Part shown: positions 1 through 23,684 of the stretch, in pieces
Position numbering within the stretch: the stretch's first letter is position 1
Layout of the letters: the number at the start of each line of letters is the position of its first letter
UHGV virus genome: UHGV-0175797
DNA: 23,684 bases
Reading direction: 5' to 3' (one strand)
Source of the DNA: a virus
Translations under genes and position numbers: made by a program
Notes under the pieces: generated by a model
Told to the model about the DNA's origin: nothing
Database searches by the model: none
The model's input: the letters and a program-made list of their open reading frames with translations, nothing else

Positions 1-1777
1 CGAACGCCTCAATGCCCTGACTGAAAACCAGCGCCAGGTGGCTGATGCACGAATCGCGATCGTCAGCGAAGTTCTGAAAGTCGCGCAACAACCTGGTTTC
101 AGCTGTGCGAAGGCTATCCGGTTTATCGTTGACAACCTGGCACGTTCGCAACTGGACGAGCGCATTGTGGCAATGGTTGAGACGGCGAACGCCAAAAAGG
201 GAAACAGCCGTGCGTTGAGTGAAATCACGCTGAAACGCTGGATTGCGGCCTTTAACAAGGCACAGAACGCCGCTGAACGCCTGCTTTTACTGGCACCGGG
301 TAAACGCCAGGAAATAAAAGCCGAAGATATTAACTGGCTGCCCGAATTTCTGGCGCAGTATCGCCAGTCAAACGGCCGACCAATGACCGAGGCTTACGAG
401 GATTTTGTTGCTGAATGGCAGCACCGGCACGCTGATGAGCCTTATATGCTCGATATCATGCCCTCTTATGACACCATTCGCCGCGCAATGAAGAAACTGC
501 CGGAAGTGGTGAAACAAAAAGGCCGGGTAACTGGCAGTGAATACCGTCAGCTTGAGGGATTCACGCGCCGCGACTGGTCCAGAATGCCGGTGAATTATGT
601 CTGGATTGGTGACGGTCACGGCATGAAGCTGAAATGCGCGCACCCGGTTCACGGGCGGCCATTCGCACCGGAAGTGACCTTTGTTATCGACGGTGGCACG
701 CGCTTTGTGGTGGGCTGGAGCCTTGACCTGGCTGAAAATGTTTTCGCCGTAGCCGGTGCCATACAGCACGGTATTCGCCATCATGGCAAACCGTTTCTGT
801 ATTACTCGGATAATGGCTCCGGGGAAACCGCCGACGTCCTGGATAAGGAGATTGTGGGGATACTGCCACGACTGGGGATTAATCACCCGACAGGGATTGC
901 CGGTAATCCGCAGGGACGGGGCATTATCGAACGGCTTAACCGCACATTACCGATGCGCATAGCCCGTAAATACCGCACCTATTTCGGGAAAGGAGCAGAT
1001 CGCGAGACGTTACGTAAAACCAACCGCGATTTACGCTCGGCATTCAGTGCCCTGCAACAGGGCAAACGGCTGAACGCCCGGCAGCAGTCAGCGATGCGTG
1101 ATTTACCGTCCTGGTCTGAACTGATTGATGCCATTCGTGACGGTGTTGAGTGGTACAACAACCGGCCGCACGATGAATTACCCATGAAGCCGAACGGTAA
1201 ACATTACAGCCCGGCGGAGTTCAGAAAAAAACGCCTGGCGGAAGAGGACACGGAAATTGAATGGCTGTCCGATGTTGAACTGCGGGATATGTTCCGGCCG
1301 ATGGTGGAGCGCCCTGTAAGACGCTGTGAAATACGCTGGCTGAATAATATTTACTACGCGCCCGAGCTGCGTGACGAGCATGGCCGTAAGGTACTTATCA
1401 GCTATGACATTCATGATGCCGAACGAATTACCGTGCGCCGCCCGGATGGCAGCGTGATTTGCGAGGCGGTATGGGACGGCAATAAACGCGAAGCCTTCCC
1501 TGTCAGCGCGGAATACTACAAACAGCAGCAGCGCCTTAAAGGCATGCGTAAACGCGCAGAGGAAAAAATCCGTGATGCCGAGGATGAGGTTGTCAACGTG
1601 CTGGAGCACAAGCCGCAGGAGCCCTGGCTGGAAAACATATACCGCCCTGTGGGTAATACGGTGACCGTTCAGCAACCGGTCGCTGACGATGAACCTGATG
1701 AAGAATACGAGCGTAATTTCCAGCGGGGATTGCAACTGCTCGAAGCGAAATTAAAAGAAAGTGATCCGCTGGCCTGA
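1..1777 (+). CDS. Mu-type DDE transposase (MuA family), 5' end lies outside the window
   Basis: The reading frame is open from base 2 with no stop, so track ORF 38..1777 is only the first in-window start. Core motifs resemble the MuA catalytic core (WIGDGHGMKLKC, YYSDNGSGE) and the C-terminus has a Mu-like acidic tail (DDEPDEEYERNFQRGLQLLE). Immediately followed by a MuB-like gene. Confidence 0.85.
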   Translation, partial: ERLNALTENQRQVADARIAIVSEVLKVAQQPGFSCAKAIRFIVDNLARSQLDERIVAMVETANAKKGNSRALSEITLKRWIAAFNKAQNAAERLLLLAPGKRQEIKAEDINWLPEFLAQYRQSNGRPMTEAYEDFVAEWQHRHADEPYMLDIMPSYDTIRRAMKKLPEVVKQKGRVTGSEYRQLEGFTRRDWSRMPVNYVWIGDGHGMKLKCAHPVHGRPFAPEVTFVIDGGTRFVVGWSLDLAENVFAVAGAIQHGIRHHGKPFLYYSDNGSGETADVLDKEIVGILPRLGINHPTGIAGNPQGRGIIERLNRTLPMRIARKYRTYFGKGADRETLRKTNRDLRSAFSALQQGKRLNARQQSAMRDLPSWSELIDAIRDGVEWYNNRPHDELPMKPNGKHYSPAEFRKKRLAEEDTEIEWLSDVELRDMFRPMVERPVRRCEIRWLNNIYYAPELRDEHGRKVLISYDIHDAERITVRRPDGSVICEAVWDGNKREAFPVSAEYYKQQQRLKGMRKRAEEKIRDAEDEVVNVLEHKPQEPWLENIYRPVGNTVTVQQPVADDEPDEEYERNFQRGLQLLEAKLKESDPLA

Positions 1778-1859
1778 AATAAAAAAATAACCCGAGGGGT
1801 GACTCAGGTTATTTGAGGTTTCAGTCTCGGAGAATGCTGTCTCAAGCGAGGTGAATAAT

Positions 1860-2792
1860 ATGACCGATATTAACGATGTAATCAAGACCATTGATGAACT
1901 TATTGATGGCGGCGTACTGACGCAGTATGCCATCGCCAGAGAGGCGGGAATTTCCGACGGCACATTATCGGCTTTCCGTAAGGGAAAATATAAAGGCGAT
2001 AACGCTGCTGTGGCTGCTTCCCTGCGCTCCTGGTATGAGAACTGGAATAAACAAAGCGCACTGCCGGAACCGCCGCAGTTTGTGGAAACTCAGACAGTCC
2101 AGGAGCTGCGCGCACTGTTTCAGGCGGTTCGCCTGATGGGCTGTATTAACGTTATTGTGGGCGTACCGGGTGTGGGTAAAACGGCCACTGCCCGTAATTA
2201 CTGCCAGGAGCAACCAAACACCTGGATGATCACCCTGTCACCCGCGCACTCCAGCGTCACGGAGTGTCTGCTGGAGCTGGCCGATGCGCTGGGGATTGAT
2301 TACACCCGCGCGAACAAAGGGGCATTATCCCGCGCCATCCGCCGTCGCCTGACGGGAACGCGTGGACTGGTGATTGTGGATGAGGCGGATCATCTTGGTA
2401 TTGACGGTCTGGAGCAACTCCGGGCAATTCAGGACGCCACGGGGATCGGGATGGTGCTTATTGGTAACCCGCGCGGATTGTTTAAAGGTGGACGCCGCGC
2501 CTTTGATGATTTATCGCGCCTGTTCAGCCGTCTTGCCCGTACAAAACAACTTCGCAAGGCCAAAAAGGCGGATGTGCTGGCCATTGCCAGGGCATGGGGT
2601 ATCAGTGGTGAGGCCGAGCTGGCCGTCATGCAGGCTATCGCTGAAAAGCCGGGAGCATTACGTGTTCTGACACATACGCTTAACCAGGCGTGGCTCACCG
2701 CCAGCGGTGAAGGCGCGGCGCTGACAGAAAAACATATTAATGCGGCCTTTAAAGAGGTTTATACCAACCCTGAATTACTCTCACAGGTGTGA
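1860..2792 (+). CDS. MuB-type transposition ATPase (AAA+, target DNA capture)
   Basis: Walker A GVPGVGKT and Walker B LVIVDEADHL; N-terminal HTH-like segment; about 310 aa, directly downstream of the transposase as in Mu. ATG 1860 is preferred over GTG 1851 because GAGGTG lies 6-8 nt upstream. Confidence 0.88.
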   Translation: MTDINDVIKTIDELIDGGVLTQYAIAREAGISDGTLSAFRKGKYKGDNAAVAASLRSWYENWNKQSALPEPPQFVETQTVQELRALFQAVRLMGCINVIVGVPGVGKTATARNYCQEQPNTWMITLSPAHSSVTECLLELADALGIDYTRANKGALSRAIRRRLTGTRGLVIVDEADHLGIDGLEQLRAIQDATGIGMVLIGNPRGLFKGGRRAFDDLSRLFSRLARTKQLRKAKKADVLAIARAWGISGEAELAVMQAIAEKPGALRVLTHTLNQAWLTASGEGAALTEKHINAAFKEVYTNPELLSQV

Positions 2793-2794
2793 TT

Positions 2795-3016
2795 ATGGCG
2801 GTATTTAATATTCCTGATATTTACGGACGCTTTTACCTGGTTAATTTCGATAACGTGAAGGTGATTTCACTGGCCGAAAATAAAGCATGTGGCGATTTAC
2901 TTTTTGAATTTAATGACCGCACACGAATGGTGATATCTGCCGGACTTGATCGCGAAGGTGCGACAGAAGTTTACAGCGGAATATGCCGTTCTGTTGGTGC
3001 GAAACAAGTCAGCTAA
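2795..3016 (+). CDS. hypothetical small early protein (73 aa), occupies the kil-like position after B
   Basis: ORF starts 2 nt after the B stop, preceded by AGGTG; AT-richer than the backbone. No recognisable motif. Confidence 0.5.
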   Translation: MAVFNIPDIYGRFYLVNFDNVKVISLAENKACGDLLFEFNDRTRMVISAGLDREGATEVYSGICRSVGAKQVS

Positions 3017-3028
3017 ATGAGGTGTTAT

Positions 3029-3283
3029 ATGAATATGCAATCCTGCGGTAACAAAATGAATTTATTCGACTCCCTGAACAGCGCGCGCCGTCTGACCGAA
3101 CTTGCCGGTGCGGTACTGGAACGCAGTAAGCGCTATCCGCAACGTTTTGCACTGAAAACCACGCCGCCGGTAGGCAACGTGCAGGGAACCGGTGAAATTG
3201 AAATCACCATACAGACCAACGGCCTGCGCCGCCGTGTGAAGGCCACCCGCATCAGCGGCTGCACGGTTTACTGGGAGGTGTGA
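3029..3283 (+). CDS. hypothetical small early protein
   Basis: ORF with GAGGTG just upstream; the start is ambiguous between ATG 3017, 3029 and 3035. No recognisable motif. Confidence 0.45.
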   Translation: MNMQSCGNKMNLFDSLNSARRLTELAGAVLERSKRYPQRFALKTTPPVGNVQGTGEIEITIQTNGLRRRVKATRISGCTVYWEV

Positions 3284-3284
3284 G

Positions 3285-3566
3285 GTGAAAAAAAATCTCA
3301 TTGCATGGGCGTGGTCGAGTGGTCTTATTGAGTTTGGTTACGTCCTGCCGGAAGGTGCATTGCCGATAGTTGCCGGAAAGCCCGCCACGGTACGGCATGT
3401 GATTGATGTTGTGGCGCGTCATGGACGCGATGAACAGGAACAGCTACTGGTTCCTGGAATACCGGAAGCGGTGACGGAAGAAGAAGCCTTTAATGCCATG
3501 GTTCAGTTCTGCCGTGAGGTCAGACGCCGGGTCAGTTATCCAAACAGAACGAGGGCCAGAGGATGA
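3285..3566 (+). CDS. hypothetical early protein (93 aa, GTG start)
   Basis: GTG start preceded by GGGAGGTG; the stop overlaps the next start (ATGA), indicating translational coupling. Confidence 0.5.
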   Translation: MKKNLIAWAWSSGLIEFGYVLPEGALPIVAGKPATVRHVIDVVARHGRDEQEQLLVPGIPEAVTEEEAFNAMVQFCREVRRRVSYPNRTRARG

Positions 3567-3835
3567 GTAAAGTCGTGCGCATTATTTTCGAATACAAGGA
3601 GGACGTTATCCGTAAAAACGCTGATGGAACAGTGCACATGGGGGTAAGTCTGGATATACGTTCAACCGGAATAAAGCAGAAAAATGATAGCCCCGCCATG
3701 ATTTTTGGGGTGGTTATGCTGGCAGAAAGCAGAAACTTCGCAGAGCTTGTGGCAATGAAAGCCAGTGCATTCATGAAAGACAGGGGCATGGCTTCCGGGG
3801 TTATTAACGGTAATGAATTTAATCAGCAGGGGTAA
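3563..3835 (+). CDS. hypothetical early protein (90 aa), paralogue A of a tandem pair
   Basis: N-terminus MSKVVRIIFEY is shared with the next gene (MSKVRVIFEF); contains a hydrophobic stretch AMIFGVVMLA. Confidence 0.5.
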   Translation: MSKVVRIIFEYKEDVIRKNADGTVHMGVSLDIRSTGIKQKNDSPAMIFGVVMLAESRNFAELVAMKASAFMKDRGMASGVINGNEFNQQG

Positions 3836-3839
3836 TTCC

Positions 3840-4133
3840 ATGAGCAAAGTACGCGTTATTTTTGAATTTGAGCATGTTTCGCATGACGAAAAACCGGCAG
3901 GCAATGACAGTGTTGAAGTGCATGAAAAGATTGGTGTGGATGTAAAAACAGAACGTGATACGGATAACAGGCCGACGTCACTCTGTGACGTTTATGCAAG
4001 TATTCTCCAGTATCACAGTCCTGAAATTATTCAGTTTCTCTCAGCGGAATTTCAGGCATCTGTACAGGCTTTTGGGGCGGATGCCATCATTAAACGCCAC
4101 CGCGTGCATAAAGCATCAGGCACACTGCAATAA
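3840..4133 (+). CDS. hypothetical early protein (97 aa), paralogue B of a tandem pair
   Basis: ATG 3840 is preferred over 3813 (which would overlap the previous gene by 23 nt); AGGGG lies upstream. N-terminus is paralogous to 3563..3835. Confidence 0.5.
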   Translation: MSKVRVIFEFEHVSHDEKPAGNDSVEVHEKIGVDVKTERDTDNRPTSLCDVYASILQYHSPEIIQFLSAEFQASVQAFGADAIIKRHRVHKASGTLQ

Positions 4134-4144
4134 GGAAAAACAAA

Positions 4145-4675
4145 ATGGCTAAACGCGTTACAAAATTAAAGGCCGCAGCCGAGGCAGCACCGCAGACCCG
4201 TGAAGAGGTCAGCCGCGATATCCGACGCTTTGGGGATATGCAGCGTGAGGCACTACGCCTGGAAACGGCGATGAATGACGAAGTGGCAGAAATCACCGCC
4301 CGTTATACGCCGCAGATTGAAAACCTTAAAAAAGAAATCAAAGTGCTTTTTAAGGGGATTCATGACTGGTGTAAAACCAACCGCAATGAGCTGACGAACG
4401 GCGGCGAAACCAAAACAGCCAATCTGACCACCGGAACGGTGTCATGGCGGCTGGGAACGCCATCATGCAGCGTCAGCCGTGATGTGGAAGGCGTGATTGA
4501 AATGCTGCGCCGTATGGGCCTTGAGCGCTTCATCCGCACGAAAGAGGAAGTGAATAAGCAAGCTGTCCTGGCGGAGCCAGATGCGGTGAAGGGCATTGCC
4601 GGTATAAAGGTGAATAAAGGCGCTGAAAGTTTTTATGTCGAGCCTTTTGAACAGGACGCCGGACTGAATAAATAA
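4145..4675 (+). CDS. gam: Gam-like host-nuclease inhibitor (Mu Gam / Ku-like dsDNA-end-binding protein)
   Basis: 176 aa; matches Mu Gam as I remember it along most of its length (MAK...LKAAA, DI+R+GD+QREA RLET MND+AEIT, ELTNGG..KTANL.TG.VSWR, L+RFIRTK+E+NK A+L EP AV G+AGI V.G E F + PFEQ). Same relative position as in Mu. Confidence 0.85.
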   Translation: MAKRVTKLKAAAEAAPQTREEVSRDIRRFGDMQREALRLETAMNDEVAEITARYTPQIENLKKEIKVLFKGIHDWCKTNRNELTNGGETKTANLTTGTVSWRLGTPSCSVSRDVEGVIEMLRRMGLERFIRTKEEVNKQAVLAEPDAVKGIAGIKVNKGAESFYVEPFEQDAGLNK

Positions 4676-4772
4676 CACCGCATTAAATCTTTAAATATCA
4701 CATCGTGTTAATTATGGCGCTCGCGTCAGGGGACTGCCTGCGCCTGTAAACTGAAAATAAGGAACAGGAAAT

Positions 4773-5315
4773 ATGGCATATTTTTATTTCAAATTAGACA
4801 TAGTGTACACAAATAAATATTTAACCGAATATCAGCGGGATGTTTTACCGCTACGCAACAGTATTCTTCGGGCATTACTGAAAAATACAGGCGCTGCCGG
4901 ATTGCGCTTAAAGCCGTTCGCCATGGACGTAATCAGTGAGTTTTATTTTTCTGGTTCTCTGCCTGCGGGCTGGCGTAAGCGCGATGATGTGGCTTTTATC
5001 GGGGACGGACCGTGCTTTATTGCCAGACCTGATGAGTCATGCCCTGAAGGTCCGGCGATTGCCGCAATGATTGAAACCGCTGAACGTGAGTTAAGAAAGC
5101 GTCCTGATTTCCTTGTCTGGCTCTGTGAAAAGCTGGGGGTAATGAGAATCCCCTCCATGTTTAACACGGACTCCTGGTGGACCCCGTCGCTCTCCCGTGA
5201 TGCCCTGTGCGTGGTGTTTAAAGTAGGCGCTTATGGCAGGGAAATAAAAGGGGGTATTCCTGAAGAATGCCAGGAAATTAAACATTCTGAATATGTGGCG
5301 CTGACGGAGGAATAA
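4773..5315 (+). CDS. hypothetical protein (180 aa)
   Basis: ORF with AAGGAACAGG RBS; AT-rich 5' part; first of three translationally coupled genes. Confidence 0.55.
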   Translation: MAYFYFKLDIVYTNKYLTEYQRDVLPLRNSILRALLKNTGAAGLRLKPFAMDVISEFYFSGSLPAGWRKRDDVAFIGDGPCFIARPDESCPEGPAIAAMIETAERELRKRPDFLVWLCEKLGVMRIPSMFNTDSWWTPSLSRDALCVVFKVGAYGREIKGGIPEECQEIKHSEYVALTEE

Positions 5316-5318
5316 TTC

Positions 5319-5852
5319 ATGATTGATGCAAAAGTGCTTGAAGGGGTTAAAAGCTGGCTGCGTTTTTCTGGCCGTCTGACCAGTCGTTCTCTGGCAGAAA
5401 AAATGAATATGCCGCTATCCTCCATGGTTTATTTTCTGCGTGATGCGGTCGATGCCGGGGTGCTGACGGACCGTAACGGTTTTTATGATATTCCGCGTCC
5501 CCGCCCGGTGCAGGCGGTTCGTCGCAAATGCAGCCAGGAAGGTGCGGCTGATGATGTTCAGTGGTGCAGCTTCAGAAAATCCCTGCCGTGGATTGAGGGG
5601 CATGATATTCCGTCGATGGCGTGGGAATTTGCTCAGGGAGTACTGACCTGCGAAACCGTTTATGTGGTGGCTGAAGTTGATGAGCAGGCCATGAAAGAAG
5701 GCGTGCCCCAGTTTGTGATGGCGTATATCGACATTCGCCTGGGCGTCATTATCTGCGGCTTAAGCGGCTGGAACATCACCGGGCGCGTTCTGCGTTACCT
5801 GATTATTGACCGGACAGCGGCATCGGCAGGGATATCTGCGGAGGTGGCGTAA
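5319..5852 (+). CDS. hypothetical protein with N-terminal winged-HTH-like segment (177 aa)
   Basis: Starts 3 nt after the previous stop; the segment SLAEKMNMPLSSMVYFLRDAVDAGVL looks like a wHTH; its stop overlaps the next start (TAATG). Confidence 0.55.
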   Translation: MIDAKVLEGVKSWLRFSGRLTSRSLAEKMNMPLSSMVYFLRDAVDAGVLTDRNGFYDIPRPRPVQAVRRKCSQEGAADDVQWCSFRKSLPWIEGHDIPSMAWEFAQGVLTCETVYVVAEVDEQAMKEGVPQFVMAYIDIRLGVIICGLSGWNITGRVLRYLIIDRTAASAGISAEVA

Positions 5853-6367
5853 TGTTCTTTAAAACATCAAACCCTTCCGCGCTGGCTGCGTGGCAAAAAT
5901 ACCAGCAGGACTGCCAGAAAGTTAAGGATGAGGCAAAACGCCTTGAGGCCGTGCTGAATGTTGCGTGCCGGTCGGTATTTGTATCCGGTATCAGTGGATT
6001 TTGCTTTAAGGGACTGCGTTTTACGGAGGACAAATATCCTTTTCATCGCGACTTATGGCGAAAACCGACTGCGTCGAATGGCTGGAGCTGCACACCGCGC
6101 ACATCACGTATCCCTAAAACCCTGCGTGTTGCCTCTGATGAACTGAACAGTCTGTGGCGTGAATATTCGCCCGTCACGTATGCCAGAACCGATGCGCTGT
6201 TGTTCTGGCTGGGTATTGATTTCTCGGCAATCCTGTTTGGCCCTGTGAAGTGGTTCTGCGTTGACGATGTGATTTACCTTCAGTGCGGCGTAAAACCCGC
6301 AAAACAGAAAATGACCGAAATACTGTCTGATGAGTTTTATGCTGCTGAAAAGCGAGTCAGGGGGTGA
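5852..6367 (+). CDS. hypothetical protein (171 aa)
   Basis: Translationally coupled to both neighbours. No recognisable motif. Confidence 0.55.
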   Translation: MFFKTSNPSALAAWQKYQQDCQKVKDEAKRLEAVLNVACRSVFVSGISGFCFKGLRFTEDKYPFHRDLWRKPTASNGWSCTPRTSRIPKTLRVASDELNSLWREYSPVTYARTDALLFWLGIDFSAILFGPVKWFCVDDVIYLQCGVKPAKQKMTEILSDEFYAAEKRVRG

Positions 6368-6370
6368 TGC

Positions 6371-6922
6371 ATGATGAAATTACAACCCATGGGACTAAAA
6401 GGTCGCGCCCCCGCTCATGTCCGTCCGTGGACACCTGAAGAAGATGCGCTGCTGATTGCGCTTTATTCATCCACCCCGGTTAAGGATATTGCTGCCAGAA
6501 TAAAAAGAACTGTCTGGGCTGTATATAACCGGACTGGTGTATTGCGCAGTTCATACCCGGAGTTACTGAAATATAAACACCCAAGATTTACACCTGATGA
6601 AGATAAGTTTATTCGAAAAAATGCCAGAACAATGACCTGCCAGCAAATGGGAGAATATCTCGGACGTAATAAAGATTCTGTCAGATGTCGGGCAGGAATG
6701 ATTGGTGCTGGATTAACAAAGTGCGGAGAGTTACGCCCCGGCACGCGCATATCTGATGATGATGTACGTCTTATACGTGCGCTGCGTGATTCCGATTACC
6801 CACGCCGTCTGTCATTCCGGGAAATTGGCGAAAAGTTTGGAATATCTGAACATTCTGCTCACGCAGTTTATTACCGTCGCCGGACTGCCGAGGACGCTGT
6901 ATTACGGGAGTTAACGCCATGA
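6371..6922 (+). CDS. DNA-binding protein with two Myb/SANT-like repeats and a C-terminal HTH
   Basis: Internal duplication: WTPEEDALLIALYSS...IAARIKRTVWAVYNRTGVL and FTPDEDKFIRKNARTMTCQQMGEYLGRNKDSVRCRAGMIG (SANT/Myb-type signature W/F-T-x-E/D-E-D ... R-T/N ... R), followed by LSFREIGEKFGISEHSAHAVYYRR. Confidence 0.6.
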   Translation: MMKLQPMGLKGRAPAHVRPWTPEEDALLIALYSSTPVKDIAARIKRTVWAVYNRTGVLRSSYPELLKYKHPRFTPDEDKFIRKNARTMTCQQMGEYLGRNKDSVRCRAGMIGAGLTKCGELRPGTRISDDDVRLIRALRDSDYPRRLSFREIGEKFGISEHSAHAVYYRRRTAEDAVLRELTP

Positions 6923-7251
6923 TAACGACCTTATTTGTTGAATCAGATGAACCTCTTGTGTGTGCCGCCGGAATGCCGCTCTGTGGCGGAACGCTGACCG
7001 GCGTTTATTTCGGGGATTTGCGCGGTTATCCCTGGCATTCACTGGATGACGCATTTCCGCCTGATATGGAGGCTGTCGTGCTGATTGTTCAGTATGGTGA
7101 CCAACAGGAACTGCGCATCGGCCATATGGGGTATGAAGGCTTTTTTATTGATGAAGAAACCGGAGCCTGCCTTGAAGATGAGGACGGACAGGTGACGCAC
7201 TGGTGCCATCTTTCGGCCTTGCCGGAATTACAGGGGATACATAATGGATGA
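6919..7251 (+). CDS. DUF551-like acidic phage protein (110 aa)
   Basis: C-terminal motif VTHWCHLSALPEL resembles the THWMPLPEPP signature of DUF551; the start overlaps the previous stop (ATGA). Confidence 0.5.
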   Translation: MITTLFVESDEPLVCAAGMPLCGGTLTGVYFGDLRGYPWHSLDDAFPPDMEAVVLIVQYGDQQELRIGHMGYEGFFIDEETGACLEDEDGQVTHWCHLSALPELQGIHNG

Positions 7252-7387
7252 GCAAATTGTTGAATGTCCCACCTGTGGAAATGAGGACCCGGAGTATCTG
7301 AAAGAGTGCCCACATTGTGGTGAGATAAAATGTAACCACTGCGATATGGGCGACGACACTGCATGTATAAATTGTGAGGATGAATAA
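7244..7387 (+). CDS. small zinc-ribbon protein (47 aa, four CxxC motifs); absent from the ORF track because it is under 60 aa
   Basis: ATG 7244 overlaps the previous gene's 3' end. Translation MDEQIVECPTCGNEDPEYLKECPHCGEIKCNHCDMGDDTACINCEDE has CPTC, CPHC, CNHC and CINC. Stop TAA at 7385-7387 is followed 1 nt later by the next ATG. Confidence 0.45.
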   Translation: MDEQIVECPTCGNEDPEYLKECPHCGEIKCNHCDMGDDTACINCEDE

Positions 7388-7388
7388 T

Positions 7389-7676
7389 ATGGAAAAAGAA
7401 ATCAAATTTGCGCCTAAATCTATCGACGAAGAACTGGCTAAAATCGGCATGCTTGAACGTATGCGGGACATTATCGAATATGCGATAAAAGAAAATCTTG
7501 CAGCCAGAGAAGCCCTTTTGATAATGGAGCGGGAGATTAACCTGATTAAGGATGCTGTATCTCTGGATAATAAAATAGCCCGCGAGGAATACGTTCGCCG
7601 CAGGCTCGGTGTTGATGGTTCAGCAATTCTTACATCTGAACATTATGCAAAAATTTTTAATCTTTTTCAGCGGTAA
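7389..7676 (+). CDS. hypothetical helical protein (95 aa) in a low-GC segment
   Basis: ATG 7389 is coupled to the preceding stop; the region is AT-rich; the 3' end overlaps a convergent minus-strand ORF by 20 nt. Confidence 0.5.
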   Translation: MEKEIKFAPKSIDEELAKIGMLERMRDIIEYAIKENLAAREALLIMEREINLIKDAVSLDNKIAREEYVRRRLGVDGSAILTSEHYAKIFNLFQR

Positions 7677-7896
7677 TCCCCATACAGGCCCGGAGATTGT
7701 CGAAATGCCAGTCGGTATTAATATATGAGCCATCCTGGATATCTTCTGTATTTTCCGGGGTAGAGTTTTTTTGAGCGAGATTGATAATATGTATTGCCTC
7801 CTCACGGGAAATCAGCCCCTTATCGAACAGGGTTACCATAAGATTTCCAGCCATTGTGAATGCGGCAACATCAAGTGCATTTTTTATATCTGACAT
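7657..7896 (-). CDS. hypothetical small protein (79 aa), reverse-oriented low-GC gene inside the early operon
   Basis: Minus-strand ATG at 7896 with AAGGA about 9 nt upstream; AT-rich; convergent with and antisense to the early operon. Confidence 0.45.
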   Translation of the reverse strand: MSDIKNALDVAAFTMAGNLMVTLFDKGLISREEAIHIINLAQKNSTPENTEDIQDGSYINTDWHFDNLRACMGITAEKD

Positions 7897-7924
7897 AGAT
7901 TTTTCCTTTTATGTTAATTGACAT

Positions 7925-7953
7925 GGCGGTGCGGTAACACCGCCCATTTTTTA
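7925..7953 (+). terminator. rho-independent terminator-like hairpin (GGCGGTG-cggtaa-CACCGCC followed by CATTTTTTAT)
   Basis: 7-bp GC-rich perfect stem with a 6-nt loop and a T-tract on the + strand, located between the low-GC cassette and the gemA-like gene. Confidence 0.55.
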
Positions 7954-7966
7954 TGGAGCCACGATA

Positions 7967-8479
7967 ATGAATCGCGCTTCCCTGATTACCTTAATACATG
8001 TCGCAAAACGCGATCTACAGCTTGACCATGATACCTATACATCCGCGCTGCTGGCAGCCACCGGCAAATCCAGTTGCCGTGATATGTCACCCGGTGAGTT
8101 ATCCCGCGTGCTGGATGTTTTCAAAAAACGCGGTTTTAAAGTGCGTCAGAAGCCGGTTAACCGGGCCTTAAAACCGGGTACGGTGACCGCCAAAATTCGC
8201 GCCATCTGGAAAGTGATGCACCGGCAGGGATTTATCTCTGATGGCGGGGAAACGGCCCTTAACCGCTGGGTGAAATCGCAGACGGCCGCGCAGAACGACG
8301 GCGAAGGTGTGGCTAACTGGCAGTGGCTGGAGCAACAACCCGCGCTGGCCTCTGATGTGCTGGAGCGTCTCAAACGCTGGCACCGCCGCAAAATGCTGGC
8401 AGCCCTGGATATGTCGGAACGTGCAGTGATGAGTTATGAGCGTGTTTGCAGGCTGTATGAAAAATCATTCCCCCGTTAA
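7967..8479 (+). CDS. gemA: GemA-like regulatory protein (Mu gp16 / DUF1018 family)
   Basis: The N-terminal pattern LITLIHVAKRDLQLDHDTYTSALLAATGKSS...ELSRVLDVF matches the GemA family signature; position immediately before the Mor/C-family gene as in Mu. Confidence 0.65.
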   Translation: MNRASLITLIHVAKRDLQLDHDTYTSALLAATGKSSCRDMSPGELSRVLDVFKKRGFKVRQKPVNRALKPGTVTAKIRAIWKVMHRQGFISDGGETALNRWVKSQTAAQNDGEGVANWQWLEQQPALASDVLERLKRWHRRKMLAALDMSERAVMSYERVCRLYEKSFPR

Positions 8480-8483
8480 CCCC

Positions 8484-8515
8484 AAATCCCGCCACAGCGC
8501 GGGATTTTTATTTTA
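8484..8515 (+). terminator. rho-independent terminator-like hairpin (AAATCCCGC-cacagc-GCGGGATTT followed by TTATTTT)
   Basis: Perfect 9-bp stem plus T-tract immediately after the gemA-like stop and about 35 bp before the Mor/C-family start. Confidence 0.65.
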
Positions 8516-8549
8516 AACTTGCCCTGTGTAATGATGACCGGAGGCGGGT

Positions 8550-8972
8550 ATGGCTGAAACACAGATGAGCATGTTTGGTGACAGCGAACAGCTGCACGCG
8601 CTGATTGACCGTCTGGATGATATTCCTGATGATGAGCTGAAAAAGAACTGGCCCGGCACGCTGCGGGACCTGGTTGATGTGATCAGTGCTGAACTGCACC
8701 GTCAGGGGATTGAACCTGCTCAGGCGGGAATGCTTGCCCGTAAGGTTGCAGCCGCACAGGCCGGGTACATGGGCGGGCGTGGTTATTATCTCCCGGTCGG
8801 TGAATCCCTTTTCACCGAACTGCGCAATAATGAAATTTTTTCCCGCTGGAGCCAGGGCGAAAAAATTGAAACCCTGCGCCGCCACTACCAGATGTCAGAG
8901 ACGCAGATTTACTCCGTTATCCGCAACCAGCGTCGCCTGCATCAGGAGCGCACGCAGCCCCGGCTTTTCTGA
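8550..8972 (+). CDS. Mor/C-family transcriptional activator (middle/late gene activator), 140 aa
   Basis: Aligns by eye with Mu Mor across the family-conserved segments (FGD, L..L+D.L..EL.R.G+.PA.A, GG..YY+P.G..L, C-terminal HTH ...Y.+S...+Y.VIR..RRL). Length and position (after a terminator, directly before the lysis gene) are more like Mu C. GGAGG RBS. Confidence 0.75.
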   Translation: MAETQMSMFGDSEQLHALIDRLDDIPDDELKKNWPGTLRDLVDVISAELHRQGIEPAQAGMLARKVAAAQAGYMGGRGYYLPVGESLFTELRNNEIFSRWSQGEKIETLRRHYQMSETQIYSVIRNQRRLHQERTQPRLF

Positions 8973-9043
8973 TATTCCGCAAATCCTGCCCCCTTTTCCT
9001 CACGGTTACGCTGACTCAGAGAACACCATGAGACAGCGTAACA

Positions 9044-9544
9044 ATGCCAAAACTCCCCGCACCCCTGCGTAAAAAGCTGATTGCCCTTGTTCTGGCCGGA
9101 GCCGGGACGTTCACCATTGCCACGCACTACACCGGCTACTGGGAAGGGAAAGAAAACACCACGTACATTGATCCCACCGGCACCCCCACCATCTGTTACG
9201 GCCATACCGGCCCGGATGTGAAACCGGGGATGACAAAAACTGATGAAGAGTGTCTGGAGCTGCTGGAAAAGGACATGAAATGGGCCTTTGCGGCTATCGA
9301 TCGTCATGTTCAGGTGCCGCTTACCCGTGGTCAGACGGTGGCGCTGGCCTCCTGGATTTTCTGGGCCGGTGAAACGAACTTTCGCAACTCCACGCTCCTG
9401 CGCCTTATCAATGCCGGGCAGATGCCCGCGTCCTGTAAGCAGTATATCCGCTGGATTTATTCAAAGGGGGTAAAACTCCCCGGTCTTGAGGCCCGCCGTT
9501 CGGCGGATGAATGGTTATGTCGTTACGATTTGCCGAAAGTCTGA
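9044..9544 (+). CDS. SAR-endolysin (GH24 T4-lysozyme-like muramidase with N-terminal signal-anchor-release domain)
   Basis: Catalytic-triad-type motif YWEGKENTTYIDPTGTPTICYGHT (E...D...T) preceded by a weakly hydrophobic Gly/Ala-rich N-terminal segment LIALVLAGAGTFTIATHY after a basic patch (LRKK), as in the P1 Lyz and phage 21 R SAR endolysins. Confidence 0.85.
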   Translation: MPKLPAPLRKKLIALVLAGAGTFTIATHYTGYWEGKENTTYIDPTGTPTICYGHTGPDVKPGMTKTDEECLELLEKDMKWAFAAIDRHVQVPLTRGQTVALASWIFWAGETNFRNSTLLRLINAGQMPASCKQYIRWIYSKGVKLPGLEARRSADEWLCRYDLPKV

Positions 9545-9617
9545 ACCGCTTCTGGCGACCGCTCATGATTGCGCTGCTGTGTGCCGTTGTGCTGCTGCGG
9601 GGTGTGCTGTGTCTGCG

Positions 9618-10007
9618 GTGAACAATCCCTTACCGGCCCTGATTGCCGGAGGCTGTATGGCGGCGCTGGGGGTGATGAGCGTGCTGGCTGCCGTGGTATG
9701 GGGAATGCACCAGAAGACGCAGCGCCTTGAGGACAATAATCATGTGCTTGTGCGTGAACGGGACGAAGCCCGTCTGGTGCTGGCAAACCAGCAACGCACC
9801 CTGCAACTCATTTCACAAATCAGCAAGGCGGCCACGAATGAAAAACAGCAGAACATGCAGCACAGCGAGGAACAGCAGAGCATTGTCCGCCGGTCACTGG
9901 CAACGGTGCCTGCTGCCGCTGTGCCTGTGCCTGATGATGTGGCTGACCGGGTGCGGCGGGCCGTCTGTGAAATTCGTCCCTGTGCCGCCGGTGCCGATCC
10001 CCGCTGA
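9618..10007 (+). CDS. i-spanin (Rz-like): N-terminal transmembrane segment plus periplasmic coiled coil
   Basis: TM segment LPALIAGGCMAALGVMSVLAAVVWG followed by a charged helical region (QKTQRLEDNNHVLVRERDEARLVLANQQRTLQ). Track ORF 9486 starts inside the endolysin; GTG 9618 gives a full TM segment, ATG 9657 has the better RBS, so the start is uncertain. Confidence 0.6.
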   Translation: MNNPLPALIAGGCMAALGVMSVLAAVVWGMHQKTQRLEDNNHVLVRERDEARLVLANQQRTLQLISQISKAATNEKQQNMQHSEEQQSIVRRSLATVPAAAVPVPDDVADRVRRAVCEIRPCAAGADPR

Positions 10008-10290
10008 ATGGCTGGCTGACTGCCTGGTCCCTCCCGCGCCGCAGCCGTTCACGTTTGGTGCATCGGTCACTTACAACCTGCAACTGCTGGCGGTGATTAA
10101 AAACTGCAACGTGGACAAGGCCAGCATCCGCCGTCTGGAGACACAGCGACAGCAGGCACCGTTGCCATTAGCCGCGATGACTTTGAAGACGACAATCTTG
10201 GCATCTACTCCCCGTTGTTCCAGGAGATGGGGCGCGCTGCGGCGGCACAACCGGATGAACTGGTCTTTGCTGCACTGCGTGATGGTCTGA
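9838..10290 (+). CDS. o-spanin (Rz1-like lipoprotein) in the +1 frame overlapping the i-spanin; its 3' part reads out of frame into the major-head remnant
   Basis: Lipobox LTGC preceded by a hydrophobic core (CLLPLCLCLMMW) and followed by a Pro-rich mature region (VPVPPVPIPAEW...PPAPQPF). An alternative TTG start at 9883 gives a 23-aa signal peptide. The ORF has no stop until 10290, i.e. it runs across the proposed deletion junction. Confidence 0.45.
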   Translation: MKNSRTCSTARNSRALSAGHWQRCLLPLCLCLMMWLTGCGGPSVKFVPVPPVPIPAEWLADCLVPPAPQPFTFGASVTYNLQLLAVIKNCNVDKASIRRLETQRQQAPLPLAAMTLKTTILASTPRCSRRWGALRRHNRMNWSLLHCVMV

Positions 10291-10856
10291 ATGCGGCCTG
10301 CTATGACGGCCAGAACTTCTTTGATACCGAACACCCTGTTTACCCCAAAGTGGATGGCTCCGGTGATGCACAGATGGTCAGCAATATGTTTGTGGCAAAA
10401 ACCGGCTCTGTCGGTGCACAGGCGGATTACAGCGGCCCGGCCTGGTATCTGCTTGACTGCTCCCGCGCGGTAAAACCGCTGATTTATCAGGATCGCCGCA
10501 AGGCCGAACTGGTTGCCCAGACAAAAGTCGATGAAGGCCGTGCGTTTACTGATAACGAGTTTGTGTTCGGTGCTTCCGCCCGTCGCAATGTGGGCTACGG
10601 CTTCTGGCAGATGGCCTACATGATGCAGTCACCGCTGACGCTGGATGCGCTGTGGCACGGCTGGTCAGCCATGCGTGACTTTAAGGCTGACGGTGGCCGC
10701 AAACTCGGCATCAAACCCACCCATATTGTTGTCCCCACCTCGCTGGAAAAACAGGCGGTGCAGCTGCTGGAGCGCGAGCTGTTCGCGGACGGTAACACCA
10801 CCGTCTCTAACGAGATGAAGGGCAAGCTGGAGCTGGTTGTCGCGGATTATCTGTAA
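10101..10856 (+). pseudogene. 5'-truncated major head subunit remnant (Mu gpT family), C-terminal two-thirds only
   Basis: Frame 0 is open from the stop at 10098-10100. Similarity to the Mu-type major head protein begins around ...ISRDDFEDDNLGIYSPLFQEMGRAAAAQPDELVFAALRDGLNAACYDGQNFFDTEHPVYP and runs to the C-terminus. There is no ATG/GTG in frame before TTG 10215 / ATG 10227, and no N-terminal about 90 aa. Confidence 0.6.
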
Positions 10857-10899
10857 ACGGTGAGCCGGGCTTACGGCCCGGCCCCTGCGGAGGGCAAAT

Positions 10900-11253
10900 A
10901 TGAATGAACATCACACTGTGGCAGCAACAGATGATTCAGGCCTTCAGGTCAGTGGTGACAGTCCTGTCACGGTACTGGCAGAAGTGCGTTGCAGTCGTGC
11001 GCAGTTTCGTCGTGCGGGGTTCCTGTTCATGCGGGGACGCCAGCAGGTTGACGTCACCCCGGAGCAGCTTGCCCGACTGGAAGCGGAGCCATGCCTCACT
11101 GTACGAATACTACAGACGCCTGGTGATGATGCGGGAGCCGTGGCGGGTGTGGTTCATGCAGAGACCGGTGCAGATTTAGCCGAAGCCGGACAGGATGCTC
11201 CCCGGAAAAAGACCGGCAATAACGCCAGACAGGCGAAAAAGGCTCGCGCATGA
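10900..11253 (+). CDS. hypothetical virion-associated protein (position of Mu gp35)
   Basis: GGAGGG RBS before ATG 10900; the stop overlaps the next start (ATGA). Chosen over the alternative frame 10904..11179 because of coupling and RBS. Confidence 0.45.
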   Translation: MNEHHTVAATDDSGLQVSGDSPVTVLAEVRCSRAQFRRAGFLFMRGRQQVDVTPEQLARLEAEPCLTVRILQTPGDDAGAVAGVVHAETGADLAEAGQDAPRKKTGNNARQAKKARA

Positions 11254-11669
11254 ATTACGCCACCGAAACCGATATGCGGGCACGTTACCGCGAGGATTTG
11301 CTCAGGCCATTACTGGCCGTGCCCCGTTCGGATGAGCCGGACGCGCGCAAGCTGAACCGGGCACTGACGGACGCGTCTGCCCTTATCGACAGTTACCTGT
11401 CTGCCCGTTACACGCTGCCGCTGGCGGTGGTTCCGGCGGTCCTTGTTCAGCATTGCTGCACGATTGCCTTTTATTACCTGTGCGATCAGCGGGCATCCGA
11501 TCAGGCGCGTGACCGTTACCGTGAGGCGCTGGCCTGGCTGAAAGATGTCATGAACGGTAACGTGCCGGTCGGCGTGGATACAGACGGTGCGGCCCCTGAA
11601 TCCGGGGATTTACCGCAGGTGCAGTCTGATGCGGCGGTGTTCGGGCGCAACCAGAAGGGCTTTATATGA
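11250..11669 (+). CDS. Mu gp36-like protein (DUF1320 family, head-tail joining region)
   Basis: 139 aa; position and size match Mu gp36; coupled start and stop overlaps. Confidence 0.55.
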   Translation: MNYATETDMRARYREDLLRPLLAVPRSDEPDARKLNRALTDASALIDSYLSARYTLPLAVVPAVLVQHCCTIAFYYLCDQRASDQARDRYREALAWLKDVMNGNVPVGVDTDGAAPESGDLPQVQSDAAVFGRNQKGFI

Positions 11670-12229
11670 TTACGGAAACCGAGCAAGCGTACATCGCCCG
11701 TATCCGTGAGTATTTCGGGAATGAACTGGTGTCAGTTGACACGCATCCCGGCGACTGGAGCGACAGTGTGCTGCGCACCATGCTGATTAGCGCCCCGGCG
11801 ATCTACGTTGCCTGGCTGGGTGCCGGTGAAGGCCGTACCCGTGGGCGTCTGGTCAGCCACTGGGTGTTCTACGTCATCGGCGACATGCTCAATGGCCGTG
11901 AGGTCAGCCGTCCCGGGCTTTATCAGATTGTGGCCCGCCTGATTACCGTGCTGGACGGCTTCAGAACCGAAAAAACCTCACCGCTTTACTTTGAAAAGGC
12001 GGTCAACGGTTACACCGAAACGCAGGCCGACAGTGGCGCGGTGATGTATGCGCTTTATTTCTCCTGCGAGGAAATGATCGCACCGCTGACTGATATCAGC
12101 TCGCTGGATGATTTCCTGCGCCATTACGAAACCTTCACCGAACCGGAAGGCACACCGGAATTTAAGGCGCACATCAGCCTGCCAGGTGCAACCGCCGCCG
12201 GTGAAAAAGCCGGACCGTCAGAGGAATAA
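11666..12229 (+). CDS. Mu gp37-like virion morphogenesis protein
   Basis: 187 aa; synteny with Mu gp37; ATGA overlap with the upstream gene. Confidence 0.55.
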   Translation: MITETEQAYIARIREYFGNELVSVDTHPGDWSDSVLRTMLISAPAIYVAWLGAGEGRTRGRLVSHWVFYVIGDMLNGREVSRPGLYQIVARLITVLDGFRTEKTSPLYFEKAVNGYTETQADSGAVMYALYFSCEEMIAPLTDISSLDDFLRHYETFTEPEGTPEFKAHISLPGATAAGEKAGPSEE

Positions 12230-12232
12230 CAG

Positions 12233-12520
12233 ATGACAACCATTTTTATCAAACCCGCGCCGGGATGCCTGATCCGCGATCCGGACACCATGAAACCGCT
12301 GGCGCAGGAGGGAGAGGAAAAACCCTTCACCCCGTTCTGGTGCCGCCGTCTTAATGACGGGGACGTCATTGTGGTGGAAAAAGCGGCTGAAGCAGCACCG
12401 GCAGCAGCGTCTGCAACGACTGATGCCGCCGGAAAACCCGCGGGAGCGGCAGCAGAAAAACCTGCGACTGAAAAACCCGCGACTGAAAAACCCGCAGCAT
12501 CAGACAAGGGGACGTCCTGA
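12233..12520 (+). CDS. Mu gp38-like small protein with C-terminal Ala/Pro/Lys/Glu-rich repeat linker
   Basis: 95 aa; low-complexity C-terminus (KPATEKPATEKPA); its stop overlaps the sheath start (TGATG). Confidence 0.5.
   Translation: MTTIFIKPAPGCLIRDPDTMKPLAQEGEEKPFTPFWCRRLNDGDVIVVEKAAEAAPAAASATTDAAGKPAGAAAEKPATEKPATEKPAASDKGTS
12455..12499 (+). repeat. 15-bp tandem direct repeat (GAAAAACCYGCGACT, about 2.7 copies) encoding the (EKPAT)n linker
   Basis: Three consecutive near-identical 15-mers are directly visible in the sequence. Confidence 0.7.
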
Positions 12521-14022
12521 TGATTAACTTTGATTATATCGGCGATAACAATCGCATTCCGCTGGTACAGATTGAAATCAATAATTCAATGGCCGTGACC
12601 GGCACTCCACCACAGCGTCAGGCGGTACTGTTGTTTGGTCAGGCTGCAATGAAAGACACCACCATTCAGGGGCGCGGTCAGCTTGATGTACCAGTACGTA
12701 TTACCCGAGCTTCACAAGCAAGAGAACTCTGGGGGCGAGGTTCCATGATTGCACTGATGGTAGAGGAATTTATCGCCATTAACCCTGACACAGAGTTATA
12801 TGCCATTGCACAGGGGGCTGGAACAGGTCAGTCCAGGGCATGCGTGATGAATATCATTGGAACAGCATTGGCAGACGGGGTGTTAAGTGTTTACATCGGC
12901 GGTCGCCGTTACCTCCTGCCCGTCAGTAAGGGGAAAAAAGGTAAAGAGCTTGTGGAAGAGCTGGCTAAGGTCATTAACGCTGACACTGATGCGCCATTCA
13001 CTGCTATCGCAGCTGAAGTCAGTGGTGATAATGCTGAAGGACTTAAAGGGAGCATGGGGGTTAACGCCCGCTTTATCGGTGAATGCTCAGCTCATGATTT
13101 ACGGGTGAACTATTATGACGGTGAAACTACACCGGCCGGTCTTACGCTGGAGCTCGTCGCGCCAACACAGAAGGCAACAAACCCCGATATCACCCGTAGC
13201 GTCTCAGGGATGGGGAATCGTCAGTACAACTACATCGTCATGCCCTATAAGGATGCGGCAAATCTCAAAATTCTGGCGGATGAACTGCTGAAACGCTGGG
13301 GACCGGTAAAAATGTCGGACGGTATGGTCTGGATGGCGCATACCGGCACCTTCGGTACGGCAACCAGTTTTGGTGAATCCCGTAATGACTTCCTGTTTAC
13401 CTGCACTTCTATTCCTAAAGCACCAGAGCCGGATTATGTCTGGGCGGCCTCCATTTGTGCGGTCTGTGCGCCCTCCCTGTCAACGGATCCGGCCCGACCA
13501 TTACAGACACTGGCGCTGCCTGCCCGTATGGCACCTGAAGCACCGGCTCGTCTGACGCGGGAAGAGCGAAACAGCCTGCTTTATACCGGCATGTCCACGG
13601 TGACCGTTGCGGCCGCTGATGTGGTGCAGATTGAACGTCAGGTGACGATGTACCGTCAGAATGCATACGGCGAAAGCGATCCCAGCTATCTGGATGTAGA
13701 AACCATCTACACCCTGTCATATCTGCGTTATTCCCTGCGCACCTTTATCACGCAGCGTTTCCCGCGCCACAAACTGGCCGATAACGGTACTCCCGTCCGG
13801 CCCGGTCAGAATATCGTGACGCCGGAGATTATGACGCTCCAGCTGATTGCACTGGGGGAAGAATGGGTGGAACTCGGGCTGGTCGAAAATCTGGACACCT
13901 TTAAAAAGAATCTGCTCGTGGAGCGCAACACAAAAGACCGTAACCGTCTGGATGTGATGTGTACACCGGATCTGGTTAACCAGTTCCGCTTCATGGCCGC
14001 GCAGATCCGTTTCATTTTGTGA
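12520..14022 (+). CDS. contractile tail sheath protein (Mu gpL-like)
   Basis: 500 aa; the N-terminus (DYIGDNNRIPLVQIEINNS) is typical of myophage sheath proteins; followed by a tube gene as in Mu L-M. Confidence 0.85.
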   Translation: MINFDYIGDNNRIPLVQIEINNSMAVTGTPPQRQAVLLFGQAAMKDTTIQGRGQLDVPVRITRASQARELWGRGSMIALMVEEFIAINPDTELYAIAQGAGTGQSRACVMNIIGTALADGVLSVYIGGRRYLLPVSKGKKGKELVEELAKVINADTDAPFTAIAAEVSGDNAEGLKGSMGVNARFIGECSAHDLRVNYYDGETTPAGLTLELVAPTQKATNPDITRSVSGMGNRQYNYIVMPYKDAANLKILADELLKRWGPVKMSDGMVWMAHTGTFGTATSFGESRNDFLFTCTSIPKAPEPDYVWAASICAVCAPSLSTDPARPLQTLALPARMAPEAPARLTREERNSLLYTGMSTVTVAAADVVQIERQVTMYRQNAYGESDPSYLDVETIYTLSYLRYSLRTFITQRFPRHKLADNGTPVRPGQNIVTPEIMTLQLIALGEEWVELGLVENLDTFKKNLLVERNTKDRNRLDVMCTPDLVNQFRFMAAQIRFIL

Positions 14023-14030
14023 GGTAAGGC

Positions 14031-14396
14031 ATGAGCGGAAAACAGCATCAGGGCACGGCCACCATCCGTGTGAACGGACAGGAGTACGCCACCCTTGAGG
14101 GAGCCACGTTCTCCCCGTCCGGCTTTGAGCGTGAAGTGGTGAAAGGCGCGAAAGTCTATGGCTATCGTGAGAAACCCCGTGAGGCGACGCTGGACTGTAA
14201 ATTTCCGGCTGGCGGAGAAGGTTCACCGGCTGCCGATGAAATCAACACCTGGACTGCGGTCACGATTGAGTTCGTGGCCGATACCGGTGAAGTCCATATG
14301 ATGACGAAGGCCTGGAGCAGTGAACCGGCCTCGCTTGACGGTGGCGGTGATATCTCCGCGAAGTTCGCCAGCGCCACCAGTACCCGTGTCCAGTAA
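14031..14396 (+). CDS. tail tube protein (Mu gpM-like)
   Basis: 121 aa, immediately after the sheath; size and position are typical. Confidence 0.75.
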   Translation: MSGKQHQGTATIRVNGQEYATLEGATFSPSGFEREVVKGAKVYGYREKPREATLDCKFPAGGEGSPAADEINTWTAVTIEFVADTGEVHMMTKAWSSEPASLDGGGDISAKFASATSTRVQ

Positions 14397-14410
14397 TCAG
14401 GAAAAATGCA

Positions 14411-14890
14411 ATGACCACACGTAAGAAAAAAACGGCGGTTTCTGACGAGGCCGTGATGGAGGCTATCCGGGATGTACTTGAAGACGGCGATCCCCGCACC
14501 GCCGGGCTGGCTGAACAGCTGGCGAACGGCTATGTGGATCTGCTCGACGGTCTGCCGTTCGGGGAATCCCGTGAATACCGCGTCACCTTCCGCGAACTGA
14601 CGGCGAAAGACAGCATTGACGCGGAAACCGAGGCCGAGCGTCTTATGGAAACCCGAAATGGCGGCCCGGTTCTGATAGCCTCGCCGGCACTGCGCGGCAT
14701 TGCACTGCTGCGCCGTCAGATTGCCGCTGTTGGCCAGATTGAGGGGCCATTGTCTCCGCGTCAGATCGGACAGCTCAGCGAGCGCGATCTCTCCCGTCTG
14801 ATGGCGGCGGTAAGCCTGCTTGATTCCGCGATGGCAGGAAAGCTGGTCGCTGAACGGGGGCGACCAGATGCAGTGCCGGGATCAGATTGA
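14411..14890 (+). CDS. tail assembly chaperone (Mu gp41-like)
   Basis: 159 aa acidic protein directly upstream of the tape measure gene, with an overlapping alternative-frame ORF at its 3' end. Confidence 0.6.
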   Translation: MTTRKKKTAVSDEAVMEAIRDVLEDGDPRTAGLAEQLANGYVDLLDGLPFGESREYRVTFRELTAKDSIDAETEAERLMETRNGGPVLIASPALRGIALLRRQIAAVGQIEGPLSPRQIGQLSERDLSRLMAAVSLLDSAMAGKLVAERGRPDAVPGSD

Positions 14891-15014
14891 AGAAGCCGCA
14901 ATTGTGCTGGGGATGGTGACAAAAAGCGGCCCGGAGTGGGCGCTTAACCTCCCCTTATCGCAGCTTTACCGGCACTGCCGACAGACCGAAAAAATTCTCA
15001 GAACGAAGCAGTAA
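14820..15014 (+). CDS. possible frameshift extension of the tail chaperone (or an independent 48-aa ORF from ATG 14868)
   Basis: ORF in the +1 frame relative to the chaperone, overlapping its last 70 nt and ending 3 nt before the tape measure start. Confidence 0.3.
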   Translation: MIPRWQESWSLNGGDQMQCRDQIEEAAIVLGMVTKSGPEWALNLPLSQLYRHCRQTEKILRTKQ

Positions 15015-15017
15015 CCC

Positions 15018-17075
15018 ATGGCAAAAAACCTGAAAGCCTCCCTGATTGTCGATTTACTCGGCAATATTTCCGCCAAATCCCGCCAGTGGTCACAGGAGCT
15101 GGGGGCATTCTCCCGTTCCGGCAGGACGGGGCTGGGTGGTCTTGGAAATGCAGCACGCCGGGCCGGTCAGGAAACAGAGCTTGTTGGCTCCCGTATGCAG
15201 CGAACGCTTGCCGGTGTTCGTGGCAGTATCCGCACGGTAACGTCAGATTTTGACCGCCTGCAGGGCAGCATTACCGGCACCATCGGGCGGATAAGCAACC
15301 TTTACGGGATGCTGGCGGGAGGGGCTGCGGTCTACGGTTTTAATAAAGCCTTTATCCGCCCGGCCGCAGAGATGGAGAACTATATTCTGCGTCTCAACGC
15401 CATTAATCATGGCGATAAGGCAAAAACGGAAGCAGTGAAAGCCTGGGCGGTACAGAACGCCAAAGACACCACCTGGGGGCTGGCGGGGGTTATGCAGGAA
15501 TACGCCTCCAGTCGCGGGTTTGGCATGAGTGACAGGGAAGCCCGTCGCTTTATTACCATGCTTCAGGATCAGGGCGGCTATCACGGCTGGTCACTGTCAG
15601 AGGCACAGGGTGCGTCCCTGCAACTCAAACAGATGTTTGCCCGCCAGAGTATCCAGGCAGCGGACGCCAATATTCTGACCGGATACGGGATTAACGTTTA
15701 CCAGTTACTGGCCGATAAGCTGGGTGTAAACCAGAAGATCATCCGTGAGAAAGGCGAGAAAGGAAAACTGGGACCGGACAGCATTCGCCTGTTATTTCAG
15801 GTGATGGCCGAACAGGCAAAAGGTGCCCAGAAAAACGCCATGAACTCATGGACGGGAATGACGTCCATGATGGGTGACGTCTGGGATCAGTTTGCCCGTG
15901 ACGTGATGGCGAAGGGACCGTTTGACAGCCTGAAAAAGAGCCTGAAAGGCTTTCTGGATTATGCCGATGCGGCACAGAAAAGCGGCTTACAGGATAAGCT
16001 GGCCACACAGACGGCCTCAGCACTGAATCAGGGATTTGAGTATGCCAGAGATGCTGCGACCGGCTTTTACCGGGCCATTCAGAAAGTCAGGGAAACGCTT
16101 CAGGCACTGCGCGACGCCGGTTATGGCGATGCGCTGGATCGTATTGGTCAGGGTGCGCAGACCGCCGCAAAGTACCTGATGTATATGTATCTCGCCTCCC
16201 GTGCGCTGAAGGTGCTCAGGTTTGCAGGGACGGGGGCATTACGTCTCGGCGCAACCCCCTTACGCTATGGCATGGCGATGACCTCCGTGCTGACGTCGCC
16301 CTTCCGCAAACCGCAGACCACTGTACCGGGAACGCAGCACGGACGCGCTGGACGGTTCCTGAATTTCCTTACCGGGGTAAATCCGGCTGCCGTTCAGCCC
16401 GTGCTGGTCACCAACTGGCCTGCGGGTGGCCTGGCCTCAGGTGGCGGGGATGTGGTGGTCAGCGGTGACGGCAAAACCGTGCGCGGCCGTAAAAAACGCG
16501 GCCCCGGACGTGGACGGGGTGTCACGACCGTCGTGACTGCCGGTGAGCAACTGGCGGAGAGTGCCGGTAAACAGGGCTTCTTCGGTCGTATGATGAGCCG
16601 TGCCGGTGGTCTGCTAACGGCGGCCGGAAACCGCATGGGGCTGGGGCGTTTTGCCGGGCTGTTCCGTGGTGCCGGTCGGCTGGGTGGTGGTGCCCTGTGG
16701 GCCGGTGCCATGGCGGCTCCTGTACTGCTGGACAGCAGCGCCAGTGCAGCCGATAAAGCCGGTGCCGTGGGTTCTCTTGCCGGAAGTATCGCCGGTGGCG
16801 CGCTGGGGGCGGCTGCCGGTCCGGTCGGGGTTGCCATTGGTTCCACGGTGGGCAGCTATCTCGGTGATTATCTGGGGGGCTGGCTGACGCAGGCCTGGCA
16901 GAAACTGCGTGGCAGCAGTGACGAAAACGGCGGACAGGCCACCGCGAAAACCGCCGCACGGGTGGAGCTTGTGGCCCCTGAAGGCTGGCGGGCGCGCAGT
17001 ATTGATGTGGATGATACCGCACAGCATGGCCTGGATGTGAACGTCTGGAACGGAGGGAACTATGGCCTCTACTGA
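15018..17075 (+). CDS. tail tape measure protein
   Basis: 685 aa; helical N-terminal two-thirds and Gly/Ala-rich C-terminal region; position between the chaperone and the DNA-circularization-like gene. Confidence 0.85.
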   Translation: MAKNLKASLIVDLLGNISAKSRQWSQELGAFSRSGRTGLGGLGNAARRAGQETELVGSRMQRTLAGVRGSIRTVTSDFDRLQGSITGTIGRISNLYGMLAGGAAVYGFNKAFIRPAAEMENYILRLNAINHGDKAKTEAVKAWAVQNAKDTTWGLAGVMQEYASSRGFGMSDREARRFITMLQDQGGYHGWSLSEAQGASLQLKQMFARQSIQAADANILTGYGINVYQLLADKLGVNQKIIREKGEKGKLGPDSIRLLFQVMAEQAKGAQKNAMNSWTGMTSMMGDVWDQFARDVMAKGPFDSLKKSLKGFLDYADAAQKSGLQDKLATQTASALNQGFEYARDAATGFYRAIQKVRETLQALRDAGYGDALDRIGQGAQTAAKYLMYMYLASRALKVLRFAGTGALRLGATPLRYGMAMTSVLTSPFRKPQTTVPGTQHGRAGRFLNFLTGVNPAAVQPVLVTNWPAGGLASGGGDVVVSGDGKTVRGRKKRGPGRGRGVTTVVTAGEQLAESAGKQGFFGRMMSRAGGLLTAAGNRMGLGRFAGLFRGAGRLGGGALWAGAMAAPVLLDSSASAADKAGAVGSLAGSIAGGALGAAAGPVGVAIGSTVGSYLGDYLGGWLTQAWQKLRGSSDENGGQATAKTAARVELVAPEGWRARSIDVDDTAQHGLDVNVWNGGNYGLY

Positions 17076-18420
17076 CACGCCGGGGCGTGGCTCCTTTCGT
17101 GGCGTACCGTTCCTGGTTTATCAGGAGCAGCGGGAACGGGGCGGACGTAACATTGTGCGCCGTGAATACCCACTGCGTGAAAGCGGCGGTGCGGATGATC
17201 TGGGGCCAAAACTCCCGGAGTTCACATTCACGGTTCTAGTGACCGGAGACGATCTTCAGACACAGCGAAGCCGCCTGCGTGATGCGCTGCGTGCACCCGG
17301 TGCCGGTGAACTGATGCACCCGGATTACGGCACGTTAAACGTGCTGATAAACAGCTTTGAAAGCCGTTATAACGCCAGCGAGCAGGGAACGGTTGAGTTC
17401 ACGATCAACGTGATCCCCGCCAGTGACGATACCGCCCCTTCGGTGGCAGAAGATACGGCAGCTGCGCTGGAGCAGAAAAGCGGCTCAGCAATGAATCAGC
17501 TGTTTAACACACTTTCAGACGGCTGGACGGTGATTTCAGACGGTCTGCATGATGTACAGGCCATGACCGACACCATCAGCGATAAAATTGATGCGCTGGA
17601 GAATGCCGTTTCAGGGATGGGGATTGTGCAGGATATCAGTGCCTTTACGGCCAGTTTTACTGCCCTGAAAGGGAATGCCGCCGCCCTGATTAATGCGCCC
17701 CGTCGCATGGCTGAATCGCTGGCCGGAATGTTTGCCGTGCTGGCGGGGCTGCCCGGCGATCCTTCCCTGTCGCTGACCGGAAAAGCCGGAACGCCGTCCG
17801 GCAGCCTGACCACAAACCGTGACAGCACGACAGAGCAGGCCATGCCGCAGCTGTACCGCACACTTTCTTCCCTGCGTTACACCCTCAGCGAACAGGATGA
17901 TCCGCAGCGCCTGATTGGTCTGACGCCTGCGGCACAGAACAATATCCGTCTGCTGCGGAGCGTCATGCAGAGTGCAGCCCTGGTGTCGCAGGCGCAGACG
18001 GTCGGAAAACTGCTGGATCAGGTCATCCGGCAGAATACGACGCACGTTCAGGATACTGACCGTGCGGGCGGACTGGCCTGGCTGGAAAGTTCTGCTGATG
18101 TGCAGCGTATCAACCGGGATTTGAGCGATGCCATGGAACAACAGGTGCTGGATCTGTCCGCACAGGGCCATACCGGCACCGCCCTTGCATTACGTGATGC
18201 AGGGCTTGCGCTGACAGAAGATTTAACCACGCGGAGCGTGCATCTTCCCGGTGCTTTTCAGGTCATGGTGCGAACCACCGAACCGGCACTGGTCACGCTG
18301 TACCGTGCCACCGGTAACAGCCGCCGCTGGCAGTATTTTGTCCGCAGAAACAATATCCCCGATCCGGTTTTTGTTCCGGGTGGCCGCCGCGTGGAGGTGA
18401 TCAGTGAGCAGCAGGATTGA
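17062..18420 (+). CDS. DNA circularization protein N-like (Mu gp43 family)
   Basis: 452 aa; N-terminal region (GRGSFRGVPFLV...GGRNIVRREYP) is typical of the DNA circulation protein family; syntenic with Mu N. Confidence 0.75.
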   Translation: MASTDTPGRGSFRGVPFLVYQEQRERGGRNIVRREYPLRESGGADDLGPKLPEFTFTVLVTGDDLQTQRSRLRDALRAPGAGELMHPDYGTLNVLINSFESRYNASEQGTVEFTINVIPASDDTAPSVAEDTAAALEQKSGSAMNQLFNTLSDGWTVISDGLHDVQAMTDTISDKIDALENAVSGMGIVQDISAFTASFTALKGNAAALINAPRRMAESLAGMFAVLAGLPGDPSLSLTGKAGTPSGSLTTNRDSTTEQAMPQLYRTLSSLRYTLSEQDDPQRLIGLTPAAQNNIRLLRSVMQSAALVSQAQTVGKLLDQVIRQNTTHVQDTDRAGGLAWLESSADVQRINRDLSDAMEQQVLDLSAQGHTGTALALRDAGLALTEDLTTRSVHLPGAFQVMVRTTEPALVTLYRATGNSRRWQYFVRRNNIPDPVFVPGGRRVEVISEQQD

Positions 18421-19528
18421 ACTGTATATCGGCGGCAGTATTTTTTCCGGCTGGCTGACGGTCAGCGTCCGTCGCTCGCTGGAGCATCTGGCCGGGTCGT
18501 TTGAACTGGGGCTGATGCTGCCCGGTGAGCGCATCCCCTCAGCCCTGCGGACCGGTCAGTCCCTGACGCTCAGAATTAACGGGCAGACGGTCATCAGTGG
18601 CTGGCTGGATCAGGTCAGTCAGCGGATCAGTGCAACCCGTCATCAGATCAGCATCAGCGGTCGGGATAAAACCGGCGACCTGGTGGACTGTGCCGCCATC
18701 CATCCCGGCAGCCAGTGGCGCAACCGGACGCTGGCACAGATTGCCGCAGATTTATGTGCGCCCTTCGGGATAGCCGTGCGCTGGCAGGTTAACGACGACA
18801 CGGCTGCACGCCCCTTCAGCTCTTTTACGCTGGAAAACTCAGAAACCGTGGCGGATGCGCTGACCCGTGCTGCCCGGCATCGCGGGGTGCTGGTGACCAG
18901 TAATGCTGACGGCGATCTGGTGTTCACCCAGGCAGGAAGCCAGCAGACGGACAGACTGGTGCTGGGAGATAACCTGCTTGATGCCGATTACAACACGGAC
19001 TGGCGAGGACGATACAGCGAATACCGTGTCCGGGGACACGGGCGCGGTGGTGGCAAACGGGGAGACAGCGAATCCGCCGCCCGTCTGGCAGCACCTGTGG
19101 GCGTCATCAGTGATGAGCAGATCGGCCGCTACCGGCCGAAAATCATCCTCGCCGATCAACAGACAGACATCACCGGTGCACGGCAGCGTGCCCTGCGTGA
19201 AATGCGCCGTGCGATTGCCCGTTCAGAACGGTTTTCTGCCACCGTGCGTGGCTGGTTCCGGGATGATGGCCGGTTATGGGATGTCAATCTGCTGACCGGT
19301 GTTTCAGCCCTGCGTTTCGGTATAGAACAGACTGAACTGCTGGTCTGTCAGGTGGAGTTTTTACTTGATGAGCATAACGGGGAAGTCACCCGGCTGGTAC
19401 TGGCACCGCGTGACGGCTTTATCGTTCCGGCAGAGCCGGACAGTAAGGGCCGGGGTGGTTCCGGTGACGATGTTGATGCCTTTATTCGCCAGCAGATGAA
19501 AAAACAGGGGATCAGCTTTGATGAATGA
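18404..19528 (+). CDS. baseplate hub / tail protein (Mu gp44 P-like, P2 gpD-like)
   Basis: 374 aa against about 379 aa in Mu; N-terminus IELYIGGSIFSGWLTVSV is typical of the family. Confidence 0.75.
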   Translation: MSSRIELYIGGSIFSGWLTVSVRRSLEHLAGSFELGLMLPGERIPSALRTGQSLTLRINGQTVISGWLDQVSQRISATRHQISISGRDKTGDLVDCAAIHPGSQWRNRTLAQIAADLCAPFGIAVRWQVNDDTAARPFSSFTLENSETVADALTRAARHRGVLVTSNADGDLVFTQAGSQQTDRLVLGDNLLDADYNTDWRGRYSEYRVRGHGRGGGKRGDSESAARLAAPVGVISDEQIGRYRPKIILADQQTDITGARQRALREMRRAIARSERFSATVRGWFRDDGRLWDVNLLTGVSALRFGIEQTELLVCQVEFLLDEHNGEVTRLVLAPRDGFIVPAEPDSKGRGGSGDDVDAFIRQQMKKQGISFDE

Positions 19529-20132
19529 TGAAGTGTTCAGCCGCCTGATTGCCCCGGTAACGCGCGGTATTCGCCTGTTGTTTGGCCGGGGCGTTCTGAC
19601 CGGCACACATGACGAACTGAAAATGCAGAATGTGCAGCTCACCGGCATGGACGGCGAAACCTTTGATGATGTGGAGCGTCCCCAGCAGTACGGGCAGATC
19701 AGCGTTCCCCTGCCGGGTGCGGAAACCTTTTTTGCCTGTCTGGGCGGACAGCGGGATCAGACTGTGGTGCTTGTGGTGGAAGACCGGCGCAGCCGCCCGA
19801 CCGGACTCACAGCCGGAGATACGGGGGTGTATCACCATGAGGGGCACCGGATACGGTTAACAAAGGATGGCCGCATTATTGTGACATGCAAAATGCTGGA
19901 GATTTACGCCGACGAGGGGATGCGGGTGGATACGCCGGAAGCCACCTTTACGGGCAATGTGACGGTGGATAAGAACCTGCATGTTAAGGGTAATTTCGCG
20001 CTTGAGGGTACGGGGAAATCTCAGGGACTGTTCACAATGTCGGATGCCGTTATTGCAGGGATACGGTATTCCGGCCATGTGCATCATGATAACGGCGAAG
20101 GCAGTAAGACAGGAGTGCCGGAGAATGGCTGA
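19518..20132 (+). CDS. baseplate spike / assembly protein V-like (Mu gp45)
   Basis: 204 aa; C-terminal region (FTGNVTVDKNLHVKGNFALEG...HVHHDNGEG) is typical of gpV-type spike proteins. Confidence 0.75.
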   Translation: MMNDEVFSRLIAPVTRGIRLLFGRGVLTGTHDELKMQNVQLTGMDGETFDDVERPQQYGQISVPLPGAETFFACLGGQRDQTVVLVVEDRRSRPTGLTAGDTGVYHHEGHRIRLTKDGRIIVTCKMLEIYADEGMRVDTPEATFTGNVTVDKNLHVKGNFALEGTGKSQGLFTMSDAVIAGIRYSGHVHHDNGEGSKTGVPENG

Positions 20133-20562
20133 TATTGCAATTGTGTGGGATCAGGGATGCGGTTCGCTGCAACTGAACGGTGCCGACCTGCTGACGGATG
20201 ACAGTCTGCTGACGGCCGTTCTGATTTCGCTGTTTACTGACCGCCGGGCGCTGGCATCGGATGAAATCCCTGACGGTACGCGCGACCGCCGGGGATGGTG
20301 GGGAGACAGTTTTCGCCCGCGCCCCATTGGCTCCCGTCTGTGGCTTCTCAGCCGGGAAAAAACGCTGGCCTCGGTGATAAGCCGTGCCCGTGCTTACGCG
20401 GATGAGGCGCTGGGCTGGCTCAGTCAGGATGGCGTGGCGTCATCCGTGGTCTGTCATGCAGAACGTGTGGGACACGCGCGGCTGGCGCTTTCGGTGCGCA
20501 TAACCCTGCCTGATGGTTCAGTGAGGCCCATGATTTTTTATGCTGATCTTAAGGGGGAGTAA
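20125..20562 (+). CDS. GP46-family baseplate protein (Mu gp46-like)
   Basis: ATG 20125 overlaps the upstream stop (ATGGCTGA); 146 aa against about 140 aa in Mu gp46. The track ORF 19981 start lies inside the upstream gene. Confidence 0.7.
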   Translation: MADIAIVWDQGCGSLQLNGADLLTDDSLLTAVLISLFTDRRALASDEIPDGTRDRRGWWGDSFRPRPIGSRLWLLSREKTLASVISRARAYADEALGWLSQDGVASSVVCHAERVGHARLALSVRITLPDGSVRPMIFYADLKGE

Positions 20563-21644
20563 TGCCTTATCAGCCTTTACCGCTGGCACAGTTAATCACG
20601 CAGACACAGCAGGATATCAGCCAGCGCCTGCCCGGCTCGCAGCCGGGTGTGAATGAAACCACCCTGAATGCCATTGCTTACGCTCAGGCAGGGTTATCTG
20701 CTCAGGAGCATGAGCATCTGGCCTGGATTGCGCGTCAGATCATCCCGACCGAAGCCGATGAAGCCGAACTGCTGAAACACTGTGCATTCTGGGGCGTCAT
20801 GCGTAAGCCTGCCTCTCGGGGGGACGGGCCGGTTCAGCTGATGCTGACCACGGATGCGGGGATCAAGGAAGGTGTGCTTCTCCAGCGAAGTGATGGCGTG
20901 GTTTACCGTATCACCACCTCCCTGACCGGTAAGGCCGGTACGCTGAATGTCAGTGTGGAAGCCGAAAGTGCCGGTCGTGCGGGGAATGCCCCGGCAGGGA
21001 CAAAACTGACATTTATCACACCGCAGGCGGGGATCAACCAGACGGCCACGGTGACCGGAACGGGGATCACCGGTGGTGCGGATGTGGAAACCGTGCCGGA
21101 GCTGCTTTCCCGTCTGGTTTTCCGGGTGCAGAATCCACCGTCCGGCGGCACGCAGTATGATTTTGAACGCTGGGCGCGTGAAGTGCCGGGCGTGACGCGG
21201 GCATGGTGCCGCCCGGAATGGCCGCAGGCGGGCAGCGTGGGGGTAACGTTTGTTCAGGATAATAACCCGGATATTTTCCCCGGTGACGGTGATGTTCAGC
21301 GGGTGGCGGATTATATCCGCAGTCATGATGATCCGGCGACCGGCCAGCCTGTCGGACAGCCTCTGGGGCCGACGGTGACCGTGTTTAAACTGACCAATAA
21401 GCCGGTGCCCTTCAGCATCAGGATCATCCCGAAAACACCGGAGAATCAGGCGGCCGTAAAACAGGCGCTGACCGACCTGTTGTATAACGAATCCCGGCCC
21501 GGCGGTCTGGTTCTGCCGTCGTCTTTCTGGCGGGCGGTGGCAGGGGTGAAAAATCTGGAGGATTTTGAAGTGCGCAGTCCGCTGACGTCAGTTCAGGCGG
21601 GAGACAGTGAGCTGCTGACGGTAGGAGAAATCACATGGCTGTAA
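20562..21644 (+). CDS. baseplate J-like wedge protein (Mu gp47-like)
   Basis: 360 aa against about 355 aa in Mu; coupled start (TAATG); sequence character typical of the baseplate J family. Confidence 0.8.
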   Translation: MPYQPLPLAQLITQTQQDISQRLPGSQPGVNETTLNAIAYAQAGLSAQEHEHLAWIARQIIPTEADEAELLKHCAFWGVMRKPASRGDGPVQLMLTTDAGIKEGVLLQRSDGVVYRITTSLTGKAGTLNVSVEAESAGRAGNAPAGTKLTFITPQAGINQTATVTGTGITGGADVETVPELLSRLVFRVQNPPSGGTQYDFERWAREVPGVTRAWCRPEWPQAGSVGVTFVQDNNPDIFPGDGDVQRVADYIRSHDDPATGQPVGQPLGPTVTVFKLTNKPVPFSIRIIPKTPENQAAVKQALTDLLYNESRPGGLVLPSSFWRAVAGVKNLEDFEVRSPLTSVQAGDSELLTVGEITWL

Positions 21645-22195
21645 CCCTGACCCCGCATCAGCGCGCCCTGTTGCAGTTACTGCCTGACGGGCTGGCATGG
21701 GACAAGCGTCCGTCATCCGTACTGGCATCATTATGTCTGGGCCTCAGTCATTCGACAGCGCGTGTATCCTGGACGGGTAAACAGCTGCTTGCCGAGCGTT
21801 TCCCTGACACGTCGCGCCTGCTGCTGGAAGACTGGGAGCGTTATCTCGGGCTTCCCGAGTGTGATATGGCCGGAGCCACCCTCACGGAGCGACAGCGTTA
21901 TGCCGGAAATAAATACCGGATGAAGCCCTCGCTGAACCGTGAATTTTATATCCGGTTTGCGGCGGAGTTTGGTTATCAGATTGACATTCAGCCCTCACCG
22001 GATTCGCAGTGGGTCAGTATTGTCACGATTAACAGTGAAACCGGCTACCGGAATATGAATGTGCTGGATGATATTCTCACGCCGCTGCGTATTTATGAAG
22101 GCGGTGCGCTGGAATGTATTCTGAACCGTTATAAGCCTGCATGGCAGACGTTTATTTACGTTTATGCAAACAGCCATGAAGAGGAGACTATTTAA
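21635..22195 (+). CDS. tail protein (Mu gp48-like, DUF2313/YmfQ family)
   Basis: 186 aa against about 187 aa in Mu; motifs [11 protein letters not shown] and [12 protein letters not shown] are typical of the family. Confidence 0.7.
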
Positions 22196-23076
22196 TGTTT
22201 CATGTTGATAATAATTCCGGCGTGGCGAATATGCCTGCGCTGGCACCGGCGCAGAGTAATACCACCACCTGGTTTACCGAAGGTGACGGACAAAAAGGTA
22301 TCAGCTGGATTGGTCAGGACTGGCTGAATATTCTCCAGGCCGAACTGCTGAATATTCTGGCTGAAGCCAGTATTCAGCCGGATAAGGCGCAGTTAAACCA
22401 GCTTACGCTGTCCATTAAAGCCATTATCGCTGCGAATGCCTTTTCCCGGAAAAATAACCTGAAAGAAATTGCTGATGCCGGTGCGGAGGCCCAGCGTCTG
22501 GCCCGTGGTTATCTTGGTCTGGGGACGCTTGCCACAAAAAACAGTCTTGGTCCCGCTGACGTTAATGCCCTGGCGAAGGATCAGAATCTCGCCGACCTGG
22601 AGAATAAGGGAACCGCCCGTAATAATCTGGATGTTTACAGCAAAAGCGAAGGTGATAACCGTTACCTGCGCAGGGAGCAGAACGGCGCAGACATTCCGGA
22701 TAAAGGGGCTTTTATCGATAACGTCGGTTTACGGGAAACGGTAAACAGGGCGGCGAATGCCCTGCCATCGGACGGCACCGCCGTTGCCGCGAACAGGCTG
22801 GCAAATGCCCACACAATTAATGGTGTTCCCTTTGACGGGACGCAGGATATCACTATCTCATCAGGAACAGTAACCGCCATAAGACTGGGGTCGGTGACCG
22901 CACATATGCCCGGAACATGGGAAAGCTGGGATCTGAATCTGGGGGGCGGCAATGTTCTTACCGGAATTAAAGTACAGGATGTCGGTAAGAATACGGCAGA
23001 TAACGTCGGCGGCGTGTATTACCGGCCGTTGCAGTATCTGTTAAATGGAGCATGGGTGACGGCTGCAAGTATATAA
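22195..23076 (+). CDS. tail fibre protein (constant N-terminal part plus currently fused variable C-terminal part)
   Basis: 293 aa; N-terminus typical of P2/Mu-type fibres; contains a gix-like crossover site at 22712..22737; AT-richer 3' part. Confidence 0.75.
22712..22737. other. gix/hix-like 26-bp recombination (inversion crossover) site inside the tail fibre gene
   Basis: TTATCGATAACG-TC-GGTTTACGGGAA. Against the Mu gixL site as I remember it (TTATCCAAAACC-TC-GGTTTACAGGAA in this orientation), about 22 of 26 positions match, including the central TC. Confidence 0.6.
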
Positions 23077-23084
23077 TGATATTC

Positions 23085-23110
23085 AGAAGGCCTTCCGGCC
23101 TTCTTTATTA
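23085..23110. terminator. bidirectional terminator-like hairpin between convergent fibre and chaperone genes (GAAGGCC-ttcc-GGCCTTC, A/T runs on both sides)
   Basis: Perfect 7-bp GC-rich stem with a 4-nt loop, followed by TTTATTA on the + strand and preceded by T-rich sequence on the minus strand. Confidence 0.6.
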
Positions 23111-23629
23111 CTGTGGCTGCTCAGGCCATTTAATGGCGTTAAATTCAGCTTCTGTTTTAATGGCGGGTAGTTCCATTTTCTTCACCTGACTGATGTATGC
23201 CATCCATTGGGTAAGTGCTGCTCTGTCTTCATCGCTGATGGTGCCCAGTTGTAGCTCCGTTCTCCAGTCATTAATTTTTTCATATGCCTGATTAAGATAT
23301 GACTGGCGCATTGCTTCCAGTTTTCTTGCGTAGTTAACCGGAATACGGGAGATTATGCCATTATCAAACTTCCAGTTTCCTGAAATATCCGTGCCTTCAG
23401 GGAGTTCATCGACCTCAACCACAGAAAACCCCGCAGGATACAGCGCCGAGGCGTCCTGTGATATTGAGCAGATAACGCCGCTGTCAGGTGTTATGCAAAG
23501 TTTATATTTTTTGGTGAATAATGGCAGGGATTCGTAGAAATCCTTACCATCTTCACTCTGGAAATACTGAACATTATTACCATATGGCATATTTTCAGGA
23601 TAATAACGGGTTATATTTTTTAGTTCCAT
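23108..23629 (-). CDS. tail fibre assembly protein (Tfa / Mu U-family chaperone), opposite strand
   Basis: 173 aa; typical Tfa features (N-terminal MELKNITRYYPEN, central Tyr/Asp-rich region, C-terminal AEFNAIKWPEQP); AGGAGG RBS on the minus strand; AT-rich. Confidence 0.8.
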   Translation of the reverse strand: MELKNITRYYPENMPYGNNVQYFQSEDGKDFYESLPLFTKKYKLCITPDSGVICSISQDASALYPAGFSVVEVDELPEGTDISGNWKFDNGIISRIPVNYARKLEAMRQSYLNQAYEKINDWRTELQLGTISDEDRAALTQWMAYISQVKKMELPAIKTEAEFNAIKWPEQPQ

Positions 23630-23684
23630 AAAATCCTCCTGGAAATAAATCTGTTTTAAAATATATTATTTACTGACTATTTAT

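Follow-up and report, generated by a model that had tools for sequence, protein, structure and literature searches.

Genes downstream of gam in an Sp18-type Mu-like prophage: orthologues of Mu gp11 and gp12, preceded by a probable DUF5420-family gene, in the SEE region

The stretch of DNA analysed here (the window, 23,684 nucleotides, virus genome UHGV-0175797) is a Mu-like prophage of the Sp18 type of E. coli O157:H7. An O157:H7 prophage matched the window with 100% identity, and Sp18 of the Sakai genome matched it with ~95% nucleotide identity. The gene for a MuA-like transposase (38–1777) is followed by the MuB gene (1851–2792), by small ORFs and by gam (4145–4675, plus strand). The latter encodes a Mu Gam-like protein, a DNA-end-binding inhibitor of host nucleases (PF07352, E 6.9e-40; phrog_491), which is 55% identical to Gam of Mu. 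Three genes on the plus strand come next and are the subject of this study: gene A (4773–5315, 180 aa, phrog_2260), gene B (5319–5852, 177 aa, phrog_1949 with E 3.8e-98) and gene C (5852–6367, 171 aa, phrog_2314). They correspond to ECs_4953, ECs_4954 and ECs_4955 of Sakai, respectively. Between gam and A lies a non-coding element without assigned strand (4706–4752) that is conserved across post-gam segments.

Downstream of the three genes and on the same strand, gene D (6371–6922) encodes a SANT/Myb-like DNA-binding protein of 183 aa (phrog_323), of which two allele classes (97–100% and 70–74% identity) occur in otherwise similar backbones. Gene E (6919–7251, plus strand, 110 aa, phrog_6925) is weakly DUF551-like, varies in its presence among relatives and overlaps the stop of D by 4 nt. 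The stop of E is in turn overlapped by a Cys-rich ORF of 47 aa (7244–7387, plus strand), a homologue of Mu gp13 (88% identity by tblastn), after which a gene for a 100-aa protein continues the chain. The downstream landmark of the semi-essential early (SEE) block is gemA, gp16 of Mu (7967–8479, plus strand; PF06252, E 1.8e-28), which is followed by mor (8550–8972) and then by endolysin and late genes. With the definition of the SEE region taken from two earlier studies (PMC4553209, PMC8705779), A, B and C fall within it, as they are co-oriented, lie between MuA/MuB and gemA/mor and are found among small, poorly conserved genes. [quoted passage not shown]

A preliminary description of this DNA reported three tightly coupled ORFs of 180, 177 and 171 aa after gam, and the coordinates, the 3-nt gaps and the TAATG overlap were confirmed. 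A and B are 3 nt apart, as are C and the next gene at 6371, and B and C overlap by 1 nt in TAATG. Shine-Dalgarno sequences were found 7–8 nt upstream of the starts of A, B and C, with GGAGG ahead of both B and C. Comparable spacing was observed throughout the early operon, where nearly all junctions from MuB to ~7676 measured between -14 and +11 nt. The 97 nt that separate gam and A represent the sole sizeable gap in this early chain. From gam to ~7900, neither a sigma-70-like promoter nor an intrinsic terminator was called. That is, tight coupling is a property of the operon as a whole and is not special to A, B and C.

A, B and C are real genes, since their full-length ORFs are conserved in many phages and prophages and since dN/dS is below 1. 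Compared with close alleles, dN/dS was 0.53 for A, 0.24 for B and 0.16 for C (gam 0.09, MuB 0.05). Among complete genomes of E. coli, ~4% contain this block. A scan of genome contigs revealed a single locus, in Citrobacter braakii, too small a number to describe the host range.

Two of the three genes have counterparts in Mu itself. Gene B was 63% identical to Mu gp11 over its full length (residues 1–177) and matched the Pfam family Gp11_C (PF25754) with 133.8 bits (cutoff 27, E 2.7e-39), the domain comprising residues 90–167 (5586–5819, plus strand). B also has the position of the Mu gp11 family, downstream of gam and immediately upstream of gp12. Gene C was 54% identical to Mu gp12 (residues 1–169). 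PF26885 was precomputed on all 46 of the 46 retrieved C homologues, and PGAP names the gene at a 92%-identical locus 'Mu-Gp12 family protein'. On the basis of these homologues, the similarity to Mu gp12 and the PGAP name, C is assigned to the Mu-Gp12 family (PF26885). In Mu, gam (5801–6325), gp11 (6424–6954) and gp12 (6954–7484) follow each other in the same order, and gp11 and gp12 overlap by 1 nt. Older names of these Mu genes are E10–E12 for gp11 and E13 for gp12 (Mup11 and Mup12). The 1-nt overlap between B and C was kept in 32 of the 32 distinct junctions with both genes. The preliminary description had recognised none of the three proteins from the core of Mu. This has to be corrected for B and C, which are orthologues of Mu gp11 and gp12 with the same order and overlap, and stands for A, which is absent from Mu.

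The preliminary description had further noted a wHTH-like N-terminus in the middle protein. A winged helix was indeed obtained for residues 1–60 of B (5319–5498, plus strand) in a structure model of low confidence (pLDDT 57). MarR, ArsR and Lrp were among its structural neighbours, together with winged helices of RNA- or protein-binding domains (eS25, SelB, Z-alpha). Searches of Pfam and NCBIfam returned no HTH family for B at E<=1, and the PDB gave only a match to an AsnC regulator at chance level (E 0.96).

Gene A was 40% identical to the protein at the same position in the Shigella phage SfMu, which is named 'DUF5420 family protein' in RefSeq, and to proteins of three Yersinia Mu-like phages. 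Neither Mu nor D108 contains gene A. In Pfam, A had no match at E<=1 and thus falls below the DUF5420 model (PF17457). However, 18 of the 21 aligned relatives of A matched PF17457 (best E 9.3e-28), and phrog_2260 takes in all 21 of them. In addition, A shares the C-terminal motif of the family, EIKxSEFxALTEE-COOH (IKxSE[FY]xALTEE). We therefore read A as a probable divergent member of DUF5420. An exhaustive profile search with A among 1.84 billion representatives returned just 26 related clusters, nearly all of them 180–210 aa in length. A match of the A profile to the giant protein P0204 (E 8e-4) was rejected as spurious, P0204 being a DUF285/PKD repeat protein. AlphaFold2 (AF2) predicted an alpha/beta fold for A with a pLDDT of 92.8, and no solved relative of the fold of A and C was found.

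Direct BLASTP and hhalign with shallow profiles revealed nothing between A and C. Deep profiles, built from 21 DUF5420 sequences and from 11 sequences of the gp12 family including members from Klebsiella and Vibrio phages, aligned in hhalign with E 4.7e-6 and a probability of 86% over 155 colinear columns, that is, over essentially both proteins. Reruns gave E values from 3.6e-6 to 9e-5, versus 0.2–0.65 over 11–33 columns for the controls (the gp11 family and reversed sequences). When ~13,000–15,000 local ORFs were searched with the DUF5420 HMM, 12 of the 12 best non-self matches were ORFs of the gp12 family, although these 12 are not independent because they are mutual homologues. In a joint alignment, hydrophobic residues made up almost all of the columns conserved in both families, and these columns lined up with the strands and helices modelled for A. 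The polar positions common to the two were limited to a Lys/Arg, a Ser/Thr and one Glu. Sequences of either family begin with [YF][FY]K and finish with EI..[SD]E[FY]. Judged by these profile comparisons, A and C are distant paralogues, with a phage-specific alpha/beta fold as modelled for A.

The preliminary description had suggested that the three genes are co-translated partners and form a unit. To this end, genes next to gp11 were classed by family HMMs in 150 related IMG/VR loci and in annotated loci of reference phages. In the 76 distinct gp11 neighbourhoods, all four combinations of A and C were found: A and C together in 34 neighbourhoods, C alone in 22 (the Mu type), A alone in eight and neither in 12, proportions that are biased because the loci were gathered with A, B and C as probes. 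Where A and B adjoin, the spacing of 3 nt was kept in 22 of 23 junctions. Furthermore, several Vibrio phages, transposable Klebsiella phages and the lytic Klebsiella Lastavirus carry gp12-like genes without gp11 or DUF5420, in each case surrounded by small early genes. Since all four combinations surround B and gp12-like genes stand alone elsewhere, the trio is not co-inherited. Thus, A, B and C are not an obligate three-gene module. These counts and the lone gp12-like genes rather describe gp11–gp12 as a frequent coupled pair, A as optional and the gp12 fold as one that works alone elsewhere. Homologues found only singly and in unrelated contexts had been named in the preliminary description as an argument against a module. 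In part, this is what was observed, as gp12-like genes stand alone in unrelated phages. No conserved neighbour of the gp12-like genes was found across distant phages, so guilt-by-association gave no lead.

The position of A proved to be variable even among the nearest relatives, which share at least 94% identity in Gam, 87–100% in B and 91–100% in C. In these, the slot between gam and B was occupied by an A allele (89–100% identical), by another, SfMu-like DUF5420 allele (24% identical), or was empty. Empty relatives (L009) keep the ribosome binding site of A and a stub of 14 codons starting with MKYVY, the start of DUF5420. In Mu, the sequence just upstream of gp11 reads ATT ACT GAG GAA TAA (ITEE-stop) and resembles the C-terminus of DUF5420. 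Because of these remnants in Mu and in the empty relatives, the comparison points to a DUF5420 gene that is ancestral and was deleted independently more than once, and not to a recent insertion. The slot is a hotspot of allele swaps and deletions, and A is fast-evolving and optional. The accessory early location claimed in the preliminary description is thus borne out, both by this hotspot and by the dispensable and poorly conserved nature of the SEE region.

The variable slot, and with it the boundary of the swaps, begins directly downstream of the non-coding element at 4706–4752. This element of ~45 nt (TTAATTATGGCGC..CGTCAGGGGA..GCGCCTGNAA, the ending also given as GCGCCTGAA) was present in 41 of the 43 distinct post-gam segments, including those of Mu and SfMu. 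It is far more conserved than the flanking genes; Gam, for instance, shares only 55% identity from one group to the other. A structured RNA is unsupported, since the element showed no covariation or compensatory pairs, had no match in Rfam and gave a fold z-score of -0.41. Neither a promoter nor a terminator was called in it. With up to 3 mismatches allowed, the core of the element occurred seven times in the window versus 0.76 expected occurrences.

Taken together as one package of identity, early expression, dispensability and a binding role, the interpretation of A, B and C as ordinary SEE accessory proteins is the one we consider probable, and most of our confidence in it rests on the identity of the genes. 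By analogy with Mu, they would be transcribed from the early promoter within one translationally coupled chain that extends from MuB to just before gemA, and their products would be made early in lytic growth and be absent in the lysogen. They would also be dispensable, if the deletion of the SE region of Mu is a guide: host killing was lost in this case, and lysogenisation was still possible (PMC3325207). As to their activity, the proteins may act by binding and not by catalysis, as suggested by conservation that is confined to the core, by the near absence of invariant polar residues and by the winged helix of B. B would combine its predicted winged-helix domain, in contact with nucleic acid or protein, with the Gp11_C domain. 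A and C would both adopt the phage-specific alpha/beta fold, with conserved positions almost all in the hydrophobic core. The three proteins would likely tune DNA transactions, of the host or of the phage, in support of lytic development.

Database comparisons assigned no catalytic or defence-related activity to these proteins. We found no recognisable enzyme signature in A, B or C and no match to them in NCBIfam. None of the proteins A to E, nor those of adjacent genes, matched a PADLOC model at E<=1. Sequence and fold comparison with characterised anti-defence proteins (among them DNA mimics of the Ocr/Ard type, Acr, and sponges and inhibitors of the Tad/Gad type) likewise revealed no similarity. 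PDB matches to DHFR and FABP (E ~0.2–0.6) were dismissed as chance, and PDB sequence and profile searches with all three families otherwise gave nothing meaningful.

In the preliminary description, the genes were proposed to have an anti-defence function. According to this proposal, A, B and C would singly or jointly block host immunity (RM, retrons, CBASS, Thoeris) early in infection. Their location in an accessory early region beside the RecBCD-blocking Gam is in line with such a function. So are the allele replacement and recurrent loss in the A slot within a near-identical backbone together with the dN/dS of A (0.53, the highest of the genes compared), a combination typical of an arms race. 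The restriction of the A/C fold to phages, where it is present in the early regions of diverse members, also agrees with it. However, B and C are under purifying selection, and partial redundancy of A with its paralogue would be a simpler account of the turnover of A. Since A, B and C resembled no characterised protein or fold of either defence or anti-defence, the assignment is speculation from position, and we consider it unlikely. A related scenario would unite DUF5420 and Mu-Gp12 in one widespread, phage-restricted superfamily of early proteins with a new alpha/beta fold, whose members would bind and neutralise a conserved host factor or an immune sensor. The post-gam hotspot would then be a locus of counter-defence diversity, in which A and C would differ in specificity and gp11 would be a winged-helix partner. 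This scenario, too, strikes us as rather doubtful.

The position of B and C could also be explained by a known genetic function of Mu. On the classical Mu map, arm (amplified replication) presumably lies between gam/sot and lig/gem, in the interval of gp11–gp15. If B and C encoded arm, they would raise replicative transposition, for example at the handover from transpososome to replisome or at DNA ends together with Gam. It fits this assignment that no other ORF of the gp11–gp15 interval is as large as gp11 and gp12 and that these two form a constant, coupled pair in many enterobacterial Mu-like phages; the modelled winged helix of B would be compatible with DNA binding. On the other hand, gp12-like genes are present in non-transposable lytic phages without MuA/MuB, so the gp12-like function is not specific to transposition. 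In addition, gp12 is missing from 20 of the 76 gp11 neighbourhoods. We regard the arm assignment as improbable.

Alternatively, B might bind the 4706–4752 element or host promoters and so regulate expression at the transcriptional or post-transcriptional level, with A and C as co-factors. The MarR, ArsR and Lrp folds among the neighbours of the modelled winged helix would agree with this role, and in B-carrying phages the A/B genes are always closely preceded by the conserved element. The excess of the element core in the window can be read in the same way, but the extra matches are weak (2–3 mismatches) and may reflect coding bias. Moreover, B belongs to no HTH family of Pfam, its low-confidence model has RNA- and protein-binding neighbours as well, and A and C are found without B. 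We regard regulation by B as very unlikely. Finally, chance ORFs or decaying remnants, as which the frequent deletion of A and a dN/dS of ~1 in some pairs might be taken, have a practically negligible probability. The ORFs are conserved at full length across phages down to 30% identity, their dN/dS is below 1, their Shine-Dalgarno sequences are good, and AF2 folds A with confidence.

Seen as ordinary SEE accessory proteins, the products of A, B and C belong to genes that are already catalogued, gp11 and gp12 since the Mu genome and ECs_4953–4955 since the Sakai genome. Because the genes have been catalogued for so long, they do not constitute a new kind of system. What may be new is modest: the paralogy of DUF5420 and Mu-Gp12 with a confidently predicted fold, the gene remnants left by deletion in Mu and in relatives of Sp18, and the post-gam element. 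DUF5420, PF25754 and PF26885 are named in no paper of the searchable literature, and all three Sakai genes are annotated as 'hypothetical protein'. For most of the SEE region of Mu, genetic functions (arm, cim) stand without assigned proteins. The paralogy, the repeated loss of DUF5420 and the element that marks the boundary of the slot together offer concrete starting points for deletion mutants, pull-downs and structure determination.

Among other transposable phages, those of the D3112/JBD type in Pseudomonas carry accessory host-interaction genes in their early region. By analogy, these genes are likewise small, dispensable, poorly conserved and part of an early operon that follows the transposition genes. 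The analogy is uninformative on the target of A, B and C. Mu resembles the locus more closely: its gp11 and gp12 share with B and C the post-gam position, the order, the 1-nt overlap and the Pfam families (Gp11_C and Mu-Gp12). It differs in that no gene is located between gam and gp11, where Mu retains the intergenic element and the apparent ITEE-stop codons. In the Shigella phage SfMu, gam is followed in the same order by the DUF5420 gene (annotated gp11), a gp11-like gene (annotated gp12) and an unannotated gp12-like gene, but the gp12 homologue is frameshifted within the first ~20 codons of the deposited sequence. In Sp18 of Sakai, which was reported to be intact and packaged (PMC2669165), the same three genes are found in the same type of prophage, and nothing of substance differs from the locus described here.

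The slot that holds the DUF5420-family gene A (4773-5315) begins directly 3' of a ~45-nt non-coding element, which lies downstream of gam at 4706-4752 and reads TTAATTATGGCGC..CGTCAGGGGA..GCGCCTGAA. We found this element in 41 of 43 distinct post-gam segments, including those of Mu (~6370-6412) and SfMu. The Gam proteins are just 55% identical between groups, yet the element is conserved across them. It contains an invariant 5-bp GC stem, in which we found no compensatory changes. Its RNA fold gave a z-score of -0.41, an Rfam search returned no match, and neither a promoter nor a terminator was predicted at this position. The 15-nt core of the element, GCGTCAGGGGACTGC, recurs in the window: six further matches with 2-3 mismatches each were located at 2341, 6003, 8699, 14045, 16251 and 21574, giving seven matches in total versus 0.76 expected from shuffled sequences. 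These additional matches may reflect coding bias or represent weak putative binding sites.

Relatives without A retain traces of it. Remnants were detected in four related loci, L009 (~2960-3034), L012, L015 and L101, as well as in Mu (6400-6423), where the codons ITEE-stop stand immediately upstream of gp11. One of these survives as a stub of 14 codons, MKYVYIVINNVVGK-stop, that still carries the ribosome-binding site of A. The survival of such remnants in relatives that lack A implies that the DUF5420 gene is ancestral and was lost by deletion more than once.

Mosaicism extends to the genes that follow C (the gp12 orthologue, 5852-6367) in the same coupled chain: D (6371-6922), a SANT/Myb-like DNA-binding protein of 183 aa, and E (6919-7251), a DUF551-like protein of 110 aa. 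Otherwise near-identical backbones carry D alleles of two classes (97-100% and 70-74% identity) and differ in whether they contain E. A Cys-rich ORF of 47 aa (7244-7387), 88% identical to Mu gp13, overlaps the genes on both sides and shows a zinc-ribbon-like pattern (CPTCG..CPHCG..CNHC..CINC); it is shorter than common ORF-length cut-offs.

Unrelated phages, both lytic and transposable, carry solitary gp12-family genes with 25-30% identity to C amid their small early genes, namely Klebsiella phages SopranoGao (54744-55280) and ST405-OXA48phi1.1 (5887-6423) and Vibrio phage PS14A.1 (17152-17727), the last with a DNA ligase gene four genes downstream. Mu orf12 was described as lacking a counterpart in the SfMu paper. 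We identified an unannotated homologue in SfMu (NC_027382, 7443-7970) that shares 54% identity with C across residues 21-168 and is out of frame over the first ~20 codons, probably through an indel in a T/A run at its 5' end. The reported absence appears to be an artefact of annotation or sequencing, unless the gene has recently become a pseudogene.

Further downstream, gemA (7967-8479) is bracketed by two strong plus-strand terminator-like hairpins with T-runs (7925-7944 and 8484-8507). The first comes after a minus-strand gene of 79 aa (7657-7896), which by position is the counterpart of Mu gp15.

Follow-up and report, generated by a model that had tools for sequence, protein, structure and literature searches.

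What kind of protein does a Mu-like phage produce from a small early gene whose translation recalls the Myb and SANT domains of eukaryotes, and what could it do there? The window, a stretch of 23,684 nucleotides, is DNA of a Mu-like E. coli prophage. The initial annotation read its gene 6371..6922 as coding for two Myb/SANT-like repeats, followed by a separate C-terminal helix-turn-helix (HTH), in the early operon of a Mu-like phage. The 183-amino-acid open reading frame (ORF) that it described, with the motifs WTPEEDALL and FTPDEDKFI, corresponds exactly to the ORF list, and the gene context bears out the location in the operon (Table 1). The gene lies between the Gam and gp11-like genes and the gp16 and Mor genes, in the same operon as MuA and MuB and about 3.6 kb downstream of them; genes for lysis, head and tail come after Mor.

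Table 1. Coordinates, in the window, of the gene under study, its parts and the landmark genes of the early and middle-regulatory region.
Feature	Position	Strand	Description
MuA-like transposase	38..1777		
MuB-like ATPase	1851..2792		
Gam	4145..4675		
gp11-like gene	5319..5852		Carries Mu Gp11_C
Shine-Dalgarno-like AGGGGG	6359..6364	+	6 nt 5' of the ATG at 6371 (direct sequence reading)
Stop codon of the preceding ORF	6365-6367		Between the AGGGGG run and the ATG of the 6371..6922 gene
Complete gene	6371..6922	+	ATG start, 183 codons and stop (ORF list)
Basic N-terminal arm, residues 1-18	6371..6424	+	Predicted disordered, conserved; consensus M.L.PMG.PG.CPAHVR; pLDDT 44-62
Repeat 1, residues 19-60	6425..6550	+	Helices 22-31, 37-44, 48-59
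Mosaic patch, codons 44-183	6500..6922	+	Separates two allele classes in otherwise near-identical Mu-like early operons
Repeat 2, residues 71-112	6581..6706	+	Helices 75-83, 90-97, 101-110; FTPDEDKFIRKN...MT..Q....LGR...SV
Linker between repeats 2 and 3	6707..6742	+	Invariant K117-x-G119 motif (KCGE/D), invariant columns of the 30-ortholog alignment
Repeat 3, residues 125-170	6743..6880	+	Helices 129-140, 149-156, 160-169; diverged HTH unit
C-terminal helix and tail	6881..6919	+	Conserved R.TA.DA..RELLP; helix 173-181, lower pLDDT
ATGA overlap	6919..6922	+	Stop of 6371..6922 with start of the next early gene, 6919..7251 (sequence, ORF list)
gp16/GemA-like gene	7967..8479		
Mor	8550..8972		

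The ORF is a real gene, translationally coupled to both neighbours and subject to purifying selection. The ATGA overlap at its 3' end implies translational coupling to the next gene and, together with the position of the preceding stop codon, it indicates that the gene is packed in a translationally coupled array. Consensus scans from MuB to approximately position 7925 gave no promoters or terminators above shuffled expectation. The protein is identical to RefSeq WP_000977058.1, and the 552-nt gene has 100% DNA identity to annotated coding sequences in several complete E. coli genomes. It is present in 200 of the 5,426 complete E. coli genomes, in at most four places per genome. RefSeq names WP_000977058.1 a "SANT/Myb-like DNA-binding domain-containing protein", and diverged alleles are named either "AsnC family protein" or "DNA-binding protein".

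The neighbouring early genes match PHROGs of unknown function, with the exception of the gp11-like gene and its Gp11_C domain. Elsewhere in the early operon, the 93-amino-acid product of 3285..3566 (phrog_1518) and the Gam-like protein (phrog_491, phrog_18351) both match PHROGs labelled 'host nuclease inhibitor'. The segment 7201-7700, just 3' of 6919..7251, has a GC content of 40-44% and encodes a 47-residue Cys-rich, zinc-ribbon-like protein (ORF 7244..7387) and a 100-residue protein (ORF 7374..7676). In some prophages that are otherwise nearly identical, this segment gives way to unrelated sequence (34-53% identity in loci L023 and L040, against 87-100% in L022 and L026), and it looks like a variable accessory cassette. 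The 79-codon ORF 7657..7896 (phrog_32893, unknown function) lies on the minus strand inside the operon, much as gp15 of phage Mu is encoded on the reverse strand directly before gemA, and is followed by a GC-rich hairpin with a T-run at 7925-7944. At the far end of the window, a short tail-fibre gene (22195..23076, plus strand, 293 amino acids) is immediately followed by a convergent tail-fibre assembly gene (23108..23629, minus strand), with a palindrome between them at 23073-23108. This pair is consistent with one orientation of an invertible host-range cassette like the G segment of Mu; the window stops before the remainder.

The protein encoded by 6371..6922 consists of an N-terminal arm, three helical units and a C-terminal helix with a tail. 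The AlphaFold2 (AF2) model is all-helical, with three times three helices and zero beta strands, and has a mean pLDDT of 79.5, rising to approximately 85-90 within the units; its pTM of 0.41 indicates that the units are flexibly linked. The arm also matches phrog_38779. Repeat 1 is the most Myb-like unit (WTPEEDALL...IA...RT), and its W20 is invariant among 30 orthologs. Repeat 2 matches the tandem-repeat consensus of long multi-repeat relatives. In repeat 3, which aligns to Mu gp9 and T5 D5, D129 is invariant and L138 and R139 (LRD motif), Y167 and R170 are near-invariant (at least 90% of orthologs).

As single sequences repeats 1 and 2 are only weakly alike: the z-score is 3.1, 23 of 2000 shuffles reach the score and the xTPxED motif alone aligns. 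We therefore rest the duplication on profiles, for which alignment A2, comprising 30 full-length orthologs of 30-74% identity, was split into three segments. The profiles of repeat 1 (residues 16-64) and repeat 2 (69-118) align over 43 columns with hhalign at 98.9% and E 2e-17, and each repeat's HMM recovers the other (repeat 1 finds repeat 2 at an i-E of 4e-8, repeat 2 finds repeat 1 at 2e-5). The internal duplication proposed in the initial annotation is thus real and not an illusion of the alignment. The HTH that it placed after the two repeats is present as well, but it is not a separate domain. Its profile (residues 122-172) aligns to that of repeat 2 (93%, E 3e-7) and to that of repeat 1 (88%, E 3e-6), so that the unit of the two repeats occurs a third time, in diverged form, as the C-terminal HTH, and the protein is a three-unit array. 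When the HMMs of repeats 1 and 2 were run against the six-frame translation, no second member of the family was found in the window.

Whether these units can be called Myb/SANT depends on which feature is considered. The three-helix bundle with helices 2 and 3 as a helix-turn-helix, which characterizes a Myb/SANT domain, is present, as are tandem repeats with the spacing of about 50 residues known from R2R3-type proteins. Of the three-tryptophan core only the first position is kept (W20, with F72 in unit 2); where c-Myb has its second and third tryptophans, the protein has small, aliphatic or polar residues. On its own the 183-residue protein did not reach the Pfam gathering score of any HTH or Myb family, with 20.7 bits against 24.4 for PF00249 (Myb_DNA-binding) and 17.3 against a cut-off of 22.9 for PF13921, and it had no model match in NCBIfam. 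A phmmer search with the single protein gave no significant match in the PDB, and Foldseek with the whole model stayed below significance against the PDB, with Cbp1 as top match (103 columns, probability 0.99). PF00249 was matched by 18 of the 30 orthologs at E <= 0.01 (best 1e-7). Searched against PDB sequences, the family profile matched c-Myb (E 6.8e-8), B-Myb (1.7e-7) and v-Myb, followed by Cbp1 (8e-6), Trichomonas MYB21 and MYB3 (approximately 1e-4) and the HTH of Mos1 (7e-4). One HMM alignment paired residues 19-106 with residues 60-149 of c-Myb, with both repeats in register with R2R3. Together with the tri-helical units of the model, the c-Myb match upholds the earlier Myb/SANT-like assignment, and we conclude that the protein truly belongs to the Myb/SANT-like tri-helical HTH superfamily, in a divergent prokaryotic-viral form and not as a canonical Myb.

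This identity is already public through the RefSeq name and PHROG 323. Compared with the eukaryotic R2R3 proteins c-Myb and B-Myb, the protein is prokaryotic-viral, has no transactivation domains and has a third unit that is much more diverged. Cbp1, the CRISPR repeat-binding protein of Sulfolobus (PDB 2lvs), is likewise small, basic and made only of three imperfect HTH repeats, but it is archaeal and chromosomal and has another biological role, and the NCBIfam Cbp1 model fails to match the 183-residue protein. A literature search returned no papers tying Myb-like domains to prophage proteins of the "SANT/Myb-like" name.

Two other family names were considered and rejected. The AsnC/Lrp identity behind the alternative RefSeq name had 19.1 bits for HTH_AsnC-type against a cut-off of 27, over residues 130-164 only. 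Since the model is all-helical and lacks a C-terminal alpha/beta RAM domain, 'AsnC family' is a misnomer. The GcrA family (PF07750) was rejected because Pfam GcrA does not match the protein; only the DNA-binding fold does. GcrA of Caulobacter (PDB 5yiu) has a single HTH unit and a CCCH zinc domain that interacts with sigma-70 and carries the motif C-X14-C-X9-C-X2-H (PMC5887438). That domain is absent here; the protein has only three cysteines (C90, C105 and C118), which do not form this pattern.

The GcrA comparison also bears on function, as GcrA is a sigma-70 cofactor (PMC5887438; PMC4647560). By analogy, the conserved arm or tail of the phage protein could contact RNA polymerase and redirect or block host sigma-70 transcription, in the manner of GcrA or of an appropriator, and would then not be a classical factor that binds operators. 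The HTH units are similar to region 4 of sigma-70 and to the DNA-binding domain of GcrA, Sigma70_r4 of Pfam was matched by 20 of the 30 orthologs at E <= 0.01, Pfam GcrA was matched by multi-repeat relatives, and the terminal peptides are strongly conserved though they lie outside the HTH units. Still, matches to Sigma70_r4 are generic among tri-helical HTHs and the sigma-interacting zinc domain is missing, and we regard such a cofactor role as unlikely.

The closest characterized relatives are found in phages. Against PHROG 323 ("transcriptional regulator, D5-like") the protein gave E 2e-52, with residues 2-182 aligned to positions 80-256 of the 319 in the profile, and the D5 protein of T5 (T5.118, YP_006946.1) matches the same PHROG at E 1e-71. 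Compared directly with the family, D5 aligned at hhalign 97.3% and E 2e-11; the 164 aligned columns take in all three units (query 17-183 against D5 71-252). Phage Mu itself has a relative in gp9 (E8, Mup09, NP_050613.1), which aligned at 98.3% and E 1e-14 to residues 65-168, that is units 2 and 3, and bears the same PHROG-derived label. These comparisons place the protein in the family of T5 D5 and Mu gp9. Mu gp9 is a two-unit homologue of this family, T5 D5 included; we did not find this relationship in the literature searched, nor a relationship of D5 to Myb or functional studies of Mu gp9.

Both relatives differ from the 6371..6922 product. According to its GenBank record, T5 D5 is a DNA-binding protein that is needed for DNA replication and late transcription and has a role in shut-off, with McCorquodale 1979 as the primary reference, cited in PMC12630848. 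Binding to dsDNA, and being required for replication, for late transcription and to shut off the early genes, are functions known for T5 D5 only (T5 GenBank note; McCorquodale 1979 as cited in PMC12630848). D5 and the 183-residue protein are both early phage proteins, but D5 has 255 amino acids, with about 70 extra N-terminal residues, and shares only about 24% identity; it is essential for replication and late transcription in a lytic phage, whereas the gene 6371..6922 is accessory and occurs in temperate phages. With such remote similarity and the extra N-terminus, the function of D5 may not transfer. Mu gp9 (locus L068, 5482-5781) has 99 amino acids, with neither the N-terminal arm nor unit 1 nor the C-terminal tail. 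It shares the type of location, the semi-essential early region of a transposable phage, but it is situated just upstream of gam, whereas 6371..6922 is downstream of gp11/gp12-like genes.

Myb/SANT-like units were described in the initial annotation as uncommon in bacteria, which is contradicted by their abundance. An exhaustive profile search of 1.84 billion cluster representatives gave 9,889 proteins at E <= 1e-3 and 1,841 at E <= 1e-10. Besides orthologs of about 180 amino acids, these include many long proteins in which the same HTH unit is repeated 4-9 times in tandem. One metagenomic protein (P0023) combines a ResIII/Helicase_C helicase with nine Myb-like repeats and matches Pfam Myb_DNA-binding at 2e-41, and other multi-repeat relatives also match the GcrA and Cbp1 models. 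T5.108, a 'replication origin binding' helicase of T5 (locus L067, 19546-22332), is noted in GenBank as carrying a SANT/Myb domain from InterPro, and fusions of a helicase to a Myb array, as in T5.108 and P0023, may recur. The relatives that were looked up come from bacterial isolates, metagenome-assembled genomes (MAGs) and metagenomes, and a protein from a Propionibacteriaceae MAG, for example, is already named "SANT/Myb-like". Against viral models, Foldseek found many phage proteins, including several of the jumbo phage Goslar (one of them a "Myb-like domain-containing protein"), an "AsnC family protein" of phage C130_2 and a T5-like "D5 protein". An expansion of Myb-type HTH transcription factors in phages was described before (Iyer et al., 2021; PMC7824862).

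The narrower ortholog alignment A1 was used to scan IMG/VR and gave 64 loci, of which 63 could be classified by tblastn with marker proteins; the other locus (L066; 24% identity, E 9e-5) had zero marker-protein matches and stayed unclassified. Mu-like loci made up 42 of the 63, always with the arrangement gp11-like, o5852, this Myb-array gene, (o6919), gp16 and Mor, so that the distribution among Mu-like phages agrees with the early-operon location in every case. The other 21 were P2-like, with the gene between C/Cox and the gene for the replication endonuclease gpA, an arrangement also found in Citrobacter phage Shae_phiSM. In both groups the gene was always on the operon strand of the early operon. 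We conclude that the Myb-array gene moves between Mu-like and P2-like early operons.

This distribution speaks against a further proposal of the initial annotation, in which the protein was a possible partner of the transposition machinery, or a binder of prophage ends or of the host chromosome that would aid Mu transposition. Its place in the MuA/MuB operon speaks for such a role, and transposase-type HTHs (Tc3, Mos1 and IS21 IstA) are among the fold and profile matches. However, full-length homologues reside in the 21 P2-like loci, next to a replication endonuclease, and P2-like phages do not transpose; T5, whose D5 is a remote three-unit homologue, is lytic and does not transpose either. 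Since the gene occurs in P2-like early operons and has a counterpart in T5, a function tied to transposition is unlikely. In addition, the gene is accessory in Mu-like phages, and Mu itself has the two-unit gp9 alone, at another place. Altogether we consider a role in transposition highly improbable.

Within E. coli Mu-like prophages the gene exists in two allele classes, with protein identities of at least 96% and of about 72%. Comparison of the window with loci L022, L023, L026, L028, L030, L036 and L040 showed that nucleotide identity to the second class is 86-100% in the flanking genes and 89-93% (100-nt window) over most of codons 1-43, drops to 64-83% over approximately 6500-6900 and is back at 91-96% where the gene stops. 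The divergence begins near codon 44 and stops exactly at the stop codon, and the patch holds all three recognition helices. Over codons 44-183 synonymous divergence (dS) is 0.76-0.96, compared with 0.10-0.26 in the flanks, a 4- to 8-fold difference, and dN/dS between the allele classes is 0.22-0.29 throughout. The patch is thus an old, divergent allele that recombination has exchanged, with both forms under purifying selection. Positive selection or an arms race was rejected as its cause, because dS is raised 4- to 8-fold and dN/dS is unchanged.

The initial annotation took an AT-rich core as a sign that the gene was acquired. The core exists, with a GC content of 40.8% at 6500-6700, but the dip is mild and within the range of the early region, where 7% of 200-nt windows are as low or lower. 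The gene as a whole has 47.5% GC, the early region (2800-8480) 49.0% and the whole window 54.7%, and neighbouring accessory genes have 39.9-43.8%. The AT-rich core is therefore not in itself evidence of acquisition; the recombined divergent patch is the better sign of exchange.

The maintenance of two deeply diverged alleles could also be expected of a protein that acts on other proteins. SANT-type domains can bind proteins rather than DNA, and phage early accessory regions are rich in genes for host takeover and anti-defence. The units might then serve as an adaptor for a host or phage protein, for example neutralizing a host factor early in infection. The strong positive net charge over all units does not fit this well, the closest characterized relative, T5 D5, is a DNA-binding protein, and the dN/dS values carry no signature of an arms race. 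PADLOC, moreover, gave zero matches for the protein and five neighbouring genes. An adaptor or counter-defence function thus seems distinctly improbable.

We propose instead that the protein is probably an accessory early DNA-binding protein of the D5/gp9 family (PHROG 323) that modulates transcription, and possibly replication, during lytic growth. The DNA-binding or regulatory role suggested in the initial annotation is supported by the net charge of +13, which is distributed across all three units, and by the homology to T5 D5. We infer the following course of events, in which DNA binding, the binding mode and the regulatory role are each drawn from relatives. The protein would be produced from the early transcript of the Mu-like prophage, which also gives the transposase, MuB and Gam. 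It would bind duplex DNA as a monomer, with the third (recognition) helices of successive units in the major groove, a mode modelled on c-Myb R2R3, the GcrA DNA-binding domain (PMC5887438) and the three-HTH protein Cbp1. The N-terminal arm, the K117-x-G119 motif and the C-terminal tail could make contact with the backbone or the minor groove of the DNA, or else with a protein partner, for instance RNA polymerase. On the model of T5 D5, binding would alter transcription, and possibly replication, during lytic growth.

A more far-reaching version can be imagined, in which D5, gp9 and the 6371..6922 product represent a widespread class of phage 'Myb-array' proteins. Such proteins would coat or mark phage DNA as it replicates and would link its replication to the change from early to later transcription. 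The two alleles would then be alternative DNA-specificity cassettes by which co-resident Mu-like prophages are distinguished. We offer this only as speculation and think it quite unlikely to hold. If it were true, this small and non-essential gene of a prophage would offer a tractable system in which to study what T5 D5 does at the molecular level.

Overall, the gene encodes an ordinary, known kind of phage protein, has little significance beyond the tidying of annotation and opens no new question. What is added here is the three-unit architecture, the correction of the 'AsnC family' name, the homology to T5 D5 and Mu gp9/E8, the transfer between Mu-like and P2-like phages and the two recombined alleles. 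Together these points could guide work on D5 or on the semi-essential early region of Mu; mildly interesting among them are the structural interpretation of T5 D5 and Mu gp9 as arrays of Myb-like units and the pair of alleles that recombine.

Follow-up and report, generated by a model that had tools for sequence, protein, structure and literature searches.

The 47-codon open reading frame (ORF) at positions 7244-7387 of the window (the whole stretch of 23,684 nucleotides analyzed here) is almost certainly a real gene and a homologue of gp13 of phage Mu. It belongs to an annotated Mu gene family without a characterized function, present here in a short form, and is not a new kind of element. 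The best overall explanation, to which we give an even chance, is that gp13 of this Mu-like prophage is a two-metal, acidic, protein-binding module that acts on a conserved host protein.

Table 1. Features of the gp13 locus, in window coordinates
Feature	Positions	Strand	Remarks
Upstream 110-aa gene	6919..7251	+	PHROG 6925, weakly DUF551-like; gp12 is in the equivalent position of Mu
Shine-Dalgarno-like AGGGGA	7232..7237	+	6 nt before the ATG at 7244, within the 3′ end of the upstream gene
gp13-type gene	7244..7387	+	ATG start, 47 codons plus TAA; product an acidic Cys8 mini-protein
8-nt overlap ATGGATGA	7244..7251	+	gp13-type start and stop of the upstream 110-aa gene (TGA 7249-7251)
First candidate metal site	7265..7318	+	CPTCG ... 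CPHCG (C8, C11, C22, C25); rubredoxin/zinc-ribbon-type knuckle pair
Second half	7328..7375	+	K29-CNHC-DMGDD-TA-CINC (C30, C33, C41, C44); holds KCxxCDMGDD
Junction to gp14-type gene	7376..7391	+	Shine-Dalgarno-like GAGGA in the last codons, TAA, one T, ATG
gp14-type gene	7389..7676	+	95 aa, PHROG 6075, 49% identity with Mu gp14; normally follows gp13 in Mu-type phages
gp15-type gene	7657..7896	-	79 aa, PHROG 32893; third gene of the exchangeable cassette
gemA (gp16)	7967..8479	+	Synteny anchor; Pfam GemA E = 1.8e-28

Relation to Mu gp13 and organization of the locus

The window is a Mu-like E. coli prophage, 99.8-99.9% identical over the stretch to the prophages of HH35 and DETEC-S792. Its genes are arranged in the order transposase A, B, gam, Gp11_C, a gp12-like gene, a SANT/Myb-like 183-aa gene, a 110-aa gene and the gp13-type ORF, followed by gp14-like, gp15-like (reverse strand), gemA, mor and lysozyme genes. 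By tblastn, the 47-aa ORF matched positions 7528-7650 of Mu with 87.8% identity, corresponding to Mup13 (gp13, formerly E14, NP_050617.1). Residues 7-47 also aligned with positions 20-60 of the 60-position phrog_5584 profile (E = 3.1e-26). The two proteins share a 41-residue Cys8 core (36/41 residues identical), both genes are placed upstream of gp14, gp15 (reverse), gemA and mor, and the gp13-gp14 junction GAATAATATG (TAATATG) of the window is also found in Mu. The initial annotation had considered Mu only to say that the ORF is not positioned like com; the distinction from Com stood, as there is no similarity, but Mu's direct homologue at the equivalent position, gp13/E14, had been missed.

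The Mu and window genes differ at their 5′ ends. Mu gp13 is a 60-aa protein with a 19-residue N-terminal extension (MENNKTSYSWLGKFTTVKQ), whereas the window protein (MDEQIVECPTCGNEDPEYLKECPHCGEIKCNHCDMGDDTACINCEDE, 47 aa) has an unrelated 6-residue N-terminus (MDEQIV). The 19-residue segment, absent from the window protein, also varies across other members of the family, and we therefore do not take it as family-defining. Furthermore, Mu gp13 overlaps gp12, while the gp13-type gene of the window follows the 110-aa gene, with two extra genes after gp12. These two genes (6371-7251), encoding proteins of 183 and 110 aa, are absent from Mu; the 183-aa product is SANT/Myb- and HTH-like and matches PHROG 323 ('transcriptional regulator, D5-like', E = 2e-52).

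The 47-aa frame opens at 7196 and its first start codon is that at 7244, with no earlier in-frame start. As the initial annotation had proposed, the start overlaps the 3′ end of the upstream gene and the stop lies 1 nt before the next ATG: the overlap is 8 nt long, the gene has a Shine-Dalgarno sequence of its own, and the TAA stop (7385-7387) is followed by a T (7388) and the ATG of the gp14-type gene (7389), with the GAGGA at 7376-7380 lying 8 nt upstream of that ATG. Judged from gene coordinates, the same 8-nt overlap geometry occurs in two unrelated contexts (loci L011 and L015). No promoter-like or terminator-like motif was found between the gp13-type gene and its flanking genes. An RNA-based explanation of the locus was rejected, since no Rfam match occurred near the ORF within 6000-9000 and folding of its start region was not above that of shuffled sequences (z = -0.4).

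Some features of the surrounding prophage are worth recording. The gp14-like and gp15-like genes converge, their overlap of 20 nt lying at the 3′ end of the former, and early-operon transcription on the plus strand would pass antisense through the gp15-like gene. Terminator-like hairpins followed by T runs are present on the plus strand at 7925-7944, in the gap between the gp15-like gene and gemA, and at 8484-8507, in the gap between gemA and mor; unlike in the window, gemA and mor of Mu overlap without a gap. The related prophage of E. coli 2012EL-2448 has an IS1A inserted between the gp15-like gene and gemA (L023 2206-2903). The window is colinear with an intact relative (L001) only to 10151, and the next ORF (10215-10856) covers no more than positions 94-289 of the 289-position profile of gpT, the major head protein, so that only its C-terminal two-thirds are left. 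A deletion seems to have removed the genes for the terminase, portal, protease/scaffold and TraR-like protein, and this copy of the prophage is probably defective.

Coding status and selective constraint

The four CxxC pairs described in the initial annotation were read from the sequence as CPTC (7265-7276), CPHC (7307-7318), CNHC (7331-7342) and CINC (7364-7375), giving the spacing C-x2-C-x10-C-x2-C-x4-C-x2-C-x7-C-x2-C. In the six frames of the window, 456 segments between stops reach 30 aa or more, and only the 47-aa ORF holds four CxxC in one segment. After mononucleotide shuffling of the window, four CxxC within a 41-aa span arose somewhere in 3/200 cases, so that composition alone is a modest argument for a gene. 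The decisive evidence for a gene at 7244-7387 is conservation.

Over the 42 codons shared by the window and Mu, 17 of the 22 nucleotide differences fall at third positions. In the gp13 core, 15 codon changes are synonymous and 5 non-synonymous. A Nei-Gojobori comparison of window genes with their Mu counterparts, in which pS lay between 0.61 and 0.79 throughout and was thus saturated, gave pS 0.70, pN 0.064 and a dN/dS of about 0.03 for gp13. The corresponding ratios were 0.14-0.50 for gam, gp11, gp14, gemA, mor and lys; for gp12, dS was too saturated to yield a ratio. At the protein level, the gp13 core is 88% identical to that of Mu, compared with 56% for gam, 64% for gp11, 55% for gp12, 49% for gp14, 49% for gemA, 30% for mor and 44% for the lysozyme. 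No other protein of the early region is as constrained as gp13, and its similarity to Mu gp13 does not stem from recent transfer.

That the frame is a chance ORF, or that longer ORFs on the opposite strand are the true genes, is scarcely credible. The antisense ORFs at 7089-7364 (91 aa) and 7145-7471 (108 aa) do exceed it in length, four CxxC can arise in shuffled sequence, and the NCBI pipeline PGAP skips the ORF, but the third positions of the plus frame, where most differences from Mu lie, are first positions of the antisense frame, the antisense frames are interrupted by stops in Mu, in L002/L005 or in the Klebsiella phage Kpn BU9, and the 47-aa protein matches a phage family (E = 3e-26) whose motif is kept by hundreds of homologues. 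The conservation pattern already refutes this reading. The claim of the initial annotation that this small ORF, left out of its gene track, is a real gene is thus borne out by conservation, by the PHROG 5584 match and by the Mu homologue.

The omission of the gene from public annotation concerns the short form. RefSeq does annotate the 60-aa, Mu-type form (WP_000429765.1 of E. coli W being one case), whereas the 47-aa form is unannotated by PGAP in the three RefSeq E. coli genomes inspected, though the sequence is identical, leaving a gap of 137 nt at the ORF (L001 8352-8490, L002 3352-3490 and L023 1508-1646). This looks like a systematic omission of small ORFs. Salmonella GenBank assemblies with the same synteny do carry a gene call for the 47-aa form.

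A family of eight-cysteine proteins in mobile elements

A word-indexed search with the single sequence retrieved only 10 close relatives. An exhaustive profile search recovered 157 representatives (50%-identity clusters, E ≤ 1e-3), about 70 of them small proteins spanning the whole core, and a profile of trimmed cores recovered at least 307 clusters (90% identity) of 44-82 aa. Where names are given to members of the 307 clusters, nearly all are "hypothetical protein"; none is functional, and there is no meaningful Pfam assignment. No match of the gp13-type protein reached threshold in Pfam, NCBIfam or the PDB.

Across 47 aligned, diverse members, C8, C11, C22, C25, K29, C30, C33, G36, C41 and C44 are invariant, and G12, D34 and D37 nearly so. 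The eight cysteines, whose conservation the initial annotation had proposed to check, are thus kept in all 47 and also in further loci, and the two refuting conditions named there, a cysteine pattern that is not conserved and a frame disrupted in close relatives, both fail to refute the gene. The family consensus is xxECxxCGNxxPxxLxxCPxCGxxKCxxCDMGDDVxCxxCE, with KCxxCDMGDD as its signature. The general pattern, CxxC-x(8-18)-CxxC-x4-CxxC-x7-CxxC together with KCxxCDMGDD, is present in the window protein. Between the first two knuckles the loop ranges from x8 to x18, while the x4 and x7 spacings are kept in all but a few members. A Burkholderiales/IMG-VR subgroup (L040-L048, L104-L117) has an 18-residue first loop and a ninth cysteine (KCCMCDMGDD); it keeps all eight family cysteines, and many of its members lie on viral contigs of 37-60 kb. 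One relative, on an ENA metagenome contig (P0009), begins MSKLLNVPPVEM..., a reading of the usual N-terminal region in the +1 frame; its first CxxC is lost through a single-base indel, which reflects either a sequencing error or a pseudogene.

The gene is present in 49/5,426 complete E. coli genomes. The species-representative genomes that carry the motif are all Gamma- or Betaproteobacteria, and 69 loci in IMG/VR carry it. A gp13-gp14-gp15 cassette occurs in 14/144 E. coli genomes with a related prophage. In the other 130, similarity ends at about 7235-7257, a mosaic breakpoint at the 3′ end of the 110-aa gene, and different small genes precede gemA; examples are four genes (116, 110, 65 and 98 aa) in L003 and one of 103 aa in L004. 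Homologues of gp13 and gp14 occur in the same 14 Mu-type phage records. Within Mu-like phages, gp13 can stay when gp14 gives way to another 108-aa gene (five loci) or when gp12 is replaced.

Beyond Mu-like phages, too, each gp13-type context is an early or accessory region of a mobile element. In the virulent Klebsiella phage Kpn BU9, a gene with the gp13 domain lies between a 264-aa gene and an exonuclease gene. In a lambdoid prophage it is flanked by a 101-aa gene on one side and a DEDDh exonuclease gene on the other, followed by a 72-aa gene (probably xis) and int. Klebsiella plasmids of 52 kb, probably phage-plasmids, also carry it, as does a Thauera island. The domain forms the C-terminus of a 316-aa protein in an integrative element, adjoining a Dam-type methyltransferase and DnaB. 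A small element of marine Gammaproteobacteria has the gene directly downstream of a divergent CI-like repressor, and at another locus it is upstream of a giant Eco57I/SNF2 protein. When the three genes on each side were clustered for 37 distinct cores, no recurrent neighbor was found outside Mu-type phages, and we therefore rejected conserved neighbors as a clue to function. Exonuclease neighbors were also rejected as a hint, two independent contexts being too few: the lambdoid prophage has an Rv2179c-like DEDDh exonuclease directly downstream (L011 6164-6781), and Kpn BU9 an Rv2179c-like exonuclease three genes upstream and another exonuclease directly downstream (L008 735-1241 and 4154-5299).

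All fusion proteins encountered carry the gp13 domain at the C-terminal end, behind N-terminal parts that are not related to one another. Some Mu-like prophages from IMG/VR (L060-L063, positions ~3368-4126) have the core fused in frame to a further unrelated domain on its N-terminal side, of about 190 aa (PHROG 6418), for which no Pfam match was found. The N-terminus of one fusion group resembles Phage_ProQ_C_like (PF24203, E = 1e-5, just under the cut-off). The fusion partners were rejected as a Rosetta-stone hint, being heterogeneous and having this near-threshold likeness as their sole named match.

Predicted fold and candidate functions

The 47-aa protein has 14 Asp and Glu residues against 2 Lys, and the net charge of its core is -10. 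In 44/47 family members the core charge is -3 or lower, typically -5 to -10. The eight cysteines would very probably form a two-metal Cys8 fold, with zinc as the probable metal. Predicted site 1 is probably C8/C11/C22/C25, based on the CxxCG...CPxCG motifs, the variable loop between them and the likeness of this half alone to one-metal ribbons; predicted site 2 is probably C30/C33/C41/C44. A RING/PHD-like cross-brace is a possible alternative ligation. An AF2 model built with the 47-sequence alignment (pLDDT 81), which supersedes one built with 10 sequences (pLDDT 59), places the second knuckle on a beta-hairpin (19-21/28-30) and has a short helix at 42-46. The weak Foldseek matches were mostly to cross-brace two-zinc classes and none was significant (best E = 0.46).

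Sub-threshold matches to known families cover residues 2-26 only and are to one-metal C4 ribbons and rubredoxin-type knuckles. The best Pfam match of the first half was Zn_ribbon_LapB (E = 0.005, 16.8 bits against a cut-off of 25.7), with DZR at 14.9 bits against 27.3, and its sub-threshold likenesses in the PDB were RadA, L40e, L32, rubrerythrin and LysW. Residues 8-26 (CxxCG-x10-CPxCG) align with C4 ribbons such as Zn_ribbon_LapB, DZR, Zn_Ribbon_1, the RadA N-terminal finger, L40e and L32. These ribbons have four ligands, however, whereas the gp13-type protein adds a family-specific half, KCxxCDMGDDxxCxxC, with four more cysteines, and it scores under the gathering cut-offs of all the C4 ribbon Pfam families. 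Its ligand spacing fits the general eight-ligand pattern of RING, PHD, FYVE, AN1 and prokaryotic RING domains, but its second loop is shorter than usual and its context has nothing of a ubiquitin system. Only sub-threshold matches were obtained to LysW, TraR/DksA and generic ribbon families, which were therefore rejected. The Lar restriction-alleviation proteins, which are also small prophage early proteins with CxxC pairs, were rejected on their scores (PF14354, E = 0.43, 11.3 against 28.6 bits; TIGR03655, E = 0.2, 12 against 39.6 bits). YdaE of the Rac prophage, a "zinc-binding protein" in a comparable early-left operon, proved unrelated in translated sequence.

We propose that the gp13-type gene would be co-transcribed with the early operon (A, B, gam, gp11, gp12 ... 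gemA, mor) and translated from its own Shine-Dalgarno sequence inside the end of the upstream gene. The eight cysteines would hold two metal ions, likely zinc, at C8/C11+C22/C25 and C30/C33+C41/C44, and the resulting fold would expose the invariant Lys and the almost invariant D-M-G-D-D loop, ahead of a C-terminal tail that is short and acidic. The protein would then dock, early during the lytic cycle, as a self-contained module on a bacterial protein that is conserved and plausibly a basic factor handling DNA or RNA. The strong negative charge makes nucleic-acid binding unlikely, and protein as the ligand, instead of nucleic acid, has in our view an even probability. That the family evolves slowly tips the balance towards a target that is conserved.

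An anti-defense or host-takeover role for gp13 is possible but rather doubtful, and the same holds for its more specific form, in which the acidic mini-protein would inhibit a nuclease or sensor of host immunity, for instance by mimicking nucleic acid. The exchangeable nature of the cassette, replaced by other genes in 130/144 related E. coli prophages, points in this direction, as does the negative charge kept across the family, and the spread over mobile elements is compatible with it. Distant members also lie beside the orphan Dam-type methyltransferase of the integrative element, upstream of the giant Eco57I/SNF2 protein, or near GmrSD_N and ParE/Phd genes. The early region of Mu also holds Gam and E6/Mup07, reported as the counter-defense gene gnarl2 in a study that is silent on gp13 (bioRxiv 10.1101/2023.04.06.535777), and this region does therefore encode host-modifying accessory functions. 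On the other hand, with a dN/dS of 0.03 and one rigid signature in both Gamma- and Betaproteobacteria, a conserved housekeeping target is a better fit than a fast-evolving defense system, and no known anti-defense family was among the matches in Pfam, NCBIfam or the PDB. Our literature searches found no link between gp13 and a defense system.

A role as a dedicated partner or regulatory subunit of a neighboring cassette gene, either gp14 or the upstream gene, is unlikely. It would account for the presence of gp13 and gp14 homologues together in 14 Mu-type phage records, where the TAATATG junction is conserved, for the exchange of gp13-gp14-gp15 as a block, and for the fusion of the domain to an upstream 190-aa domain (PHROG 6418) in some prophages. 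However, the five Mu-like loci in which a different 108-aa gene follows gp13 lack gp14, no neighbor family recurs among the 37 distinct cores outside Mu-type phages, the N-terminal fusion partners are unrelated to gp12 as well as to each other, and gp13 is far better conserved than gp14 (88% vs. 49%).

Still less probable is a nucleic-acid-binding regulatory zinc finger. Two phage proteins would serve as models: Mu Com, a translational activator of mom that has four cysteines for zinc and is encoded at the right end beside mom, and P2 Ogr, a transcription activator. Like Com, the gp13-type protein is a small Cys-containing phage protein, its first half resembles C4 ribbons of DNA- and RNA-binding proteins (RadA, ribosomal proteins), and some relatives carry the ProQ C-terminal-like domain (PF24203, just under the cut-off). 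The charge of -10 of its core and of -3 or lower in 44/47 family cores argues against this, as does the acidic character of the conserved surface motif DMGDD. Identity with Com itself was rejected: the BLASTP match (E = 0.13 over 8 residues) is not meaningful, Com is basic (Lys/Arg-rich) whereas the gp13-type protein is strongly acidic, and the ORF is part of the early region.

A redox or carrier protein, either a rubredoxin-like iron electron carrier or a LysW-like carrier with a modified C-terminal Glu, is very improbable: its CxxCG ... CPxCG motifs are classic rubredoxin knuckles, it has weak matches to Zn_ribbon_LapB, rubrerythrin and LysW, and its acidic C-terminus has a Glu, but all of these matches are under the family cut-offs, no redox partner or ATP-grasp ligase occurs in any context inspected, and the rubredoxin aromatic core is absent.

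To our knowledge, roughly half of the Mu early-region genes, gp13 included, have never been assigned a function, and our full-text literature searches found no published function for Mu gp13/E14. What is new here is the signature of the gp13 family, its breadth, its unusual constraint and its acidity. In practical terms, the 47-aa form appears to be systematically missed by the NCBI annotation pipeline. With 47 residues, clear mutant designs and a model phage at hand, gp13 is a tractable and cheap target for functional study. The domain family is absent from Pfam, NCBIfam and the PDB, yet is spread over very different mobile elements of Gamma- and Betaproteobacteria. Tentatively, the family may represent an unrecognized, widespread class of metal-stabilized acidic mini-proteins that neutralize one conserved proteobacterial DNA-/RNA-handling or immunity protein, with the K...DMGDD loop as the contact. 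It might, equally tentatively, be used by Mu-like and lambdoid phages, phage-plasmids, virulent phages and integrative conjugative elements alike.

Follow-up and report, generated by a model that had tools for sequence, protein, structure and literature searches.

A convergent gp14/gp15 gene pair forms a replaceable cassette ahead of gemA in a Mu-like prophage

Results

Gene layout between gp13 and gemA

The DNA analyzed here (the window, 23,684 nucleotides) is a Mu-like prophage of Escherichia coli. Strain JE86-ST05 matches bases 7200..8100 at 99.8% identity, and the gene order runs from transposase A and B through the semi-essential early region to gemA, mor, lysozyme and the structural genes. 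The segment 7389..7966 is, by homology and gene order, this prophage's version of the Mu gp14/gp15 pair. The features of the segment and its surroundings, in window coordinates, are as follows.

7244..7387, + strand: homologue of gp13 (zinc-ribbon), the gene directly before gp14.
7389..7676, + strand: homologue of gp14 (E15), 95 aa, ATG start, with GAGGA 8 nt upstream.
7566..7606, minus strand: intrinsic-terminator-like element, with a hairpin at 7577..7606 and a T-rich tail at about 7566..7576.
7657..7676, both strands: 20-nt overlap of the convergent 3' ends of gp14 and gp15, read from the ORFs.
7657..7896, minus strand: homologue of gp15 (Mup15), 79 aa, pI 4.5, predicted to be helical, accessory.
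7767..7773, minus strand: A7 homopolymer in the variable linker of gp15, a natural -1/+1 frameshift site.
7904..7908, minus strand: Shine-Dalgarno motif AAGGA of gp15, 8 nt before the ATG, read from the sequence.
7925..7954, + strand: intrinsic terminator, recognized by its 7-bp GC stem, 6-nt loop and T6 tract, between the gp15 start and the gemA ribosome-binding site.
7967..8479, + strand: gemA (Pfam GemA, 1.8e-28), the first gene past the + strand terminator.
8550..8972, + strand: mor (Pfam Mor, 6.7e-31), after gemA.

The original prediction, made from the letters of the window, had described an AT-rich cassette here. Its two ORFs, the ribosome-binding site of the minus gene, the 20-nt overlap and the + strand hairpin are all present, and GC content is 0.413 in 7389..7966 and 0.547 in the whole window, which puts the segment among the lowest 0.5% of all 578-bp windows. 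Of the early-region ORFs here, only the minus gene, gp15, is oriented against the operon. To our knowledge, most gene functions in the semi-essential early region of Mu have stayed unresolved since the 1980s. An Rfam search at the gp14/gp15 locus returned no match, and a wider search of genome contigs for related loci returned no relatives.

The + strand gene is a member of the Mu gp14 family

The + strand gene is a conserved early gene of the operon. BLASTP aligned its product with Mu gp14 (NP_050618.1) at 49% identity over the full length (E = 1e-30), it matched phrog_6075 at 5.4e-44, and PGAP annotates it as WP_000409993.1. As in Mu, the gene follows the zinc-ribbon gp13 and encodes the motif A-R-E/D..V-R-R-R/E-L-G. 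By this homology and by its position after gp13, it belongs to the Mu gp14 (E15) family (PHROG 6075), and gene order puts it last among the rightward semi-essential early genes, ahead of the terminator. Searches of Pfam, NCBIfam and PADLOC found no match for gp14, and PHROGs gave only a family of unknown function. A match to kinesin KIF9 among PDB profiles (E = 1.4e-4) covers a short helical, coiled-coil-like stretch and was judged non-homologous.

The minus strand ORF is a coding gene of the Mu gp15 family

The minus ORF occupies AT-rich sequence, and the current Mu entry in GenBank (AF083977) has a + strand ORF, Mu_54, in its place. Both observations would suit a chance open frame, with the intergenic terminator region as the only real feature of the segment, but we regard this reading as refuted and its probability as negligible. 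Among close relatives differing at 6-30 of 237 sites, pN/pS was 0.27-0.29 in the gp15 frame versus 0.52-1.37 across the remaining five; coding potential, which the original prediction had named as a test of this ORF, is therefore found across relatives and in its own frame only. The ORF also has its own ribosome-binding site and putative terminator, with AAGGA/AGGAG-type motifs at the same position in homologous loci, and it is recognized by RefSeq, by PGAP (WP_001280088.1) and by PHROGs (phrog_32893, 8.2e-45). Syntenic protein homologues reach down to about 20-40% identity and retain conserved motifs. Because of the frame-specific pN/pS, the phrog_32893 match, the PGAP call and the syntenic homologues, we conclude from sequence comparison that this minus strand frame is genuinely coding.

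A leftward ORF occupies the same place in Mu, in D108 (where it is unannotated) and in SfMu (SfMu_16). RefSeq lists the Mu version as Mup15/gp15 (NP_050619.1), a hypothetical leftward ORF at 7896..8162 on the minus strand, and the 1991 record of the Mu left end (M64097) contains a longer version of the ORF, 'F-134'. Mu_54 in AF083977 is probably a mis-call antisense to gp15, an annotation conflict that we flag in this reference record. A literature search turned up no account of Mup15 or of leftward transcription at this place.

The D108 minus ORF aligned with the minus protein by BLASTP (E = 2e-6), and pairwise BLASTP against Mu gp15 was not significant. Establishing homology to Mu required profiles. 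A profile search of 1.84 billion cluster representatives recovered 24 proteins at E <= 0.001 in three subfamilies, and profile-profile comparison (hhalign) joined the Mu-type subfamily to the other two with a probability of 97.1% (E = 5.2e-11). An N-terminal helical hairpin motif is homologous between the window protein and Mu gp15 (hhalign 97%), whereas overall identity to Mu gp15 is only about 25% and the C-terminal part of the window protein is that of another subfamily, marked by the motif DWHLDNL. The matches are small (60-119 aa) except for two repetitive proteins; one of these, a 4745-aa spidroin, was matched through 23 weak repeats and is a repeat artefact. On homology and synteny together, the minus gene belongs to the Mu gp15 (Mup15) family (PHROG 32893). 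The original prediction could place no motif in either protein, which holds for Pfam, NCBIfam and PADLOC, but both proteins turn out to be homologues of Mu gp14 and gp15.

Named members of the gp15 family come from E. coli, E. albertii, Salmonella, Klebsiella michiganensis and Vibrio mediterranei. Like its counterparts in Mu, SfMu and D108, the window gene occupies the slot between gp14/E15 and gemA in reverse orientation and overlaps gp14 convergently, and this architecture is common to Mu, D108, SfMu and prophages of E. coli, Salmonella, Klebsiella and Vibrio. In seven further loci with distant homologues (about 25-40% identical), gp15 is reverse-oriented and converges on a gp14 homologue in every case, and a gp14 homologue is present alongside every gp15 homologue examined. 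The convergent overlap, initially noted in the window, is conserved: it is kept in 10 loci at 20-98 nt, with the end of gp14 reaching 20 nt into gp15 in the window versus 62 nt in Mu. Mostly gp15 adjoins gemA. Because the Vibrio-type loci L043 and L044 hold other genes between gp15 and gemA, the constant partner of gp15 is gp14 and not gemA.

Each strand carries a terminator-like hairpin

On the + strand, the hairpin GGCGGTG-CGGTAA-CACCGCC at 7925..7944 is followed by CATTTTTTAT, and the hairpin with its tail (7915..7960) folds at -13.3 kcal/mol. A lone terminator-like site is not beyond chance (2 found versus 0.9 +/- 1.1 in shuffles). A GC-rich hairpin nevertheless lies upstream of the gp15 start in 11 of the 11 loci compared, one of which has a different cassette, and several different stem sequences are represented among them. 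The quality of the T-rich tract that follows on the early-operon strand varies among loci, and wobble pairs make the + sense hairpin the more stable one in L043, L044, L045 and L013. Because pairing is kept with differing stems and wobble favors the + sense, we interpret the element as a rightward terminator and reject it as a sequence-specific protein operator. By these sequence features, 7925..7954 is a predicted rightward Rho-independent terminator, as originally proposed.

The GGCGGTG..CACCGCC hairpin upstream of gemA is common to the window, Mu, SfMu and D108, but the window's T-tract is much better than that of Mu, whose hairpin is not followed by a good one (CCCTTTCC). Over this region the Mu entry AF083977 marks a rightward 'semi-early promoter'; the + strand element may thus be something other than a simple terminator in some loci.

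A second element, on the minus strand, had been missed by the original prediction. On the downstream side of the gp15 stop, at a distance of about 50 nt, it falls within the coding part of gp14, where it overlies the codons for the conserved motif A-R-D/E..V-R-R-E/R-L-G. Its hairpin is present in 9 of 9 diverged loci, with 95.6% of positions paired and compensatory changes at two pairs (UA/CG and GC/AU). On the + strand, about a dozen of the G.U pairs would turn into A.C mismatches, and the minus-sense fold is more stable than the + sense fold in all nine loci, by 0.4 to 6.9 kcal/mol. Because the z-score of the window's own hairpin is only -2.05, the case for a minus-strand terminator rests on this conservation. 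AF083977 lists the same element in Mu as a TransTermHP terminator (7839..7873). The hairpin looks like the terminator of gp15 itself. With its own ribosome-binding site, ORF and terminator-like hairpin with a T-tract, gp15 is, as read from these signals, a separate leftward unit.

The gp14-gp15 block is sharply bounded and replaceable

In Mu, D108 and the metagenomic relative L045, the DNA flanks are mostly 88-100% identical, whereas identity falls to about 30-60% in the gp14-gp15 block, from the first gp14 codons to the hairpin. The same contrast is seen in the proteins of Mu and D108, which share 97% identity in gp13, 96% in gemA and 98% in mor versus 32% in gp14 and 19% in gp15. By analogy, the edges of divergence in these three phages correspond to 7389..7966 in the window, so that the limits assigned to a discrete cassette by the original prediction coincide with these boundaries.

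Other relatives have exchanged or lost the block. In the window's own lineage, an unrelated module fills the slot in prophages whose gemA is 92-100% identical to the window's; it consists of 130-aa and 102-aa + strand genes and a 136-aa DUF2513-like minus strand gene, which again converges with and overlaps the gene upstream, with a GC hairpin again before gemA. At one locus only a remnant of the DUF2513-like reverse gene is left. O157-type Mu-like prophages are without gp14, gp15 and the hairpin, and an IS5-family element occupies the slot in one strain. In the Yersinia phages vB_YpM_3 and vB_YpM_23, gp14 is intact and the hairpin is retained but gp15 is absent; in vB_YpM_3, gp15 was lost through a clean deletion between CTGAT repeats. 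Because these two phages form plaques without gp15, gp15 is dispensable for plaque formation and gp14 is tolerated alone. The minus gene thus shows the variability among Mu-like prophages that the original prediction had raised: it is accessory, being absent from the O157-type prophages, deleted in vB_YpM_3 and replaced in L008 and L013. Comparative evidence of this kind identifies the gp14-gp15 block as a sharply bounded, fast-diverging, replaceable cassette that is dispensable for lytic growth. Variation extends into gp15 itself: proteins P0007 and P0008 carry frameshifts at the A7 tract, which is A6 in the DNA alignment of L053.

The co-occurrence of gp14 and gp15 homologues and their convergent overlap of 20-98 nt could also suit a toxin-antidote-like pair. 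Here gp14 would be toxic to the host, and gp15 made in the lysogen would neutralize leaky gp14, or the gp15 mRNA would act as antisense to the 3' end of gp14; low-level activity of the early promoter Pe has indeed been reported in Mu lysogens (PMC3820752). The block also diverges together, with a Mantel r of 0.62 (p = 0.003) that is driven largely by one close pair. Individual comparisons are nonetheless incongruent: D108 and L045 share 57% identity in gp14 and 28% in gp15, whereas L040 and L045 share 36% and 48%. The pair also departs from type II toxin-antitoxin systems, since its genes are convergent, unlike a co-directional autoregulated operon, gp14 matches no toxin family, and gp14 stands without gp15 in vB_YpM_3. 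Because phages such as this one and vB_YpM_23 carry an intact gp14 alone, the toxin-antidote reading is weakened, and we consider it quite improbable.

gp15 is predicted to be a small helical protein

Most members of the gp15 family are acidic (pI 4.3-6.2), with a net charge of -7 for the window protein, and the hydrophobicity of most members is too low to span a membrane. Structure prediction followed by fold searches, the route by which the original prediction hoped to place the proteins, yielded for gp15 an AF2 model but no informative fold match. The model, built from 20 sequences, has a pLDDT of 78.8; an earlier one from six sequences was poor (pLDDT 65). It has three main helices and a minor one: a long N-terminal helical hairpin (helices 2-25 and 31-45, pLDDT > 90), a short helix at 50-54 in the variable linker and a C-terminal helix at 62-71. 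Searches of Pfam, NCBIfam, PADLOC and fold databases gave no informative match to gp15, and PHROGs returned a family of unknown function. PADLOC-DB 2.0 gave no match even at E <= 1 for gp14, gp15, Mu gp15, D108 gp15 or the DUF2513-like alternative.

A tool scan and a PWM scan of 11 loci found no sigma-70 promoter upstream of gp15 that was convincing or conserved in position; the best candidates were weak or not conserved. Space there is limited, with only about 15-20 nt between the hairpin and the ribosome-binding site. The hairpin-to-ATG distance of 28-45 nt is too small for a promoter plus a leader that bears the ribosome-binding site. A TAACAT-type -10 element just upstream of the gp15 ribosome-binding site was rejected because transcription would start downstream of that site.

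These properties bear on the possibility that gp15 is an immediate-early counter-defence gene that inhibits a host defence or nuclease. It would be expressed at DNA entry from its own promoter, about 8 kb from Pe, before early transcription silences it. The protein is small and mostly acidic, fast-diverging and allelically variable, and it is accessory; its reverse orientation would uncouple it from the long early operon. The promoter that this reading calls for was not found, however, no known anti-defence protein resembles gp15 in sequence or fold, and expression in the lysogen would suit a prophage gene that has its own terminator just as well. We regard a counter-defence gene of this immediate-early kind as distinctly unlikely.

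Discussion

The gp14/gp15 pair is already annotated in Mu and is not a new kind of element. Our analysis adds the homology across the family, a putative terminator for the minus strand that lies within gp14, the hypervariability of the pair with its sharp limits, the other genes that can take the reverse-gene position and the probable mis-call of Mu_54.

Morons are extra genes with their own promoter and terminator that are present in only some relatives and often have an atypical GC content. The original prediction cast the minus gene as one, and the agreement is partial: the polymorphism, the low GC content and, as far as the sequence indicates, the gene's own terminator support it, but no promoter was found and synteny across genera is atypical. 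Like the morons of lambdoid and other temperate phages, gp15 is present, absent or replaced among relatives, is low in GC, has a terminator of its own and is oriented independently of the operon; unlike them, it overlaps a conserved early gene. Nor is the cassette the orphan insertion that had been implied. Its homology to annotated Mu gp14/gp15 and its synteny from E. coli to Vibrio make it less like a sporadic moron and more like a variable, semi-core module.

With belief and doubt in about equal measure, we favor the reading that gp15 is a conflict-type accessory protein of the lysogen or of early phage entry, encoded in a replaceable convergent cassette. In the sequence of events that we envisage, gp15 would be made while Pe is silent, either in the lysogen or within the first minutes of infection, once the DNA has entered. 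Convergent early transcription, antisense over the whole of gp15, would shut it off in the lytic cycle, and the rightward terminator would then limit read-through into gemA-mor. The product would be a small, mostly acidic, soluble helical protein that binds another protein and not DNA and takes an accessory part in conflict between phage and host or among phages, for instance in exclusion, defence or counter-defence. A conflict role fits the allelic diversity of the family.

Several observations count against this favored reading. No promoter was found for gp15, and PADLOC, Pfam and NCBIfam hold no match to it. The poor T-tract of the Mu hairpin and the 'semi-early promoter' annotation in Mu also weigh against it, as does a synteny that is more typical of phage-intrinsic regulation than of a moron.

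Such regulation could act on the switch from early to middle transcription. Leftward gp15 transcription and the rightward terminator would together attenuate read-through from Pe into gemA-mor, and the gp15 protein would modulate gp14, GemA, Mor or RNA polymerase and so set the timing of Mor or the lysis-lysogeny decision. The position of gp15 is kept directly upstream of gemA-mor, or of the operon that holds them, in loci as distant as those of Vibrio; the + strand terminator is found together with the reverse gene, and where that gene is lacking so is the terminator; and the Mu record places its semi-early promoter here. A similarity of gp15 to the N-terminal domain of T4 MotA among PDB profiles (E = 0.02 over 27 residues) points the same way, but it is below significance, covers a short helical stretch and was not recovered by fold searches, and we judged it non-homologous. 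Plaque-forming relatives dispense with gp15, however, and O157-type prophages with the whole module. An unrelated DUF2513-like protein can fill the same slot; a specific regulatory protein is therefore not required. A regulator would also not usually diverge as far as the gp15 proteins of Mu and D108, at 19% identity, when its partners GemA and Mor keep 96-98%. A regulator intrinsic to the phage thus seems unlikely to us, if worth keeping in view.

A bolder interpretation, which we offer as a long shot, is that Mu-like phages have, in addition to the c/ner immunity region, a second module of allelic specificity in the gp14/gp15 block. As part of the same conjecture, gp15 made by the prophage would block or abort infection by Mu-like phages of other allelic types, the early gp14 of an incoming or induced phage would neutralize its cognate gp15, and convergent transcription would switch between the lysogenic and lytic states. 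Such a module would explain why the block shows 19-32% identity versus 96-98% in its neighbors, why the two genes overlap at their 3' ends and why there is a terminator on each strand. The 'cim' function, defined genetically in the early region of Mu, might map at gp14/gp15. If the block is a conflict or specificity module, it would represent a new layer of Mu-type immunity; if not, gp15 is an ordinary accessory gene.

A parallel for exclusion by a transposable phage comes from the early/immunity region of the Pseudomonas phage Fc02 (olg1/olg2/gene 10), where the gene expressed in the lysogen is reported to exclude superinfecting phages (PMC9936078). The Fc02 genes resemble the cassette in being small genes of a transposable phage that overlap genes of the lytic early operon on opposite strands. 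Unlike gp15 in the window, they adjoin the repressor at the left end, and the likeness is one of analogy only.

Annotation of the gp15 site and its upstream neighbour

The site in Mu that corresponds to the minus-strand gene gp15 (window 7657..7896) carries two antisense annotations:

L001 (Mu AF083977) 2933..3100, + strand: Mu_54, a 55-aa ORF in the current GenBank record of Mu
L001 2869..3135, − strand: Mup15, antisense to Mu_54 and annotated in RefSeq NC_000929

Homology that spans the subfamilies favours the minus-strand ORF, as does the frame test on the lineage of the window, so Mu_54 is probably a mis-call. Annotation is also incomplete upstream, where the RefSeq record of a near-identical prophage (L004) has 0 CDS in 1552-1690 and thus omits the following gene, which is translationally coupled with its neighbours:

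window 7244..7387, + strand: 47-aa zinc-ribbon gene with four cysteines, homologous to Mu gp13/E14 (phrog_5584, 3e-26)

Separately, the gp15 profile matched a spider-silk-like repetitive protein of 4745 aa (P0016) at E=4e-15. We rejected this protein as a homologue, as its score is a repeat-summation artefact built from 23 weak repeat matches.

Replacement of the cassette, and loss and frameshifting of gp15

In five prophage loci (L008, L012, L013, L014 and L037), gemA shares 92-100% identity with the window's copy but has a different module upstream of it, consisting of + strand genes of 130 aa and 102 aa followed by a minus-strand gene:

about 475..65 nt upstream of gemA, − strand: 136-aa DUF2513-like gene

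The Pfam match to DUF2513 (E=6.6e-5) is weaker than the curated cutoff. The overlap between this minus-strand gene and the + strand gene upstream is 39 nt long. Ahead of gemA, these loci have a GGCGGC..GCCGCC hairpin. At L010, only a 3' remnant of the reverse gene is left.

In E. coli S1-CAM-01-A (L005), the gp13-gp15 block is missing, and its slot, which here runs from a DUF551-like gene to gemA, is taken by an IS5-like ISKpn26 transposase (879..1859). Compared with SfMu (L049) and Mu, Yersinia phage vB_YpM_3 (L050) has a clean deletion of gp15 at about 1500..1555, bounded by two short CTGAT repeats; gp14 (the convergent + strand partner), the terminator hairpin and gemA are intact.

Homopolymers in the variable linker of gp15 are sites of natural frameshift variants (L053 and L052), among them:

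window 7767..7773, − strand: A7 homopolymer, A6 or A8 in variants

A second gp15 lineage is frameshifted by growth of a C run to C8. The frameshifts, found in one NCBI assembly and one independent ENA metagenome, leave the N-terminal 43-47 aa followed by an out-of-frame tail of ~45 aa, and could represent either decay or phase variation.

Signals around the terminator hairpin

In two Vibrio-type loci, the stretch that separates the hairpin from the start codon (ATG) of the gp15 homologue contains a long inverted repeat, CTCCTGTTA ... TAACAGGAG:

L043 3906..4000 and L044 3886..4000: 5' leader containing the inverted repeat

Base pairing between this repeat and the reverse gene's Shine-Dalgarno sequence suggests translational control, and implies that the transcript would start at the hairpin or upstream of it.

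In the window, a -35 sequence precedes the hairpin on the + strand:

window 7918..7923, + strand: TTGACA, a perfect -35 hexamer just upstream of the hairpin

We found no acceptable -10 element 16-19 nt from this hexamer. The Mu record annotates a 'semi-early promoter' across the equivalent region.

A second low-GC stretch

Another low-GC stretch (GC about 0.41-0.43) occupies window 23041..23684 and includes:

window 23108..23629, − strand: tail-fibre assembly gene (Pfam Caudo_TAP, 5e-19)

It is preceded by a + strand ORF of 293 aa, probably a tail fibre, in a layout similar to that of the invertible G segment of Mu.

Follow-up and report, generated by a model that had tools for sequence, protein, structure and literature searches.

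We conclude from sequence comparison, with a probability of about 0.9, that the DNA analysed here (23,684 nucleotides; hereafter the window) is an Escherichia coli-type Mu-like transposable prophage, of the lineage that includes the Mu-like prophage of O157:H7, which has lost 8,420 bp through a single illegitimate, homology-independent deletion. The prophage is real, recent and defective in an ordinary way, and is not a new kind of element. The window corresponds to a whole metagenome contig (ERZ1034931 NODE_462) and holds most of the prophage: its left edge falls inside the transposase gene and its right edge in the tail-fibre region, so that neither end of the prophage is included, nor is the repressor region.

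The Mu-like character of the element is evident throughout its gene content. At the left side of the window, positions 38–2792 (+ strand) encode a MuA-type transposase, whose 5’ end is off the contig, and a MuB-type AAA ATPase (1851–2792). The relatives’ annotation under window positions 1–2792 reads ‘Mu transposase C-terminal domain-containing protein’ and ‘AAA family ATPase’, and the same ATPase gene in a near-identical contig (L003) matches the PF09077 family Phage-MuB_C. Kil and Gam genes are kept in addition to MuA and MuB. These are followed by GemA (7967–8479; Pfam GemA, 1.8e-28) and by a transcription activator of the Mor/C family (8550–8972, + strand; Pfam Mor, E = 6.7e-31), which immediately precedes the lysis genes, where Mu has its gene C; the late genes have a Mu-type order and include Mu-type tail genes. 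A Mu-type portal (DUF935/Portal_Mu), F, protease I and a full-length gpT are present in intact relatives and absent from the window; since the deletion accounts for their absence, it is no argument for a different ancestry. An earlier note on this DNA had proposed that the element keeps its transposition, regulation, lysis and tail genes. Given where the contig begins and ends, the first two parts of that proposal could be checked in part (the transposase gene is incomplete and the repressor region is missing from the contig); the other two are taken up below.

Intact Mu-like prophages of E. coli (AF39, HH35, 600029 and O157:H7 FRIK804, the first and last of these being our L001 and L009) are colinear with the window and 94–99.6% identical to it in nucleotide sequence on both sides of the missing segment. 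They share with it the early genes, the Mor-family activator, the endolysin, the spanins, the gp35–38 homologues and the tail module, and differ in containing an additional segment of about 8.4 kb, absent from the window, that separates lysC from codon 83 of T. Using the intact prophage of strain AF39 (NZ_OZ547136.1; L001) as the reference, blastn aligned window positions 7948–10154 with L001 3374–5580 and positions 10154–23684 with L001 14001–27531, at identities of 95.9% to the left and 99.6% to the right, the latter over a gapless alignment of 13,531 nt. Together with a three-way sequence comparison, this places the junction at 10154|10155, where L001 position 5580 is joined to 14001/14002; the absent 8,420 bp are measured against L001 as a cousin, the direct parent not being among the relatives found. 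A contiguous segment of the colinear relatives is therefore missing at one sharp junction, and each breakpoint cuts a gene short: the one on the left removes the final 55 nt of lysC, the o-spanin gene, and with them its 18 C-terminal codons and stop, and the one on the right, after codon 82, deprives T of codons 1–82. The two sides overlap by one base, an A. A deletion between direct repeats was considered and rejected: although the deleted block starts and ends with TGAA, neither copy was kept. The earlier note had anticipated a deletion of roughly 8 kb with its junction near 10100–10160, and the mapping against intact relatives that it suggested bears this out, with a single junction in the window and 231 E. 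coli genomes intact at the site.

The gene content of the missing block was taken from the annotated intact prophage and from Pfam. It encodes a TraR/DksA-like protein, a DUF2730 protein, gp26-like and gp27-like proteins and an 82-residue protein, as well as the large terminase subunit (gp28-like), the portal, F, G, the protease/scaffold I and the first 82 codons of T. Pfam recognized Portal_Mu (3.9e-93), Mu-like_Pro (5.3e-75), Phage_Mu_F, Phage_Mu_Gp27, Phage_tail_S and DUF2730 among the proteins of the intact relative, and a 554-residue protein of the block is 72% identical to Mu gp28, the large terminase. The gp27-like protein carries the label terminase small subunit in the Mu record. Terminase, portal, F, G and protease have been lost with no replacement in the contig: a tblastn search of the 23.7-kb window with ten missing proteins of the intact relative gave no match (best E = 0.17), which agrees with the earlier reading that no terminase, portal or protease is encoded there. 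Concerning RNA genes, ARAGORN found no tRNA at a ‘tRNA-OTHER’ feature that PGAP places in the deleted region of L001, and a scan of the window at Rfam gathering thresholds detected no RNA family.

The left breakpoint falls within the lysis cassette. The endolysin (9044–9544, + strand; Pfam Phage_lysozyme, E = 1e-36) is a homologue of Mu gp22, with 40% identity, and is probably of the signal-anchor-release (SAR) type, as suggested by an N-terminus that reads MPKLPAPLRKK followed by LIALVLAGAGTFTIA and by the spacing E34-8-D43-5-T49 in the translated sequence. The Rz-like i-spanin (9618–10007, + strand) is intact and near-identical to that of L001 (5083–5433); gene callers start it at the ATG at 9657, the called gene matches PF10828 weakly, and its frame ends at 10007, as previously stated. 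The o-spanin, a LysC-type lipoprotein with the lipobox LTGC, is a hybrid (9838–10290, + strand, the start at 9838 being inferred). Comparison of the window and L001 translations shows that it is native up to 10154 and then runs through 45 out-of-frame codons of gpT DNA to a TGA at 10288–10290, exchanging its native last 18 residues for 45 foreign ones; the Pfam LysC match covers profile positions 1–68 of 69 (nt 9937–10146). These observations substantiate the proposal that the o-spanin frame reads on to 10290 for want of its natural 3’ end. An in-frame LysC–gpT fusion protein was also considered and rejected: the reading frames do not agree (modulo 3, frame 1 for lysC and frame 0 for gpT), and translation past the junction ends at 10290. 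The DUF2730 protein encoded in the missing block is 33% identical to Mu gp25, the ‘releasin’, which is needed by the SAR endolysin and required for timely lysis, Mu 25::cam lysing only ~3 h after induction (PMC9239132). Judged from its genes, the lysis cassette is not intact, because the releasin-homologue gene has been lost and the C-terminus of the o-spanin is foreign. The part of the earlier proposal that had the lysis functions retained therefore goes too far, whereas the part concerning the tail, with its twelve intact genes, holds.

Two non-coding elements have been lost along with these genes. The Mu record (NC_000929.1) places a gyrase cut site between genes G and I. The G–I spacer of the intact relatives, which lies inside the deleted block, has a conserved block in common with the strong gyrase site of Mu, in keeping with the suggestion that the equivalent of this site is in the missing region. 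The spacer is nearly identical in the O157:H7 prophage; according to a review, the site of the Mu-like prophage of O157:H7 Sakai can substitute for that of Mu, and Mu without its gyrase site replicates poorly (PMC10052514). The second element is a putative late promoter. A motif search located TTCCGCAAATCCTGCCCC upstream of the endolysin gene (8975–8992, + strand) as the sole copy in the window; in the intact relative L001 it occurs again ahead of the protease gene I (12588–12605), within the deleted block. The motif resembles a TCCCGCACCT block that in Mu precedes both lys and I, from which we infer that it is a late promoter. No third copy was found upstream of the baseplate genes (the PP-equivalent position) in either the window or L001, and a scan of positions 8400–12600 predicted sigma-70 promoters and terminators no more often than in shuffled sequence. 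The single convincing terminator-like hairpin in this interval is at 8484–8507, with none between the lysis and tail genes.

The single deletion has taken everything from the C-terminal 18 codons of the o-spanin through the start of T, including both non-coding elements of the G–I spacer. By analogy with Mu biology, the resulting element is expected to be unable to build heads or package DNA. Without the gyrase site, its replicative transposition after induction is predicted to be slow; with no releasin for the endolysin and 45 foreign residues on the o-spanin, lysis is predicted to be delayed or defective. The deletion has brought the gp35–38 homologues and tail genes right behind the lysis operon, whose promoter probably drives their transcription.

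To the right of the junction, all 16 genes are intact. Four of them (10900–12520, + strand) were assigned by Pfam as HI1506-related/FluMu_N, Gp36, Gp37/DUF1834 and DUF2635 and occupy the position of Mu gp35–gp38; they show 0–4 amino-acid differences from an intact relative and no internal stops, and their position and record labels suggest a role in head completion or the neck. The remaining twelve, with 0–1 amino-acid differences from L001, form a complete contractile-tail module (12520–23629, + strand) defined by the gapless alignment to L001 and by Pfam matches on the called genes (Gp41_Mu, DNA_circ_N, Phage_Mu_Gp45, GP46, Baseplate_J and Phage_Mu_Gp48). Its first part comprises the sheath, the tube, an assembly chaperone, the tape measure and the DNA circularization protein N; its later part comprises the baseplate proteins P, gp45, gp46, gp47 and gp48, a tail fibre and a tail-fibre assembly protein (− strand, 23108–23629).

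This combination of retained genes raises the question of whether the headless element is a maintained functional derivative, either a first-step tailocin or a self-transposing, mini-Mu-like satellite that travels in borrowed heads, a general reading that we consider very improbable. Mu packages its DNA by the headful from the left end, and a helper phage can package deleted mini-Mu derivatives. An element of this sort could persist by packaging into the heads of a co-resident intact Mu-like prophage, and the retained transposition genes, as well as the abundance of possible helpers (related prophages are often multi-copy, as many as 8 matching places being found in a single genome), are compatible with such helper dependence. 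With headful packaging, each particle would then carry ~8 kb of extra host DNA. Nevertheless, the prophage ends and packaging site that would supply the cis elements lie beyond the contig, a helper in the same cell would have to be assumed, and there is no hint of selection, since the property would be a passive one of any internal Mu deletion. We accordingly regard the satellite as very improbable.

The same must be said of a nascent tailocin, in which the element would be kept for the sake of free contractile tails, released on induction, that kill competitors. The window does lack capsid and DNA-packaging genes while retaining a whole tail module near-identical to that of a functional-looking prophage, the tail genes now stand directly behind the promoter motif of the lysis operon, and the R-type syringacin provides a precedent for a tailocin derived from a Mu-like tail (PMC4542187). 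Described tailocins, however, are without replication genes (PMC4542187), whereas MuA, MuB, Kil and Gam have been retained here and the replication and transposition functions have not been shed; a useless gpT remnant (a 233-codon stub) and the gp35–38 homologues are still present, and the lysis system is damaged instead of preserved. Moreover, the arrangement occurs in 0 of 231 related E. coli prophages and no divergence has accrued since the deletion, so that neither selection nor fixation is indicated. Nor is it conserved in the host lineage, the junction being found in a few metagenome assemblies that possibly represent one sample.

The distribution of the junction also bears on whether it could have arisen during library preparation or assembly. 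A 400-bp probe showed that none of the 231 complete E. coli genomes carrying this prophage type spans it, every relative’s match stopping at base 10154; among 5,426 complete E. coli genomes there was no spanning match and hence no isolate genome with the deletion, and a 25-nt junction probe had no match in genome, viral and JGI metagenome contig collections. The identical junction was nevertheless recovered from two ENA assemblies, ERZ28623327 (scaffold_541, L003) and ERZ27289094 (k119_46146, L005), and from the Logan assembly of SRR7658652 (L007), all of which may derive from the same sample as the window. A look-up by the 209-residue product (ATG start) returned the window’s own contig and its sister contigs, and the 213-residue product (TTG start) gave no record. 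Because the same junction is present base for base in these three other metagenome assemblies, it is not an assembler artefact. A chimeric read or misjoin in a low-coverage metagenome, with the actual prophage intact, could draw on the coverage of only 4.53 given in the contig name, on the absence of the junction from the genome and contig collections, and on 4 positions that differ between the contig and a second assembly and reflect noise or polymorphism. It would have to contend with the recovery of the junction by at least three other pipelines (the L003 scaffold, the MEGAHIT-style k119 contig and the Logan contig), with more than 10 kb of assembled sequence continuing on either side, and with two sides that share only 1 bp and have no common k-mer for joining; with so little shared, a de Bruijn graph could not have connected them unless reads held the junction k-mers. 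We therefore assign an artefact of this type a very low probability, and return to a deletion in the prophage itself.

What is left of T supports the same conclusion. The remnant (10155–10856, + strand) comprises codons 83–315 of 315. Residues 83–315 of intact gpT align to 10155–10853 with 100% identity (tblastn), and the Pfam Mu-like_gpT match covers profile positions 74–289 of 289, its first residue being the 19th when translation starts from 10101 and falling at nt 10155. The earlier note had described a head-like frame that begins mid-protein, with an in-frame stop and no early start, and each of these features was found: a TAA at 10098–10100, first start codons at 10215 (TTG) and 10227 (ATG), and an alignment that opens at gpT residue 83 (profile position 74). 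That the 209- or 213-residue product is instead a complete small protein of a phage type naturally without a Mu-type head module at this place can be dismissed as having a negligible probability, since nothing was found in its favour, the protein aligns only to these parts of gpT and of the profile, the ~8.4-kb head module lies between lysC and T in 231 of 231 related E. coli prophages, and the o-spanin has no stop codon of its own. The complete identity of the remnant protein to the intact gene, together with the integrity of all 16 downstream genes, indicates that the deletion is recent, and we view it as an ordinary step in prophage decay.

The window provides a clean, base-resolved example of how a single homology-independent deletion can disable a transposable prophage, with collateral losses that reach beyond its packaging and head genes to lysis (the releasin and the o-spanin C-terminus) and to non-coding sites (the central gyrase site and a putative late promoter). 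For annotation, it shows that the contig’s 209-residue ‘Mu-like gpT’ call and its long ‘LysC’ frame are artefacts of the deletion and not new small proteins. It also joins in one natural genotype, in a relative that is not Mu itself, three predictions derived from Mu: dependence on releasin, dependence on the gyrase site, and late transcription by read-through from the lysis promoter.

Compared with known systems, the lineage of the window follows the gene order of Mu (NC_000929.1), in which a C/Mor-family activator, lys, the spanins, gp24–27, gp28, gp29, F and G are followed by the gyrase site, I, T, gp35–38 and the tail genes. It is nonetheless a different, diverged lineage (gpT DNA is ~69% identical to that of Mu, the endolysin 40%, the releasin 33% and the large terminase 72%); the window shows a single Mor/C-family gene where Mu has two (mor and C), and it lacks everything from the equivalent of Mu gp24 to the first quarter of T. 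Mu without its gyrase site and Mu 25::cam each lack an element whose equivalent is missing here. Those lesions are single, engineered and in Mu itself, whereas both losses in the window are by-products of one natural deletion. The window resembles the R-type syringacin of Pseudomonas syringae in that contractile tail genes are kept and capsid and packaging genes are absent. R-type tailocins, in contrast, have lost their replication genes and are found at a conserved place in the chromosome, with functional lysis genes, while in the window transposition genes and the stub of a capsid gene persist, the lysis cassette is damaged and the arrangement is a one-off variant.

To map the lesion, the prophage of E. 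coli AF39 (L001, NZ_OZ547136.1), the best right-hand relative, was taken with its annotation as the reference. In blastn, window 7948-10154 corresponds to L001 3374-5580 (95.9% identity) and window 10154-23684 to L001 14001-27531 (99.6% identity, 13,531 nt without a gap), leaving 8,420 bp of the relative (L001 5581-14000) without a counterpart and placing the junction at 10154|10155, between lysC (o-spanin) and the major head gene T. The same gap appears against other relatives, such as the intact prophage of strain HH35, whose flanks lie ~8.43 kb apart; a deletion of roughly 8 kb near 10100-10160, as proposed in the earlier note, is thus borne out by alignment to intact relatives. The flanks overlap by one A assignable to either side, indicating an event independent of homology. 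Deletion between direct repeats was considered and rejected: TGAA occurs at both ends of the deleted block, yet neither copy is retained. The element is a defective Mu-like prophage generated by one illegitimate deletion.

What had been read from the sequence around the junction all holds: the i-spanin frame ends at 10007, the major-head-like frame carries a TAA at 10098-10100 with first start codons at 10215 (TTG) and 10227 (ATG), and the frame overlapping the i-spanin has no stop of its own and stays open to 10290. The suspected 5'-truncated head remnant is indeed one, as its Pfam Mu-like_gpT match (E = 2.8e-83) covers only profile positions 74-289 of 289 and starts at nucleotide 10155, residue 19 when the frame is translated from 10101, and by tblastn the window encodes gpT residues 83-315, 100% identical to the intact protein. 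The overlapping frame matches Pfam LysC (Rz1-like o-spanin) and includes the lipobox LTGC; positions 1-68 of 69 of the profile are present, so the conserved core of the o-spanin survives, while its native tail (HEFTDMAGTTAVPAGKTK) is swapped for 45 residues read out of frame from gpT DNA. In RefSeq the L001 lysC (5417-5635; region of window 9838-9991) begins at a GTG lying beyond the lipobox, so that signal peptide and lipidated Cys are missing from the annotated protein; translation probably starts further upstream, at the counterpart of window ATG 9838. The 112 nt that separate the endolysin gene from the i-spanin start picked by gene callers hold a possibly coding, hydrophobic ORF of 18 aa (MIALLCAVVLLRGVLCLR, 9567-9623), read directly from the sequence. 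Directly past the gpT stop codon lies a GC-rich hairpin without a T-run (GCCGGGC-TTAC-GGCCCGGC, 10864-10882).

The content of the deleted block was established from the L001 annotation, Pfam and comparison with Mu. It takes the last 55 nt of lysC at one end and the first 245 nt of T at the other. In between lie a TraR/DksA zinc-finger gene, a DUF2730 gene, gp26-like and gp27-like genes (the latter PF11985, which the Mu record labels terminase small subunit), an 82-aa ORF, and the genes for a 554-aa protein with 72% identity to Mu gp28, the portal (Portal_Mu, 3.9e-93), minor head protein F, virion morphogenesis protein G and the protease/scaffold I (Mu-like_Pro, 5.3e-75). We take Mu gp28 to be the large terminase; the Mu record used for comparison labels it 'putative portal protein'. 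Terminase, portal and protease, which the earlier note had found missing from the 23.7 kb, are absent by tblastn, which detected no copy of any deleted-block protein in the whole window (best E = 0.17) beyond the retained part of LysC and gpT 83-315. Between F and G, RefSeq places a 'tRNA-OTHER' (L001 11861-11940, minus strand); ARAGORN found no tRNA in L001 11700-12100, which spans it.

Mu has no holin, and its SAR endolysin gp22 requires the DUF2730 protein gp25, the 'releasin', for membrane exit, owing to basic residues beside the SAR helix; when 25 is knocked out, lysis occurs only ~3 h after induction (Chamblee et al. 2022, PMC9239132). The window endolysin is 40% identical to gp22, and its sequence reads MPKLPAPLRKK at the N-terminus, then a weakly hydrophobic LIALVLAGAGTFTIA, with catalytic spacing E-8-D-5-T. 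The DUF2730 protein of the intact relative shows 33% identity to gp25 along its whole length; its gene is deleted, and tblastn found no other copy in the window. By analogy with Mu, we infer that the window endolysin depends on releasin. The expectation that the lysis genes were kept thus stands for the endolysin and i-spanin, but the releasin homologue is lost and the o-spanin tail replaced, so that the cassette is not intact and lysis, as well as packaging, would be compromised.

In Mu, the gyrase cut is annotated in the G-I interval, at 17879/17880. The AF39 G-I spacer, which falls within the deleted block, has a block conserved with the Mu site right of the cut (CGCG..CG.GATTTT..AACC.GTATTTAACGG), in agreement with the predicted loss of a central gyrase site. 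The spacer is near-identical in an O157:H7 prophage, and according to a review the site of the O157:H7 Sakai Mu-like prophage was the sole foreign one able to substitute for that of Mu (PMC10052514). An 18-nt motif (TYCCGCAAAWCCNGCCCC) resembles a block that Mu carries upstream of both lys and I. One copy precedes the endolysin gene (window 8975-8992) and, in the intact relative, another precedes I (L001 12588-12605); only the endolysin-side copy is left. Given this surviving copy, and since a scan found no convincing terminator between the lysis and tail genes, read-through from the putative lysis promoter probably now drives transcription of the gp35-38 homologues and tail genes. Whereas Mu has two Mor/C-family genes (mor and C), a single one is visible in this lineage (window 8550-8972), directly upstream of the endolysin gene and separated from gemA by a strong terminator-like hairpin (8484-8507).

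An exact-sequence look-up of its tape-measure protein identified the window as one whole metagenome contig (ENA ERZ1034931, NODE_462_length_23684_cov_4.530154, metaSPAdes-style, low coverage). It ends on the left inside a MuA-type transposase gene and on the right in the tail-fibre region, so neither prophage end nor the repressor region is on it. The 16 genes right of the junction, made up of the four gp35-38 homologues plus twelve tail genes, are free of internal stops and differ from AF39 by 0-4 amino acids each. Full ORFs are called for the early genes (MuB, Kil, Gam, gp11/gp12-like, GemA and the Mor-family activator), so the deletion is recent and the sole visible lesion. In the early region, window 4790-5311 and 7234-7948 have no counterpart in the AF39 prophage. 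The closest strains are HH35 and 600029 left of the junction (~98%) and AF39 right of it (99.6%). This is ordinary mosaicism, and it means that no direct parent was found for the deletion.

A helper-dependent, mini-Mu-like satellite is possible in principle, as many genomes hold several related prophages; any internal deletion in Mu would passively confer this property. A nascent tailocin is unlikely: one derived from a Mu-like tail exists in Pseudomonas syringae, but described tailocins are without replication genes as well as head genes (PMC4542187), whereas here transposition genes and a capsid stub are retained, the lysis system is damaged and there is no sign of fixation.

Although coverage is low (4.5x), an assembly artefact is unlikely. 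A look-up of the 209-aa product called from ATG 10227 returned three other assemblies spanning the junction, which may share one sample: ENA ERZ28623327 (PASO19-1_SAMN09781754) scaffold_541 (23,682 bp, differing from the window by 4 mismatches in 20.6 kb), ENA ERZ27289094 k119_46146 (2,858 bp) and a Logan SRR7658652 contig (950 bp), the last two matching the window at 100% identity through the junction. Different assemblers reproduce the junction, at which the flanks have no k-mer in common; this excludes a graph misjoin, since the junction must exist in the reads. The two long assemblies share their end points (the transposase gene interior, and beside an opposite-strand tail-fibre assembly gene) and differ at 5255, 10876 (within the hairpin past gpT), 16339 and 16352. 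A related prophage from another metagenome (L004; ENA ERZ28646898, VATA22-2_SAMN26287147 scaffold_1542), with its protease-gpT context intact, carries a gpT nonsense mutation (L004 847-849, GAA to TAA) at codon 82, the codon bordering the deletion; this coincidence is partly a selection effect, because the 209-aa query is called only if the gene is interrupted just upstream.

A 25-nt junction probe had no exact match in species-representative genomes, IMG/VR or the JGI metagenome collection. With a 400-bp junction-centred probe, 231 E. coli genomes match, always as two halves breaking at base 10154 (0/231 spanning), which, together with a gpT frame confined to residues 83-315 of the intact protein, refutes a naturally compact arrangement without a Mu-type head module. 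Among 5,426 complete E. coli genomes, about 230 carry Mu-like prophages 92-99.6% identical to the window DNA; phages Mu, D108 and SfMu reach ~69% over the major head gene. Illegitimate deletions of this kind are a well-known route of prophage decay, and the present one is an ordinary, newly documented instance.

Follow-up and report, generated by a model that had tools for sequence, protein, structure and literature searches.

A Mu-like prophage of Escherichia coli with an intact tail module and an 8.4-kb deletion in its head region

The window analysed here, a stretch of DNA of 23,684 nucleotides, is one metagenome contig covering most of a Mu-like transposable prophage of Escherichia coli. 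The element is very probably an ordinary prophage of this kind that was crippled very recently by one 8,430-bp deletion in its head region. An earlier note had read the same DNA as a head-less element with a complete contractile tail, baseplate and fibre module and with tailocin-like potential, offering as the alternative a recently crippled prophage that had not yet decayed. It is this alternative that the comparisons bear out, the element being set apart from an intact sibling by the single deletion and, in the 12.9 kb right of the junction, by 2 nucleotides. Free tails may still be possible, with no sign of domestication. The appropriate label for the contig is that of a defective Mu-like prophage lacking 8.4 kb internally, rather than that of a tailocin locus, and beyond correct annotation the significance of the case is small. 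It carries a caution: an intact tail without a head in a single contig is the appearance of any fresh head-region deletion, and decay and domestication are told apart by comparison with sibling prophages, by the position of the breakpoints and by the retention of replication genes.

The element and its family

The element is a defective member of a Mu-like E. coli prophage family related to Sp18, defective because its head/packaging block is deleted. The family is found in approximately 4% of complete E. coli genomes, with up to six family-matching places per genome. O157:H7 genomes match the window at 80-93%, and these matches presumably correspond to Sp18, which has been described as Mu-like and as carrying a host-specificity region that can invert (PMC2669165). 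The left edge of the window falls within transposase A and its right edge within the invertible segment, and both element ends, the pac site and the repressor and ner region lie beyond these limits. The early genes retained include Gam, a kil-like gene and others, as well as the two transposition genes:

38-1777, + strand: transposase A, left-truncated by the contig end (weak match to Mu A; Mu transposase annotation in E. coli HH35)
1851-2792, + strand: MuB-like AAA ATPase (48% identity to Mu B; AAA ATPase in HH35)

The same B gene in metagenome contig L002 was found by profile search to carry Phage-MuB_C (PF09077). The hallmarks of a Mu-like prophage that were found are a DDE transposase A with a MuB-type ATPase, a Mor/C activator followed by lysis genes and Mu-ordered morphogenesis genes, and an invertible fibre segment with an adjoining serine recombinase, the gene of which lies outside the window and was seen in the intact HH35 prophage (L001). 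Of the head/packaging block (gp27, gp28, portal, F, I/Z and T), just codons 83-315 of T are left.

As in Mu (Muvirus mu, AF083977), the late genes run in the order C-type activator, SAR endolysin, spanins, T, gp35-gp38, L and M, and then gp41 with a -2 frameshift, tape measure, N, P, gp45-gp48, and S with an invertible C-terminus. Unlike Mu, the window lacks the interval that opens with the last 17 codons of the o-spanin gene and closes with codon 82 of gp34 (the equivalents of Mu gp24-gp33), contains one Mor/C-family gene instead of Mor plus C, and encodes a transposase only distantly related to that of Mu (25% identity).

The deletion junction and its recency

The features at the junction are as follows:

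10154/10155, no strand: deletion junction, with 8,430 bp absent relative to intact relatives and 1 bp of microhomology
10155-10856, + strand: startless remnant of the major head gene T (702 nt, 234 codons; codons 83-315)
10900-11253, + strand: gp35-like head-to-tail connector (FluMu_N; Mu annotation of gp35)
11250-11669, + strand: gp36/J-like head-to-tail connector (Phage_Mu_Gp36; Mu annotation of gp36)

Positions 1-10154 and 10154-23684 of the window align to the HH35 prophage with 97.5-98.9% identity. At window position 10154, position 15655 of L001 is joined to position 24085, the 8,430 bp between them being absent from the window, and alignment against the intact relative L009 gives the identical junction. 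The 3' end of the o-spanin gene is thereby fused to codon 82 of T. One illegitimate-recombination event at 1 bp of microhomology would have excised the block between these two points.

Profile searches of the deleted block identified zf-dskA_traR, DUF2730, gp26, Gp27, large terminase, Portal_Mu, Phage_Mu_F, Phage_tail_S and Mu-like_Pro. The DUF2730 protein shows 33% identity to the Mu gp25 releasin and the large terminase 72% identity to Mu gp28, and the Phage_tail_S (PF05069) protein is a gpG homologue with 55% identity to Mu G. Mu gpG is a tail completion protein, and G mutants yield mostly non-infectious particles (PMC11099176). Named as genes, the losses include a TraR/DksA-like gene, the small terminase gene, the protease/scaffold gene I and the start of T, and a late-promoter-like site upstream of gene I was lost with the block. 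The earlier statement that head genes are missing is correct to the extent that no terminase, portal, F, protease or scaffold gene was found in the window; however, the T remnant, gp35 and gp36 remain. The remnant constitutes the C-terminal two thirds of T, an open reading frame at 10215-10856 matching positions 94-289 of 289 of the Mu-like_gpT profile.

Sequence comparison with intact siblings indicates how recent the event was. Compared with the intact AF39 prophage of E. coli, no nucleotide difference was found in ten of the eleven tail genes or in the T remnant (702 nt), and mismatches are grouped in mosaic patches. The remnant shows no difference from the intact T of L009 and L010, and over 10155-23076 (12.9 kb) the window differs at 2 nucleotides from L010, an NCBI genome with the full head block. 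The intact E. coli relatives HH35 (NZ_CP136993.2), AF39 (NZ_OZ547136.1) and GCA_052996365.1 share 98-99.98% nucleotide identity with the window on both sides of the junction and have tail proteins identical to those of the window, but, unlike it, retain the 8.4-kb stretch that encodes releasin, terminase, portal, F, G and protease, and have a full-length T. A check proposed by the earlier note, whether the head-less layout is conserved across strains, was thus answered in the negative, near-identical sister elements carrying intact head genes, an outcome that the note itself had named as counting against its reading. That the tail, baseplate and fibre genes are undecayed is due to the very recent date of the deletion and not to selection in the head-less state.

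A search of 5,426 complete E. coli genomes found the junction nowhere, though 231 of these hold both flanks, and no exact match was present among GTDB species representatives or JGI metagenome contigs. The head block, at a coverage of at least 80%, and the tail block were each found in 227 genomes, equal counts that do not amount to proven one-to-one co-occurrence. The junction was found solely in metagenome contigs L002, L004 and L006, which are not necessarily independent samples, and the window differs from L002 at 4 nucleotides. Recovery from at least three assemblies, together with these 4 differences, indicates that the deleted lineage lasted long enough for repeat sampling. It is scarcely credible that the junction is a false join in a prophage that truly has its head genes. 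Although the window is a metagenome scaffold and assemblers can be confused by related prophage copies, the identical junction occurs in three contigs with 99.98-100% identity to the window, the contig names suggest three assembly pipelines (scaffold, k119 contig and Logan contig), and a de Bruijn graph join needs a shared k-mer, whereas the two sides share just 1 bp.

Other, independent lesions in sibling prophages look random, striking tail genes as readily as head genes. AST46 has a deletion that starts in the portal gene and ends in the sheath gene, L016 has one of 4,780 bp that starts in the large terminase gene and ends in gene I, IS66 is inserted between the spike gene and gp46 in L012, the fibre gene is split in L013, and L018 is rearranged.

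Tail, baseplate and fibre genes

The morphogenesis genes downstream of the connectors are as follows:

11666-12229, + strand: gp37/K-like tail terminator (profile search, Mu comparison)
12233-12520, + strand: gp38-like DUF2635 protein (Mu counterpart annotated as putative sheath terminator)
12520-14022, + strand: tail sheath (Phage_sheath_1 and 1C; 50% identity to Mu L)
14031-14396, + strand: tail tube (48% identity to Mu M)
14411-14890, + strand: gp41-type tail assembly chaperone (Gp41_Mu)
to 15014, + strand: -2 frameshift extension of the chaperone (slippery site GAACGGGGGCGA at 14852-14863)
15018-17075, + strand: tape measure protein (TMP_3; 35% identity to Mu gp42, full length)
17062-18420, + strand: gpN/DNA_circ_N hub (Pfam/PHROGs, Mu comparison)
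18404-19528, + strand: gpP hub (Pfam/PHROGs, Mu comparison)
19518-20132, + strand: gp45 spike (Pfam/PHROGs, Mu comparison)
20125-20562, + strand: gp46 (Pfam/PHROGs, Mu comparison)
20562-21644, + strand: gp47/Baseplate_J (Pfam/PHROGs, Mu comparison)
21635-22195, + strand: gp48 (Pfam/PHROGs, Mu comparison)
22195-23076, + strand: tail fibre, 293 aa (phrog_1833, E = 6.7e-141; 47% identity to Mu S residues 1-191)
23108-23629, - strand: tail fibre assembly protein inside the invertible segment (Caudo_TAP; phrog_136)

The tail, baseplate and fibre proteins encoded in 12520-23076 show 34-58% identity to their Mu counterparts and follow the Mu gene order (Pfam, PHROGs), and the frameshift site GAACGGGGGCGA and the peptide downstream of it are common to the window and Mu. 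No internal stop was found in the open reading frames of this interval, their lengths equal those in intact relatives, and most overlap by 1-17 nt. The intact frames described earlier were confirmed. The fibre has 293 aa in the window and 504 aa in Mu. Every structural gene between gp37 and the fibre gene, both included, is intact. The claim that every Mu tail component is present holds for the sheath-to-fibre genes and their Mu order, but not for the gpG-type tail completion gene (PF05069), which was deleted.

Homology of the fibre to the constant N-terminal part of Mu S ends at about codon 171. Codons 171-218 constitute the left inverted repeat (22707-22850), which pairs with a copy beside the recombinase gene in L001, and the last approximately 75 codons lie inside the invertible segment, the flipped state of which is held by L019. 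This segment contains one fibre-assembly gene in the window and two in Mu, and in the orientation of the window the sole gene faces opposite to the fibre gene.

Late transcription, lysis and possible fates

The late regulatory and lysis features are as follows:

8550-8972, + strand: single Mor/C-family late transcription activator (PF08765, E = 6.7e-31; 40% identity to Mu C, 28% to Mu Mor)
8967-9021, + strand: late-promoter-like motif TTCTGAnnnYCCGCAAAWCCWGCCCC...TTACGCT, a putative promoter upstream of the lysozyme gene
9044-9544, + strand: SAR-type endolysin (Phage_lysozyme, E = 1e-36; 40% identity to Mu gp22)
9609-10007, + strand: intact i-spanin (phrog_214 Rz-like spanin; sequence identical to the HH35 protein)
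9838-10290, + strand: o-spanin with altered C-terminus (lipobox LTGC, Cys codon at 9952; phrog_3001 positions 1-58 of 70; start codon uncertain)
23085-23104, + strand: terminator-like hairpin after the fibre gene, the sole strong + strand hairpin from the lysozyme gene to the fibre end

The Mor/C activator reported earlier is present and adjoins the lysozyme gene directly upstream, at the place that C occupies in Mu. One copy of the promoter-like motif is present in the window, against two in the intact L001 (one upstream of lys, the other of gene I), and none arose in 100 shuffles. No strong + strand terminator was found between 8507 and 23085. If the element were derepressed, the activator would fire the remaining promoter-like site, as its motif suggests, and transcription would probably continue past lys, the spanin genes and the T remnant to reach the tail genes, since no strong terminator comes before 23085.

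The endolysin N-terminus consists of RKK and then LIALVLAGAGTFTIA, which is of the signal-anchor-release type, and its E34/D43/T49 spacing matches that of Mu gp22. Mu without gp25 lyses late, at about 3 h instead of about 40 min, and this dependence on gp25 stems from basic residues preceding the SAR domain (PMC9239132); the window endolysin has RKK at the place of these residues. In the o-spanin, the last 17 codons are swapped, from 10155, for 45 out-of-frame codons of gene T. The endolysin/spanin cassette of the earlier note is thus preserved in part: the SAR endolysin and the i-spanin are intact, but the o-spanin ends in a replaced C-terminus, and the deletion took out the DUF2730 homologue of the releasin. 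Release would probably be delayed or poor because the SAR endolysin is without a releasin and the o-spanin C-terminus is altered. Head-defective Mu mutants assemble free tails, and by analogy free tails could assemble from this element, but without the tail completion protein. The gene content, once proposed to suffice for making and releasing tail particles, is incomplete on these same counts, releasin and tail completion protein being deleted and the o-spanin altered, and may fall short; contraction-based killing may or may not depend on G.

On its own the element cannot make virions; transposition, or packaging with the help of a related prophage, could still occur. That it represents a helper-dependent defective element like a large mini-Mu, with ends, A/B and tail genes, mobilised and packaged by a co-resident intact relative, is nevertheless very improbable. 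The transposition genes look intact, E. coli genomes offer up to six family-matching places, and the contig break inside the transposase gene fits a second related copy in the sample. However, no helper was found, nor could a single contig show one, the window reaches neither the ends nor the pac site, and such dependence is a possible fate of any deleted Mu-like prophage and not an evolved strategy. Near-identity to intact siblings also speaks against a separate satellite lineage.

The crippled-prophage reading was also weighed against an incipient or functional Mu-type tailocin, in which the head-less element is kept since induced free contractile tails kill competing E. coli. This is very unlikely, and the tailocin-like potential proposed earlier was not upheld. 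The junction was recovered from more than one assembly, but its absence from all 231 flank-bearing complete genomes (0 of the 5,426 overall) means that the head-less layout is not conserved across strains. The structural tail genes are all intact, but just 2 substitutions separate the element from an intact sibling, so that selection in the head-less state is unmeasurable, and the random lesions in sibling prophages affect tail genes equally readily. The deletion joins the tail genes to the lys transcription unit, with activator, endolysin and i-spanin present, but its breakpoints cut two genes, and it removed releasin and tail completion protein, altered the o-spanin, and left the T remnant and connector genes behind. 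Mu-type-tail tailocins exist in Pseudomonas, but described tailocins lost replication, packaging and capsid genes (PMC4542187), whereas transposase A/B, Gam, the kil-like gene and all other early genes, as well as the T remnant, gp35 and gp36, are kept here. If the tailocin alternative were true, the window would capture the birth of a tailocin at its first step; no finding favours this alternative. There is similarly little chance that the deletion is an accidental first step to an enterobacterial Mu-type tailocin, with lys-fused tail genes, killing tails and persistence in the gut.

The suggestion that a Mu-derived tailocin would be unusual was not upheld either. Mu-type-tail tailocins are already known, the R-type syringacin of Pseudomonas (class Rp4) having been published (PMC4542187; PMC4684702). 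Like the window, it has a Mu/SfV-type contractile tail module without head genes. No replication, packaging or head genes are left in its cluster, which is kept at a fixed trpE-trpG locus across strains and species and has demonstrated killing activity (PMC4542187; PMC4684702). By contrast, the window keeps transposition/early genes and a capsid-gene remnant and is unconserved, a distinction drawn between published descriptions of syringacin and the genes alone of the window. The R-type pyocin of P. aeruginosa, with a P2-type tail, resembles the window in broad outline, as a contractile tail that has no head but has lysis genes of its own; by description (PMC4542187 and general knowledge), it belongs to a different tail lineage and is fully domesticated, with host SOS-linked regulation.

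Gene content of the window and the deleted head block

The + strand of the window carries a run of genes with almost no breaks, as follows.

Left window end, +: Mu-type transposase, truncated by the window end
After the transposase, +: MuB-like ATPase
Early region, +: about fifteen small genes, among them homologues of Gam and GemA
8550-8972, +: Mor/C-family activator, single
9044-9544, +: lysozyme
After the lysozyme, +: spanin genes, overlapping
10155-10856, +: fragment of the major head gene T (Mu-like_gpT profile positions 94-289 of 289)
After the T fragment, +: connector genes gp35 and gp36
After the connectors, +: tail terminator gp37, then a gp38-like gene
12520-23076, +: tail, baseplate and fibre genes

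The presence of the tail, baseplate and fibre genes, as described in the earlier note, was confirmed by Pfam and PHROGs for each tail assignment. By BLASTP, the tail proteins are 34-58% identical to those of Mu and stand in strict Mu order, with overlaps of 1-17 nt between most adjacent genes. In the tail chaperone gene, the programmed -2 frameshift site GAACGGGGGCGA (14852-14863) is conserved with Mu, as is the peptide downstream of it, even though the two chaperones share just 50% identity. Rfam and tRNA scans across the window gave no matches. A mosaic patch at 4776-5310 with a 180-aa ORF (4773-5315) is unmatched in the prophages of E. coli HH35 and AF39, which are otherwise 97-99% identical; this ORF probably represents cargo that was exchanged in the early region.

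A query with the whole window matched 249 of 5,426 complete E. coli genomes, and in the best matches (about 98% identity) the 23.7-kb query was stretched over 31.6 kb of chromosome. Alignment with the intact HH35 prophage (L001) showed that its positions 15655 and 24085 meet at window 10154, corresponding to an 8,430-bp deletion with a single base common to both sides. The 36-nt junction sequence is GGAGACACAGCGACAGCAGGCACCGTTGCCATTAGC. On the left, the breakpoint lies 17 codons short of the end of the o-spanin gene, which then reads 45 out-of-frame codons; on the right, it lies at codon 82 of T, leaving 234 T codons (10155-10856). The deleted block contains the following genes.

TraR/DksA zinc-finger protein
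DUF2730 protein, 33% identical to the Mu gp25 releasin
gp26
Gp27 small terminase
82-aa protein
Large terminase
Mu-type portal
F
Phage_tail_S protein, 55% identical to Mu G
I, protease/scaffold
Start of T (last part of the block)

An assembly artefact was considered as the source of the junction and rejected, given the single-base overlap of its sides and its recurrence in other metagenome contigs. Within the deleted block, intact relatives carry a minus-strand 'tRNA-OTHER' annotation between F and G (L001 21936-22015). The head-block query also gave a short match to a host tRNA-Tyr gene.

Occurrence and age of the deletion

The junction was seen only in three metagenome contigs (L002, L004 and L006), whose samples may not be independent. 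L002, the ENA metagenome scaffold PASO19-1_SAMN09781754_METAG-scaffold_541 (23,682 bp), is 99.98% identical to the window, with 4 mismatches in 20,630 bp. The window is itself a complete metagenome contig, and its near-identity to this scaffold indicates that its ends, which fall inside transposase A and inside an invertible segment, are assembly breaks rather than element boundaries. Among the 5,426 complete E. coli genomes, both flanks are present in 231 and joined in none; 227 genomes have the head block at a coverage of at least 80%, and 227 have the tail block at that coverage. Exact junction searches of GTDB species representatives and of JGI metagenome contigs returned no match, nor did look-ups of two alternative junction products, an o-spanin fusion of 150 aa and a T fragment of 213 aa read from a TTG start. 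Two further contigs were rejected as evidence of the deletion. L005 has a 209-aa T fragment but begins only beyond the junction, 73 bp to its right, and is uninformative because an exact-product look-up catches any contig starting at that codon. In L003, the 209-aa call stems from a split T and not from the deletion of the window.

The flanks were compared with those of intact prophages. Against the AF39 prophage (L009), the T remnant and 10 of 11 tail genes showed 0 nucleotide differences, and the 53 mismatches were confined to three mosaic patches. The earlier note had named sister elements with intact head genes as evidence against its tailocin-like reading, and such elements were found: L010, an NCBI genome in which the head block is complete, differs from the window by 2 nucleotides in 12.9 kb (10155-23076), both in the tape measure gene. 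To the left of the junction, 3 nucleotides in 2.2 kb differ between the window and the sibling prophage L016. At the sequence level, the right flank and tail module are thus almost identical to those of intact prophages. With only 2 substitutions over 12.9 kb against an intact sibling, dN/dS of the tail genes, proposed earlier as a check, is not meaningful, and where other relatives are more distant, the divergence arose while the phage was still complete.

Expression, release and the fibre segment

A 26-nt motif, TTCTGAnnnYCCGCAAAWCCWGCCCC, followed by TTAYGCT, was found upstream of the lysozyme gene (window 8967-9021). Intact relatives have a second copy upstream of gene I (L001 14468-14522 and 22655-22709 for the two copies), and the two copies stand where Mu has its C-dependent promoters for lys and I. 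The motif was found nowhere other than at the lys and I sites and never in shuffled sequence; counterparts of the P and mom promoters of Mu were detected neither by position scoring nor with as many as 3 mismatches allowed. The lack of such counterparts, taken with the single Mor/C-family gene, suggests a late regulatory circuit simpler than that of Mu. The I-side promoter-like copy was lost with the deletion. The tail genes would now probably be read from the lys-side site, because no strong + strand terminator was found between 8507 and 23085.

In a classical report by Grundy and Howe in 1985, head-defective Mu mutants reportedly make free tails, which renders tail assembly by the window element plausible. 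Mu gp25 is required for timely release of the SAR endolysin; without it, lysis comes at about 3 h instead of about 40 min, and this dependence comes from basic residues ahead of the SAR domain (PMC9239132). The endolysin of the window has RKK ahead of its SAR domain, the DUF2730 releasin homologue is deleted, and the C-terminus of the o-spanin is replaced. In addition, the homologue of gpG, the Mu tail completion protein whose mutants yield mostly non-infectious particles (PMC11099176), is absent from the window through deletion. The loss of the releasin and gpG and the altered o-spanin make it less likely that working particles are produced and released efficiently.

A Gin-type invertible segment, together with its left repeat, covers 22707-23684 and runs on past the window end (compare L001 36626-37977 and, in the sibling prophage L019, 20188-21503). 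It is flanked by a 144-bp, 87%-identical inverted repeat and holds a fibre-assembly gene together with the final ~75 codons of the fibre gene. Unlike in Mu, the segment has only one assembly gene, so that one orientation is without a co-oriented chaperone. In the assembled orientation, this sole gene is on the strand opposite to the fibre gene, and L019 represents the flipped state, in which the fibre has 296 aa and the assembly gene comes after it, co-oriented.

Relatives and the tailocin-like reading

Tailocins described so far have lost replication, packaging and capsid genes and occupy conserved loci (PMC4542187). The window lacks two of these defining features: the replication genes have not been lost, and the head-less state of the element is not conserved. 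It may also fall short of a complete tail set and of a working lysis cassette. A Mu-derived tailocin, which the earlier note expected to be unusual, would not be new in kind, since the R-type syringacin of Pseudomonas syringae has already been published with a Mu/SfV-type tail (PMC4542187; PMC4684702). Given the nearly identical intact siblings and the absence of the junction from complete E. coli genomes, the tailocin-like interpretation is not supported.

The alternative offered at the same time, a recently crippled prophage, is correct: the element is nearly identical to intact siblings, and the lesions of sibling prophages are unrelated to each other. The window is best classed as a defective prophage from a Mu-like family that is well sampled in E. 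coli. In an assembly collection, 2,609 indexed blocks contain the identical sheath protein, and most of the subset of contexts read have a full head block. In the phage collection, no close relatives were found among isolated phages, the only long matches being Mu-like insertions in two Stx-phage records. O157:H7 genomes match the window at 80-93% identity and are presumably Sp18 carriers. Sp18 was reported to be intact, with an invertible host-range region, and, like Mu, not mitomycin C-inducible (PMC2669165), so the induction protocol proposed earlier is unlikely to work.

The sibling lesions affect head and tail genes alike, a pattern of prophage decay and not of selection for a tail-only element. 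In L016, 4,780 bp are missing between sites in the large terminase gene and in gene I that share 7 bp of microhomology, and this deletion fuses the terminase and protease genes in frame (about 5708-7390). In strain AST46 (L008 18030-21069), a deletion starts in the portal gene and ends within the sheath gene. In L012, an IS66 element interrupts the baseplate operon between the spike gene and gp46 (17587-20354), the fibre gene of L013 is split, and the copy in L018 is rearranged. The lesions of L016, L008 and L012 could form a small natural series on Mu-like prophage decay.

Follow-up and report, generated by a model that had tools for sequence, protein, structure and literature searches.

A probable Gin/gix-type host-range segment with a single predicted tail fibre chaperone gene in Mu-like prophages of Escherichia coli

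Introduction

The G segment of phage Mu has been known as a host-range switch since 1980, and the Min system of p15B is a multiple-inversion fibre shufflon. Each Mu/P2-type tip is considered to have its own tail-fibre chaperone as an obligatory, gene-for-gene partner. The C segment of P1 with Cin and the P segment of e14 with Pin also have a serine invertase beside an invertible fibre-tip segment, and both carry two back-to-back chaperone genes, U/U' and tfaE/tfaP, respectively (for e14, PMC12529663). Phage FRphi possesses a Gin-driven three-tip fibre locus, in the description of which the term 'tail fiber assembly' is never used (PMC13418256), and long reads have confirmed a Mu-type fibre inversion in E. 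coli FDAARGOS_1059 (CP066032.1; PMC9881135).

The locus described here lies at the right end of a 23,684-nt stretch of viral DNA (UHGV virus genome UHGV-0175797), referred to below as the window. It shares with the Mu G segment its genome position (after gp47 and gp48, before gin, com and mom), a homologous 26-bp site with the same TC core, located at the equivalent codon of a homologous fibre gene, an invertase that is 74% identical, and a tail fibre assembly (Tfa) protein homologous to U and U'. It differs from Mu in size, with a segment of 1.32 kb versus ~3 kb and arms of 116-126 codons in the clade versus 318-334; in having one Tfa gene instead of two; in a spacer of 51-121 nt before Tfa in the clade, where Mu has a coupled start (2 nt); and in inverted repeats that reach ~150 bp into the arms, with non-identical outer half-sites. 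Moreover, the orientation in lysogens is ~90:10 here, whereas roughly equal shares of both orientations have been reported for Mu induction lysates (PMC4406740).

The P1 and e14 segments resemble this one in the invertase beside the segment, and the variable part described below as arm A is 52% identical to the fibre tip of a P1-like phage; their paired chaperone genes set them apart. The fibre shufflons (p15B Min and FRphi) have in common with it a Gin-family invertase and alternative fibre C-termini, but the segment studied here has only two sites, and FRphi differs further by its lambda-like lysogeny control genes. At the FDAARGOS_1059 locus, too, a Mu S homologue carried by an E. coli prophage undergoes programmed inversion, but there the arrangement is canonical and includes two Tfa genes.

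Results

The fibre gene, its upstream neighbour and the elements within it were located as follows (window coordinates).

21635-22195: baseplate wedge protein of the Mu gp48 family, just upstream of the fibre gene (Pfam Phage_Mu_Gp48)
22195..23076, + strand: tail fibre gene as now fused (Sc plus arm A), 293 aa, homologue of Mu S
22195..22724, + strand: constant part Sc, outside the invertible segment; ~95-100% identical across the clade, where the arms vary
22712-22737, read on the + strand: left crossover site, gixL-like, 26 bp, TTATCGATAACGTCGGTTTACGGGAA, by its match to Mu gixL
22717..22865, no strand assigned: left arm of an imperfect inverted repeat, from a repeat search
22725..23076, + strand: variable arm A, the last ~117 codons of the fibre, with a translated tip of the 'VQDxGxxxADNxGGVYYRP...' type

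Residues 1-198 of the fibre showed 47% identity to Mu S, and the protein matched PDB 5yvq_A and 8ju3_A (E 1e-46) and, over its full length, PHROG 1833 'tail fiber protein' (E 7e-141). Sc is predicted to attach to the gp48-family wedge protein encoded upstream; gp48 is the docking point of the fibre N-terminus in Mu (PMC11915804).

The original prediction had recognised a gix-like site in the fibre ORF, and this match did not dissolve when the true Mu sequence was used. Indeed, the left site agreed with Mu gixL (TTATCCAAAACCTCGGTTTACAGGAA) at 22 of 26 bases (gixL and gixR were both read from AF083977); the runner-up 26-mer within the window reached 17 of 26, and the maxima in 40 Markov resamples ranged from 15 to 18. 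The gixL-like site is single in the window and above chance. Its core dinucleotide, TC, corresponds to positions 22724-22725. The site is in frame within the fibre ORF, with crossover at codon ~177, which is the position of the Sc/Sv boundary in Mu. Beside the core, it carries a G where the consensus has a C, and this substitution could slow recombination.

The second site and the invertase gene lie outside the window, and were inferred from E. coli genomes that are 100% identical to it over 21600-23684. Extension to the right revealed, as had been anticipated, an inverted second site (TTCCCGTAAACCGAGGTTTTCAGGAA) at positions 10430-10455 of the E. coli locus L001, which is 345 nt beyond the end of the window and 1,317 bp from the left site. 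It matched the Mu sites at 21 of 26 bases, its core GA is complementary to the TC of the left site, and the inner half-sites of both sites are identical (GGTTTACGGGAA). The locus therefore has what Gin/Hin/Cin/Pin systems have: two 26-bp inverted sites with matching 2-bp cores. The left arm of the imperfect repeat was complementary to L001 10302-10450 (86 nt at 93% plus 50 nt at 84%); this repeat represents the ~45 first codons common to both variable arms. A third site, which would let Tfa flip alone, was looked for over 18 kb of L001, and none was present within 7 mismatches.

The serine recombinase expected in the same extension is encoded further rightwards, 65 nt beyond the right site. 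It is an intact protein of 190 aa, 74% identical to Gin, with Resolvase (E 1.6e-51) and HTH_7 (E 4.9e-15) domains, a catalytic serine at position 9 (MLIGYIRVSTNDQ) and matches to PDB 4m6f/3uj3 (E 1e-88); a small serine recombinase with Ser9 and a C-terminal HTH thus adjoins the segment, as in the Gin/Hin/Cin/Pin family. The Fis enhancer of such systems consists of two Fis sites in a 65-bp element, ~100 bp from one crossover site, at the 5' end of the invertase gene (PMC3798978). A candidate Fis-like 15-mer at nt 71-85 (centre nt 78) was conserved in five out of five invertase genes, the motif being highly degenerate, and a candidate second Fis-like motif, 48 bp away, was seen solely under a loose pattern.

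Downstream of the fibre gene, the following features were identified.

23085..23104, + strand: G+C-rich hairpin AGAAGGCCTTCCGGCCTTCT followed by TTATT, terminator-like (terminator scan; palindrome search)
23108..23629, - strand: single Tfa gene (Mu U-like), 173 aa (Pfam Caudo_TAP, PDB, PHROG)
23630..23680, - strand: A+T-rich spacer of 51 nt, from the arm-B stop to the Tfa start
23635..23640, - strand: Shine-Dalgarno AGGAGG of Tfa, read from the sequence, 5 nt before the ATG
23681..23684, - strand: end of arm B (stop codon 23681-23683 and, at 23684, the last base of the final sense codon), the remainder lying beyond the window

The alternative fibre C-terminus had been expected past the window edge, and it is there: arm B occupies L001 10082-10456 on the minus strand and maps to the window from 23681 onwards, so that its stop codon is the only complete codon within the window. 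It comprises 119 codons versus 117 for arm A. When the segment was flipped in silico at the site centres, an in-frame fibre of 296 aa was obtained, followed by Tfa. The crossover is thus in frame, with a constant N-terminus and alternative C-termini (293 aa and 296 aa), as in a host-range segment. Both arms were intact in nearly all clade members.

Inversion was also observed between finished genomes. The prophages of NCCP 13983 and FORC_029 were identical over 26,498 nt, apart from the exact reverse complement of 1,281 nt, with breakpoints confined to 19 identical bases counted from the site centres. Since this near-isogenic pair differs only by an exact site-bounded inversion, the switch has operated, with exchange at the sites as in Gin/Hin/Cin/Pin systems. 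Moreover, both orientations were present in finished genomes at identities of at least 99.7%, and DLI.5a and TOE17 each contained two copies, in opposite orientations, in one genome. The proposal of a G-segment-like inversion switch is thus upheld by the in-frame flip product, by both orientations in finished genomes and by the exact-inversion pair.

Arm A was the fused arm in ~90% of finished genomes; the counts, which cover related genomes and are not independent events, were 186 versus 16 for O157-type genomes, about 18-20 versus 5-6 for window-type genomes, and 23 versus 7 in IMG/VR. Arm A is under purifying selection (dN/dS of 0.13-0.15 at dS of 0.34-0.38, against L005/L006). Some derivatives, from different strains and with two distinct insertion sites, were devoid of gin and arm B and locked in arm A. 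Tfa was intact in these derivatives, and differed by 1 nt between M3 and M18, which is too little for a selection test.

Arm A is homologous to the fibre tips of P1, P2, SfMu S', POP15 and Av-05, and its C-terminal motif, ...YYRPxQ..NGxW..., is common to the fibre tips of Mu, P1 and P2. At all five of the arm-A-homologous loci examined, the tip was followed by a same-strand ORF of ~170-230 aa. The annotations of POP15 and Av-05 name this ORF a tail fibre assembly protein, and in Citrobacter braakii it matched the Tfa profile built here; the P1-like phage has just the label 'tail fibers protein', and phage 19-1-2 has 'hypothetical protein'. The arm-A tip type was that of the Tfa-distal arm at every E. 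coli-type one-Tfa locus with both arms readable. The Tfa-distal arm of L050 had a different, non-canonical tip, and in C. braakii the arm-A tip type was found on the Tfa-adjacent arm instead.

The minus-strand ORF matched Pfam Caudo_TAP PF02413 (E 4.8e-19; 69 bits for a cut-off of 22), PHROG 136 (E 5e-56) and PDB 5yvq_B, the Mu U chain (E 4e-16), and was 28-32% identical to Mu U and U' (BLASTP). On the basis of these matches, it belongs to the tail fibre assembly proteins, with a predicted chaperone role. The fibre end at 23076 and the minus-strand Tfa gene with its own ribosome-binding site had been read correctly, as indicated by the Caudo_TAP match and the AGGAGG. Fibre and Tfa are convergent and separated by a gap of 31 nt, which holds the hairpin. 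In the window orientation, no same-strand Tfa follows the fibre gene, and the lack of a chaperone behind the fused arm, already remarked upon in the original prediction, is real; Tfa is then antisense to late transcription. Once the segment is inverted, Tfa lies downstream of arm B.

Prophages of the window's clade were found in ~230 of 5,426 finished genomes, O157:H7 included. A search of genome contigs with the Sc protein gave only 4 loci; the alignment-based scan of viral contigs was the productive one. One Tfa per segment was observed in at least 30 IMG/VR contigs and at all E. coli and Citrobacter loci examined, whereas two Tfa genes were detected in Mu-proper relatives by the same profile scan, and two are also present in the P1-like phage, e14 and CP066032. 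In the E. coli type, the one Tfa of the clade always followed the variable arm B, with the conserved arm A running convergently towards it; the arrangement with an own chaperone after each alternative fibre end (S-U / U'-S') was not found. The C. braakii relative exhibited three arms and three sites, with one Tfa downstream of two alternative arms. The O157 representative, L004, which we take to be of the Sp18 type (strain Sakai), was at 84.6% from the window over the segment region.

Arm A and Tfa were co-inherited as a block, with 80-97% identity, and arm B and the spacer were replaced; among clade members, the latter two were exchanged jointly as a cassette. The same Tfa (85% aa identity) was present behind unrelated B tips, and is therefore not tip-specific. 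Comparison with relatives pointed to no cognate arm of Tfa, with values of 24-37% alike to P1 U/U', Mu U/U', POP15 and Av-05.

A promoter scan of the window gave no minus-strand promoter for the antisense Tfa. Similarly, with a sigma-70-like PWM, no site above the 95% level of shuffles was detected in the 460-700 nt scanned upstream of Tfa in four clade members, and the Mu C-dependent late element ATAA(C/T)CC, common to Mu Plys, PI and Pmom, was absent upstream of Tfa. A phage-specific activator motif was considered and rejected, as its one-mismatch hits were not enriched (16 found versus 14.7 expected). Exact TGTTAATT occurred in only 2 copies in the window, both intergenic and on the + strand; a related sequence, AGTTAATCC, was present on the minus strand, immediately rightward of the second site.

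Discussion

The window in all likelihood ends within a Gin/gix-type invertible host-range segment of a Mu-like E. coli prophage, and contains the left two-thirds of that segment. In the mechanism we propose, a Gin-like invertase, encoded to the right of the segment, would recombine 22712-22737 with the inverted copy 1,317 bp downstream. Inversion would keep the ~177 first fibre codons, swap arm A (117 codons) for arm B (119 codons) and also put the single Tfa in sense, directly behind arm B. In the window orientation, the arm-A fibre would be made, late transcription would meet the hairpin and Tfa would remain antisense. The recombining enzyme is presumably Gin, which would use Fis and an enhancer; each arm would recognise a different receptor, and arm A is expected to give infective particles on E. 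coli.

With regard to the single Tfa, the segment probably does one of two things: either one Tfa matures two tips (three in Citrobacter) from either strand, or inversion toggles between a chaperone-free and a Tfa-capped tip. We tentatively place first the reading in which arm A folds without the phage Tfa, with the switch alternating a chaperone-free fibre and a Tfa-dependent, probably Tfa-capped, arm-B fibre. In the arm-A state, Tfa is antisense and beyond the + strand hairpin, no sigma-70-like site upstream of Tfa rose above the shuffles' 95% level in the four clade members searched, and the Mu late-promoter motif was absent there; arm A is both selected and prevalent. Inversion is slow in Mu and, if it is so here, a prophage would retain the orientation of the particle by which it was delivered, so that the prevalence of arm A suggests that this is the tip that infects E. 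coli. Moreover, L050 provides a Tfa-less arm with a non-canonical tip. However, arm A itself bears the C-terminal motif of the Mu, P1 and P2 tips, and the same-strand ORF after the tip at all five homologous loci also argues against folding without Tfa.

A single Tfa serving both arms is less probable, although several observations point to it. The arm-A state would then use a leftward transcript whose start lies within arm B, within the spacer or a short way beyond the right site. Inheritance of arm A and Tfa as a block, with replacement of arm B and the spacer, is consistent with such a shared chaperone, as are the conserved Tfa behind unrelated B tips and the one Tfa downstream of two alternative arms in C. 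braakii. Tfa also has its own strong ribosome-binding site after a spacer of 51-121 nt, versus the coupled start of Mu, and is intact in the gin-less derivatives locked in arm A. On the other hand, no promoter-like signal rose above chance, the transcription required would converge with the late operon, and the 1-nt divergence of Tfa in the locked derivatives is too small to test for selection.

It is improbable that the window orientation is non-productive or 'off', or that it is a degenerate rearrangement, as the original prediction had suggested in view of the chaperone-less arm. The lack of a same-strand chaperone would fit, given a tip from a chaperone-associated family, but the same layout is conserved throughout the clade and also in Citrobacter, ORFs are intact at nearly all loci, and locked arm-A derivatives occur at two insertion sites. 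An 'off' configuration is contradicted by the purifying selection on arm A and by its fusion in ~90% of finished genomes, which makes the window orientation the common one; a rearranged segment is contradicted by one Tfa per segment being the conserved architecture of the clade.

Finally, RecA recombination between the ~150-bp repeats, with no role for the gix-like sites or the invertase, is barely credible as the source of the inversions: the imperfect repeats are present and 10 out of the 41 clade IMG/VR contigs stop at the repeat, as assemblers do at any repeat, but all repeat polymorphisms of the isogenic pair moved with the segment, the first being 19 nt inside the site centre, which places the exchange in a 19-nt stretch from the core dinucleotide that is too short and too specific for RecA, and an intact Gin homologue adjoins the segment.

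The Gin/gix-type switch favoured here is ordinary in kind, and its unusually compact, one-chaperone architecture is modestly novel. The segment mainly confirms an active host-range switch in these E. coli Mu-like prophages, O157:H7 included. Arm A is a conserved, selected and predominantly expressed Mu/P2-type tip whose sole nearby chaperone gene points the wrong way, and the answer to how it folds would reveal either chaperone promiscuity or the folding of some Mu/P2-type tips without a chaperone. If inversion does toggle chaperone use, the switch would alter the make-up of the fibre besides its sequence, and a Mu/P2-type tip would fold without its usual chaperone. The orientation bias may reveal which tip works on E. 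coli, and short swappable tips, with ~70 variable residues, could be used in phage or tailocin host-range engineering.

In automatic annotation, the fibre appears as 'hypothetical' or is unannotated, and arm B carries the label 'pseudogene'; the switch is hidden because of this mislabelling.

Fibre locus and crossover site at the right end of the window

The window holds late-region DNA of a Mu-like E. coli prophage, and several finished E. coli chromosomes match positions 21600-23684 at 100%. In the matching chromosome, RefSeq names the upstream genes tail sheath, tube, tape measure, DNA circularization protein, baseplate V, gp46, J/gp47, and a YmfQ/Mu gp48-family protein, the last of which gave a Pfam Phage_Mu_Gp48 match. 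The right end contains:

22195-23076, + strand: fibre ORF, 293 aa, directly after the gp48-family gene
22712-22737: gix-like crossover site, inside the fibre ORF
31-nt gap between the two ORFs: hairpin AGAAGGCCTTCCGGCCTTCT, terminator-like on the + strand
23108-23629, - strand: tail-fibre assembly (Tfa, chaperone) ORF, 173 aa, convergent to the fibre ORF, with AGGAGG 5 nt 5' of the ATG

Residues 1-198 of the fibre ORF were 47% identical to Mu fibre S; the ORF also matched two Mu fibre chains of known structure, 5yvq_A and 8ju3_A (E 1e-46), and was spanned end to end by PHROG 1833 ('tail fiber protein'). The minus-strand ORF matched Pfam Caudo_TAP (E 4.8e-19), the Mu U chain 5yvq_B (E 4e-16), and PHROG 136; judged by these matches, it is a predicted tail-fibre assembly protein with its own RBS, as originally proposed.

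Reference crossover sites were taken from the Mu sequence AF083977 (gixL, TTATCCAAAACCTCGGTTTACAGGAA; gixR, TTCCTGTAAACCGAGGTTTTGGATAA). Positions 22712-22737 were identical to gixL at 22 of the 26 positions, and the gix-like match, as originally proposed, was accurate; the second-best 26-mer of the window reached 17/26, and 40 resampled sequences peaked at 15-18. The site is in frame (codons ~173-181, F-I-D-N-V-G-L-R-E) and aligns with F-I-Q-N-L-G-L-Q-E of Mu at the Sc/Sv boundary, where Sc, the constant N-terminal part of the fibre, ends. This placement indicates homology of the whole locus and rules out a chance motif as the source of the match.

Second site, alternative fibre end and invertase

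The region to the right was read from the locus L001 of E. coli JE86-ST05 (NZ_AP022815), in which the L001 coordinate plus 13,599 gives the window coordinate:

L001 10082-10456, - strand: fragment of an alternative fibre C-terminus (arm B), an incomplete 'phage tail protein' in RefSeq
L001 10430-10455: second site TTCCCGTAAACCGAGGTTTTCAGGAA, inverted relative to the left site and followed by a 65-nt gap
L001 10521-11093: recombinase, 190 aa, with Resolvase and HTH_7 domains

The recombinase was 74% identical to Gin, retained Ser9, and matched 4m6f and 3uj3, crystal structures of Gin (E 1e-88). An alternative minus-strand fibre end, an inverted second site, and a serine recombinase, all of which the original prediction had placed beyond the window edge, were therefore present in this chromosome. 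The two inverted sites have the inner half GGTTTACGGGAA in common and complementary cores (TC / GA), and the inverted repeat reaches ~150 bp into the arms (86 nt at 93% and 50 nt at 84%). In silico inversion of the 1,317-bp stretch from core to core replaced arm A, the C-terminus fused in the window, by arm B and gave an in-frame fibre of 296 aa, with the Tfa gene standing 3' of it on the same strand.

RefSeq annotation masks this system. In the O157:H7-type locus (L004 1501-2388, ECP19-198), an intact 295-aa fibre ORF is unannotated save for its last 67 codons; in other records, the fibre is a 'hypothetical protein' and arm B (L001 10082-10456) a pseudogene 'missing N-terminus'.

Inversion in natural genomes

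Finished E. coli genomes were searched with both configurations, window and flipped. The window configuration was found full-length at >98% identity in about 18-20 genomes, and the flipped one at 99.7% or more in DLI.5a, TOE17, NCCP 13983, and FORC_043, and at 95.9% in AST46. Two copies in opposite orientations were present in each of DLI.5a, TOE17, and AST46, as well as in the single genome from which the IMG/VR loci L054 and L055 derive. NCCP 13983 and FORC_029 carried an identical prophage at a common insertion site: across 26,498 nt, the sole difference was positions 12549-13829, which were exact reverse complements, with 0 mismatches outside this interval and 0 inside it after reverse complementing. 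Every polymorphism between the repeat arms had travelled with the segment, so that exchange took place within 19 identical bases starting at the core dinucleotide. The location of this tract is consistent with site-specific recombination at the two sites and inconsistent with RecA exchange distributed over the repeat. The gix-like site in the fibre gene and the opposite-strand chaperone gene are confirmed as observations, and reading them as an inversion switch is supported.

Among IMG/VR contigs of the clade, 10 of the 41 ended at the left site or inside the repeat, which is compatible with mixed orientations and could equally be a plain repeat effect.

One Tfa gene per segment

IMG/VR was scanned with an alignment of four Sc sequences; 78 loci were annotated with Tfa and invertase profiles, and both arms were read from every site. 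Loci whose Sc was 45-49% identical to the query (Mu proper) had a back-to-back pair of Tfa genes with gin after it, whereas those at 63-100% had a single Tfa, in either orientation. A single Tfa was likewise found in the O157:H7 type, in the E. coli variants L005 and L006, and in a Citrobacter braakii prophage (L009). The lack of a same-strand chaperone had been tentatively ascribed to a rearranged segment; a single Tfa is instead a character of the whole clade.

In all E. coli-type clade loci with both arms readable, the arm convergent to Tfa was arm A (116 or 126 codons), with the tip ...VQ(D/E)xGxxxADN(I/V)(G/A)GVYYRP...N(G/N)AW(V/R)T..S(I/V); the exception was L050, a locus whose Tfa-less arm bears a different tip. 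The tips on the Tfa-followed arm were of three or more kinds that look unrelated:

B1: ...FRPLQKLVGGTWITVSQL, the window's partner arm
B2: ...YYRPVQFLIDGSWKTASSA
B3: ...YYRQIQYCINGHWVSAASI, Mu S-like

The same Tfa (85% aa identity) stood behind different tips. Between L001 and L005, identity was 80-97% over Sc, arm A, the hairpin, and Tfa, but 25-48% over the spacer and the portion unique to arm B, which indicates that arm B and the spacer form an exchangeable cassette. The 121-nt spacer of the B3 type (L005 2937-3057 / L097 6436-6560) contains a perfect 9-bp hairpin, TCTGAAATA-N5-TATTTCAGA.

The C. braakii locus (ATCC 51113; L009 6001-11486, identical to IMG/VR L060) had three arms, three repeat copies, and one Tfa inside the segment. 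Its arms start at + 6826, - 8850, and - 9216, as a multiple-inversion locus, and downstream of gin lies a second fibre, which has collagen repeats and a Tfa of its own. About 230 of 5,426 finished E. coli genomes bear the prophage family, and some of them have matches at as many as 6-8 places.

Chaperone for arm A

A promoter scan found no sigma-70-like site on the Tfa strand, and a separate scan of four clade members gave nothing above chance for Tfa; the Mu late-promoter motif was not found either, and a candidate activator motif was without statistical support. As no means of expressing Tfa in the arm-A orientation was found, arm A may be chaperone-independent, a reading that we favour tentatively, at somewhat less than even odds. 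Against it, homologues of both arms occur among the fibre tips of P1, P2, SfMu S', and Vequintavirinae phages, and an ORF of ~170-230 aa followed the arm-A-like tip on the same strand in 5/5 loci opened, which argues for chaperone dependence:

POP15 and Av-05: annotated tail fibre assembly protein
C. braakii: matches the Tfa profile
P1-like phage: labelled only 'tail fibers protein'
phage 19-1-2: 'hypothetical protein'

A somewhat less likely reading is that both arms share the one Tfa, which would then be made from a leftward transcript so far unseen. The independent RBS of Tfa and the spacer 5' of it (51-121 nt versus 2 nt in Mu) are compatible with separate expression, but the promoter scans speak against such a transcript. 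Supply of a Tfa for arm A by another prophage appears improbable. There is also little reason to regard the arm-A state as non-productive, in view of its selection, intact ORFs, and prevalence.

Selection and prevalence of arm A

Arm A showed a dN/dS of 0.13-0.15 at dS 0.34-0.38 (L001 versus L005/L006), and arm ORFs were intact in all loci but one. Arm A was the fused arm more often than arm B in IMG/VR contigs (23 versus 7), in finished-genome close relatives of the window (about 18-20 versus 5-6), and, with queries from L004, in the O157 type (full-length Sc-armA junction in 186 genomes, Sc-armB in 16). This prevalence, consistent in direction across the three sets, comes from related genomes that are not phylogenetically independent. 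The window orientation, for which an 'off' configuration had been suggested, is not a dead state.

Inversion in Mu is slow; infection-grown lysates retain one orientation, and induction lysates are reported with roughly equal shares (PMC4406740). If inversion is as slow here, a prophage would stay in the orientation that its incoming particle had, and the bias then marks arm A as the tip that probably works on E. coli.

In the mouse isolates M1, M3, and M18, derivatives were found in which arm B and the right site are missing and gin is reduced to its last 67 nt. The fibre with arm A is convergent to an intact Tfa in each:

L097 5001-6740: M3
L098 5201-6940: M18
L099: M1

M1 and M3 belong to a single clone, whose prophage sits in flgL; that of M18 lies in a restriction gene. 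The deletion junction was identical at both insertion sites while the flanking phage genes differed (dS 0.05-0.1), which indicates that the locked form moved between backgrounds by infection, transposition, or recombination.

Comparison with known systems

With the same genomic place and a homologous fibre, site, invertase, and chaperone, the segment is a Mu G segment in mechanism and ancestry, and systems of this kind are already well known. Unlike Mu, P1, and e14, it has no paired tip-plus-chaperone sets, and it is smaller than that of Mu (1.32 kb with arms of ~117 codons versus ~3 kb with arms of 318-334 codons). The long-read-confirmed Mu-type fibre inversion in E. coli is of the two-Tfa type, and the recently described Gin-driven fibre shufflons belong to another phage. 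In the literature, of which our coverage was incomplete, Sp18 and related prophages were described only as 'Mu-like' and no description of a one-chaperone layout was found. The new elements are the one-chaperone architecture conserved across the clade and the chaperone-antisense orientation as the prevalent, selected one.

Other features of the prophage

In JE86-ST05 (L001 1-4821), the annotation marks the genes for sheath, tube, tape measure, and circularization protein as frameshifted, whereas their counterparts in the window are intact (ORFs 12520-14022, 15018-17075, and 17062-18420); either the window came from another host or the JE86-ST05 frameshifts are assembly errors. Exact TGTTAATT occurs in the window in only two copies (4706-4713 and 7912-7919), both + strand and intergenic, each with GGCG within a few bases after it, and could be the phage's activator or late-promoter element; allowing one mismatch, no enrichment was seen. 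Between gin and com/mom (L001 11179-13850) lies a gene for a 684-aa protein with SASA (sialate O-acetylesterase) and DUF6645 domains (PHROG 143), followed by DUF1378 and DUF826 genes; Mu has no counterpart at that position. This module resembles the NanS-p region that follows stx in Stx phages.
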